Positions 1-64,000 of a stretch of 64,000 nucleotides of DNA are shown in pieces. Origin of the DNA: Dipteris shenzhenensis (taxonomy: Eukaryota); NCBI GenBank assembly GCA_047967505.1, contig CM106538.1. The stretch is one strand, 5' to 3'. The first letter of the stretch is position 1. Each line of letters begins with the position of its first letter. Under the pieces are notes generated by a model. It was not told the origin of the DNA. It did no database searches and was given only the letters and a program-made list of their open reading frames with translations. Made by a program: the position numbers and the translations under genes.

Positions 1-490
1 ACTGGTACATGACTCCAACATAACAATAATCCAACTAATACTGCCTCCGGTGCAAGGTCTGCTTCCCTGCATGGGCCCCTGTATCGTAGAGCTAGATAGC
101 CCCCTTTGAAGCCCCCTCTCGAGTCCAAACTGGTACACTGTCGCCAGATCGATGAACTGTAGTGCTCCAATGACAACGGGCTGATAACAGCTCACAAGGA
201 TCAATCAACTGTGTCCGGGTTCTTGCACTGGCAATCTACTAACCCATATGGATCTCCAACAGCATCAGACAATAGCCGCAGCAGAACACTAGGAGACCCC
301 CTCTGGATCTGTCACGTCATAACCTCTAAACAAAATAGAAATTGGTAACATACTGCCACCTGAGTCAGCAGGAACAATTCCACGTGGCTCGAGGTCTGCA
401 TGAAAGCCTACCTCGATAAATGACTCCCTACTCGATGCACCTGATCCGCAGGCCCCGCTGCCACAAACAAGCAAGCAATCCTCCCTTTGG
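1..490. repeat. Left arm of a diverged inverted repeat; partner at about 1775-2250; probably retroelement-derived
   Basis: ORFs 289..474(-) and 1776..1973(+) are homologous (ESFIE.GF.ADLEPRG.VPAD.GGS...PEGVS), and 1-75 is the diverged reverse complement of about 2165-2250. Confidence 0.8.
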
Positions 491-644
491 ATCCGGAAAG
501 CTTGCTAGAAGCACCTAAAAGTGCAACTAAAAGGCTAAGTATACGTGGTCGTAAAAGTCACACTATTGGCCACCTGGTTACTGGATTGTGGTGGAGGGGG
601 GATCGGTCTACTCTTTGCGTGTTGGGTCTCACACTCTTTGCTCT

Positions 645-873
645 AGAGGGGGGTGTTGGAGATATCATAGCCAAAGAGTGTGTTGGTAATGTGTGTTAGA
701 GTGTAGTCTTAGGTGATCTAGTACTAGTTCATATGTGTGAGTGCCACGTGTCATTATGGGTCTTAGCCCATATGCACTAGGTGCCAGTGTGTTAGTGAGT
801 AGCTATATAAGGCTTGTACTTCACTTATCTTGTCATACTTGATGAATGAATGAAAGCCTATATGGATTCTACA
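645..873 (+). mobile_element. Polypurine tract plus short LTR-like sequence (copia-type)
   Basis: agagggggg followed by TGTTGG at 654; internal ctatataa; ends CTACA at 873. Confidence 0.55.
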
Positions 874-1212
874 TTTGTCTACCATTTCTTCCCTCCCTAG
901 CCTGTGTCTCTCTCTCAGTCACACCATGTTTCTAGCAGTAGTCACTAAGTGAGTTAAGGGCACTTACCCTCATTAGAGGTTTTTTCCCCTAACCACAGTT
1001 AAGATTGTTAACTACGGTTAGTGAATAGGTTTAGGTTTTGTCACTTGGACAAAACCTTCACCTCTTGTATGTTTTGGCTATCTCTTCTATTCTACGTTTG
1101 TGGCTTGCTCTCTATCTCTCCTTTTGTTCACAGCTTTCTCCTTTCTTCAACCCTCAGTTCCCTTCTATCCCATCCATCTTCTCTTTCAGTTCATCATCCT
1201 CTTCACTCCGAC

Positions 1213-1620
1213 ATGGCAACTCTGTCCGAGATGGCAGAGAACAAGACAGTGTTGCCTACATTCCTAGTTGACCGGCAGTTGAATGGGCTCAATTACGGCA
1301 TCTGGCCAGTGATGATGGAGTCTGTGTTATAGCCATAGAACATGGCATATTTCATCTTGATAGGTGTTGCCCGACCAGACCCCTTGGCGAAAGACCTTAG
1401 CATCCTTGAGCAGGAGGCCGAGACCCTATCTCAGCTCTTGGACCATGTTAATGCCAATGTAAGATCATTTATATTTCTTAACTGTACTCCTTAGGTGATT
1501 AATCACGTGAAGCACATGACAGTGGCCACAAGTATATGGAAGCATTTGGCGTCCATGTATAATCAAACCTCTCCCATGAAGAGGGTGTCATTGGAGGTCC
1601 AGATGAGGTTGTTGGATCCG
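1213..1620 (+). pseudogene. Degenerate Ty1/copia gag N-terminal fragment
   Basis: LNGLNYGIW..MMESVL and IWKHLASMYNQTS resemble the gag of the copia at 18400-19080 ([19 protein letters not shown]); stop codons present. A PPT plus TGTTAG follows at 2464-2478. Confidence 0.7.
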
Positions 1621-2492
1621 AAGGGCCAGAAAGGTTATTATTGGTGTCAGTGTCCCCAAAGGAACGCAGAGGGGTCAAGTAACCAGCTGGCCAATAGTGT
1701 TATTGCTGTGACCACATATACTCCAGCCTTCTAGTAGCACAAGGCAAGCACTGCCAGCAGGCTTTCCGTATCCAGATGGAGGATTGCTTGCATGTCTGCG
1801 GCAGGTGGACCTGCCGATCAGATGCACCGAGCAAGGAGTCATTTATCGAGACAGGCTTTCAAGCGGACCTTGAGCCACGAGGAGTAGTTCCCGCTGACTT
1901 AGGTGGCAGTTTGTTACTAGTTTCTATTTTGTTTGGACGTTATGACCTGGCAAATCCAGAGGGGGTCTCCTAGTGTTCTGCTGCAGCATTTATCTGATGC
2001 TGTTGGATGGGTCAATAGATTGCCAGTGTGGGAACCCAGACACAGCTGATTTATCCTTGTGAGTTGTTATATGCTCGTTGTAATTGGGGCACAGAAGTTC
2101 ATTGATCTGGCGACAGTGTAACAGTTTGGACTTCAGAGGGGGCTATCTAGCTCTGAGATACAAGTGCCTATGCAGGGAAGCAGACCTTGCCCCGAAGCAG
2201 TATCAGTTGGATTATTGTTCCAGGATCCTCTGTTGGCATAATGTACCAGTACCAACACTTGGATTATTGTACCAAATGCAAACCAGAGGAGTGTACCTAG
2301 CACCTCCGGCCTGGGAGCAACAGTTCGAAATTTCCAATGATCATGCTTGGGCGATTCGTGCCACGATGGGTCTTCTTTAGTAGTGGAGCACCACCCGATG
2401 GATTCCTCCAGTTGTTCCAACGGCAGACCCAGCTCCTTGGCGTTTCTGTTCCATCCAGGAGTTGAGAGGGGGTGTTAGAGGTCAACATCTCT

Positions 2493-3009
2493 TGATGTCA
2501 CTGTATAGAGAGAGGGCCTTGCTTGTGGGTGTGCCCGCCCTGTCTGAGGATAGCGTAGAGAGTGAGGGCCTGTGATGTGGGTATGCCCGCCCCTCTTGCG
2601 AGGCATAGGTAGAGTAGGGTTTGGCAAGATGCTCAGTGCGGGCGGGCGTGCTAGCCATGTGGAGGCTGTTCAGCGCCTTGCTGAGGCCTGCTTTGCTGCC
2701 GCGTGGCAGTCCCTTTGGAGGCGCCTAGGGAGTCGTCTCCCTTGTGAGCAGGTAGGCTGGAGGTCATAGAGGACAGCCCCTTCAGCTGGCTGGTGCAGCT
2801 CCCTTTGGAGGGCCAAGGGCAGTCGGCCCTAGAGCCTAGCCTGTCGGCTGGCTGGCCCATGCAATAGGGCCTTGTACCGCCCTTTATAGAGGCCTGTTTG
2901 GGTTGGCCCCTAGGGTTGTGAGTCGACCCTGAAGGCAGCAGCTCGGCCCAGCCCCTTGCTGGCCGATAGGGGCTATTTATAGGGCCCCCCCTCAGCCCTC
3001 ATTTCATCA
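2493..3009 (-). mobile_element. Probable solo LTR, about 517 bp
   Basis: TGATG...CATCA inverted termini; flanks tctct/tctca (4 of 5 TSD match); ctataaatag TATA box on the minus strand near 2975. Confidence 0.7.
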
Positions 3010-3129
3010 TCTCACTGTTGAGGCCTGACAGAAGTGCAGAGCCAGCCCAGTGAGCACTTGAGGAGCAGGGCGGTGAAGCAATCCATATCCACTCATGCTC
3101 CCTTCCACTTGGTTGTTGAGCTGTTTGTT

Positions 3130-5145
3130 CCAAGCTCTCGAGCAGCCCATTGGTTCCGAGGTTTTCCCCCAGATGTAGCGGAGTTTACTCCAAAGATTAC
3201 TTGCAGTTCTCAAGTGCCTTTCTCTCCTTCTTAGTCTGGTGTGTGTGTGAGGCATGCTGTCTCTCACCGACACTCTTTGAGCTTTACATTGATGTGATCA
3301 ATTCCTTCATAGACCGCCTGGGAGGCAAAGGATCACTACTGACCGAACTCATGATACAGATATTACTATATGCCGATGACGTAGTCCTTATCTCATCCTC
3401 AGGAGAGAGACCTCACATGCAATACTCCGTTGACTCAGCTTCAGTTATCGAGATGAGCTAGTAGAGATAGTGCAGTCCTGCACCTATCTAGGAGTAGTCT
3501 TCTCAAGACCCCTCTTCACTATGACACATGTAGCCCATACATGACTCACACGGGGGCGAGGTAATCTAGCCCGATTGGAAAGACAGTGCTTCTAGGCACA
3601 CTTTTAGGATCAACCGACGAAGTGCTGGCTCTTCGATACGCTAGTGCGGCTGACTGCCATGTATGCAGTACCCTTCTGGGGATGTGACCTAGTGATAGCA
3701 GAGTGGAGGAGATTCGAGTGGCTACAGGTGACTATGGGACCTAGGATGATTTGGAGCAAGCCCTCAGTCCTTCATGAGATAGTACAGACATAGTTCGCCA
3801 TGACAACACTTCAGATTGATGCCATCTTCCAAACAGTGACATTCATTCACAGAGTTTGGGACTTACCTCAATGGAGACTATCAGGCTGTCTCTGGAGTCA
3901 TCCAGTCGAGTAGTTGAGAGCGGGGCGGACACATGGTATGCACGTATATCCACCTGGTTTGCCAGACACAGGATTCAGATGGACAAGCTCCCTCCCTTTC
4001 AGTACATTATGGGTGCACCCCCTGAGTCGATCCCACGAGATGAGATTACCCGTATCATACGGTTAGACCTACTCCATCTCAGGCTTGGAGGGTACATCAG
4101 AAGCTCCCCACCAAGACCCAAATCTACCATGACCCTTTCCTGAGAGTCTCGAAGGAGGGATTCATTGTCAGACCCCAGTATCTAGAGGATAGAGTAGTCT
4201 CACACGCACTGAGGATCACAATTGGGCAGCTGCGGTTTCATCCCATGAGCTTAGGATTGAGACATGGAGAGCAGCACGTATACCTAGATAGCAATGAATC
4301 TGCATGCTATGCATCCTAGGAGAGATTGACACAGAGGAGCACTTTCTTTGCACCTGCCCAGCCTACTACGAGATCTGAGTGCGATACCACTATCCCTATC
4401 AGGATGGGAGTGGGTTCGGCCCACTATCACAACTGATCCAGAATTCCATGACTAGGTTTGCATTAGGCTTTATCTGCTTGAGATGTGCCGACACAGGGAG
4501 ACCCTGCTACGAGAGATCAGGGAGCAGCAACAGACCATAAGTTACAGAGGCTGACCAAACACAGCGGCATGTCACAAATTTCTTTGCATTTGAGTCAGCT
4601 CCAGGACACAGTGGGGTAGAGGAGGACGAGCTAGCTGATATGCGAGCAGTATGGATTGCCGAGAGAGGACTACAGAGGCTACCCGTGGCACGGAGAGCGA
4701 CCAGAGCACACTCGATTGAGGTCCGACCTATAACAGCTTTCCTTAGAGGAGACCGCCCGAGACGAGGGGTCACTCTGAACATAGCTCAGTGGGTTCAGAG
4801 ATCGAGGAGACCATGTCCCCCTCTGCCATCACAGCATGAGACGGCCAGATAGACCTAGATCCAAGACATTTTCGCCACTCATAGACGAGACACCACAGTG
4901 CCACGTTTCGGATTCTGAGTTCTAGTCCTAGTTCAAGCTCTCTTCCTACCATCAGATAGTACATAGTATTTGATTTTGCTTGAGCTATCGAGCTCTTTAT
5001 TTCAGCATAGTACTCAGCAAGGGCCTTAGTGCGCCCTTCGCTCTAGCCCTTTGTGGCTTGTATGAGTTTTTTTCCCTTTTGGTGTTTTTTGCACTTTGTC
5101 CCATAGGCCCATGAGGCCATCCACGGACGTTAATATTTATTTATT
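3130..5145 (+). mobile_element. 5'-truncated RTE/RTE-X-like LINE, family B: RT C-half, Cys/His domain, 3' UTR
   Basis: CLSPTLFELYID...LLYADDVVL; ICMLC..GEIDTEEHFLCTCPAYYEI; ends in (TTTA)n next to (CT)n. Confidence 0.85.
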
Positions 5146-5239
5146 TCTCTCTCTCTCTCCTCTATTAAATTCTGCTGCACTTCTAGTTATTTAGAGTACC
5201 TACATATTTAACTAGAAAAAACATAATAAGCCATATATT

Positions 5240-7060
5240 AGTTTAAGACTCAAAGTCTTTTGGTTGTACAAAGCAAGTGAGCCTTCCAGATGACGGCCAT
5301 CTAAGAAGGCCATTATATAAAATCAGGTTGTGCATTGCTCCCATCTCCCGTAGGTGTTGACCATATCCTGTGACTTGTGCATCCTCTGAGTGTCCCACTA
5401 AACCAAGCTCTGCTAGGTCAATCTCTAATAGGGCCGTCTCCAAAGTCAAGCAAGTTGACTTGTTTGCTCCCTATTCTTGCATTGAAGTCACCTAAAAGGA
5501 GGATCTCCCCTTGCATAGAGAACTCCGTAATGTCATCATATATCTCATATGGGATGTGCCCCTCTGTGGTGACCTCACGGGCATATGATGATGTATCTAG
5601 AGGAAAGTAGCACACTCCAATGAAAATGGCCCTTGCATCTTGTGGCTGCAACCAAACCCACATGTGACATGCATGTTCCTCTCGACGCATCACATATATG
5701 AGCGGTCGTAAATGTGATTTAAAGAGGATAGCTACACCCCCAAAGCCTCGGACTCCAGTGTCTCTCCTCAAATGTCTTCATGTAGGCTCATTCTCACGTG
5801 TACCCTGTTACTACAGGTAGCCCTATCTTTGGGCTCTTGTATATCTCTGTATAGAAACTGATGTCTCTATCAATGTATGTCTCTGAAAATCTCTGAAAAG
5901 CCTCTCCGATTTAACCAAAGAGTGCCATTATTACAATTCCATAAAGCTATCTTTACTCAGCTCTACAGCACAATCGTATCAGTCCAACACTGTCATGTGT
6001 CGCCTGCATCCCTATCTTCCCTTGCCTCCCTTGCTACTCCCCTACATGTTTAGGGTTGGAGCGCGACCAACAAGGGTCACAGTGGCCTTGGTTAGACGAA
6101 AAGCTACGACCAAGAGACGTACCAAGACTGCACCCTTGAGGGGGCGACATCGTTCTATTGCTGACCTCATGCCTCCACTTCCACAACCCCATTCAGCCTG
6201 ATGTCCCTTTCTTTCTCATACTCATAAAAGTAGATCTATCTGCTGCTCCCCTGAATATCACTATTATAGGTCTAGACAGTCGATCATCCTTGCCTATTTT
6301 CCATGCCCCTTCAAAGGTGAGATTGATGCCCATTTTGGTGATCAATGGCTTGGCATCTGCCATCGGAGTGTCATCCAATGGTAGGCCTCTAACCAGGACA
6401 TTCAGTGATTTGAGGTGTCCCCTTTTCTCCTCCTCTAATGCATCAGAGATAATCTACTTTTTTTGGAGCTGATTTGCCTTTCTTGACCACTTAGTCCACT
6501 CTTTCATTTTTGCCCGCCCTTCATTAATTTGCTGAGAGAGTTCTTTGTGTTTCCCTTGCATGGTGGCTTGTAGGGCTGCCATATTCTTCTTGAGTTTGAT
6601 ATTCTCTGCTTTGAATTCCTCCAAATCTTTACAAGCATTATTCTTCTTCCCCTCTAGCGCTAGCATTGAGAAAAATGCAAAGAGGGGTACATTATTATTC
6701 TCTCATCCACAATTGTTTGCCTATATTCTCAAAATTGCTAGTAGGTGACCTTTTTCTGCATGTACACTCTGAATTGACCTCATAATAGATGTTACAACTT
6801 GATTGCTATCATGTAACCTGCATCTTTCCTATTTGAACCCCCAATTGCACTTGCATTTCAATCTTCCATTTTCCCATCTCCTCTTCCATGGAGGCACGCA
6901 ACTTATGCATAGTCTCTTCATTGTTTTCCTTCATCCTTTTCTGCAAGCATTCAATCTCTGCATCCTGCCTTTTTTGGACATCTTTCAAAGTGGTGAAGCA
7001 TGATTTGATGTACTGGTCGCTGCCTTTCTGATCATTAATCTTTTGAATGCCCATCCATAT
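5240..7060 (-). mobile_element. 3'-truncated LINE: coiled-coil ORF1 and AP endonuclease, degenerate
   Basis: GGVAILFK...FIGVCYFP...EILLLGDFNARIG (5418-5771); coiled-coil ORFs 6454-7054; GAWKIG...RPIIVIF. GC-rich 7337-7790 may be its 5' UTR. Confidence 0.8.
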
Positions 7061-7824
7061 AGTGCTGTACTTTCTTTCCTTCTCTCCTTTAGTCTTTTTC
7101 TCAAATGAGCTGTCTATTTTTCACAAATTCCCTGGTTTTTCCTTTGGAGAGAGATAGAAAACGAGTGCATTTGTATATGCTTACAGCCCGTGGGTGGTCC
7201 TCAGGTGGTCTTCAATCGGACTGGTACCCTCCTGCACCCTTTCATTGATACATAAGTAAACGACTTTCCTATTTGCTCTGTAATCTGATGTACTGGTTGT
7301 TTTCTTGCAGATACAAATGTTGCTGAGGTTCCCTGGTCAGAGCAGAGGCTGAGGGGCTATAGATGCTGGTGGAGGGGGGGTGTAGATATAAAGTTGAGGC
7401 TTGGAGGCAGTCTGGAGTAGGGTCACAAGCCCTTGGGGGGAAGGTGGAGGGCTGGAGCGGCCCCCCCAGCTGTTTGTGCTGCTGCTAGGGGGCCACGGGA
7501 GGTCACGAAAGCCTGTAAGGGTGGGCGGAACCCCCCGCAATGGAACTGCAGGGGCGGGGTACTGATGGCGGCCTGGGGGTGGGTCTGGAGCAGCCCCATA
7601 CGGTTGGTTCTTGGCAGCAGCAGCAGCCCACAAAGGGCTGGGAGGTAGGTGCAGGGGGCCTAGAGGCCCGTGCAGCAGTATGGGGGCTGGGAGGTAGGCG
7701 CAGCAGCCGCTTCTGCTGGCGCAAACAGCTCAAGACAGCAGGGAAGCCCACGGCAACCTGAGGGACAGCCCCAGTGACCTGAGTTACAGCCCAAGGGAAT
7801 ATGAGGGAAGCAAACCGCGAGAGA

Positions 7825-10710
7825 GAAAGAAGGAAAGAAAGAAAGAAATTTTATTAAAGTCTTCCGAAGACCGATGGGTCTATGAGACTGTGAAACCCTG
7901 GTACAATCAAGCTGTGAGGGTAGAGCTACTAAATGAGCATCCACACCAATGCATAATGTAAAAATAATGCAAAATGATAGTTCTAAGTACTAAGTACAAC
8001 ATGGTCATGTCGGTGATTGAACTACAAATCAGTCGCATCATCATCATCCTCCGCATCCTCATCAGGACATCGGAGGTGGATGAGGCACTGGAGGCAGGAA
8101 ATCGGCAATACAATGATGTCGGCCACTCGAGGGTGCGGTCCTGTGACGTCTCCTAGTCATAGCTCTACGCCTAACAAGGGCTACATTAACCCCTGTTGGA
8201 CGGGCTCCGATGGTGAACATGGAGGCGATTTCCCCGAGTGTAATTTGTGCGTCTACCCTCTGTTTGAACTGTTGAGTCACTCGCTCTGAGTACCGACAAT
8301 CATGTTGAGGTCTCATCTCGGGGGGGTCCAAGAAATCTGGTTGAAAGAACTCTGTGATAGAGCTTTGGGAGGGGTCTACCAAGGAAGAAGTCTGCTCTTG
8401 TCTCTGTGATCGAAGTATCTTCTCGCGGTGCCTAACTGCCCCATGAATGAAGCTTGCCAAGCATCTTTGATCTGGATAGGAGAGGAATCGGGACAGGGCC
8501 CCATAACTATCTCTGAAGAGGCAGTAGAAACGCCCGCGGATCTCATAATAGATGGGACACCTGAAGATGAAGTGCTCCTTTGTGTCAACCTCCTGCATAT
8601 CGCATAATGTGCATAAGCGCCTCTCCCTAGGTAGACGCTCTGCCCTGCCGCTCTCTATACGAAGTCTGTGAAGAGACCCGGAAGTGCCCAATAGAGATCC
8701 TCAATGAGTGGGGTACATGGATCCGCGTGTACCCTGGTGGATCAATGAAATCCTCATCTGTGATATGTAAGCAATGATCTCTGTAGAAGCTAAGCTTCAC
8801 TAGGAGTTCGCTCAGTGCCAACCAACTCTGGAATGTGCATAGCTATAAGAGATCCTCACGGATCACCTGGTTGACATCATGTGACATGAGGGGGGAGAAA
8901 GGAGCATGGCAGTAGAATGGAATCCTCCCTGAAGTCAAGAAGTGGTACTTGACGGGCGCCTGTCCTCGCGTTGAAGTCTCCAACTAGGAGGACTTCTCCG
9001 CAGCTCAAGAAATCAACAATGGACTGATATAGGACTGCAAATGGAGATATCTCAGTCTCATCTTAGATATCCCTCGCAAAGTGAGGGAAGTAGCATACTG
9101 CAACAAACAGATCCGTGCTGTCCACGTGTCGAATACGGATCCAAAGAAATCTGGAATGATTCTCTCTCTGCTCTATCGAAATGGTTTCCGAAAGGGTGGA
9201 TCTGTAGAGAACTGCTACCTCTCCTGATCCATGTACCCCCCCTATGTCCCTAGTCTCATCTTTGTAGGCAGACTCCCATGTGTACCCACTAACTACTGGT
9301 AAGGGACACTCTGGACTTTGATGTGTCTCCATGTAAAAGGCTATGTCGCGGCCAGTATAGGATTCAAGAAATTCCCTAGTTCTGACCATAAGGTACCATT
9401 ACAGTTCCAAATGGTGCAGGACGGAAAACTGAGTCTCATGACCCCGCCTCCATATGCGGAAAGGGGGGGGATGCTCGACGGGGGTCTATAAGAAGTTGTA
9501 CATCCCTAACTACTGCCCACTTCCCCTCCTTACGTGCCTGATCACGCTGCTGCAACAGGCAATGCTTCTCCTCAACCTGTAGAGGGGTAAGGTCCTCATC
9601 CATGGAGATCACCGAATGATCTTGTAGTACTGACCTACGTTGTAAAACTCAAAGTCGGGCCTAAGCGTCATGGAACTGTATGATCAGGGGCTACTCTTGG
9701 TTGGGGTCTCTCCCCACCCTCCATGCCCTCTTCATCCTGTGCTCAACTACACCCAAAGTAGTGGCCACGAAAGTCTCCTCGATCACAGATTGCATGCTCA
9801 CAATCTAGGCCTCTACTACCGGTGTACTCCCTGTAACTGTACGAGTCGAGAAGAACTCCTTCCTGAGCTGAACCATGTCCTGCCTCAGCACCTAGATGAT
9901 ACTGGCTTGCTCCTAGATATGTTGAGCCTACTCCTAAACCACTCTAGCCAAAACCTGAGTGAACCTAGCCTACCCCAGGGCGTAGTGTCAACTCCACCTC
10001 CCTGACTCGTATACTATGTACCTCCGTGAGTAAAGTCTCCTATCTGTCCGGTGGGTCGATGAGACCCTATCCTAGCTGAAACTGAAAGGACTAAGGTACA
10101 AAGGTAGGGGGGTGTGGCAAGATAGTGGGTGGTGGTCGTGCCATTTGAGCAAAGATGGCGGATACCTCACGTACAGATACAGGGGTCTCAATGGTCCCAA
10201 TCGGATAGGAGGTAGGGGGCTGAGTCGGTGAAGCAATCCCAGTGGTATGAGGGAGAGGTGGCTGGCTGAGAGGGAGAGGGGATGGGAAAGTCGAGAATAG
10301 TGGCCCTCCGTGCGTCACCTCCTATGGGGGTGACATGGGTGGTGGAGCGGCTGGGGTCTCCAGAGCAACAGGTGAGGAGGACCCAAACGAAACACTGTCT
10401 GTCACGGGAAGGGGTGTCGAAGCAGTGGATTTGATTGGCGTAGTCGAGGTTGAAGTTGACTTCAGTGGGAGGGCTGAAGCAGGCCCTCTAAGCGGAGGTG
10501 TAGATGTCGGTGGGACAACTCCTGTGGGAGCAGATATGGCTCTGGCTGATGATGATGATGATGACGATGACCCTTTATGGATCGCTCAGATGTCCACTCC
10601 AAGCCCACTCTGGTTGAGGCGTCTATTGACATCCTCAAGCTTCGCCTGCACTTGTTGAGGTTTGTCTTTTTCCTTCTTAGAATCTCTTCCCCTTGCCTCC
10701 TTTCCCATCG
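7825..10710 (-). mobile_element. RTE-X-like LINE family A, copy 1: ORF1, endonuclease N-half, internal deletion of RT, C-terminal Cys/His domain, (TTTC)n tail
   Basis: ORF1 ATG at 10708; TIWNCNG and [10 protein letters not shown] endonuclease motifs; LRIESGR...LCTLC...KEHFIFRCPIY; tail at about 7825-7848. Confidence 0.85.
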
Positions 10711-10920
10711 CATGTGGGAGTGGAGGAGATATACCTTTGTAAGACTAGAATAAGTCCAATCATACAAATTAAGATTTTTTGTTGTTCTAAAGACCACAAA
10801 TCTACACAGAAAATAAAAGGGAAAATGAAACAGAAGAAGAAGGAGGGGGGGGAAAAAAACTTTTATGAAAAACAAAAGGGAGTGGATGAGATAGGCTAGG
10901 ACAGATAGGAGTGGAGGAAA

Positions 10921-11320
10921 TACCTCAACAAGAGGTGTATTGCATTCACAACTTGTGCCAGTGACGCGCTGTCAGCTCAATGCAAGAATCCCCAAAATTG
11001 CTTAAGCATCACTTACTGTATTGCCCCTTTCCTGGCTACTACAGAAAGCACTCAAAATGCATCTGTTTTCTCCGCAAATCTGTGATTTTCTCTGATTTTT
11101 ATGTTGTTTTCTGACAGGTATAGATTGTCTCTGACAGACAGAAAATGACAGGTAACACCCCCCCTTTTCTTTTTTTTTTTTTTGGGGGGGGGGGTGTGGA
11201 GTAACTGGGTGAGTAACTATCTGGTTAGACTAACCAGACTGACTGGTTCTATTCTGGTTAGGTGACAGTCTAGTTAGCCTGTAACTGGCCTACTAACTAG
11301 AGTTAATTGACTCGGACTAA
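10921..11320 (-). repeat. Segment homologous to the internal 5' leader of the gypsy element (43281 to about 43700)
   Basis: Colinear similarity: tacctcaacaagaggtgt.ttgcatt.acaa...ctgtcagctcaa...cagaaagcactca.aatgcatctg...gcaaatct.tgatttt, then ACTAAC/GGTTAG-rich repeats. Confidence 0.85.
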
Positions 11321-11530
11321 CTAGTACTTTCAAGCAAACAAACTATTCCGAATTCAGAAGTAGTCACAATGACAATAAATAAGAGATCAAGATACAATCA
11401 AAGCAAAGGCATCCTAGTAAGCAAAGAGAATCTCACAATCTCTTTGGAAGTAAGAAAAACAATCTCTTTAGAGGTAACAAACACAAGCTTATGTTACGTT
11501 TTCAGAGCATTCTGGAATTAGTTTCCATAC

Positions 11531-11731
11531 CTTGCTACCTGGTGGTCTTCTTCCTCGTCTTAGGTGACCATCCCCTAAGCTTCCTCCATTGTAAAGCTCT
11601 TGTATAATGTCAAGTGCTACTGGTCGTTCCTCTCCAAATACACTATCCGATATCAAGGCAACCGGAGAGATGTCTGTCGCTCTTAGGAAAGGGATCGGCA
11701 CAGTGTTGCCAGCTGCATATACGGACAGCAA
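11531..11731 (-). CDS. SIK1: SIK1-like exon, conserved C-terminal domain
   Basis: 201 nt; [29 protein letters not shown]...[10 protein letters not shown], then donor gtatgg. The terminal exon expected from SIK1 orthologs was not found in 1-11530. Confidence 0.9.
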
Positions 11732-14700
11732 CTACACTCGCATAGAAGGAAACCCAATGATACTTTGCCATTGACTCCACAACATTTACATGATGCAAAG
11801 ATGTTGACATTCATGTCATTCTACGAGTGTGATGTGCACTGCAATGGGATTATTTATATATGGAGACAGAAGAGGCTACCTTGTCTTGCAAGGCAAAAAC
11901 TTGGCGTCCACCTGATAATGTACCCCTCGGAGTAGCTGTAAGAATGTAAGATTCTCCACTCTCGAGCGTTCCCTTTTGCCGTAGAAGGCTATGCCCCTCA
12001 TTTGAAAGACTGTGTTGTGTGAGTGAAGGAGCTGGAGAACTTTGTTCTAGATGAATTGAGTCTGACACTATTTCTGACTGTGAAGATGCATCTTTAAAGA
12101 TCGGTTCCAAAAGAGTAACATTTCTTGGCCTGTTTTGGCAGTTTCAACAATGCTCATCAATATGATAACAGTCTCATGATACCAAGAAAACGTTAATGAA
12201 AACATAACAAAGGAAAAAAGGAAAAGTAAACATCTACATAAAGAGTCTGACTTTATCTCAAGAGTTTGGCCAGGCAAGCAATCCAGCCGATCCCCAGAAT
12301 TGACTTCCAGGTATACACGCTTCATCGATCCTTCTCCTGCTCTCTCTACATTATCAACCGTATCATCTTTATGCACAACCATTGTGCTGAAATCGCCTGG
12401 TTCTTCTGAGATAGAAAAAGTTGCTTATCCAGTTTAGTTTTTTTGGTGGAAGAAACTGTGGACTATCAAAGACAATAGATAGTCAAGGAAGGTAAGAATT
12501 AACACCTTTCAATTCTCCTTCCGTGAAAACATTTGGCATCCCTTCCTGTATAGAATCCTTTGTAGCAGCATTGGGAAGTGTAGCTTTGTCAGATTTGATG
12601 AGAACAGTTCCACCATATGCTTCACTCGCCTTCGCTGTTTTTCCTTTTTCCCAAGACCATTGCTGTCGTACAAATTTTATAATCCTTAAAGATAAGCACA
12701 TCATAGAAAGGTGACCAACCAAGTAAGTTATGTTCTCAATCCCAATACAAGACATCTCAAAGGAGTGTATACATTATAAAAACAGCCTCATGCAGCTCCC
12801 ACCAATAACTTCACCTGCTTCTCTATAGCTTTTACACACACAGAACCAGCATATCACATTTCTCTTCCACAGACAGCTGTGGCCTTTAACTCTTGTGGAG
12901 GAAATAAAGCTACAAGGATTCATACTCCCTACCTGACTTGGACTTAATCCACCATCAGATGCAGCAGCTTCTGTTTCCTGATTGAGTACTGGGGGTACAG
13001 TTTCCAATCTGATTAACCTGGCCTCTTCAATTTTGGGAAGCATTGAACTAGCTGTACCATGACATTTTGCTATGAACTTGTGCTGCATTCAAAAATTTAC
13101 CACAATACTGCTTCTTTAAGTGTAGAAAGATGAGAGAAATAAGCTATTGGAAGCTCAGAAAGAAGTTACTTAAAACTCTGGTTCCTAAAGGAGATGGACA
13201 AATTATTTCTTGTAGTTTACCTTTATTTTTTTATTAGGATTAGATAGAAATGATAGAAGTGAATTCATTGTTTCAAACACGATTTAAATAATCTCCCTGT
13301 GGATTTGCCAAGACTTACTTTGAGCATTTCAGTGGCAGAGGGACGCAATCTTGTTTCCTTGGTGAGACATTTAGCAACAAAATCATGAAAAACCAATGAC
13401 CTGCACCAAATAAGCTATCAAGATATTTTAAGAGAGGTAAAATTTGAGGGTGCCACAAATTAATGGCATTCAATATCTTATTTTCCCCTTTGAAAGATAG
13501 ATCAGGCACTTTCTTTACTTATATTCCCAACAGTCAGTAAAAGGTAACCAAAGCATACACCATGCAGAAACAATAATAGAAGTGTTGAAAGACAAGTGAT
13601 CCGATTTCTCATAAAGTATTCCAAACTGCAAACACACACTTAATGGCATGAATAAGGTCAGGACGGGTCACGAGACATTTGAGCCACTTCCTCATATACA
13701 CCACCTTGGTAAAAGCAGAGACTCATACAAGTCAGTCATACACTTGTACATATTCCAGACAGGATCTTGCAAGATACATTATTTGTAGAGACTATCATAG
13801 GACAACATGCAAGCTTGCAATCAAATATCGATGAATTCAGACATGAAAGCAAAGGCATACATGTCATCATTCACCGCACAAGCATATACATGAGCATGCA
13901 TTAAGACCTGAATATGGGTCAACTATCTGGGAGATAGTGCACTTTTTACAAATGAGAATGTGGGAGCATTACAACGAAGCATTTTGAAAAGTTCAAAAAG
14001 TTTCCAAACAATTTACGGCTATTGAATGTGGCTGGGAGATATGTGAGTGTGCACCAAATAAAGGCCCCTTCCCCTCCATTCATCTCAACTCTCATGTGGT
14101 AAGATAAAAACATACCCAATGTTCAAATCTACATGTATTTGTACTATATAAAAATTTGGGAACCACATACAAGCACAGTACCGAAAAACAACCCCCTTGA
14201 AATCTCTACCCAAGGGGGTATCTTGTCTTCGCATATGACCTGGTTGACCTCATGATATCTGAGTAAGAGGAAGGTGCATCAATCATGTATTGGAAGGGGA
14301 GAAAAGAAAAGAAAGTTTACTATAGTCTATGGAAGACCGATGGGTCTGTGAGAAACCTGATACAACAAGCAGAAAGGGTGGGGCTACTAAACGAGCACCA
14401 TCACCCATGCTGGATGCTAAGTCCTAAGTAGTACATAGTCATATCATCAATCATGACATCATCATCAAAATCATAATCCTCATCCACATGTCGATCAATC
14501 CACACCACCACGCCCAAGCCAACACAATGAGGCCTCGCAAGGTGTAAATGTCAAGGGGAGCTCGTGAGAGGTAGAAAGAAAGAAAGAAAGTTTATTAAAG
14601 TCTTCGGAAGACCGATGGATCTATGAGACTGTGAAACCCTAGTACAATCAAGCTGTGAGGGTGGAGCTACTAAACGAGCATCCACACCCTGGGCTGAAGT

Positions 14701-17700
14701 ACTCTGGAAACGTCTCAAAATACCTAGTAGCTTCTAGTCATGGTGGCACATGTTCATCCAAAAGGATATAGCCACCTATGAATGTACAAGGAATGTCAGA
14801 TCATGAAACAAAGGGAACCAAGTGTAAAGCCTGTCAGAAGACTTCGAACTTGGGACGAGGAAGTGGCTTTGTAAACATCTCTGCGATGTTGTCCTCTGTG
14901 GGAAGATAGGACAACTCTATGTCTCTTGCTAACAACCGCTCCCGAACATAATGATAGTGAACTTTAATATGCTTGGTACGCGCATGAAACACTGGGTTAC
15001 GCGCAATGGCCAAAGCACTCTGGCTGTCAGTATAGACAATAGTGGAGGATGTCTGGCAAATACCAAGATTTGTAAGTGACTATTGAAGCCAAACACACTC
15101 TACTGTAGTGGTGAAAGCTGCCCTGTACTCAGCCTCACAGCTAGACGTGGCAACTGTCCGTTGCTTCTTGCTGAGCCAAGAAATATATGAATTTCCAAGC
15201 AAAAAACAATTGCCAGTATGTGACACTCTGGTGTCGGAACATCCTGCCCAGTCACTATCCGTGTAAGCATGCATGGTAAGTGAACCCTGATCACCATAGA
15301 AGAGGGCTAAATCTTGAGTGCCTCTGAGATATCTGAAGACTCTCTTCACTGCCTGCCAATGCTGTGAACTGAGGATGTGCATGAATCTACTGAGCTGAGA
15401 TACTGCATACTGCAAGTCAGGTCTGGTGTGACATAAATAAATAAGGCATCCAACAGCTTGCTGATAAAGAGTGATATCACATGGTGGGCTCCCATCATGA
15501 GCTGAGAATTTGAAGCCAGGGTCCACTGGAGTAGAGATTGGCTTGCAATCCTTAAACTGAAAACGATCAAGGAGCTGTCCAATATACTTGGACTGAGACA
15601 TCATGATACCCCCCTCAACATGAGCAAACTGAATGCCCAAAAAATAATGGAGCCGTCCCATGTCTGACATGTCAAAAATCTGCTGCAAATCAGCCTTGAA
15701 GGCTGCAATTTGCTGAGTATCTGGGCCCGTGATAAGCATATCATCCACATATCAAATCAGCACTAAAAAATCAGATCCACTCGCACACAAATAAAGAGTG
15801 GGTTCTGTGGGACTATTCTGAAAACCAAGGGATAGTAAGTGTGCATGAATTTTGGCATACCATGTCCTGGGCACCTGCTTCAAACCATAAAGGGCTTTTC
15901 TAAGCCGGCATACCTTATTTTCAGAATTAACAACCTCAAAGCCAGGAGGTTGTGTGACATAAACTTCTTCCTGCAGATCCCTATGAAGAAAAGCGGTCTT
16001 GATGTCAAGTTGGTGCACTTGCCAATGATAATGGGCTGCAATGGCAATGACACATCAAATGGTAGTAATCTTGGATGTGGGAGCAAATGTCTCCTCAAAG
16101 TCAATGCCTTGTTGTTGGGCATACCCTTTTGCAACAAGACGGGCTTTGTGTCGATCTATGCTGCCATCAGATTTCCTTTTTAATTTGTAGACCCACCGCG
16201 TTCCAATGGCATGCTTGCCAGGTGGGAGATCTACTAATTCCCATGTGTCATTTTTGGCAATAGATTGTAACTCAGCTTTCATTGCATCCATCCACTCTTT
16301 GCTGTCAGAAGCATCTTTATGGCACAAAGGCTCTTCATTGCAAGTTGTAGCAAGGAGTGCAAACTCAAGAAAGTGACCATGCTGTCTATTCCCTGATCTT
16401 GTCCGGGCAGCAAAAGGCTGATCTTGTTTGCTGTCCCTCAATGTGTCAAGAAGCCATTTGGGAACTTGCCTTTGCTGTCTATTGACAGCTCTTTCTTCAA
16501 TGACTGCATCATGAGTAATGGGATCATTTTGTGCCGGAAGAGAAACTTGCAAATCAGCATGAGGTTGGGGGTGATTATTGCTTAGTGGAGGGCTTGCAAG
16601 AGGCTCATGTTGTTGCTCAAAATCCTCCTCTGATGATGGCAGAGGTAACCAAGATTCAAAGGCATCAAACATGTCAACATCTGGCTTTGCTTTGCAGTCC
16701 ACAAGAGGAGAAGCTGAATGTTCAGCAAAGATAACATCTCTACTGACAATAATCTTCCCAGTATTTGGTTGATATAACCGATACCCTCTGCTCTCCTGGC
16801 TGTAACCAATGAATATGCATTTGATCATCAAGCTTATGTCCCAGCTGAGATGGAACATGAACATTGCAAGAGACCCAAAAACTTTCATGTGTGAAAGTGA
16901 AGGCTTCATGCCTTTCCATGCTTCATAAGGTGTAATAGTCTTTAATGCCCGTGTAGGTGATCTATTCAGCACATAGTTGGCACACATTACTGCATCAAGC
17001 CAAAATTTATTGGGCAAAGACTTGGCCTTAAGCATGCATCTGGGCATCTCCATTGTGGACCTGTTTTTCCTTTCAGAAACAGGATTCTGCTGAGGAGTGT
17101 AAGGAGTAGTGCATGAGTGAATAATGCCTCGTGAGGATAGGAATGCATCAAACTCCTTTGACATATACTCACTCCCCCTATCTGTGTTGAGGGTGACAAG
17201 CTTGCATCCTGATTCATTCTCAACCATATTCAGCCATCTCTGAAAGCATAAGAAAACTTCAGATTTGGCCTTTAAAGGATATACCCAGCAATACCTTGTG
17301 AAATCATCAATGAGAGTCATGAAATACTTGTATTCTCCAATGGCATTTGTCTTCATTGGGCCATAGACATCATTGTGTACTAGCTGCAGTTTCCTTTGTG
17401 AGAGTTTTGGACAATTCTTTTGAAAAGGAAATCGATGCATCTTACCCAAAAGACAACCCTCACACACATGTTTGGAAACTGTGTGAGTCTGAGGTACATC
17501 ATTTGCCATCTGCTGTGAATGTAGATTTGCAAGAGCTCTATAATTGAGATGGCCCATTCTCTCATGCCAAAGATGAGTTTCAGCAAGCTGTGAATCTGAA
17601 ATAGCCAATGCTTCAATAGAAAGTGCAGCTGAATGATGATCAAGGTGATAAAGCCCTTTTTGCAAAGTGCCAGTGAGAACTATGGCATTGTCATCACAAA

Positions 17701-20700
17701 GATCATATACTAGGCATCTGTAGCCATCAAAAATTACTCTAAAACCTGAAGTAGCAATTGCTGAAATTGAAATCAAGTTGACTTCAATGCCAGGCACAAA
17801 AAGAACATTTGTCAAAGTGACAGGATGGCTGGAAATGGATGTGAGCTGCACATCTCCAACTTCTTTTACAGCATACGAAGCATTATTGGCACATGTAACA
17901 GTCCCCCCTCGAGGTGCATCAACTAGAGAATGAAACAACTGTCTGCAAGATGTGACATGCTTGGAAGCACCACTATCAAAGTACCAGGACTGAGCATCAT
18001 TAGCAGTAAATAGTGCATCAGCTTTGGAGGGATCAAATGAGCAATGAACAGCCCATGCCCAGTCATCCTGAAGAGCATGTGCATGTGAAGCATCTGCTGG
18101 CTCATGGGATTCAATGGCATGTGAGGCATTAACTGTCAATCCTGCTTTCTTTTTCTCCGAAGCAATGCGCTTCCTGCATTCTGAAATGTCATGTTTAGGC
18201 TTGCGACAATAGTTGCATCTTTTCTTCTTTCCCTTATCTGCTGCATTTTTAGATGCATGGGAGGAATTGCAGCTGCTATGCGTTGAAGAATTGCAGCTGC
18301 TGTGCGCAGATTTTGGCTTGCCCATAGGCTTGGAAGCCTTGCCTCTTCCTGTCTGCTGTGAAGCAAATGCATGATTGCTGTGAAGCAAATGCATGATCAA
18401 GAATAATGGCTTGTCTGTTAGCTCTACTTTGCTCTTCTTGCAAAAGCGAAGTAACTAGCTGGTCAAAAGAATAGTGGTCAGGATTACCCATGGCCACTAC
18501 TTGAAGGGTTGTATCTGGCAGTCCATTCAATGTGGTACTGACAAGCTGTGAATTTGGCACCACCTCATCAATGTTGGCAAGCTGTTTCATGAGGTCCTTG
18601 ATCTTTGGCAAATATGCATCCATTGACTCACTATCATTCATATTCACTTCCTGTAATTGCCTTCTCAAATATGCAACACGAGCTTCATTGCGAATCTGAT
18701 ATAGAGAAGCCAATTTATCCCAAGCATCCTTTGCTGTCCTGCAAGACCGGATGTGTGTAATAATGATTCTCTTGCAAGATAAAGCAATGCATGAATGTGC
18801 ATTTGCATCTCTTGCATCCCATCTTGACTGTTCTTGAGTTGGAAGAGCAGCAGCAGGAGTGCTAGAGGAAGAGGCATCAGGAGTACCCCCTGCAGAAGAA
18901 CCAGCAGTAGAAACAACCACTGAAGGATTGGCTGGCCTCAAATCAGCCCCAGAAACAATATTCCACAAATGCTTTGCAACAAGAATATGTTTCATGAGAT
19001 AAGACCACATCGGATAGTTGGTGCCATTCAACTTATCATCTTCACGAAGAACTCCAAATAAATCTTGATTGTTCCCAGCCATAGCAACTGTGATAACCTG
19101 TAAAAGACTTGAAAACCCAAAAGCCTCAAGGCTATCACTGCAAAAAGCTTGCTGTCCCAAAAAATGACAGCAAATATCTGCAAATTTCTGACCCAAATCA
19201 AAGGGCAAATGCAGATCTGACCCAAATGTGACTGTGACAGGCAATGTTCACTGCAAAAACAGCAAATTTGGCAAAAGCCCCAAATTTATTGAGGGCAAAT
19301 AGGCCAAAACAAGGGCAAATTCAGGAAAGCCCTAAATTTTGCTGAAATTTTTGCAAATGTGACCCAATGTATGCAAATCTGACTCAATGTCCTGCAAATG
19401 TAACTTAATGTCCTGCAAATGTAACTTAATGTCCTGCAATCTGACCCAATGTAGTGCAATTTAAACAAGAAATTGCAGACTAAATCCCAAAACTCCAATA
19501 TTCTTGCAAGAAATTGCAATCAAAGGAGGTGAAAGGAAATGAAAGCCCCAAATTTACCAATGTCCTGCAAAATCCCCAAATCTGCAAATGTTTGTAGATG
19601 ACTGCAGTGAGACCAAGAACCTGATTCAAGCCAATACCAAAACAAGTACGGAACCTGTGGTGAAGCTGTACGGAATACGCAGATGAAGTACAAGTTGTAC
19701 GACTGAAGGTACGTGTGTACGGGAAGCTGATACAGACTGCTGACGACTGAAGGTACGGTGAAAATACTTTGTGCTCCTATGCAGGTACAATCACACGGCG
19801 TAGATACCTTGTACGACGAAGGTATATGAAACGGCGTATGAAAGAGCGTGATGTACGGATGGTGTACGGCACATCGTACGGTACGGCGTACGAAAGAGCT
19901 CGATGTACGGGTGAAGTACGCGCAGTGTACGGTACACGTACGACGATGCAGGTACAACGATGCAGTTCTACTTACGTACGGACTGTACGGCACAAATCCT
20001 GCTGATACCACTGAATGTACAAACAGGTTGGGAATGTGTCTACCAGTAGGGCAGAGAACTCCCAATGAGCAAATGGAAGACTCGGGGACTGAGGAGAGCT
20101 GGAAGAGTAGAGCAATACCTGCTCTGATACCACTGTAGATACAAAACGAAGAGAGAGAGTGCAGGTACAAGACGAGTCGATAGAGTAGTCACGAGAAAAC
20201 TTAGATAAGATATGAAAACACAAGTACAAAGTACTTGTACCTAGACCTAGGACTAAGTGTCCTAGGTGTCACATAGGACCAAGTGTCCTATGTGGCCTAA
20301 AAGGCACTAGCACTATAAGTGCCTACACTTATGCCTACAAGGCACATACCATGGCCTGTAGGGCATCACTAGAACCACCAGAAGATGGCCTACGCAGTGT
20401 CTGAGTACCTCATGAATGAAACCTGCCAAACACGCTGGTCTGGATAGGAGAGGAATCGGACCAAAATCCCATAGCTATCTCTGAAGAGACAGTAGAAACA
20501 CCCTCGGATCTCATAATAAACAAGACACCGGAAGATGAAGTGCTCCTCTGTCTCAACCTCTTGCATGTCACACAATCTGCATATGCGCCTCTCCCTGGGT
20601 GGTCACTCTACTCTGCCGCTCTCGAATGAAGGCTATGTGAAGAGACCCGGACCTGCCCAAGAGAGATACTCAATGAGTGGGGTAGGTAAATTTGTGTGTG

Positions 20701-23700
20701 ATATGTAAGAAGTGATCTCTGTAGAAGCTAAGCTTCACTGAGTTCACTTGGTCCCAACCAGGTCCGAAATGTGTGTAGCTGTAATAGATCCTCACAGATA
20801 ACCTGGTTGACCTCGTGTGATAGGAGGGGAGAAAACGGAGCATCCATGTTGTACTGGAAGGGAGATAGTCTATCCATGTGGAGCCCCAGCTGCTCAAACC
20901 ATCTCTCTGTGCGTGCATACCAGCACCTCTAGTCCCCACCTGCTGCAAGTGCCATAGAAGAGGACAAAGCTAGCCATGGTAGTAGAGTTATTACTAACCA
21001 AAATGTTTGTAGCTCCTTCTCGTTCCAAGGAACAAAGTCTAGTTTCTTTCTACGTATCAGTCTATAGTATTCGCGTAGCATATCTGGTTCACTCGAAAGA
21101 CTATTTTTGGTTTCGAATATGAGCTGACGGCGTTTGGCCTTACACTCATCATCGTACCATCTATTACAAGGTACGGTCCCAGGGGGTGGTGGGTGGGTGG
21201 AGCGGGTGGTGTGGGAAAAAGCGTGAAGGATAGTCTCGTGTGGTGAGCGGGTGACAAGGACAGAAGATCCTCTAAAAGGGGTATGAAGTCAATATAAGCG
21301 AGAAGTATGTACAGAGATGAGTGATCGCGATCAAAGCGTATATCATGGTAGATGCAGTAAGAACTCGGTGGGATGGAAGGTGCTATGCAACGTGAAGTGG
21401 AGATGCTACAGAAAAGATAGGTATGATCAGCCCCTGGAGGGAGAGGTGCTACAGTGAAGTCAGTGATGCAAGATGTGAAGGCAGGGGATCCCATGATATA
21501 ATCCATAACGCTGGAGCCTCCCCCATGTGGAAAGCATGTGAAACCATCTGAGGTGGGCCATCTGTCAAGCCCATTATAGATAATGAGATCATGCATCCTG
21601 CCAAGGTCTACTATGGCCTGTCCATAAGATGTGAATAGACCTGGTCTGTCAGCCAAAACCCGTAGCATATCTGCATCCTCAAGGTCAATGTCTGGCAGTA
21701 GAGTAGAATCATCCCTGAAGTCGAGGAGTAGTACTTGATGGGTGCCTGTCCTCGCGTTGAAGTCCCCCACTAGAAGGACTTCTCCATGGCTAGAGAAGTC
21801 AACAATGAACTGATAGCAAATGGAGATGTATCATCCTCACCTCAGATATCTCTGGCAAAGTGGAAGGTCTCAGGGGAGAAGTAGCAAACTGCAACAAACA
21901 GATCCCGGCTGTCCATGTGCCGAATCCAGATCCAAAAAAACCTGGAATGTGCATCTCTCTGCTCTACTGAAATGGTCCCCAAAAGTGTGAATCTGAAAAG
22001 GATTGCAACTCCACCTGAGCCTCGAGTCCACCCTGTATCCCTTGTCTCATCTTTGTAGGCAGACTCTCATGTATATCCGCTGACTACTGGAAGTGGGCGC
22101 TCTAGACTCTGATGTGTTTCTGTATAAAAGACTATGTCGCGACCTGTATAGGATTCCGAGAAGTTCCCTGGTTCTGACCATAAGGTACCATTACAGTTCC
22201 AAATGGTGCAGGATAGGATCTCGGATGACTGAGTCTCATAGACCCCGCTTCCCTATGTAGGGGAGGACTGATGCCCTACAAGGGCCTATCATAAGTCGTC
22301 CCTCTCGTACCACTGTCCACTTCCTCTCCTTCCGGGCTTGATCCCGCTGCTGCAGCAAAACGCGCCTCTCCTCAAGCTATAGAGGGGTGAGGTCATCATC
22401 CATGGAGATCGCTAGCTGATCTCGAAGCATTGACCTGCATCGTAGAGCTGAAAGTCGTGCTTGAGTGTCCTCTAACTGTGCGATCAAGGGTTGCTCTCGG
22501 TTGGGGTCTCTCCCCACCCCCCATGCCCTCTCTATCCTATGCTCAACCACACCTAGAGTGGCAGCCACAAAAGCAGTTGCATCTACCATCAGTATAGCCT
22601 CAGTGCATGGGATCCCGCATACTCTGATGTTGAGAGCCTTACTGGCTCTCTATTGCTACTGCTACTCCATGAGGGTAGCTGCAACGGTTACCCTAGCAGG
22701 TTCCCGTTTGGCCACGTCAACCCGTCTGGATGTCTCCTCAATACATGCTCGCAATCTGTGCCTCGACAACCAAGGTACTCCCTGGGACTGTGTATGGCTG
22801 TAACCTCCTGTCAGAGCTGCAAGATATCATGTCTGAGTCCCTGAATGAGACCAGCCTGCTCCTGAATGGCCCGAGCATGCTCCTGTATGATGCGGCTCTA
22901 CTCCTAGTTGAAGCGGCCTGCTCTTGTGCGAAGTGTGTCAGCTAGCTGAAACTGTGATGGCTGTGACATGAAAGTGTGGGGATGAGTCCAAAAGCTGGGC
23001 GGTGACTGGGTGAATTGGGTGAGGTACGGAGATGACAGTGGAATGGATAAGGCAGTCCCAATGGAGCGTGGGTTGACTGAGAGAGAGAGGGGAGAGTGAA
23101 GCATAATGCAGAGCAGTGTATGACACCTCCGAAGTAGGTATCATAAGTGGTGCGAGAGCTGTAACAAGAGAGGAAGGGAAGGGAACAACCGGCACCACGG
23201 GCATGAGATTGATAGTGGCTATAGCTGTAGTTGGGATGTAGAGGCTGTAGCTGAAACTAGTGCTGAAGTGGAAGCCGAAGTTGAAAGTGAGGATGTAGAG
23301 GGAGCTGAGATTGGAACTGGAACTAAGACTGAAGCGGGCTGAAGTCGAAGTAGAGATAGAGGGCGCTGAGACTGGAACTAAAACTGAAGTGGGGGCTGAA
23401 GTCGGAGAAGGGGTAAAGGCTGAAGCTAAGGCTGAGGTGGGCCCCGCCTTTGCTTTGTTGTCAACCCCGAGTCCACTTCGGTTGACGTGCGTGTTCACAT
23501 ACTCAAGTTTCAGTTGTGTCTATTGTTGTTTTTTGATGTTGTTGTCGTCTTTCTTGGCTTTATCCGTTCTCTCTCGGCTTTTCCCATTGCCTTGGGCCGA
23601 TTCGTGTCCCCTTGATGCTGGTTTTAGTGCACGATCGGCGGGAGCGGGAGCACAGGCTCACCCCCCATGGTGGGAAGCACACCCAAGGCAAGGAAGGTAG

Positions 23701-26700
23701 GGTAGTCGGAGGCAGGTCGGAGATAGCAGCGGGAGGGAGGAGTTGTAGAGGAGGAGCTGCAATGTGGAGGGCAGCCGGAGGAGGAGAGGTGGAGAGGCGA
23801 AGGAGGAAGCTGCCCACGAGGGGGGGCTGAGGCATGGCAAAAGGGGGGGGGGGGGGGGGGGGGAGGCGGTGCAGAAGGCAGGCGGGAGTGAATGGGCGGC
23901 CTAGGCGGGGGCGAAGAGGCAGGCCAATGGCTCTTTGCAGTGATAGCCTTGAGGCTTTTGTTTTTTTCAGGTCTCTTTCAGGGTATCACATTTGCTACGG
24001 CTGGGAACAATCAAGATCTATTTGGCATTCTTCGTGAAGATGATAAGTTGGATGGCACCAACTATCCGATGTGGTCTTATCTCATGAAACATATTCTTGT
24101 TGCAAAGCATTTGTGGAATATTGTTTTTGGGGTTGATCTAAGGCCAGCCAATGCTACAGTGGTTGCCTATACTGCTGGTTCCTCTGCAGGGAGTACTTCT
24201 CCTGATGCCTTATCTTCTAGCACTCATGCTACTGCTCCCCCAACTCAGGAACAGTCAAGATGGGATGCAAGAGATGCAAATGCACATTCATGTATTGCTT
24301 TATCATGCAAGAGAATCATTATTCCACACATCCGGTCTTGCAAGACAGCAAAGGATGCTTGGGACAAATTGGCTTCTCTCTATCAGATTCGCAATGAGGC
24401 ACATGTTGCATATTTGAGAAGGCGATTACAGGAAGTTAGTATGAATAAAGGTGATTCTATGGATGCATATCTGACAAAGGTCAAGGACCTCATGGAACAA
24501 CTTGCCAATATTGATGAGGTGGTGCCAAATTCTCAGCTTATTAGTACCACATTCAATGGATTGCCAGATACATATCAAGGGTTTCCTACAACCCTTCAAT
24601 TAGTGGCCATGGGTAATCCAGACCACTATTCTTTTGATCAACTAGTTACTTTGCTTTTGCAAGAAGAGCAAAGTTGTGCTAATAGACAAGCCATTATTCC
24701 TGATCATGCATTTGCTTCACAGCAGACAGGAAGAGGCAAGGCTTCCAAGCCTATGAGCAAGCCTAAATCTGCGAATAGTAGCTGCAATTCCTCCCATGCA
24801 TCTAAAAATAATGCAGATAAGTCAAAGAAGAAAAGATGCAACTATTGTTGCAAGCCTGGACACGACATTTCAGAATGCATGAAGCGCATTGCTTCGGAGA
24901 AAAAGAAAGTAGGATTGACAGTTAATGCCTCACATGCTATTGAATCCCATGAGCCAGCAGATGCTTCACATGCACATGCTCTCCAGGATGATTGGGCATG
25001 GGCTGTCCATTGCTCATTTGATCCCTCCAAAGCTGATGCACTCTTTATTGCTAATGATGCTCAGTCTTGGTATTTTGATAGTGGTGCTTCCAAGCACGTC
25101 ACAGTTGTTTCATTCGTTAGCTGATGCACCTCGAGGGGGGATTGTCACATGTACTAATAATGCTTCCTATACTCTAAAAGGAATTGGAGATGTGCAGCTC
25201 ACATCCATTTCAAGCCATCCTGTCACTTTGACAAATATTCTTTTGTGCCTGGAATTGAAGTCAACTTGATTTCTATTTCAGCAATTGCAACTTCAGGTTT
25301 CAGAGTGATTTTTGATGGCTACAGATGCCTAGTTTATGATCTTCGTGATGACAATGCCATAGTTCTCACTGGCAATTTGCAAAAGGGGCTTTATCACCTT
25401 GATCATCACTCAGCTACACTTTCTATTGAACCATTTCCTATTTCAGATTCACAGCTTGCTGAAACTCATCTTTGGCATGAGAGAATGGGTCATCTCAATG
25501 ATAGAGCTCTTGCAAAGCTACATTCACAACAGATGGCAAATGATGTACCTCAAACTCACATAGTTTTCAAACATGTGTGTGAGGGTTGTCTTTTGGGTAA
25601 GATGCATCGGTTTCCTATTCAAAAGAATTGTCCAAAACTCTCACAAAGGAAATTGCAGCTAGTGCACAGTGATGTCTGTGGCCCAATGAAGACAAATGCC
25701 ATTGGGGGGTACAAGTATTTCATGACTCTCATTGATGACTTCACAAGATATTGCTGGGTATATCCTTTAAAGGCCAAATCTGAAGTTTTCTTATGCTTTC
25801 AGAGGTAGCTGAATATGGTTGAGGATGAATCAAGATGCAAGCTTGTCACCCTCAACACAGATAGGGGGGGAGAGTATATGTCAAAGGAGTTTGGTGCATT
25901 TTTGTCTTCACCAGGCATTGTTCACTCATGCACTACTCCTTACACTCCTCAGTAGAATCCTGTTTCTGAAAGGAAAAATAGGTCCACAATGGACATGGCC
26001 GGATGCATGCTTAAGGCCAAGTCTTTGTCCAATAAATTTTGGCTTGATGCAGTGATGTGTGCCAACTATGTGCTGAATAGATCACCCACAAGGGCATTGA
26101 AGACTGTTAGACCTTATGAAGCATAGAAAGCTAGGAAGCCTTCACTTTCAAACATGAGAGTTTTTGGGTCTCTTGCATATGTTCATGTACCATCTCAGCT
26201 GAGACATAAGCTTGATGACAAGGCAATCAAATGCATATTTATTGGTTACAACCAAAAGAGCAGAGGGTATCGGTTATACCAACCAAATACTCGGAAGATT
26301 ATTGTCAGTACAGATGTAATCTTCGCTGAACATTCAGCTTCTCCTCTTGTGGACTGCAACACTAAGCCCGATGTTGACATGTTTGATGCCTTTGACTCTT
26401 GGTTACCTCTGCCTTCCTTAGAGGAAGACTTTGACCAGCAACATGAGCCTCCTGCAGGCCCTCCAACAAGCAATGATCAGCCGCTACCCCATGCTGATTT
26501 GCAGGTTTCTCTTTCAGCACAAAATGATCCCACTATTCATGATGCAGTGATTGAAGAAAGAGCTGTCAATAGACAGCAAAGGCAAGTTCCCAGATGGCTT
26601 CTTGATACATTGAGGGACGGCAAACAAGATCAGCCTTTTGCTGCCCGGACAAGATCAGGGAATAGACAGATGCATGGTCACTTTCTTGAGTTTGCACTCC

Positions 26701-29700
26701 TTGCTACAACTTGCAATGAAGAGCCTTTCTGCCATAAAGATGCTTTTGACAGCAAAGAGTGGATGGATGCAATGAGAGCTGAATTACAATCCATTGCCAA
26801 AAATGACACATGGGAATTAGTAGATCCCCCTCCCGGCAAGCATGCCATTGGTACTCGGTGGGTCTACAAATTAAAAAGGAAATCTGATGGCAGTATAGAT
26901 CAATACAAAGCCCATCTTGTTGCAAAAGGGTATGCCCAACAACAAGGCATTGACTTTGAGGAGACATTTGCTCCCACATCCAAGATTACTACCATCAGAT
27001 GTGTCATTGCCATTGCAGCCCATCACCATTGGCAAGTGCACGAACTTGACATCAAGACTGCTTTTCTTCATGGGGATCTACAGGAAGAAGTCTATGTCAC
27101 ACAACCTCTTGGCTTTGAGGTTGTTAATTCTGAAAACAAGGTATGCCGGCTTAGAAAAGCCCTTTATGGTCTAAAGCAGGCACCCCGGCATGGTATGCCA
27201 AAATTCATGCACACTTACTATCTCTTGGTTTTCAAAATAGCTCCACAGAACCCACTCTTTATGTCCGTGGGAGTGGATCTGATTTTTTAGTGCTGATTTT
27301 ATATCTGGATGATATGCTCATCATGGGCCCAGATACTCAACATATTGCAGCTTTCAAGGCTGATTTGCAGCAAGTTTTTGAAATGTCAAACATGGGACAG
27401 CTCCACTATTATTTGGGCATTCAGTTTGCTCATGTTGAGGGGGGTATCATGACGTCACAGTCTAAGTATATTGGACAGCTCCTTGATCGTTTTCAGTTCG
27501 AGGATTGCAAGCCAATCTCTACTCCCGTGGACTCTGGCTTCAAATTCTCAGCTCATGATGGGAGCCCACCATGTGATATCACTCTTTATCAGTAGGTTGT
27601 TGGATGCCTTATTTATTGATGTCACACCAGACCTGACTTGCAGTATGCAGTATCTCAGCTCAGCAGATTCATGCACATGCCCAGTTCGCAGCATTGGCAG
27701 GCAATGAAGAGAGTCTTCAAATATCTCAGAGGCACTCAAGATTTAGCCCTCTTCTATGGTGATCAGGGTTCACTTACCATGCATGCTTACATGGATAGTG
27801 ACTCGGTAGGATGTTCCGACACTAGAGTGTCACATACCGGTAATTATTTTTTGCTTGGCAATTCATGTATCTCTTGGCTCAGCAAGAAGCAAACAACAGT
27901 TGCCACATCTAGCTATGAGGCTGAGTACAGGGCAGCTTTCATCGCTACAGTAGAGTGTGTTTGGCTTCACCAGTTACTTATAGATCTTGGTATTCACCAG
28001 ACATCCTCCACTATGGTCTACACTGACAGCCAGAGTGCTTTGGCCATTGCGCGTAACCCAGTGTTTCATGCGCGTACCAAGCATATTGAAGTTCACTATC
28101 ATTATGTTCGGGAGCGGTTGTCAACAGGAGAGATAGAGCTGTCCTATCTTCCCACAGAGGACAACATAGTAGATATGTTTACAAAGGCACTTCCTCGTCC
28201 CAAGTTCGAAGTCTTTCGACAAGCTTTACACTTGGGTCCCTTTGTCACATGATCTGACATCCCTTGTACATTCATACGTGGCTATATCCTTTTGGATGAA
28301 CATGTGCCACCATGACTAGAAAATACGAGGTATTCTGAGACGTTTCCAGAATACTTCAGCCCATCCCATGGAGGGGGGTTTGTAGGCCATCTTCTGGTGG
28401 TTCTAGTGATGCCGTATAGGCCATGGCATGTGCCTTGTAGGCATAAATATAGGCACTTATAGTTTTAAGAGCAAGGAGCCAGGGCACCATCCTAGGCAGG
28501 TCTATTGTCGATTGTTTAGGACGAAACCTACTTGGTTGCCATACGGGCTGCAACGGAGGGGGTCAAGAATAAGAAAGAAGTAGTCTACTATTGCTTTGTA
28601 AACTTTCAGAAAGCATTTGACACAATTCCATGCGAAAAGCTATGGGAAAGACTGGAAAAGCTCGAAGTCCCTCAGGAGATCAGAGAAGCCACATACAAGT
28701 TATACGAGAGAGTATTAGCTGAAGGAAAAATCATCATAAGCAGTGACATAGGAGTCAAGCAAGGCTGCCCCCTCTCACCAACTCTCTTTGGTCTGTTCAT
28801 CGATGAATTGGAAGAGTGGATGAGAACACACAGCGGCGAAGGTTTCCAGATTGCAAGCTATGCCCTCTTATTGCTTATCTACGCAAATGATGTAGTTTTC
28901 TTCGCAGAAAGCAAGAAAGAGATGCAAACACATTTGGACAAACTAGAAAAATTCTGCAAACACTCAGGAATGCAAATCAACATATCCAAGACAAAAGTGA
29001 TGGTGATTGGGACTCGGCATAAACAGGTTGATTTCACTTTTGAGGGGGAGCCTCTGGACAGTGTCACTATATATAAATATTTGGGGCTGGAATTTGCACA
29101 CTTACAAGTGGAATGCATGTGTGGAAAGAAGAATCCTGGGAGGTTTGAAAGCTTTATATAGCTTCCAAAACACATGCAGATAGGCACACCTATGGAACTG
29201 GGAAATGAGAAAGTTTCTATACACCATGCTCGTACAAACAGTGGTCCTTTATGGGTGTCCAGCCTGGACACCTAGGCTCTCTAGGGCCTACTGGAACCGA
29301 ATGGAGACTTTGCATAAACGATTTCTCATAGGTGAAGCCACAAACACCGTACCCATGATACCTCAACAAAGTTGGAAAGATGGACGCCAATAGGATACCA
29401 CACAGAGCAATGGAAGCTACATGGCACAAAGAGGGGCTGTAATGGATGGAATTATGGGGTATAACCACTGCTGATATCCCCAAAGATGCATGTGAAATCA
29501 GGGAGTTAGTGACACAAAGAATGCTACGGAAGCTATGGCAAGAACTGGGGGCAAAAATGCAGTTTCATAAGCAGGAAATCAATCCGATGGACAGCTATGG
29601 ACATTAATATAATCATATCATATCATCTCTCTCTCTCTCTCTCTCTCCCCTCAGTACTAGGGCCCAGGACAACAGTCGGGCTGGACCCCCCCCAAAGGAT

Positions 29701-32700
29701 TCTATTGCTTGAGAGAAAAATGAATACAAGAGTTCAGCATAGAGCTGCTCATACCAAAATTCCAAAACGTGAATCCTTTTTACAAAGAGCTCATGGCTCA
29801 ATACTTTGGCAACATGCCAAGTGTCAAAATAACTAACTAAAATTTAGTACATGCCACAAAGGGCAATCTCTAGGGTCGCTTGCTAAGCTCCTGCGCTTGG
29901 GAAATCAACCCTTCTTAGTACCTACAACAATTAATTAAAGCGCACCACCATGGCACCCATTAATTGTTAGCGCTTTGCATGCAAATAATAAAGTGTGGAC
30001 TAATCCTAGTCATGGTGGATGTCCCCACTAAACACATGTGCGCATAACAAATATATATATATATATATATATTTATTTATTTATTTATTTATTTATTTAT
30101 TATTATTTTTTTCTCTGATTGACCAGAGTCAACGCTCTTGATCATAATTAAGGAGGCTTTGACCAATGGTCGAGGCGCCTTAATTATGACCAAGTCTCTC
30201 CAACCAAAGCTGGCACAACTTGGTTAACTGTATTTAACCCTCTTGGCGCATGCCAAGTCTTGTTGACCAAAGTCAACACTCTCTGACCGTAGTCAGCTCT
30301 ATGGTTCTCTGGTTAATCGCAGTTAACACTCTTGGTAATAAACCAAGTCTCCCCGACCGAAATCAGGCTTACTTGACCAGAGTCAAGTATCTTTGACCAT
30401 AGTCAATTCTTTGCTGAATAATTCTTCAATTTCACAAGATACCTGTAAAATTCCTCGCCCTGAGCGCCTTTGCATACAATATGGTACACAATCTGCTCTG
30501 GCTAAAGGACCTCCAGCTCATCCACTTCTGGTGGATCCTCTACTATTGGCTTTGTAGGCTCTGACTCCTAGAACTTCTTTAGAAGACTCACATGGAAAGC
30601 ATTATGAATCCTTCAATGCTCTCATTTCATGAACTTCAAGAGTTAGAAAACTTGTTTAGTCAGAAATGAGGATATCCATTTCTTTTCTTAAGCAACATCA
30701 TCTGCTGAGCTGGCTGCCATGTCATTTTTGCACATGCCACATGTTCTGCTCTTGCACTGCCACGTGTACATTGTGCCACATCATCAAAAGCCACGTAAAC
30801 CTAAGGTTTCAAACACAAAATTTCCCTTTTTCTTTTGTGAATTTTCGCAAAGAAAGACTGCCACAACCTGCATGTAACCATACCAACATTGCACGAGCCC
30901 TCAGTACAGCTGTACTGACAAATGATAATGTACAGCTGTAGGGTACGATCAGTTGCGCAAGCAACTTCCATCGACATGCAAACGACGTAAAGGAATTTTG
31001 CAATTCTTTTCATATCAACAGGCATTTTGCAGATTTGGAGCAGTTTGAAGTCCTTTGGGAGCGTTTTTCAGCCTACATTGACTCTAAACTACTAAAAACT
31101 CACAGTTTGGACTGCATTTAGAACAGTATTATAGCTTTGCAGTCACCCCAAGAGAAAACAACCTGGTTTTCTGATGGTCCATTTGTAGAAACACTTTCGT
31201 CTTCAATCTCTTCGTCCTATACTCTCTTCCAACCTTCGTGAAAAAGAACACTCTTATTTCACCTCGTTTTCTGTATGCCCATTTCCTGTTCTCTAGTTTC
31301 TTCTGAAATTGCTTCTCATGTCGACAGCTGTAAAAGAACTGCCCTTCCTTTGTTGGATACAATTCACCTAATGCTTTTTACAAGGAGGTATTATAACTAA
31401 ATCTTGCCTCCCTTCATGTTGAACTGTCAACCAGTACTTGTGTCCTCTTTTAATGTCTTCCATTCATAGCATTTGCAAATCAAACCACGCATCTATAGAC
31501 AGAGAAAAAAAGAAGGCATACCATTTCTCTTTGTCTTCCAGCATGGGTGCAGGATCTCTTAGTATCATAAACAGGACCTGTCCAAGCAATTCGCCACCTC
31601 TATCAAACTAAATGAACAAGTTGACAAAAGGTATCTTGCTACAAAACTCTTTCCGGTTTGCACAAGACACCTTGCACCCTATCTTTTAAACATTGAGACC
31701 AAAAGTCATGTCAGAAAATAGACAAGATGGAAGAACGGAAAACAGTTTTTTGGCATCCAAATTCCAATTGAGTACCAACTTAATTTGCTGTTCAAAGCCA
31801 TGGACCACAGTGAGCAATGAGCATATTTTCTATCTGAAAATTATAGTTTGAGAAGACGTCAAAACCTACCCTAAAAGGATGCACATTGGATCTTGGAGGA
31901 AGCCCCTGCAATATGAAAATATAGAATAAGAACCATGTAACCCAATAACATCTGTTCCAATATGGCATACTAAAGAACTCTTAGAAAGGACTGCAACCTG
32001 CAAATATGAGCACAAAGAAGGGAACCATTCTTAATCACAATGCATCAACCAACCCACTCATTGACATGAAACCCCATGCATTAACAAAGGATTATTTCAA
32101 ACCTCGGCCATTTCGATTGCAGAAACTCCAAGTGACCACACATCAGCCTACAATAAAGGCACACATCCAATTTGTGAGCTTTGTTCCATGCCACAATATC
32201 CTAAGTGGCATGGTTGCTGGCTTTTTTGCTCTCTATATAACAAATAGGATACTTTCCAGTTGACAATGATTTAAGCAGAAATTGCTGCTCGATTTGCTAT
32301 TTATTTTAGTGCTTTTGTTCTAACAAAATCAAAGAATGCATCACCTAGATTCCTACCTTCCCATCATATCTGCTTCCCTGGATAACTTCTGGTGCCATCC
32401 AATGTGGAGTACCAATTGACTGCAACAAACAAAGCACAATCATAAATATAGAATATCTGTGAATGTGCGATGTGCTACTAGCTATTCAGACTATTAGAAT
32501 CTTTATCTATAAGCTTCTAATTGTTCAATGCTACAATGAGAGCTTGAAATCAATGGCATATTCCTCATCAAGCATGCCATAAAAGGAACCTTCTATCTCC
32601 ACCTATAAGAGAAGTCTAAACTGATACTATTACTGTGAAATGAGATGTTCCCATAAGAGAATATATCTAGATGAATCCAGAAACATGCCCAAACTCATCC

Positions 32701-35700
32701 TTTAAAACCACAACACGTAGTACAGTTTCAATCTCATGATGGTTACCCATAGGGTTGAAAACCATAACTCCATCATGCATAGCAGGGACTACCTACTATA
32801 CCATCCCCACTGATGTCATCAGCACCCAACAGTGGGTGTAGACCATAGTATAAACATATGCTCTCACACATACAAATCCACACACCCACTAATTTTTAAT
32901 ATCCATTTATACCAAGGTCTTTGTACTGAGTTTCTGTTGCAATTCAGAGGTGAAGAGCCAATTCAGCCATGAGAAAGGCTAGCATGAAAGGAGAAGACTA
33001 ATAAAAAAGTAGTCCACATTCTCTTCATTCAAGCTACAACTGCTTGTGAAGACTATACGATATCATTTTAGTCTCTCCCAAATGCGCATTGAAGCAAAAA
33101 ACATCCAATAAGAGAATACATGAAACAACCATCACAAGAAAACCATAAACTCCATCACGCATAGCACGGACTACCTACTATGACACACCCCCTGACGTCA
33201 TCAATGCCCAACAGTGGGTGCCTAGACCATAGTATAAACATATACTCTCACACATACAAATCCACACACCCACACATACTTAAGCATCCTTTTATACAAC
33301 GGTTTTCGTATTGATTTTCTTCACTCCGGAGGTTAAGGGCAGACTCAGCCGTGAGAAAGGCTAGCACTAAACGAGAAGGTTAATCAAAAAGTAGTCACAT
33401 TCTCTTCATTCAAGTACAACTGCTTGTGAAGACTATATGATGTCGTTTTAGTTCTCTCCCCAACAAGCATCGAAGCAAGAGATATCCAATAAGAGAATAC
33501 ATAAACAACCATTCCCAATAATAAATTTTGTCAAATGAATCGCTCCTACATAAGACGAAGCAGCGATTTGTTGTAATCAGATTCGTAGATGCGAGCATGG
33601 CCTCCATCTTTGGCCCAAAGGGCCTAGTTTGGGTGCCGAGATGCCACATGATACCATCGGGTGCACAAGGACATAAGCAATAACGGATTGACTTGCCTTA
33701 TTGGGCTAGGGCCAAGCATAGCGCTATGGTGGTTGCTTCCTTTGACTCTTCACCTTCTCTTGCTTCACTGTGATCTTTTGGTGTTTGGCCTTGAAATTCT
33801 TCGATGAACTCATCAATCGGAGAGCAATGCATGAAAAGCCATTGATATACTTCCATTGTGCTTAGTTAATTGTCAACATAGTAATCTTTTGAGCTGTAGA
33901 AGGTTTTTCCCAATCCACAATCTCCTCCACCTTTGGGTGATCAAGGCATATTCCTTTGGGTTGTTTTATTGGGCTAGGGCCAAGCATAGCCCTATGGTGG
34001 TTCCTTTCTTTGACTCTTCACCTTCTCTTACTTCACTGTGATCTTTTGGTGTCTGGCCTTGAAATTCTTCAGTGAACTCGTCAATCGGAGAGCAATGCAT
34101 GAAAAGCCATTGATATGCTTCCATTGTGCTTGGCATTAATTGTCAACATAGTAATCTTTTGAGCTGTAGAAGGAATTTCCCAATCCACAATCTCCTCCAC
34201 CTTTGGGTGATCAAGGCATATTCCTTTGGCATAATTAATCTAGCCAAAGTAATAAGCCCCCAAGACAAGAATTTAATGAACTCTTTCTATTGATGAACAA
34301 ATGATTTGCCTTCCAAAGCTCTAAAACCTTGGCAAGATCTATTTTTATCTCCAGAAAAAAGGCCAAGATCATCTAAAATACAAATAGGCACCTCCCAAGT
34401 AATTGGCCATAGAAAGTTACACGATCCACCCCAAGCATGCCAGGCTCTGATTCCAATGTTAATGCTTGAAAGCTGCAAAACAGAAGCTTAACGAGACTTG
34501 AGATCGAATGAAAAGAGGGAGAGAGGAGGGAAATTTTTTTTCCTTGAAAGGAGTGTTTGCTCTATTACAAATGTGCCAAATGGTTATTAGTAAAAGCTCA
34601 ATAAAAAAGAGATCAAGTGAAACTTAGCTTGCCTCCAAGCTAAAAAGGAGGTATGGAATGTACAACCTGGGGTAAGGCCTTTCCAAGTGGTGGGCTACAT
34701 AGGTTGCCCTACCTTTCATTCTTCCTCACTTTGGAAAGATGACTTTAGAAGACTCCTAGCATACTATGGTAAGAAACCTATCATTTCTCATTTGAGGATT
34801 TTCGATTATGATGCTTATGTACATGTGAACAAAGCAAATAGAACAAAGTTGGATCCCAAGAGCAAGAAGTGCATCTTTATTGGGTACAGAAAGGAATCAA
34901 AGACCTGTCAGCTAAATGACCTGGAGGCAAAGAAGCTAGTGGTGCCCAGAGATGTTGCTGTCCAAGAGACAAAGTCCGAGCCACAAGCAACCTCATTAGA
35001 AGTTTCAATTTTTCCGCAAAGACCAGGGGTTGCTATTACGCAAGCAAATGAGACAAAAGATCCAAAGACCGAAGATTTAGAGTCAAAGTCTAAGGCACCT
35101 AAGCCAATGCAAAAGGGAGACAGCTACCAAGTTGGTACTTGAAGACCCTGAAGAATTCAGGAGTCACACATCCTAGAGAGCAATTCAAAGGTAAGGCTCA
35201 AGGAAAGCACCCGTGAACTATGCTCTAATAGTTCAGATCTAGAAGATGTGGAACCAAGGACCTTTGAAGAAGCATAGGGAATTCCAAAGAGGTAGGTTGC
35301 CATCGAAGCAAAAAGAAGGCCATTCTGAAGGACCATACATCGGACCTGGTTGATAGACGCCAGAAGAGGAAGATCATAGGAACCAAGTTGGTTTACCGTG
35401 GAGGCACAAGTTTGATGGTACTTTGGATAAGTACAAGGCGAGACGTGTTGTCAATAGCTTTGGTTGCCCACCATCAATGACCGATGTTTTAGATGGATGT
35501 GTGAAGTCTACTTTCCCAAACGGTGAGCTTTGTTTGTGTTGAGCAGCCGAAAGGCTTCCAACATCTAGATGATAGAAAGAAGGTATGCAAGCTTCACAGG
35601 CTACTTTACAGTCAAAAATAGGCCCCGAGAGCATGGTAATAGATGACTACTTCTATGAGATAGGGTAATCTCTACCTCTTCATAGGATCCTACTGTTTGA

Positions 35701-36075
35701 AGGCATCTAGTTTGCATACTCCTCCAGCCACTGAAGCTGTGCAGACTGGAGGAGTGATATGACATAATCCTTTCTATACTTCTCAACAGTAGTAATCTTC
35801 CTTGATTGCTGTTTTACCCAGCACCCCTTTGCTGGATGTGTTCAACTTATTTCTGAGCATCTTTTCCTATGCTTGTGGATGAATAAGTCTGAGTTCTTCA
35901 TCCAGCAGTAGCAATCTTCCTTGATTGCTGTTTTACCCAGCACCCCTTTGCTGGATGTGTTCAACTTATTTCTTATCATCTTTTCCTCTGCTTGTGGATG
36001 AATAAAGTCTGAATTCTTCTTCTCTCTTCTCTACGTATTTTCTCAGTAAGATTTCAGTGAGAGAGAGAGAGAGAG

Positions 36076-36107
<32 letters not shown>

Positions 36108-39100
36108 GTGTTCCAGCCGGAGGAGCGATGGAGAGCGATGGAGCCTCCCCCTCGCCCGTACAGCCCCAACCTACCTCGCTTTCATGCTCGCAACCTCCCC
36201 TGCCTGCTCCATTATCCTCTGTCCTTGCTCGTACATCCCCATACCTTTGCAACCTGTAGCCGTACCTTTCCAGCCTACATCCGTACCCTGCCCATCTTCA
36301 TCCACACCTTTCCTGCACTCGGCCGTACCCTCTCTGCATTCCGTACAAACTGTACAGACGTCCGTACAGTCCCAACCTCTTGTCGCCTCTGATTTCTGTA
36401 CAGCCCCTCTGCATAGTATGTCCATACAACCTGATTATGCTCCTTTTGCGCAGTCCGTACGTCTTCTGGAGCAGCCCTCTCCATCTTGCTCTTTCCTTGA
36501 TGCCTTCGATAGATGCCTCGTTCGTGTTCTCTGCTTCAGCTCCTCTTTCTACCTCTGCTCCCACACGTGTTTTCATTCGGCGAAAGAGAGGTGTTTTGCT
36601 TCCTTCGTGCTCTTTCAAATTGACGAAGCTAGATGTTGCAGATGGACCTTCCTCTCCTCTCCAGTTGGATCTTCTTCGCCAGATGTGTGCTGCCTCCGTT
36701 ACAGAAGTTCCTTCTTCGGGTTCTCCTTTGGTCTGTTCTTTGGATTCTGCCCTTGTGATCTCTGGTCTTCGATAGGCTCAGTAGCTTGGGATCTGTCTCT
36801 ACTTTATGGGCAAGGTTCTTTCTGCAGCTCACCTTCATCGTTGGGCTGAAGCTGCCATGGGTCTAGATCTCATTTCCTCCTTTGTCTTTATGGGCAAATG
36901 GTTTTATTATGCCCACTGTTCTTCGACGGAGGTGGTGGAGTGTCTTGTTAGTTGTGCTAGGGTTCCTAGGGCAGGTCTCTTTGCTTATGTCATGCCCTGG
37001 GATCCTCTTTTTGATACGGCAGCTTCTCTTTTGACTCATTGCCCGGTATGGATCACCCTCAAAGCGCTACCTCTTCCTCTTCTTCAGCATCTTTCTACCC
37101 TTGGAGCGCTCTTGGAGAGGCCTCTTCATGTTCCGAGACAGGAGTTTTTGCAGGCTACTCGGGATATTCGTATTTGTGTTCTATGGGATATGATGTAGCC
37201 AGTGCCTTCTACTTTGGATCTTGATTTGGGTTTTGCCCATCCAATCGCATTCGGTTGCATTTTGCCTCTTTTCCTACAGCCTGTTATCGGTGCCGCCAGG
37301 GTTGGTCATTTTGCATGTGCTTGCCCTTCTACTTCCAAGACCACTCCTCCTGCTCCTTCCTCAGCAGTCAAGATTACTCCCTCTTCTCCTCCGGTCTCTG
37401 CTATGGTTTCACTGGATAAGCCTTCATTCACTGCTCCGAAGCGTTACTGGAGGAAGGTAGATAAATCATAGGCCAATCTTTCTGCAGCTTAAGAAGCTCA
37501 GGCTCAGTCTCTTATTGAGCACCAACAGCCTCCTTCTCCTCAGGATATGGATGTTCCTCTTGAAGAGGGGATTATACAAGATGCTGTACATGTTTTATCT
37601 CAGGTTGATACTCGGAGTGAAGCTGAAACGATGAGTCGTGATTTATCTGATGCAGCTCCTTCTTCAGATGGTACTGATGTTGATCCAGCTCCTTCGCCTG
37701 TGATGATCGTGCCAGAGTCTATTTCTGTTCAGGATGCAGATGTTCCTTTTTCTCTGGATTCTTTTCATCCTTGGTTACAACAGGTTTTTGACCCTGTGAT
37801 TCCAAAATTCCGGCTGCCAGCTTATATTAAGAAGAATCACAAGGGCAAAAAAAAAGCTAGTTTTTATTGATGGTGTAGTTACTCCACTGCATCACTTTTT
37901 ACAAAGCAACAATCTGAAACTAAAGGATCTTTTGTTTGATTCTCCTCCAGTGGATATGTAACTTTTTACTGGGCTGCCTCATGAATTTTTCTCTGAGGCT
38001 TTACTTGTAAATTTTTTCTTTGTACCTATTGGTGGGTTTTTACCTCTTTTTGGGGTTTCCCACACAAAAATAAAAGATTTCATTAAAAAAAAAAGTGTGT
38101 GTGTGTGTGTAAGCATGCGTGCATGTGCATCTATGTTGTGAGAGATCGGTGAGCATTTGAGATCATTCCGCTGTGTAGCTTTACTGTTCAGCAGTCCCTC
38201 AATTCTAACATTCCAGCCAATACGAACATCATAAGGATGCAGCACTCTTTTCCCAAAATTACTGGGTCTACAAAGATGAGATTACGTCTGATGATCAAAC
38301 TGACAAAAAGCCCCAACTTGTTAAAGACTTTGGTGTCCCATACTACCAAAGCCCGTCCACAAGGAACCCACGGCACAGCATCCTGCACCTGCCATGTAAG
38401 TAGGAGAGCCTCACGATCCAACACTGACCATGCAGTTCAGAAGCGCTCAACCTCACTACTGCACAATAGCCTTGGCCAATTTTATACAGAAGAGCATCCC
38501 ACCATAATGAATACCCAGCTAAATATAGCTCACAGGCCCCCACGTAAGCCTGCCAATCTTAATCCTCGGGCCCCCTAACCCTCGGGCCCCCTACTGGATG
38601 AAGTCTACTAATCTAGAAATTAGCATTACAATATGTATGACCATAGTATACAGGTTCAGCAAGTTTGCCATGATTCCATGCAAAATAAGTGTGTTGGATA
38701 AAGACTGCAAGTTTTGAAGAGCTATCCTTGAGAACTTTGGTACACAATTGAGTTTTTCCAACAGCCTCCATCCTCACAAGGATTGTTATATACATACCAG
38801 GCTGCATTTCACAAACAATTCAAGTCCCTCCTTACCATGACTTCAGAGAAAGTTCACAACTAGATCAAGGAGAGCTACAACCAGATGTTGGAGTCTGTCA
38901 ATCAAAGCAAGCATTGCCACAGCACAGGAAGCCTGCCAGACTCCAGCAAACAAGCACCGCAAGGATAATAGTCTTAAGGAGATGTGTAATCCTCCCTCAT
39001 AAAATACAGCAGAGACACTCTCATTTTCTTTATGCAATCGCTAGCTCTCTCGTGGAACCTCACGCTCCTGATTTACTGTAGAAACACTCTCATAAGAGCT

Positions 39101-42100
39101 CTCTCTCTCTACACACAGCTAGGGCCCAGGACAACATGTCCGGCTGGCCCCCCCGAAGGTATTTTATTTCTTAAAGAGAGAATCTGTTACAAGAGTTCAG
39201 CGTAGAGCTACCTAGTACATGAAAAATCCAACGTGAATCCATATTACAAGAGCTTCAAGCTCGTTCCAAATTGGCAACATGCCACTTGTCTAAAATCTAG
39301 ACTAAGTCCCATTACATGCCACTAAGGGCAACTCTGGAGTCTTCGAAGCACTTGGTCACGAGAACCGCCTCCTAGATGCTTGTTAGGCTCCCGTAACGCT
39401 TAGGAAAATAACTCTTCCTAGTACCTACAACAATTAATTAAAGCGCACCACCATGGCACCCATTAATTGTTAGCGCTTTGCATGCAAATAACACACTGTG
39501 GACTAGTTCTAGTCAAGGTGGGCGTCCCCACTGAACACATGTGCACGCATAACAAATATAGTATATATATTTATTCTCTTGTTGACCGAAGTCAACGCTC
39601 TTGATCATGATTAAGGGGCTTTGACCAAGGGTCGAGGCGCCTTAATTATAGCCAAGTCTCTCCAACCGAAGTTGGCACATCTTGGTTAACCCTCTTGGCG
39701 CATGCCAAGTCTCGTTGACCGAAGTCAACACTCTCTGACCGTAGTCAGCTCTGTAGTTCTCTGGTTAACCGCAATTAACCCTCTTGGTAATAAATCAAGT
39801 CTCCCCGACCGAGGTCAGGTTTACTTGACTAGAGTCAAGTATCTTTGACCGTATTCAATTCTTTGACCATTAAAAGAACTCTTTGACCATAATTAACACA
39901 TATAAAACTCTTTAATTATGATCAAATAAATGGTCAATTGTACTTTGACTTAGGATATTTACATTGTGGTGACATCCCCTCGGCTTCTATTCAGTTGACC
40001 TCAACTGAAAAGCTTCCTTGTAAACATCCAAAAGCTGTGGATGATCGAATAACATGTCTTCGTCCATCCACTTGGCATCTAATGCCGTATAATTCTTGAA
40101 TTTTACAAGATACCTGTAAAACTCCTTGCCCTGAGGGCCTTTGCGTACAGTATGGTACACAATCCCTCCGGATCTTTTAGTCTCTCTTGCCACTCTAGTT
40201 GTTTCCAATGGGGCCTCCTCTTCCTTGGCCTCAACGGGGGGTAGGACAGGGCTGCTCTGTGCAACACCTTCTTTGCCAGCTTCCTCATCTTCGTTGTCTG
40301 CACATAGTCCCATAGTGGGACAGCCCCTGTATTAGGATTTATAGAGGGTGGGGCCGTGGAACTACATGGAGATAATCTCATCATGAGCTGCTGCTGCTCC
40401 TCCCCGATCCTTGCTGCCCTCCTCTATCAGCCTCTCCCTCTGCTAGCCTCTCCTCCCTCTCCCTCAGCCCCCGCCGTCTCTCCCTCAACACTCCTCTCTC
40501 CTCTCAGCTGCGATATCAGCAAAATGCCTGATAAACGTTCTGTAGTAAGAACACAAGCCTAGGAAACTTCGAACTTCATGCACAGTTTTCAACTCTAGCC
40601 ATTCCTGAATGGCACGGATCTTTGCTGGGTCCATCTGTATCCCATTCTTGGATATTATATGCCCCAAATAATGGATTTCTTCCAGGAAGAATTCACTTTT
40701 CTTGCTATTTGCATAGAGCTGATGATTTCTTAGCTCTTGAAAAACTATAGCAAGATGTTCCTTGTGCTCTTCTTCGGACTTAGAAAAGACAATTATGTCA
40801 TCGAAGAAGATACCAGTGAACTGTCTGTAGGGTCGGAAGATACGATCCATCATCCTGTTGAAGGTAGCTGGGGCATTGGTCAATCCAAAAGGCATCACCA
40901 GATATTCATACAACCCAAAAGTGGTGCGGAACGCTGTCTTGTGTACATCTTAAGGTTGTATCCTGACTTGATGATAGCCACTCTTCAAGTCTATCCTACT
41001 GAAAATTGAAGCTCCATTTAACTGATCCAGTACATCATCAATGTGCAGAATAGGGAATCTATTCTTGATGGTCATTTTGTTCAATGCGCGGTAATCGACG
41101 CACATACGAAATGAACCATCTTTCTTCTGTACTAGCAGTACATGGGAACAAAAAGGAGAAGAACTAGGCTGAATCAACCCCTTGGACAACAAGTCCTGCA
41201 CCTGAGTCATAATCTCCTCGCTGAGTTGCACTAACTTTGTATGGGGGCCGCCTATTGGGTGGCTCGCTACCAGGCATTAACTCTATTTAATGATCTTCTG
41301 GTCTCTCTGGGGTTAACTCCCCTGGCAAAGCATCGGAAAAGCAATCTTTAAAGTTTACAAGAAACTGAAACTTATCTTTGTCTGCATCATTCATTTCAGC
41401 ATGCATATCATTCTCTTTTTCTTTTACAAAAACCATGTACGCGAAAATTGCAGACTTTATTGCTTTACCACATGTAACATCATATACAATGGGGATAGTC
41501 TTCCCTTTATTCCTAGCAACTAAATGCTGGTTTTTCCCCCTATGCACAAACTCCAGCACTCTTTCAGGAAGAGTCAACTTCACTGCCTTGCGATGAAACC
41601 AAGGCATTCCCAAGACTACATCATGATGTTTCAGTGGAGAAATGAAGAAGTCTTCCTGATCCACATAACTCTGTACATGAAGACGGAGCTTTCCTATCAA
41701 GGGAGTGACTGGCACAGGATTCCCACAGAACATCTAATTGGCATCCAAAGCCCTGCCCAACTCCTCCGTCTTTATTCCCAGCCTCAGGGCTAGGTCCGCT
41801 TATATGAAATTATCCGTAGCCCCTGGATCAAATAAAATTAGCGCTTGCTGGTCTCTAACTTTGCCCCATGATAGCAGCAATTCTCGTTCTTCTGGGTTTG
41901 AAACATGACCCGGTATGTCAGGAATTCCTCCTGCCATTGGCTTTTGCCGTCCCCATGGCTTCTCTGCCTCTTTTCCCTTCGAAGTTGAAGGCTTTTCTGG
42001 GCACTGGGCAGCCACATGTCCCTCTTTGCCGCACTTGAAGCATTTCCCATCTCTACGGAATTCAGCTATCTGTTCAGAGGTGAATGGAGATATGCCTTTA

Positions 42101-45100
42101 TATGACTTTGAAAACTGAGTACCCCTCGGCTTCTGAGGCTGAAACCCTTTCTTTTCAACCTTAGGATACTCTTTCTTTTTTGATTTTGAAAAATCATTTT
42201 TCTTTCTTTCGGCACGTCCTGCATGCAAGGATAGTACCGTGGATGGATCTTGTAACGGCACAAGACTAGCTACTGAAGCTGAATGCATAAGGTCTTGAAT
42301 GTTCTTTGCCCCCAAAGCATTCACTACTGCCTGGATTCTTGGACTGAGACCTACTCTGTACTTTCTCATTTGGGTTCCTTTGGTGGAGATCTTTTTGGTG
42401 CAACCTGCAAATAAGCATCCCAAAACTTTTGGTTGTACACATCCACTGTATCTCCTGCATCCATATGCAAACTGTCCCAATATTGAAGAACATGATCTCT
42501 AAACTATCTAGGCATAAACTTCTGGTAGAAGGCTTTCTTGAAGTCCTTCCACTTCTTTGGGGCTGACCCATCTGTGGTCTGTGCACTCCACCATGCACTA
42601 GCTGTCGCTGTCAAGTGCAAACTGACCATTCTTAACTTGGAGGATTTTGAAAACTTTTCTGTACCGAATGCACCATCAAACTGCCTCATGAACTGCAATG
42701 CTTTGTCTGTATGACCATACTGTCCATTGTAGGTCATAAAGTTGACAGATTTACCTCCCTCTTTGAATTCCTTGGTCTCTCTGGAAGACTTACTCTTCCT
42801 CGACTTCTTGTGTTTCCTTCTTTTCCTTGATGGTTTATTTGATAAAGAAGAAGATACAGAGGTCGAACTTGAGGTAGACGGTGAAGGACTAGGAGATCGG
42901 TGACGATGCCTCGATCTCTTCCTGCTATGAGACCATCCCCTATGAGATCTCTCTTTCTCTGGCTGTACACGAGAGTGTGCCTCTGGCATTGGCACGTCAT
43001 ATGCTGCATTAGGCATAGCTTCTGCTTGAAACAAATGCTGAGCCCTTAGATCGTTTTTGAGATTTTCCATCTCTTGTATACGAGTGCGTACCATCTGCTC
43101 AAATTCTTGCTGAGTTTGCTGCACACTTCTCTGTCTTAGATGTACATCCCTATCTTGTGAATCCCACTGGATAGGTGATTGAGCCATTTTCCTACAACTC
43201 GTCTGAGATCTGCAAGTTTCTCACACACACACTGTGTATGCAACTGATGCACACTTCCTTTGCTTTTCAAATAGACAATTTACCTCAACAAGAGGTGTCT
43301 TGCATTTACAATCTATGCCAGTACTAGGCTGTCAGCTCAAGGCATATACCCACAAAGTTGCCAAGGCATCAATAACTATATTGTCCCTTTTCTGGCTGTT
43401 GCAGAAAGCACTCACAATGCATCTGATTCCTTTTTTCTGAACACAAAGGCATGCATTTTCTCTTTTTCTGCAAATCTCTGATTTTTCCTCTGATCTCTGC
43501 TGTTTCTCACAGTAGATACTTTCTCAGATAAGTGAAAACTGTTAGCAGAAACAGTCTCTGCAACTGGTTTTTTTTTTTTTTTGAACAGTAACAAGATGAA
43601 GTAACTGACTGGTTACTCTAACCAGACTAACTGGCTCTAGTCTGGTTAGATGAACAACTAGTTAGTCTGTGACTAAACTCCAACCAGATGAACTAAATAC
43701 AGTTAGGTGGACCAAGACTACACCAACCAGTTTGGTTTGGTTTGCCCACTAACTGAACATCTAACCAGCGTCGAGCTAACCATGGTTAGTCTAACCATTG
43801 GTTTGCCATCTCAGCAGTCCAGCTGGCTGCCACATCAGCAGCTGCCTATCTGCCACGTGTCAGTGTCACATCAGCTTCCTGTCAGCCCTGCCACATCAGC
43901 ACCTACCACGTGTCAAGGCCACGTCAGCTGCATGCGCTGCCACATCATCATTGCACGTGTGGACGCCACATCACCTGCTGACTGCCACGTCATCATCTAC
44001 GTGTCATTGCCACGTCATCTGCCTTGCTGGCACCCTGGCCACGTCACCAGAATCCATGTATGCCTAAGGCTGGCTGGCTGGCTGGCTGGCTGGGCAGCGC
44101 TACGCGTCACGCTTGCGCCTTCTAGAGTCCTCTGTCGCGGGGCTTCTGTTAGTGCAGCCCGACCACCGTCAAGCAACGGAACTGCGCCATGATCTGCTTG
44201 CCTGTCATGTCAAAACGCATGAAGGCATCGGTTATCCTTTCTAGCCCTCCGGCCAAGGCGCCAAGCAATTGTCTGCACAAGCATCTCCGTCGCACATGGA
44301 CTCCAATTAATTTGCCTTCATCAAACACATCGTCACGCAACGCAAATATTTAGTGATTGCGCTAAACGTGAGCTGCCTGGTGTTTCACCATTTTGTCATC
44401 GATTGTGTTCATCAGGTCGTCAATCTCTGACAAAAGCTTCGTGCTGTTGTCTGCTCTGGGCAATGTATCCTCGTTCATAATAGACAGCAAATACATTCTC
44501 AGTCCAGAGATAGATAGGGACAAAGCTTAAGCGTGGTTCTTTGGACCGTCACCGCTTAAGAAAGCCATGAGTCTGGCTCTGATACCAATGTAATCCTCCC
44601 TCGTAAAATACAGCAGAGACACTCTCATTTCTTTATGCGATCGCTAGCTCTCTCATGGAACCTCACGCTCCTGATTTACTGTAGAAACACTCTCATAAGA
44701 GCTCTCTCTCTCTCTCTCTCTACACACAGCTAGGGCCCAAGACAACATGTCGGGCTGCACCCCCCCGAAGGTATTTTATTTCTTGAAGAGAGAATCCGTT
44801 ACAAGAGTTCAGCGTAGAGCTGCCTGATACATGAAAAATCCAACATGAATCCATATTACAAGAGCTTCAAGCTCATTTCAAATTGGCAACATGCCACTTG
44901 TCTAAAATCTAGACTAAGTCCTATTACATGCCACTAAGGGCAACTCTGGAGTCTTCGAAGCACTTGGTCACGAGAACCGCCTCCTAGATGCTTGTTAGGC
45001 TCCCGTAACGCTTAGGAAAATAACTCTTCCTAGTACCTACAACAATTAATTAAAGCGCACCACCATGGCACCCATTAATTGTTAGCGCTTTGCATGCAAA

Positions 45101-48100
45101 TAACACACTGTGGACTAGTTCTAGTCACGGTGGGCGTCCCCACTGAACACATGTGCACGCATAACAAATATAGTATATATATTTATTCTCTTGTTGACCG
45201 AAGTCAACGCTCTTGATCATGATTAAGGGGCTTTGACCAAGGGTCGAGGCGCCTTAATTATAGCCAAGTCTCTCCAACCGAAGTTGGCACATCTTGGTTG
45301 ACCGTGGTTAACCCTCTTGGCACATGCCAAGTCTCGTTGATCGAAGTCAACACTCTCTGACCGTAGTCAGCTCTGTAGGTCTCTGGTTAACCGTAGTTAA
45401 CCCTCTTGGTAATAAACCAAGTCTCCCCGACCGAGGTCAGGTTTACTTGACCAGAGTCAAGTATCTTTGACCATAGTCAATTCTTTGACCATAATTAACA
45501 CATATAAAACTCTTTAATTATGATCAAATAAATGGTCAACTGTACTTTGACTTAGGATATTTACATTGTGGTGACAAGGTGATTGGGTTTATCTGAGGAT
45601 CATGAAGAAGAGGCTCAAGCTGATTGAAACGAAGTGTCCAAAGCTCTCGTATTAGTGTATGGGCCCCTTTCCAATCATATAGTCATTTCCATGAAGCTTT
45701 GGTTACCAACCAAATGGATAATGCATCTGATGTTCCATGTTTCTTGGCTTAAGTCACGTAGGACCAGTTTTAGCAGCCGTATTAGACGTGGAGCAGCACG
45801 AAAAACTAAAGGAAGACCTTTCTTCCACTGGCGGACCTACGCTCTAGAGGGCCAATCGCTTGGCAGTTGAGCAGGCTGTTCCCTTGCATACCCGAATGTT
45901 AGTGCTGTGGCCTGGCCTGACATGTGGCAGGGTGGCTGGCAATTGGGCGCAGCTCGCTGCTGAAGTGGTTGTAACTGCCTGCATAGTCCAGCCTTTGATT
46001 ACTACCAACCTGATGCTGCTGCATACTGATGGGGCTGTACAGCCGTTGCTGCTTGTTTGCTCTCGCCTACCACATGGCAGCCGCCTATGTGGCTGCTGCC
46101 CTGTTTTGACAACCTGTCAAGGCTGTCTTGACTTTTGAAGCGAGGTCGGATGGCCATGTGGCACGGACCATGCACATGACATTTGAAGTTGAAACAGATA
46201 AGATAAGGTTGAAGGTCGGATGGCCATGTGGCATGGACCATGCACATGACATTTGAAGTTGAAACAGATAAGATAAGGTTGAAGGCCTCCTTGTATGCTG
46301 TAAGCAGGTGTGGATAATTTGTGAAAATATTCATCAACCCATGGTGCCTCATCCCAGCCTTGATGCTGGAACTTGTTGACATACAATCTCTAGCAGTTGT
46401 CAGTACCTCTCTTGACTCCTTGTGACAAGGTTTACTCAGGGGGTGGTAACTCCAGGCCCTTTAAAAGAGGTCTCCTACTCCATTCTAGAGCGTCAGCTTC
46501 ATTGCCTTCAGCTCCATAAGCAAAGGAGCCCACAGCAAGTAATAGCAGAGCAAAAGCAATCATCCTCTCTCCGCTCACTCGACTCTCCAAGGAAGGCTCC
46601 GCCTTCAAAGGAGCGTAATCAGCAGGTTGAGTGAGTCCAAGAAGTTCCTCAGCAGGTCCGCAGGTTCCTCACAATCAGTAGGCACAGCAAGCCTTGGCAA
46701 GCACACTTGGCAAGCAGAGCCTCTTCGAGGCACAACAAGGTTCCGTAGGAGCTCACCAAGGAGGCTTCATCAAACTCAACCTAGTCCCAATCTCGGCATA
46801 AGGGGATGTCACATGCATCTACTCCTAGAATGACACACGCATGCTCCTAAAGCCAAAAGGGTAGATCAAATCTTGCAGGCTAAAACAATAGCAGCAGATC
46901 TGATGTGCCATGGACAGCAAACGCATGTCTGCTACGCATGCAGAGTCCAGACACAACTGCAGAGCGGCTTTTTCAGACTTGGCCTGGGCCTGTCTTCCAA
47001 TATCAACAGCAGCAAGAATCAGCCATGTCTTGTCTCCCAATCAACAAAAGGGCAAACAGCTATTGTTAAAGTCAGCAGAAATAGCCAGTCTGTCCTCTCC
47101 CAGTTGGCCAGCCAGCATGGCTTCAAACAGCTTATAGGAGGAGACTATAAGCCCTCTTCCAATCATCAGCTCTGGTGGCAGCAAGCATCCTTTGGCAAGC
47201 AGTTGTTCAGCCTCTTGATTCAATCCAAGGAGAATTCATCAGTTGTGTTCTTGTACTCCAGAACTGGTGGACATCATCATACTCAGTTATGCTCTTTGCA
47301 CACTTGATGATTGCCAACGCCATCAAGCAAATCTTTCACTGTTCAGAAGCAACGTACATGCATGTGTTGAACACCATAGGTCTAATGTTCTAATGCATGC
47401 AACATGAAGCTGAGGCTAGTTGTGCATCCTCTATAGAGTCAAACAAAATTGGATGGAATAGAGGACACTTCATCCCTTTTGGAGGAATTTGATAGGAGAA
47501 ATGCATATGCATTCATTGATTGTATTGTCAGTGAAAGTGCATATCATGAAAAAACTAAGATGTCAGGAGGCCAAAGAAGCCTTGGAAAATATGGGGACAT
47601 ATCTACTGAGCTTGTGTGGCTCGATTTGAGAAATCTGTTAAATGGGCTTAACGTAATCTTATGATGAAGCATGTCCCCCACATTTCAGATTTTCAGGATT
47701 CGTGACAGTACTGCTGAAATCATTGAGGATAAGCAGCTTTGATTCCTTGTGCAAGCTATTTGTTACTGCCTTGGCTATCGCTTTGAGATATTCTCCCATT
47801 GCATAAGGAGTATCTCAGCAGTTTTGACCCCAATCTCATATGATTAGTTGGCCTTTAATGCAGGACAGATAGTGAAGGAAAACAGGGAATAGCAAGTTAG
47901 ACTTTAAAAAATTGCAATTGTTGTCATTGCAGAGTGAACAAGAGATTGCCAATGAGAAAATAAAGCAGGCACTATTAATGCTAAGGATAATTTTGTTACA
48001 GACAAATCAAATATTCAAAAACACATTAGTGTGCCATTTTTGTATAAAAATGATGATCCTAGCTTGTTTTGGAGGGCCGTGCACACATCTAGGGTCTCTT

Positions 48101-49562
48101 AGCTAATATAGGGCATAGATATACCAAACGTTAGAAATGCTTGATTTGGTACAATTGTATCAGGCTAAAGGTGTTATAGAGGCCCTTATTGAGAGCCTGT
48201 ATGAAATATACAAGTCTTTACAAGCCTTTATGTATGCTTTCAGATCTGTTACATGCGTGTCAAGAATCTACGAGGGTTTAGAAATATGCACCTAAGAGTT
48301 TAAGAGCTGTAAAAACTTTATAATAAATGTATCACACCTCTAACAAGTCACGACTGCTTTGGAAAGATAGAATTATGGTACAATTCTACTATTCAAAAGG
48401 TGAGATTCAATCCAACTATGGGAACTCCTATAGGGCAAAAGGAGATGAAAGGATATGGGGGGAGGCAATCCCACTACTAACAATTACTTCTTTGTGAGGT
48501 TAGGTGGGGAAGTACCATAAAATAGTTTATACCTTTGGCTACACATGATATTCAGGAGTATTCTGGGATATTTAGACCTGCAAGATCTTTCTTATGTATA
48601 GAAAATGAATGCAGAAAACTCGGTTTGAACAATACTGTGTTGCGTTTTGACAGAGTCCTTGTCAACTGAGCTGCCACCCCGAAGTCTCCTGTATAGATGC
48701 ACGAAAAGCCAATGTCAGCAAAATGCCCTACCTTACACATCAGATATGATAAAACAATACGGGATACACAACCAAGGCCTCTAGAAGCTTCACAGTCAAA
48801 GCAAACAACCTACATATTCAAGCAACAGCCACTAGGGATGCTTACCAAGCTTCACCTCCCCTTGTTCTGTGAGTAGAATATTACCACCTTTAATATCTCT
48901 ATGGACCTTGTATATCGAATGTAAGTATGCTAAACCCTGCCAAACAGAACAACAAGAATGTCATGAGAAATCCATGTGAAGAATTAAAATCAAGTACACC
49001 ATTATCCATTCTAAGTGAGCCAACCTTAATCTCCATCTTTGTCTGCAAAGCAAGGTCATAAGTACATCATGTTTGACAGACTGTATTGACACCATACTTC
49101 AGATACTCTACAGATAAACCTGCTGAAAGGCAGCAGTGAAATCTGCCCCACTCCCAGATGCTATCCTAGCATACTCTGAAGTCTGTGGAAGGAATTAGCA
49201 AGCTGCGATGTATACATCCATGGATAGTGGCCTCCTTCTGATCCACATATAATCGGCATGTTCCCTGATTGCAATGCGTGTCTGGAGGTGTGAGCAGAGA
49301 ATAACCGCCATTCCACACAACCCATTCACTCCGCAGGTCTTTGAATGGTGTGTGGACATCAAAGTATACCCATGTACCATGAGTAGCCTCTCTCTGGGAT
49401 CTAGTGCATCTCAGTATATATTATAAGATGTTTGTCTCAGAAAAGTTGCTCGGTGAGGACCACAAGGTCCCATTCCCTTTCCAAAAGGCGAAAGACAAAG
49501 CATTGACTGGAGCAAAAGTGGAAAGGCTGAGTGGAGAGGGCTGAGTGAAGTGGAGAGGCTGA

Positions 49563-49603
<41 letters not shown>

Positions 49604-50417
49604 AAATATTTTTTAACGTCTCTAGGAGGCCTCACGGGCCTACGAGAAAAGGTACACATCAAAAAAAGAAACTACTACATCTAAGGAGAGAGGGAGTGCA
49701 CAAGGCATCTCCTACATAGTGCATAAAGCAGCTCACAGTTATTATAGAGCATACCTATATTCTAGTGCTATCATACTATGACCTTTATTGCATCATTTTA
49801 AGACTGACAGTCTTTGGGCTTAGATTTGATTTCTCTAATCAATCATTGTTCTTCACAGTAGACCGCCCATTTTCCAGCTTTCTTGGCTTCTTTCACTTTA
49901 GTGAGTTCAATAAATCTTTGCTTGAACTGAGTTGCAATGAGTTCTTCAGATATCCATATCTTCGAGCCCTTCAGTTTATGTGTTTGTTGGAGGATGGTGA
50001 CTTTTTCTGCACTTGATATTGGCTAGAAGTCGGGGCAAAAACTGCAACAGACGAGTACAAAGGCCTCATGGGGATGAGCGTCTTGATCTTGGGTGTCTTG
50101 GGCGTCTCCATATTGGCCTGTGCAAACTGGATAACCCCCCTCCTGCGGTAGTTAACCCCCGAGATGGGCTGGGGGGTTTCAGCCCAGCCCAGAGCCCTCC
50201 AACCTGGGGCCTGCTGCTGTTGCTGTAGTATGTACGCAACCCACCCCTACTGTGTGCGACCCAGCTGGCTGTTTTGCCCCCTGTACTGCCCGTTGTGTGA
50301 CCCTCTTGGGACCCGCTGCTGTGCGCGGCAACTGAGCTAGGGCTGGAGCGGCTATTCGCACTTATCTTGCAACCGAAGGTAGCTGCTCCTGCTACACTGC
50401 CTGCCCTTTAGGCTTGA

Positions 50418-50448
<31 letters not shown>

Positions 50449-53400
50449 TTAATTAAAGTCTTCGGAAGACCAACGGATCTATGAGACTGTGAGAATCCTG
50501 ATACAAACAAACTGTGAGGGTGGAGCTACTAAACGAGCATCCACACCAATGCAGAATGCAAAAAGCTAGTGCTAAGTACTAGATAGTCATGTCAGAGTGA
50601 TCGACTACACATCCGTATCATCATCATCATCAGTTCATCCAAGTGGATGAGACGGCGGAAGCATGAAGTCGGCGATAGAGTGTTGTTGGCTGCTCAAGGG
50701 CGTGGTCCTGTGTCGTCTCCTGGTCATAGCTCTGCGCCTAACAAGGGCTACAGTGACCCCTGTCGGTCAAGCTCCCGACTCTGAACAGATAGGGGATATC
50801 CCCAAGTGTAATCTGTGCGTCAATCCTCTGTCTGAGCTGTCGTGTTGCTAGCTCTGAATCCCGATCATGTCGGGGCCTCGTAGTATGGAGGTCCACCTGC
50901 TCTAGCTAGAAGAACTCCGTGATCGAGCTTTGAGAAGGGTCTACCAAGGAGGTGGTCTGCTCCTGTCTCCATGATCGAAGTAGACGCTTGCAGTGCTTGA
51001 CTGCCTCATGGATGAAAGCCGTTAAGCATCTCCGGTCTGGATAGCAGAGAAACTCAAACAACACTTCAGAACTATCTCTGAAGAGGTAGTAGAAGTGTCC
51101 TCGGATCTCATAGTAGGCTAGGCACCTGAAAATGAAATGCTCCTCCGACTCGACCTCCTGTGCGTCACACAATGTGCATGTGCGCCTCTCCCGAGGTAGA
51201 CCCTTTGCCTTATCACTCTCAATGCGCAATCTATGTGAAGAGACCCGAAACTACCCAGTAGAGATCCTCAGTGAGTGGGGTAAGTGGATCTGCGTATATC
51301 CTGGTGGGTCAATGAAACCCTCCTCTGTGATGTGTAAACAATGATCCCTGTAGAAGCTGAGCTTCACTGAACGCTTGCTCAGTCCCAAACAAGTCCAGAA
51401 TGTGTATAGCTGTAAAAGATCCTCGCGGATGATCTGATTGACCTCGTGTGACAAGAGAGGAGAGAACGGCACGTTAATGCTATACTAAAAGGGAGGGAGT
51501 CTGCCCATGTGGAGCCCCAATCGCTCAAACCATCTCTCTGTGCGTGCATACTAGCATCTCTGGTCACCTGCCGCTGAAAGTGCCACAGAAGAGGACAATG
51601 CTAGACCATGATAATCTATTGCGCCCAGAAGTGCAATCCCCGTACCCCTTGATCCGGTATAGGTAGGTGATAACCTGAAATGCTGCATCCAGCTGTAGTA
51701 AGGATGACCCAAACTCAGCCTGAATAATCTAGCAAGGAACGAATAGCTTACCGCGGATCATCCGCGATAGCATGAGAACTTGTAGCCGCTCCACACGAGC
51801 CCACTCTATATCTAATAGATCCCAACCCCCAACAAGGACTGTCGTACATCCCCGCTGGACGAACCAAGGAGTTAAACAGCAATCCCTTGGTCCGCGGATC
51901 CTGAAAGCGTAAGTAGAAGCACTACCTCTCTAATTTGGCCAATGAAGCGTATCCCTTGCTCAAGCGGGCCTACATCGCAGGTCTCATGGTAAAGATAGGT
52001 CCAGAGAAGATAACATCAAGGTATGTATATGACGAAACAATCGCAATAGGTGACCCGTCAAACGTGAACTGCTCCTGGTGCATAACAGCTCGAGATGTAT
52101 TGAAGATCATGACCTTGATTTTAACAAGGTTGACCTTCAAATTATGGGACTCATAAAAGAATTGTAGTGCACCAAGGTGTCTCTGGAGGCCCTCTGTTTA
52201 TGAAGGCAAAAGTGCCACATCATCTGCATATAGCAATATCCAGATTAGCATGCCAACTAGAGAGCATCCATCCCCCCCCGGTGTCTGCATAACTGTCTCA
52301 AGCTCATCAATGTAGAGCCCAAACAAGGTGGGTGATAAAGGACACCCTTGTTTGATCCAAATAGTGCTCATGATCTCCTATGTCCACCCCGACCCTGCTC
52401 GAACTCTGCCTGAGACTCTCTCGTAAAGTGCCATAACGGCCCAAATGATCTCTTGGTCATACCCTAAATCCTGTAGGCGTCGGATAGACGGTCTCTCGGA
52501 ACGCTTTGCGAAAATCCACAAAGCAACAATATACCCTCTGCTTCCGTGACCTCGCATCCTCGATGATACACCTGAGTGTGAGAATGTGATCCATGGTCCC
52601 ATGATCACGTCGGAATCCAACCTGTACAACTGCTCTATGCTCAGCGAATCCACTGACCTCAGAATCAAGTACTGATGCATAAATCTTCGACATGAGATGT
52701 CCGATCATAATGGTCTTTAGTTTTCCAAGCTCATGGGATCCCCTGCCTTGTGGATGGATGAGATAGTGTTGACAATCCAGGTGCGTGGAAACCCCAAACA
52801 AACAGCTTCATTAAAGAGCTTTGCTAAGATCGGGGCTAGGAGATTAATCCCATATGCCATGAATTCAGTGCATGATCTTTCACTCGGCCATTATGGAGTT
52901 TCATCACAGCATCTTTCACACCCCCCTAGTGAAAAGTGTGCAGGATGTGAGGTGAGGTTTGTATGAGAGATCAGGCTCTGGCTGATTTGGGATATCATAG
53001 AGTGTATATGCATAATTATCCCAGACTCGAGTGTCAGTGAGGGGTGAAGGTGACCGCCCCTCTAGAAATCTCTACCAAAAGTCCTTAGAGTTGTTACTAA
53101 ACAGAATATTCAGTAGTTCTTTCTCGTTTCGATGGACAGAATCCAGCTTCTTCCTACATACCAATCGACGATACTCGCGTAGCGCCTCTGGTTTGTTCAC
53201 GAGGTGGTTTTTGGTTTCAAATCTAAGTTGATGGCGTAAAGCCTTGCACTCATCGTACCAGCTATTATAAGAGACGGACCTAGGTGGTGGTGGACGAAGA
53301 GGCTTCGAAACAACCCCCAAATCAGCCCAAATGGGCACTTAGTCCATAGGATAGTTACGACAGGTAGTTAATCTAACCTAACCTAACCATGACTTAGTCA

Positions 53401-53830
53401 AACCTAGTTAGATTGACCTAACCTAACCCCAACTAACTACCTTGACCCAAGGTAACTAAACCTAACCAGCCAACTAATCTAACGTAGCCAAAACAGACTA
53501 ACCTAGGAGTAGGGAGCGTAGGCTAGGCGTAGCGATGGCATAGGCAGAGCGATGGCCAAACGGCTATGATGTGAACAATTGAACGGACTGAGACGTGAGT
53601 AGAGGGGGCCTGAACGACGGGAGCAGAGGTCACAAGAGCAACAGCAGGAGGTGAGGTGACGTGAGCAACAGGAGCAAAGGCGACGGGGGCGACGGAACAT
53701 GAGCAGAGGAGGCATGAATGACGGGAGTAGAGGTGGTTCGAGGCTACTAGTCGTTGAAGAGTCTCAGCACCTCGTAGACCATGGAGGCCGTTGAGCTCGT
53801 TGAGTCGATGGAGTGAATGCCAGTCGCAGC

Positions 53831-53868
<38 letters not shown>

Positions 53869-53976
53869 TATTACCGTCCGCGGGAGGCCTTGCAGGCCTA
53901 TGGGACAAAAGTGCGAAAACAAAGTAAACTCATACAAGCCATAGTGGGCTGGGGTGAAGGGCTCGCTAAGGCCCTC

Positions 53977-54023
<47 letters not shown>

Positions 54024-55871
54024 CTCCTATTCTAATTAACCCCCAAGATGGGCTAGGGGGTTTCAGTCCAGCCCAAAGCCCCCGACCTGGGCCTGCCATT
54101 TAGCCTTGATGGTACTGAGGACGCTACCTCGGAGTTTCAAAAGCTTTGTTACGACTGTGACAGCAGGACAGAGGACCAAACCTCTGAGTTGGGTCCATTA
54201 CTGCTACAGGTTGAAGGTAGGGAGAAGCTCTACAACTACGACAAAGACGACAAGGTGTTGCTAGCGAAGGCACAAAGGAAAGGGCAAGCCTAACAATGGC
54301 AAGTCCAAGAAAGATGACTCTGATGACGAGGACACTTTCAAGAGAAAGTAGAAGAAGAAGTGCTTCTATTGTGACACACATATCTTATCTCATTAACACA
54401 CGGAGATGTCACCAAGAACAACTCTTCAATTACCACATTTGCTTTGGCCTTTGTATCACCGTCTGAATCTGAGTCGGACTCCTTCCTTTTGTTTTCCTCA
54501 TCCACCTTCTTCTTTCTGCAGTCCTTCGCAAAATGTCCTGGCATGTCACAATAGAAGCACTTCTTCTTACGCTTCCTCTTGGAAGTGTCCTCGCCATCAG
54601 AGTTGGCTTTCTTGGACTTGCCACCATTTAGGCCAGCGTAATCCTTCGCCAGCAGCACCTTGTCAAGGGCCTCCGTACACACACGCTTTGCTGCACCTCT
54701 TCCAGGCTGTTGTGCTGCCCATGTGGCAGCCCCTTCTCCACCATGAGTCTCCTGCCCACATGACAGCCAAGATGCTGTCCATGTGGCAGGCCATTCCACC
54801 TATGGTTCACCCCCCCGATGCACTCCTCCCCCGATGCACTCCTCATGTGGGGGCTCACAGATGGGGAGGTGACCATTCCCAACAGAAACAAGCGTGCACA
54901 AGTGTGTGCCGGCATTGCCTCATAGTATAGTGGTGCTTTTGGATGCAAAAGAGAAAGCAAACGATTTTTGAAGCTATAAGCAAGTTTTGCCTTGAAAGTA
55001 AAAGCTTTGTAGGATGATCGCCATCAATTGACTTTTTTTACAATTACAGGTACCATAGCACTCCCTCTAAGGAGGCAATGCTAACAAACAAAGACTGTGT
55101 CATAAACTGCATCGATATCCCTACTACGTTCCTCAATACTTCACAAAAAGTGCATTTTCAATGAAGGCACACCTACATGCGTCAAATTACCTAAAAAGTA
55201 TACTAATGCTCAACAACTCTTACCCCTGAAAAGTAGAACAAACTCAAATTTGAGTACATAACAGTAACATTACCTTGAGGGCTTCTCCACAAATGTAGGC
55301 AATCTGGCGTTCCTCCAATGATTCTTCAGTTGTATTCATCAAGTCTGAGACACTCCCTCCTCCACAATACTCCATCACAATCTGTTACAATCAAGCTTAC
55401 TTTCTGAACGTCAATACTGCTAAAAAGGTATGGAATTAAGGTAAAGAAAATAGAACTAAGATCAAGCAAAATCAACCTATACCCAAAGATATTCTTCTCC
55501 TTGATAACTACCCAAGTAGCGAACAACGTTTGGATGGTTACACTGTTGCAGCATTTCGATTTCTCCACAAATGTCCTCATAACCTTCTTCCTGGCATTAA
55601 ATACAATCAGTAAAAAGTAAAATAATTATAATAAAACATACAACTATGATAATAATGACAAAAGAATCCATGCACCTCTCCACTCAAAGGAATGACAAGA
55701 ACACAGAAGTGTAAATGAAACTTATTTAGATTTTCTAATTGGTCCAAATTGACAGATTAACAGGTAGAAACCATGTGCTCACCCCTTCACTCAAGGAAAT
55801 GACTTTGATTGCAACCAATTCTGATGTTTTCAGGTCTCTAGCCTTGTACACAGCTCCATACGATCCTTTCC
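11531..55871 (-). CDS. SIK1: SIK1/MAP4K3-like STE20 (Hippo-type) Ser/Thr kinase; 15 internal exons, gene incomplete at both ends in this window
   Basis: All exons have GT-AG borders with matching phases. The spliced product reads [10 protein letters not shown]...VAIK...MEYCGGGS...[11 protein letters not shown]...DFGVAAQL...GTPHWMAPE...DVWSLG...[12 protein letters not shown]...[29 protein letters not shown], which I recognise as plant SIK1 (Arabidopsis At1g69220) kinase and C-terminal motifs. Confidence 0.93.
11880..12129 (-). CDS. SIK1: SIK1-like exon, linker to conserved C-terminal domain
   Basis: 250 nt, phase 2 to 0; PRNVTLLEP...[10 protein letters not shown]. Confidence 0.88.
12252..12405 (-). 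CDS. SIK1: SIK1-like exon, linker
   Basis: 154 nt, phase 1 to 2; [14 protein letters not shown]...GQTLEI(K). Confidence 0.82.
12506..12662 (-). CDS. SIK1: SIK1-like exon, variable linker
   Basis: 157 nt, phase 0 to 1; QWSWEKGK...YGGTVLIK...EGELK. Confidence 0.82.
12933..13082 (-). CDS. SIK1: SIK1-like exon, end of kinase domain and linker
   Basis: 150 nt; [25 protein letters not shown]...GLSPSQ. Confidence 0.88.
13319..13400 (-). CDS. SIK1: SIK1-like exon, subdomain XI
   Basis: 82 nt; (W)[27 protein letters not shown]; donor gtaagt. Confidence 0.94.
14297..14570 (-). mobile_element. Short diverged 3'-end copy of LINE family A
   Basis: gaaaagaaaagaaag tail plus ggaagaccgatgggtct...gctactaaacgagca matches 7830-7950. 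Confidence 0.8.
16055..18400 (-). pseudogene. Longest open segment of copia 1 polyprotein (knuckle, protease, integrase, RT start)
   Basis: 781-aa ORF in the track. It is separated from gag by a 22-bp duplication at about 18354-18397 and from the rest of RT by frameshifts near 16050 and 15750. Confidence 0.9.
20121..20132 (-). promoter_or_regulatory. Primer-binding site for initiator tRNA-Met, copia 1
   Basis: TGGTATCAGAGC on the minus strand, 1 nt after the LTR end CTACA. Confidence 0.92.
23930..28463 (+). mobile_element. Ty1/copia element 2, same family as copia 1; no 5' LTR or PBS; PPT and truncated 3' LTR
   Basis: Highly similar to the reverse complement of 14690-19150; several stops and frameshifts; PPT 28370-28378; LTR starts TGTAGGCC at 28381 and matches the copia 1 LTR for about 80 bp. 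Confidence 0.95.
28490..29610 (+). mobile_element. RTE-like LINE reverse-transcriptase fragment
   Basis: [12 protein letters not shown]...[18 protein letters not shown]...LIYANDVV...KTKVM...YKYLG (ORF 28532..29161). Confidence 0.88.
29630..30500 (-). mobile_element. Partial LTR and chromodomain scrap from the family of the 38985-45576 gypsy
   Basis: 29650-30415 aligns with LTR 39100-39870; 30435-30495 matches 40105-40165. Confidence 0.88.
31522..31577 (-). CDS. SIK1: SIK1-like exon, subdomain X
   Basis: 56 nt; [18 protein letters not shown](W). Confidence 0.93.
31870..31905 (-). CDS. SIK1: SIK1-like micro-exon
   Basis: 36 nt; [12 protein letters not shown]. Confidence 0.92.
32103..32147 (-). 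CDS. SIK1: SIK1-like exon, subdomain IX
   Basis: 45 nt; [15 protein letters not shown]. Confidence 0.93.
32357..32419 (-). CDS. SIK1: SIK1-like exon, P+1 loop and APE
   Basis: 63 nt; [21 protein letters not shown]. Confidence 0.93.
32760..33515. repeat. Diverged tandem duplication, unit about 380 bp; partial third copy at 56194-56429
   Basis: aaccataa(a)ctccatca.gcatagc starts at about 32760 and 33141; both units end agagaataca.(g)aaacaaccat. Confidence 0.88.
33700..34229. repeat. Tandem duplication, unit about 265 bp
   Basis: tattgggctagggccaagcatagc...gcatattcctttgg occurs twice (about 33700 and 33968). Confidence 0.92.
34690..35480 (+). pseudogene. Degenerate copia fragment from a different family (integrase end to RT start)
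   Basis: [48 protein letters not shown]...[12 protein letters not shown]. Confidence 0.85.
35787..36025. repeat. Tandem duplication, 120-bp unit
   Basis: cagtag.aatcttccttgattgctg...gttcttc occurs twice (35787 and 35907). Confidence 0.9.
36107..38094 (+). mobile_element. ORF1-only L1-like retroelement (HAL1-like), degenerate, inside a (GT)n microsatellite
   Basis: PWDP...[11 protein letters not shown]...IRICV plus a frameshifted CYRC..GHFACAC knuckle typical of plant L1 ORF1; stop at 37870; AATAAA at 38069; A10 at 38085-38094; (GT)n on both flanks. Confidence 0.72.
38985..39974 (-). repeat. 3' LTR of the gypsy chromovirus, 990 bp
   Basis: Direct repeat of 44589-45576; adjacent to the PPT. 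Confidence 0.96.
44589..45576 (-). repeat. 5' LTR of the gypsy chromovirus, 988 bp
   Basis: Followed on the minus strand by the tRNA-iMet PBS TGGTATCAGAGC at 44576-44587. Confidence 0.96.
45577..46400. pseudogene. Older gypsy integrase-tail (+) and chromodomain (-) remnants with a 70-bp tandem duplication
   Basis: YGP..KLWLP..W..H..FHVSWLK at about 45655-45755; [15 protein letters not shown] at about 46270-46320 resembles [15 protein letters not shown]; duplication at 46144-46283. Confidence 0.6.
48636..48688 (-). CDS. SIK1: SIK1-like exon, DFG and activation loop
   Basis: 53 nt; (G)[17 protein letters not shown]. Confidence 0.95.
48846..48936 (-). CDS. SIK1: SIK1-like exon, catalytic loop
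   Basis: 91 nt; [30 protein letters not shown](G); donor gtaag. Confidence 0.95.
49600..49730 (-). mobile_element. Short 3'-end fragment of LINE family B next to (AG)n
   Basis: Reverse complement taggcccgtgaggcctcctagagacgttaaaaaatattt matches 5104-5140. Confidence 0.65.
50417..53300 (-). mobile_element. RTE-X-like LINE family A, copy 3; 5'-truncated, RT present but degenerate
   Basis: (GAAA)n tail 50417-50447; RTCTLC...[14 protein letters not shown] near 52220; [32 protein letters not shown]. Confidence 0.9.
53867..53979 (-). mobile_element. About 113-bp 3'-terminal copy of LINE family B within (GA)n
   Basis: Reverse complement aligns with 5014-5135; (GA)n at 53835-53866 and 53980-54020. 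Confidence 0.85.
54249..54665. pseudogene. Two copia gag zinc-knuckle fragments in inverted orientation
   Basis: [17 protein letters not shown] on the minus strand; 54249-54376 is a diverged reverse complement of 54544-54664. Confidence 0.8.
55274..55381 (-). CDS. SIK1: SIK1-like exon, hinge to subdomain VIa
   Basis: 108 nt; [36 protein letters not shown]. Confidence 0.95.
55483..55590 (-). CDS. SIK1: SIK1-like exon, subdomains III-IV
   Basis: 108 nt; [36 protein letters not shown]. Confidence 0.95.
55783..55871 (-). CDS. SIK1: SIK1-like exon, kinase subdomains I-II
   Basis: cag|...|gtgag, 89 nt; (G)[29 protein letters not shown]. Confidence 0.95.
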
Positions 55872-56193
55872 CTGGTCATCCAAAATGTAGATTTACATAG
55901 TTCCTTGCAAAACTGTTTCTTAAGCTGGAATGGCAAAACCATAACTTTGACGAATGCGGTCGATCCAATTGCAAATATGGAAATTGGCAGCAAGCATTTC
56001 CCGTCATCACTTTGAATTTGTGCGCGTTCATGTTAGCGATTGGGAACATGAAGTATCCATGATTGCAAAGAAGAAAAGTGAAAGGTTAACACACAAAGAA
56101 GAAGAAGAAAATAGTTTATTATTGCCTTTACAAGACCAAAAAAGATCTATGAGGAAAAAAATATATATGAGAATAATTTACTGCGAAAGCCTA

Positions 56194-56429
56194 TACCTAG
56201 ATGAATCCAGGAACATTCCCAAACTCGTCCTCTAAAAACACAACATAGTGCAGTTTCAATCTCATGAGAGTCACTCATAAGATTGAGAACCATAAACTCC
56301 ATCATGCATAGCAGGGACTAGCTACTATGACATCCCCACTGACGTCATCAGCGCCCAACAGTGGGTGTAGACCATAGTATAAAAGTATGCTCTCACACAT
56401 ACAAATCCACACACCCACACATACTTGAA
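56194..56429 (+). mobile_element. Short non-coding insertion flanked by a 22-bp direct repeat
   Basis: aataatttactgcgaaagccta at 56172-56193 and 56430-56451; body matches 32667-32890. Confidence 0.8.
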
Positions 56430-57387
56430 AATAATTTACTGCGAAAGCCTAATTATAGAGGACTGTCTCTATGACAATATAATGAAAAGAGTCTAGAACC
56501 ATGCGCAAAGCATGCAAGAGATGAACACTTATATAGTGTGGGCACTTGACGAGACCATCTCAATTCAACATCTATCTTGTTTAACCAAACAAATCAACCC
56601 TTGCTTGGATAACTACAAGCATCCTCAGCCATCTAAGCTGTAATGAAGGGGAGGTATCCTCTCCACTATGATAACACATCCCGAACCACGTCCTCCATTC
56701 CATGGAAGAGCAACAACTCCACTCCTGCCGTATGGGCATAAAACTTAAAAGTACAATGTAGGAGAACCTAGATTGGGGAGGGATCTTCTGTCCTCTGTTT
56801 TCACTGCCAAATTGAAGGGTGAAAGCAGGAGGGGGAGGTGATTTTGGGTCTCACAAGGTTACATGGGAGAACTGCTGGACCAGATCCCCTAGACTTGCAG
56901 TCTGTCAGCCAACCTGACCACAAACTGGGCCGGCCCAGTCTGTGCATAATCTGCTGGCCGATTCTGGCACTGGCCTGACCCTGTGGCAGGACTGCCAACT
57001 GCAGTTTGTGTACTTCCTGTTGTACTGCCAACCAGTACCGTACCTGTTGTACTATTGTTGCCCCAGCCTCTACAGCTGACCACTGTATCTGCAGTCTATA
57101 CTGCCACTCAGCGGTCTGCTCTGCTACCACTTGCAGTCCTGTGCACAAACCTTCTTGCTGGTGCTTCCTGCCGCTGCCTTTCCCAGCCCTGCCTCCCTTT
57201 AACAGGTCCTAGCACCAATATTGCTAGAGGTGTCAAGCCTCGATGCACTTCTCAGTTGGGAGTAATGGCGCATTGGCCCTATTTATCCAACAAGAAGAGC
57301 AGAGGGAGCCCGAGAGGTTGAGAGTTCTGGCAAGAGCAGAAGTCCAGAGCCTAGCTGGGTTCATACTACAGTCTCTAGGAGAGCCTA

Positions 57388-60300
57388 TGTCATGTGCACG
57401 GATTGGTATCTGACATGTACTGGGTACACAAGACTAGCTCAAGTAGCCTGGGGAGGCTTAGGGCTAGGTAGGCTTGATTCTCGGGTTGAATGGCAAGGGT
57501 ACAAACCAATTAGGGGTCTTCGCTAGTTTTGGTGCATGGGGCCTGAATCTATATAAGGGGCCCAAAGGTTCAATTCTCGGAGAGCTGATGGGAGCAAGTC
57601 TCGTTCCCAGGTGCTAGATCTGATCCTGGATTGAGTCGAGGACACACGCCTGCATCATAGCGTAGCCCAAGGCCCAACAACAGATCCCGGGTTTCATAGC
57701 GCCACCTGGTGGTATGGGACACCAGACTGGTTAGGATCGGGTTGGGAGTTCGTGCCAATAGCTCAGCTTGTGGCTCAGAGGGGACATCTCCTGATTCAGG
57801 ATCGCATCCCATAGATGTCATGGTTGGGTGGTGAGCAGCCTGCTCAGTTTCCTCATGTTTGGAGTGTTCTTGTGTTTGCTTGTAGATTAGAGGTTTCAGG
57901 AGTGCTGGGGTCGTGTCAGTTGGTATCAGAGCCAACTCTTGAGGTAGGAATCCCTGTTACGAGAAATCTGGACGAATTTTTCTCCAGGTATGCCTCAATT
58001 TCGAAATTCATGTTCATGCCCTGCAAGTGCTTGATTGGTTCATTGTTAAGGGTTGTGATTTAGGACTGGGAAAGAAGGAAGGAGAAAGAGAGAGAGGGTG
58101 AATTCGGGGCTGATAAGAGGGGTGAGGTGAGAGAGAGTGAGAGATGTAGCATGGAGAGAGTGGAGAGGATTGTAGGAGAGGCATGAGAGGAGCCGCTAGG
58201 CTAGCGATGGGCTGAGAAGAACCCTAGGTGATCCCGTGTACGATCTGCGCAGAGGTTAGGTGGCGCCATGCAGGAGAGTGTAGAGGGGTGCGCCATAGGC
58301 TGGAGCAGGATTGCGGCAAGGCTACTGTTTCGGGGAGGCTAGATGCTAAAAAAGCCACCACCCCTAGGCTTTCTTAGAAAGCTAAGCTTTCTAAAAGCTG
58401 TACCTTTCACTTTATAGCTTGACGAAACCATAGCTCTGCCCCAGCTTATGATTGTGCGCACGTGAAGATCCCTCCACGCCTTTATTGCGAATCTCGTCAC
58501 TTGGTACGGCCTGCAGCATACGTCCATATGGCACAGCCAGCAACGGGTGGTATCCTGGTTCACTGACTCGAGCTGATCGTCAACTTCGTACCTCTTTCCA
58601 TCGGCCAACCTCTCTTCTCATTCGTCACCTCCTATCTGGCCAGCTTTCCTTCTGCTCCACTCTCCTAGCTCCGATCCCATCTGTTGCTTCTCTTCTCTAA
58701 GTTTACTCCCTTCATCAGATCAGATTTCAGATATGTCTGCTTCCATAGACCCAGGGCTCGCTATGGGTGATCAGGATATGAACTACCGTGCCGATGATGA
58801 CCAGGGCCTCTACGATGATTTGATTACGAAGACTGCCTTCAATGAATTCACCACTGCTCTCAATAAAAAGTTTGAGCGAGTTAATACAAATCAAACGGGG
58901 TTGACATAGCAACTCCAAGGGATTCAGAGTTCACTCTCACTTTTGACTAGCACTATTCACGTGCTGATGCCTTGGCTTCAGTGTCAGGTCCGAATATCAC
59001 TCCAGATCCTTTTCCCAGAGATCAGAAGTCTCGTACCAAGGAGGTGGTTGACACTTGGTTGCATAATGGCAAGTACACTTCCAGTTTCACCCTTACCCAG
59101 ATGACAAGAATATGCAACTTGCAGCAAGGTATATGTCAGGGAAGGCTTTATTGTGGTGGAAGGAACTGACCAAAGCCTGTAACATGGATAGAATTCGAAG
59201 AGGTCTTCAGGAAAGAGTTTTTGAAAAAGGAGGAAGATTACGATATCGTAGGCAAGCTCAAAGCCCTCAATATGTCCAAGCTGAATTTGACTTTTGAGAT
59301 TTATCTTCGGAGGTTTCGGGATTTGCAGACCAGAGCTACAAAGATGGATCCAGTGACCTTGTTAGGTTTCTTTGTGGATGGTTTGCCTGACTCGTACAAG
59401 CTTCAAATTAAGAACAAGTGTACCACTTTGCAAGAGGCCATGAACTATGCGCGCATCTATGATGATACCATGGCCAGCGCAAAGGAAACCACCATTGCCG
59501 ACACGAGTGGGAAGAACAAGCAAAAATTCTTCCGGTCTACCACTAGTACAAGGGAGTCGAAGTCTATAGACAACGCTTCCAAGAAGAACTCGACTCAGGC
59601 AAAAAATGGTCGTGCCCGTTTCCTCCGCACATTGAAGTTAAAGAAAGGGAGCCGACACGAGTGGGAAGAACAAGCAGAAATTCTTCCGGTCTACCACTAG
59701 TACAAGGGAGTCGAAGTCTATAGACAACGCTTCCAAGAAGAACTCGACTCAGGCAAAAAAGGGTCGTGCCCGTTTCCTCCGCACATTGAAGTTAAAGAAA
59801 GAGAGCCGTTGCTTCATATGCGAGGAGCGGGGCCACACTCGGAATGATTGTCCTAAGCGCAATAACCAAATGCAAGCGCCGGGACCGAAGCTCCATGCAG
59901 GTCCAGGTACCAAAACTAAGGGAGCTAATCAAGTTTTGATGACAAGTATTTCTATAAATATCATTACCTACCCACTTTCTTGTAATTGCACTTTTAATGA
60001 TTCGTTATTTGGTTCCCATGATCTTTTCCCAGTTTATGGAGGAGTAAGAGACCAAAGAGTTCACATTCTCTTTGACCCGGGCAGCTCTCACAATTTTGTT
60101 AATTACAAACTTGTGCAGAGGATGGAGCTGTCCATGATACCTAGCAATCACACCTACAAGGTACAACTTCCAACTGAGACGCAGTTTTGGGATCGCAAGA
60201 TTGAGGCACTTTCTATCCGGATTCAAGACTACACAGCTGCTCTTAAGTGCTATGTCATGCACGTGGAACATGTGGACTTGTTAATCGGAATAGAGTGGTT

Positions 60301-63300
60301 TAAAACCTAATCGGAATAGAGTGGTTTAAAACCCACGATATTCGGATTCGATGAAAAGAGCATACACTCTCTTTTTGGGATAAGGACACCCAATTTTGTA
60401 TTCAGTGTCATAATATTCCGTCTTCTCATCGGAATATAATAAACACTTCTCATTATGATGTGTATCAGTGTGTTTTGATTCCGCTTTCTTCATTTGTTGT
60501 CTCTGTTAATAACAAAATTGATTTAAGCGTGTTTGAACACCATGAATTAAGAACATTGTGGAAGGTTTACCTCCAGAACGGGCAATAGATCATCGCATAG
60601 ATTTAGTATTGGGGCTCAATCTATTAGTATTCCACCTTATAGGATGAGCCAACTTGAGGAGGATGGTAGCTTGGGGAGGCTTAGGGCTAGGCAAGCTTGA
60701 TTCTCGGGTTGAGTAGCAAGGGTACGAACCAGTTAGTATCTTTGCTATTTTTGGTGCATGGGGCCCAAGTCTATATAAGGGGCCCAGAGGTTCAATTCTC
60801 GGAGAGCCGATGGGAGCAAGTCTCGTTCCCAAGTGCTAGGTCTGGAGTGAGTCGCAGACGCGCAACTGCATCATAGCGTAGCCCAAGGCCCCAGCAGCAG
60901 ATCCCAGGCTTCACAGCTACAAGATTATCTAAATATGGGCTATATTCGCTCGAGTACATCACCTTGGGGAGCACCTGTCCTCTTAAGAAAGAAGAAAGAT
61001 AGTTCGTGGAGAATGTATATAGATTATAAACGATTGAATAAAGTGACAATTAAGAATCGATACCCTCTTCCTCGTTTCGATGATTTGATAGACCGTTTCG
61101 CCAGAGCGCAGTATTTCACTAAGATTGATTTACGTATGGGTTATCACCAAATCCGTATCTATGCTAAACACACAGATAGAACCGCATTCCGAACTAAGTA
61201 TGGCCACTACGAGTTTCTCGTATTACCTTTTGGTTTGACCAATGCTCCTGCCACCTTCCAGCAAATGACGAATGATTTGTCCTGAGATTTTCTCGGCAAA
61301 TTCGTTATCGTGTTCTTAGATGACATCTTGGTATATAGCCGAACGCTAGAGGATCACATTGGACACCTCCGGATTGTCTTAGTTATACTAAGACAGCATA
61401 AGCTTTATGCCAAGATGAATAAATGTGACTTCTTTATGAAGGAGATCATTTACTTAGGACACAAGATTTCTTCTGAAGGTATTAGCATTGATATGAATCA
61501 TATCCAGAAGGTTTTAGAATGGCCTATCCCTCAGACTGTGAAACAACTTCGTTCTTTCCTAGGATTCACGGTTTTTCTACGGAAATCTGTGCATGATTAT
61601 TCACACATCAAGGCACCCCTGACAAACATATTGAAAGATCGTGGACGTAGGTCTACCCAGCCAATCTCTTGGAATGATGCATTGAACAAGGCTTTTGAAA
61701 CCTTGAAGTTAACTATCAAGAAAGCACCCGTTCTTGCATTACCCGATCCTAACCGGCCTTATGTTTTAGAGGCCGATGCGAGTGATTTTGCAATTGGGAC
61801 AGCTTTATTCCAAGAGGCCAGGCCTGTAGCTTTTGAGAGTAAGAAGCTAGACGACACCCAATATCGTTCGCCCACAGTAGAAAAATAACTCTATGCGGTT
61901 GTGTATGCTCTGAAGGTTTGGAGACATTACTTGTATGGTTCGAAGTTTCTTGTATTGATCGATCACCAGTCAATCAAGTATGTGTGTGACGGGTCTGAAT
62001 TGAGGGCACGGAAGGCTAGATGGGCAGAGTTAATGCAAGATTTTGATTTTGAAATACGTTATCGAAAGGGTTCGCTTTATGAAAATATCCTCAGTCCTAT
62101 TTCAATCCTTGAGAGGGCTTTGCGCAACTGATAGTCATTTCAATTCTTATTGGCAGAAAGTCCAGGATGGGAGCTCCATGATTGACCAAGGCTCAGGGAT
62201 TGTGCCACCTACGGTACAAGTGGCAGGAGGTCAATGGATGATTAGGAACGGCTTGTTGTTCCGCAATGGAAAGATATGTGTGCCAAATGTTTCAGATCTT
62301 CGATCCAAGGTTCTCTTGGAGTGTCATGATGCTCCTAGTGCTGGACATCCAGGTATACATAGGACTCTGTCTCTTGTGAAGCATACCTTTTATTGGCCTA
62401 AGATGTGTGCATTTATTGAAAACTATGTGGTAGGTTGCCGGGTTTGTTAGGTTACTAAGGCAGAACGCCTTAGAAGCGCGGGTTTATTACAGCCGTTGCA
62501 AATCTCAGGTAATAAATGGGAAACTATTTCCATGGATTTTATTATAGGGTTGCCAGATGTTTCAGATCTTCGATCCAAGATTCTCTCGGAGTGGAAAGAT
62601 ATGTTCCGGAATGGAAAGATATGTGTGCCAGATGTTTCAGATCTTCGATCCAAGATTCTCTCGGGAGTGTCATGATGCTCCTAGTGCTGGACATCCAGGT
62701 ATACATAGGACTCTGTCTCTTGTGAAGCATACCTTTTATTGGCCTAAGATGCATGCATTTATTGAAAACTATGTGGTAGGTTGCCGGGTTTCCTAGGTTA
62801 CTAAGGCAGAACGCCTTAGAAGCGTGGGTTTATTACAGCCATTGCAAATCCCGGGTAATAAATGGGAAAGTATTTCCATGGATTTTATTATAGGGTTGCC
62901 TAGAACGCGCAAGGGTCATGACTCCATTTGGGTCATAGTGGACCGTCTAACAAGAATGGCTAGATTCTTACCTACTAGAACAACCATCTCAGCTCTTCAG
63001 CTGGCTCACGAGTCTCACGAGTTTGTGGACCATTTGTTTAAGTTGTATAAATTGCCGTCCGACATAGTCAGCAACAACAGGGACTCGAAGTTTATAAGTA
63101 ACTTCTGGACACTTGTTTTTGAGAAGTTGGAAACTACTCTAAGTACGAGTTCCTCAGATCATGCATGATCTAATGGCATACAAAGAAGGTCAACCAATTG
63201 GTTGAAGATATGCTTTGGGCATATGTTTCTACGAGACAGTCTTCATGAGAGTCCTGGTTACAGTCCTTTTATGCTTATGTACGGGTTTCAACCAAAGTCA

Positions 63301-64000
63301 CCAGTTATGGTTGGGTTAAAGAGAATCCAAAATGATGCTGCAAAGACATTCTTGCAAGACATGCAAGAAATGTTGTAGTTTGCCAAGGAGTCTATTAGAA
63401 CTGCCCAAGATCGGGACATATTTTATGCTAATAGACATCATTCACCTAGAGAGTTCTTTGAAGGAACGATGGTATATTTGCGTATTCCCAAGGAATCCAA
63501 GAGCCTAAGTACTAGTTTGGTTCCGAAGTTATCCCCCAGATACTGTGGTCCGTTCAAGGTTATTAAAAGAATTGGACTAGTTGCATATAAACTAGAATTG
63601 CCTCCTAATGTTAAAGTACATCCAATATTTCATGTCAATAGATTGAAAGAGTTACTAGGTGTGGATGATCAACTTGTTTCTCCTCAAGAAATAATAGAAG
63701 TTACATATTTGACTTTTATTCCACACGAACCTGAGAGTATTCTTGAATTTTGTAAAAGACAGATTCGTAATAGAACTATCACGGAATACAAGATCAAGTG
63801 AAAGGATCGTGTTGAGGGGGATGCAACATGGGAGACATTACAGAACCTCCAGAAGACATTCCTGGGCTTTTTAGCGAACTCAGGAGTGAGTTCTTAGAGG
63901 AGGGGAAGTATGTCATGTCCACGGATTGGTATCTGACGTGTACTGGGTACACAAGACTAGCTCAAGTAGCCTGGGGAGGCTTAGGGCTAGGCAAGCTTGA
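57388..64000 (+). mobile_element. Second Ty3/gypsy chromovirus, degenerate; 3' LTR runs off the window
   Basis: 5' LTR 57388-57918 (TG..CA); PBS 57921-57932; CFICEERGHTRNDC; LFDPGSS; FLDDIL; EADASDFAIG RNase H; HDAP.AGH and ISMDFI integrase; chromodomain EYKIK*K..GDATWE; PPT about 63896-63908; 3' LTR starts at 63911. Confidence 0.96.

Follow-up and report, generated by a model that had tools for sequence, protein, structure and literature searches.

Do LINEs of plants carry a PCNA-docking motif, a PIP box, in the C-terminal tail of their ORF2 protein? The question was raised by a 64,000-nucleotide stretch of plant DNA (the window), in which two LINE families labelled RTE-X-like, A (copies A1 and A2) and B, had been proposed to encode such a motif behind the C-terminal Cys/His motif of ORF2. 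The peptides are present in the sequence as proposed: QSSITEFF occurs twice and QRHVTNFF once (Table 1), and in a six-frame scan all three fit Qxx[ILMV]xxFF and lie downstream of a Cys/His (CCHC) motif. The weaker echoes that had been noted, VRPITAFL in family B and HHCIADFL in A1, exist as well. The scan returned five matches to Q..[ILMV]..FF across the window, three of which are the reported motifs; the remaining two, at 23511 and 24827, count as background; one runs across a stop. Because about two strict matches are expected by chance in a window of this size, a lone match means little. This number could be used to argue that the motif is accidental, or that conservation acts at the nucleotide level, for example on a 3' RNA element read by the reverse transcriptase (RT); indeed, copies of these LINEs resemble one another well in the DNA of their 3' region. 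The placement of all three window motifs is homologous, and this exceeds chance.

Table 1. Positions of LINE features in the window, by copy.
Copy	Feature	Position	Strand	Remark
A1	PIP-box motif QSSITEFF	8344-8367	-	codons CAA AGC TCT ATC ACA GAG TTC TTT; in frame with knuckle
A1	CCHC zinc knuckle CTLCDMQEVDTKEHFIFRC of ORF2 C-terminal domain	8557-8613	-	homologous to knuckle of database proteins
A1	Open frame: C-terminal domain, linker, PIP box, 93-codon tail	8062-8700	-	ends HPPPMS + stop
A1	Basic tail module (18 aa)	8140-8193	-	counterpart of fern RGVTLxxAExxRxRRRPR
A1	Second, weaker PIP-like motif HHCIADFL	8095-8118	-	close to ORF2 end
A1	3' UTR	7833-8061	-	terminates in (CTTT)n microsatellite, 7833-7848
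A1	Endonuclease-like remnants	8877-9398	-	frames look like EN part of fern ORF2
A2	PIP-box motif QSSITEFF	50909-50932	-	same peptide as A1
A2	Secondary TAG stop	50906-50908	-	right after FF
A2	CCHC zinc knuckle	51122-51178	-
A2	Second PIP-like motif QHSIADFM	50662-50685	-	frame shifted by indel
A2	Reverse-transcriptase fragment	52460-52807	-	Pfam RVT_1 E=0.0023, under curated cut-off
B	PIP-box motif QRHVTNFF	4562-4585	+
B	CCHC zinc knuckle CMLCILGEIDTEEHFLCTC	4301-4357	+	frame shared with motif; 2 in-frame stops in between
B	Second PIP-like motif VRPITAFL	4721-4744	+
B	Basic tail module RGVTLNIAQWVQRSRRP	4763-4813	+	matches fern RGVTLxxAExxRxRRRPR
B	Reverse-transcriptase fragment with YADD box	3120-3458	+	Pfam RVT_1 E=6e-5, under curated cut-off

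In both family A copies the motif lies 63 aa downstream of the last knuckle Cys, and in family B, by a hand count from the translation, it lies about 68 aa past that residue; the two families are 36% identical over 122 aligned columns. The A1 frame stays open past FF for the whole of its tail, whose modules match fern proteins, and its terminal HPPPMS and stop likely mark the true end of ORF2. Similarity between A1 and A2 ceases just past the (CTTT)n microsatellite. The TAG that follows FF in A2 had invited the view that the motif forms the extreme C-terminus, which we rejected, as both A1 and intact relatives read on; the A2 stop is secondary. The assignment to an ORF2 C-terminal tail holds in that the motif belongs to an extension of the C-terminus, about 100-160 aa long, but it is internal to this extension rather than terminal. 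None of the window copies is alive. Endonuclease (EN) remnants directly adjoin the C-terminal domain in A1, indicating that the RT region was deleted; these remnants gave no Pfam match at E<=0.01, and the EN call is one of visual similarity. A2 has the stop after FF and a frameshift. As predicted, QRHVTNFF in family B shares its frame with EEHFLCTCP, yet two in-frame stops separate them, and this copy of family B is therefore a pseudogene. The window copies are fossils of elements that once carried the PIP-box module. A search of sequencing runs with 7950-9400 of the window listed no run.

Comparison of A1 with A2 gave a dN/dS of 0.14 over 109 codons from the knuckle to FF. Across the eight motif codons themselves there are three synonymous differences and no non-synonymous ones, and in the tail downstream of FF dN/dS is 0.45. 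These values show that the motif was under selection at the protein level.

Using phmmer, we identified 1448 database proteins homologous to the A1 knuckle region (E<=1e-3), and assembled 157 relatives from the best 150 of these matches together with extra matches from a word-index search. A recognisable knuckle was present in 105 of them, 63 of which have at least 75 aa behind it. Genes of these database entries were called automatically, many of them on short contigs, and some of the models are chimeric. The full pattern Q..[ILMV]..[FY][FY], placed 45-110 aa past the knuckle, was seen in 16 of the 63 tails; 500 shuffles gave 0.16 on average and never more than 3. Counting the core [ILMV]T.[FY][FY] instead brings the number to 32 of the 63 (16 beyond those with the full motif; shuffle mean 0.19). 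The motif is not a chance match, and it is conserved well outside the window: relatives from ferns and lycophytes have it, intact full-length ORF2 proteins among them; named matches also came from Adiantum, Ceratopteris and Diphasiastrum.

Adding seven long proteins to this set gave 70 tails, in which a looser core was scored at offsets of 48-70. It was present in 43 tails, of which 23 have Q and 11 have T at position 1, and 39 have T at position 5. Positions 2, 3 and 6 vary freely, while 1, 4, 5, 7 and 8 are kept, with positions 4, 7 and 8 having been fixed in this count by the search pattern itself. In one sub-lineage the Q is shifted one residue out of register (TQRITTFF). The core was not found in 27 of the 70 long tails; among these are fragments that have decayed or shifted frame, and distant relatives whose tail is of another kind. 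Of 38 relatives, 12 have a second PIP-like motif. The eight motif columns reach a mean pairwise identity of 0.68, compared with 0.28 for the preceding 20, 0.15 for the following 20 and 0.58 for the folded knuckle domain, so the motif is an island of conservation between variable flanks. Taken against the two strict matches expected per window and the conservation of the 3' region as DNA, the excess of 16 over 0.16, the low dN/dS with purely synonymous changes in the motif, the difference between the free and the kept positions, and the intact frames that read through the motif in eight long proteins from seven 90% clusters have effectively refuted the reading as chance or nucleotide-level conservation, to which we give almost no weight.

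Not every relative has the tail. P0168 (Coleochaete), P0135, P0139 and P0081 end right after the CCHC domain, which means that enzymes of this type can do without the module. P0168 is from the sole named charophyte among the relatives found; if its pattern holds, the tail would be a gain of the land-plant era. A metagenome scan with a narrowed alignment yielded seven loci, all decayed copies. The sole one showing the motif region reads T-stop-RITTFF, with the stop at the expected Q.

The eight long ORF2 proteins were scanned over their whole length. Seven, with EN and RT, are 1201-1271 aa long; the eighth, P0158, has 1005 aa and lacks the endonuclease part. Each contains exactly one match to Q..[ILMV]..[FYW][FYW] over its whole length, at residues 930-1169 and downstream of the knuckle in all eight. 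The motif always lies 57-61 aa past the knuckle and 68-98 aa ahead of a conserved C-terminus; together with the dN/dS of the tail, this places it within ORF2 and not past the stop. No match occurs in these proteins between EN (residues ~5-240) and RT (~509-765), the location of the human L1 PIP box. Transcriptome entries of Pteridium aquilinum (bracken) fall in two of the seven clusters.

Pfam confirmed EN and RT in P0161 (Exo_endo_phos, E=2.2e-7; RVT_1, E=7e-33) and P0159, and fragments in the window gave weak RVT_1 and Exo_endo_phos matches. The top Foldseek matches, R2 and human L1 ORF2p, confirmed a non-LTR RT core at a level that does not separate LINE clades. The host elements are thus LINEs of the APE type whose ORF2 combines EN and RT with a CCHC domain. 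We also considered membership in the plant L1 clade, for which a zf-RVT domain and a poly(A) tail are typical. Neither the A1 C-terminal frame nor P0161 nor P0159 matched the zf-RVT model (PF13966) at E<=0.01; P0167, an L1-type protein from Ceratopteris, does match it. In addition, the element terminates in (CTTT)n, not poly(A), so that neither of the two plant L1 features was seen.

We next asked what surrounds the motif in the protein. In an AlphaFold2 model of P0164 (763 aa), built on a shallow alignment of 49 rows, pLDDT is below 50 at residues 657-687, and the motif lies within this stretch at 665-672. It is preceded by a helix at 635-653, with mean pLDDT of 86-95 in 10-residue blocks over 631-660. 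The motif region is thus predicted to be intrinsically disordered and exposed, and the combination associated with PIP boxes, a conserved motif between variable flanks in a flexible region, is seen here to the extent that so shallow an alignment can carry it. Alternatively, the motif might be an intramolecular structural element, a short helix that packs on the protein's own RT or on nucleic acid and recruits no host protein. DSSP assigns a single short helical turn of four residues, 668-671, inside the motif of P0164, and such a role would have a precedent in human L1, whose PIP-box helix is described as a structural anchor packed on palm and fingers (PMC10830420), with PCNA argued to bind elsewhere (PMC7617806). 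However, the low pLDDT and the flank identities of 0.28 and 0.15 are the signature of a linear motif rather than of a packed helix, and the tail-less relatives share the same folded domains. We regard an intramolecular role as quite improbable.

As the best account of these data, we favor a PIP box proper: a selected short linear motif in the predicted disordered tail of ORF2 that most likely docks onto PCNA, a reading to which we assign a probability of roughly 0.62. The PIP-box signature Q/N-x-x-[ILMV]-x-x-[FY]-[FY] is present in 3 of 3 window copies, 16 of 63 relatives and 8 of 8 long proteins; PCNA as the partner and any effect on retrotransposition are what we infer. PIP-like motifs are promiscuous, and Rev1 or Mlh1 can be bound by peptides of this shape. 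It is therefore conceivable, if unlikely, that what reads the motif is not PCNA but some other protein of replication or repair that recognises FF-containing peptides, a factor for nuclear import, or a partner encoded by the element, such as ORF1p. Conservation and disorder would suit any peptide-docking function equally, and Q1 is absent from 20 of the 43 motifs. On the other hand, intact elements carry the full canonical form, and the best-conserved positions (Q1, the aliphatic residue 4, T5, and the aromatic residues 7 and 8) match the ones that define PCNA ligands of high affinity in PMC3973308, where the canonical signature is given as Q/N-x-x-psi-x-x-theta-theta and T5 is linked to high-affinity binding.

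The threonine raises a further possibility, namely that the motif, bound to PCNA on chromatin, acts as a PIP degron and marks ORF2p for S-phase destruction by a CRL4-Cdt2-type ligase, either as a restraint imposed by the host or as a limit that the element sets on itself. The LINE motifs share with p21, Cdt1 and Set8 the form Q-x-x-psi-T-D-theta-theta, with T5, a disordered tail and nearby basic residues (as set out for those proteins in PMC3973308 and PMC12366268). Of the 43 motifs, 39 have T5 and 13 have T-D, a pair that is rare and typical of CRL4-Cdt2 substrates according to PMC3973308. What sets the LINE tails apart from these degrons is the defining basic residue at +4. P0160 and P0015 have one, but on a reading of the alignment rows no more than 2 of the 13 TD motifs do, and the +4 column is mostly P, T or S. 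A degron as a conserved feature was rejected on this ground, and we hold a degron function to be very doubtful.

If the motif is a PIP box, the consensus Q-x-x-[I/L]-T-x-F-F in the tail of an EN, RT and CCHC-containing ORF2 protein would insert its Q into the Q-pocket of a PCNA subunit and its aliphatic and two aromatic residues into the hydrophobic pocket. ORF2p of the lineage carrying the module, APE-type LINEs of ferns, lycophytes and the source plant of the window, would thereby be tethered to PCNA that has been loaded at a replication fork or a repair gap. Such a tether could steer the element to suitable DNA or, alternatively, recruit PCNA-dependent enzymes that complete insertion.

The original prediction took as established that human L1 ORF2p binds PCNA through a PIP box between EN and RT. 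PCNA does copurify with human L1 ORF2p, and retrotransposition requires it (PMC5371812, PMC10830420), but the PIP-box contact is contested: cryo-EM work of 2025 places PCNA at a 'PUB' motif in the wrist domain, not at the PIP box, residues 407-415 (PMC7617806). Human and plant proteins are alike in being APE-type ORF2 proteins with a canonical Q-x-x-psi-x-x-theta-theta (in human L1 at about 404-419). In the human protein the motif is a packed helix of the tower/NTE, the part that separates EN from RT; in the plant LINEs it lies behind the CCHC domain in a predicted disordered tail, is the sole canonical match in the long proteins with nothing equivalent between EN and RT, and has the T5 that PMC3973308 connects with high affinity. 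The two motifs look independent in origin. The motif suggests that the LINEs of the window's source plant and their relatives in ferns and clubmosses link to replication or repair by a route unlike that of human LINE-1.

PIP boxes are also carried by the pogo, Tigger and Lemi1 transposases (PMC5371812, PMC10830420, PMC7617806). A two-hybrid screen identified pogo as a protein that interacts with PCNA, Lemi1 comes from plants, and the review that reports this calls the function of the pogo-type PIP box unknown as well (PMC5371812). These are, like the LINE proteins, mobile-element enzymes with a PIP box; they differ in being class II DDE transposases, whereas the elements here are reverse-transcribed. 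Among the papers searched, no earlier description of a PIP box in the C-terminal tail of a LINE was found, and a PDB search with 46 aa around the P0161 motif gave no match at E<=10, as expected from a short motif.

Judging from the differing accounts in PMC10830420 and PMC7617806, it is still debated, even for human L1, why LINEs depend on PCNA. A second, unrelated LINE lineage with an exposed, strongly selected candidate PIP box would be comparative evidence that clamp recruitment itself is selected. We suggest, tentatively and with more doubt than confidence, that clamp docking is a general need of endonuclease-type LINEs that has been answered independently, in mammalian L1 by a folded non-canonical wrist surface and in fern and lycophyte LINEs by a disordered tail that carries a T5 PIP box, with some sub-lineages having two. 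On this view, the tail and its basic module could even let ORF2p outcompete host clients of PCNA at replication forks or repair gaps. The plant LINEs also offer a simpler experimental handle, with a 20-residue peptide, an easily made plant PCNA, and intact, transcribed bracken elements. If the charophyte pattern holds, active elements of bracken would provide a simple peptide-level system in which to ask about this need. Finally, some fern gene models (P0080, P0123 and P0167) fuse the LINE tail to host genes, and the PIP box they contain could be mistaken for a feature of a host replication protein.

Re-translation found all three PIP-box-like peptides where the original prediction had placed them, QSSITEFF in two copies of LINE family A (A1 and A2) and QRHVTNFF in the single family B copy (table below). 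Across all six frames, the window contains five matches to Q..[ILMV]..FF, two of which are unrelated background, one of these running across a stop; a single match is therefore uninformative. In all three LINE matches, the motif is in frame with the CCHC zinc knuckle and 63-68 residues C-terminal to its last Cys (the family B offset of 68 being a hand count from the translation). It is this shared position after the knuckle that closes ORF2, not mere presence, that gives the motif its weight.

By self-comparison of the window, family A comprises three copies (A1 to A3) with ~73-78% DNA identity. Between knuckle and motif, the identity of family A to family B is 36% (122 aligned columns), and their description as two divergent families was fair. 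Every A and B copy in the window is dead. In A1, endonuclease-like frames abut the C-terminal domain and the RT region kept in A2 is wholly missing; A1 is an internally deleted, non-autonomous derivative. A2 has a TAG immediately after FF and a frameshift further on, while two in-frame stops separate knuckle from motif in family B. Upstream of A2, on the same strand, an open frame with a gag-type CCHC knuckle and a lysine-rich stretch could be ORF1 of the same element or a piece of an unrelated retroelement.

Positions of the motif, LINE copies and other repeats in the window
Feature	Position	Strand	Remark
QSSITEFF (A1)	8344-8367	-	translation
QSSITEFF (A2)	50909-50932	-	peptide identical to A1
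QRHVTNFF (family B)	4562-4585	+	translation
Copy A1	7820-9773	-	self-comparison
Copy A2	50419 to about 53293	-	self-comparison
Copy A3	20393-22573		self-comparison; ends just past C-terminal domain, without motif region
Family B copy	about 3000-4852	+	
A1 endonuclease-like frames	8877-9398	-	
A1 C-terminal domain	8062-8842	-	
A2 RT region	about 51613-53086		
Tail module, family A	8140-8193		counterpart of RGVTLxxAExxRxRRRPR
Tail module, family B	4763-4813		RGVTLNIAQWVQRSRRP
Family A (CTTT)n	7833-7848; 50416-50447		
Open frame upstream of A2	54338-54799	-	
Family-A-like fragment	about 6040-6201	+	ends ...RHRSIADLMPPLPQPHSA, then stop
Family A 3' UTR-like sequence	14293-14484	+	73-75% identity to 7829-7952 and 50437-50631
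4.4-kb repeat	14690-19148	+	
4.4-kb repeat	23930-28363		inverted
Dispersed repeat	38985-39974; 44589-45576; 29618-30413		
Short tandem duplications	32757-33512; 33698-34229; 59497-59808; 62257-62900		

To find relatives, the 212-aa A1 frame was searched with phmmer against 1.84 billion cluster representatives, giving 1448 matches at E<=1e-3. Word-index searches contributed extra fragments and a 24-row profile contributed long proteins. Because the named relatives among the phmmer matches listed (the best 150 of 1448) and those of the word-index searches are a lycophyte (Diphasiastrum complanatum), ferns (Adiantum nelumboides and Ceratopteris richardii, and also Pteridium aquilinum, whose transcriptome sequences belong to the clusters) and, more distantly, the charophyte Coleochaete scutata, the designation as plant LINEs is correct.

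The sample of 157 proteins, comprising those best 150 phmmer matches and word-index matches, was reduced to 105 with a recognisable knuckle (52 dropped) and then to 63 with at least 75 residues after it (42 dropped). Within 45-110 aa after the knuckle, Q..[ILMV]..[FY][FY] occurs in 16/63 tails (mean 0.16, maximum 3 in 500 shuffles), the stricter Q..[ILMV]..FF in 15/63 (mean 0.066, maximum 2) and [ILMV]T.[FY][FY] in 32/63 (mean 0.19, maximum 2), so the conservation on which the original prediction hinged extends beyond the window. With seven long proteins added, the looser core is found at offsets 48-70 in 43 of 70 long tails; P0126, whose tail has an internal duplication, was admitted as the sole exception to that range. 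Among these 43, T occupies position 5 in 39; position 1 holds Q in 23 tails and T in 11, and positions 2, 3 and 6 are freely variable. A TQRITTFF sub-lineage has its Q displaced from that register by one residue. Among the 27 tails that lack the core are decayed fragments as well as distant relatives whose tail is quite different and rich in lysine. Six distant relatives with a lysine-rich tail (P0097, P0124, P0138, P0140, P0142 and P0150) have the same CCHC domain followed by repeated D-G-[LIM]-K-[LIM]-x-[IL]-like units (e.g., ...KDGLRLKIIKI) and no PIP box; this tail may represent an alternative module.

The long ORF2 proteins scanned number eight and represent seven clusters at 90% identity. 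Seven are 1201-1271 aa, and P0158 (1005 aa) is without the endonuclease portion; for P0161 and P0159, Pfam confirmed both EN and RT. All eight contain exactly one canonical match over their full length, 57-61 residues past the knuckle and 68-98 residues from the C-terminus. The motif thus lies inside ORF2, not beyond its stop, as the long relatives continue past it and the A1 frame stays open. Downstream modules are common to long relatives and window copies: RGVTLxxAExxRxRRRPR and then a PRLHxRQIEEI helix, with an ...ILHPPISTGWS end conserved in several lineages. The A1 frame terminates with ...HPPPMS and two stops at 8062, which we consider the genuine end of ORF2; the A2 TAG is a later mutation.

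Between A1 and A2, the segment from knuckle to FF has pS 0.60, pN 0.15 and dN/dS 0.14 over 109 codons, and the eight motif codons differ by three synonymous and no non-synonymous changes. Past FF, dN/dS is 0.45 over 85 codons, consistent with coding sequence that is less constrained. Seven intact fern lineages have a mean pairwise identity of 0.68 in the eight motif columns, 0.28 and 0.15 in the 20 columns before and after, 0.58 in the folded knuckle domain, and 0.29 in the rest of the tail; conservation amid such flanks is typical of a short linear motif. An AlphaFold2 model of P0164 (763 aa, spanning the RT, the C-terminal domain and the tail; mean pLDDT 76.9, pTM 0.71), whose top Foldseek matches are to structures of R2 and human L1 ORF2p, is confident up to a helix at 635-653 (10-residue block means 86-95 over 631-660). 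The motif (665-672) falls within a region of pLDDT <50 (657-687), with a lone helical turn at 668-671. Because the alignment was shallow (49 rows), the model is supportive, rather than proof, of a disordered tail.

The conserved positions (Q1, aliphatic 4, T5, aromatic 7 and 8) coincide with the published PIP signature, in which T5 is reported to give high-affinity PCNA binding (PMC3973308). PCNA docking is therefore thought the most likely function, with a probability of roughly 0.6. A PIP degron was rejected as a conserved feature, a basic residue at +4 being present in only 2/13 TD-bearing motifs.

The original prediction treated the human L1 PIP box as established. Earlier papers do describe a PIP-box helix at ~404-419, between EN and RT and packed on palm and fingers, which has been credited with the PCNA binding that retrotransposition requires (PMC10830420, PMC5371812). 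However, this premise is contested, since a 2025 study places the contact in a non-canonical "PUB" motif of the wrist domain (PMC7617806). The human motif lies between EN and RT, whereas the plant motif follows the knuckle in a predicted flexible tail; none of the eight long plant ORF2 proteins has a canonical match between EN and RT. From these sequences, we read the plant motif as an independent acquisition. Other mobile-element precedents are the pogo, Tigger and Lemi1 transposases (PMC5371812). A full-text literature search, with most subscription journals outside it, yielded papers on human L1, general work on PCNA and a 2017 review, none of which describes a C-terminal PIP box in any non-mammalian LINE, whether from plants or elsewhere; this absence is limited to what was searched and is not proof that none was ever described. 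The original interpretation is, overall, partly supported.

Its weaker downstream echoes (HHCIADFL, VRPITAFL) correspond to a second, weaker PIP-like motif lower in the tail, present in 12/38 relatives (shuffle mean 4.3, maximum 9) and with Q in 5/38 (0.34 by shuffle), some of these matches falling in gene models that are chimeric. The second motif is lineage-specific. Four gene models in fern genome annotations (P0080, P0123, P0126 and P0167) join the LINE tail, PIP box included, to unrelated downstream sequence; in P0167, QSQLTDFF at residue 99 precedes an L1-type RT with zf-RVT. These are probably annotation chimeras, and such models could mislead motif surveys.

Family A ends in a ~210-nt untranslated region and a (CTTT)n microsatellite, not poly(A), beyond which A1/A2 similarity ceases. 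The last ~150 nt of the 3' UTR, in which the copies are more alike than in much of the coding tail, contains a small hairpin-like GTCTTCGGAAGAC; together with (CTTT)n, this suggests that the RT recognises the 3' end. The Pfam plant-L1 zinc-finger model gave no match to the C-terminal domain. Another 3' UTR-like sequence could be a severely 5'-truncated family A copy or a SINE-like element with a LINE 3' end. A 5'-truncated family-A-like fragment retains only the last ~50 ORF2 codons, starting downstream of the expected PIP-box site, as such an insertion should. Elsewhere in the window, a 4.4-kb sequence occurs twice in inverted orientation (90.6% identity, ~4.8 kb apart), either as a further large repeat present in two copies, perhaps, or as a large palindrome, and a dispersed repeat of ~0.8-1 kb occurs in three copies (76-93% identity).
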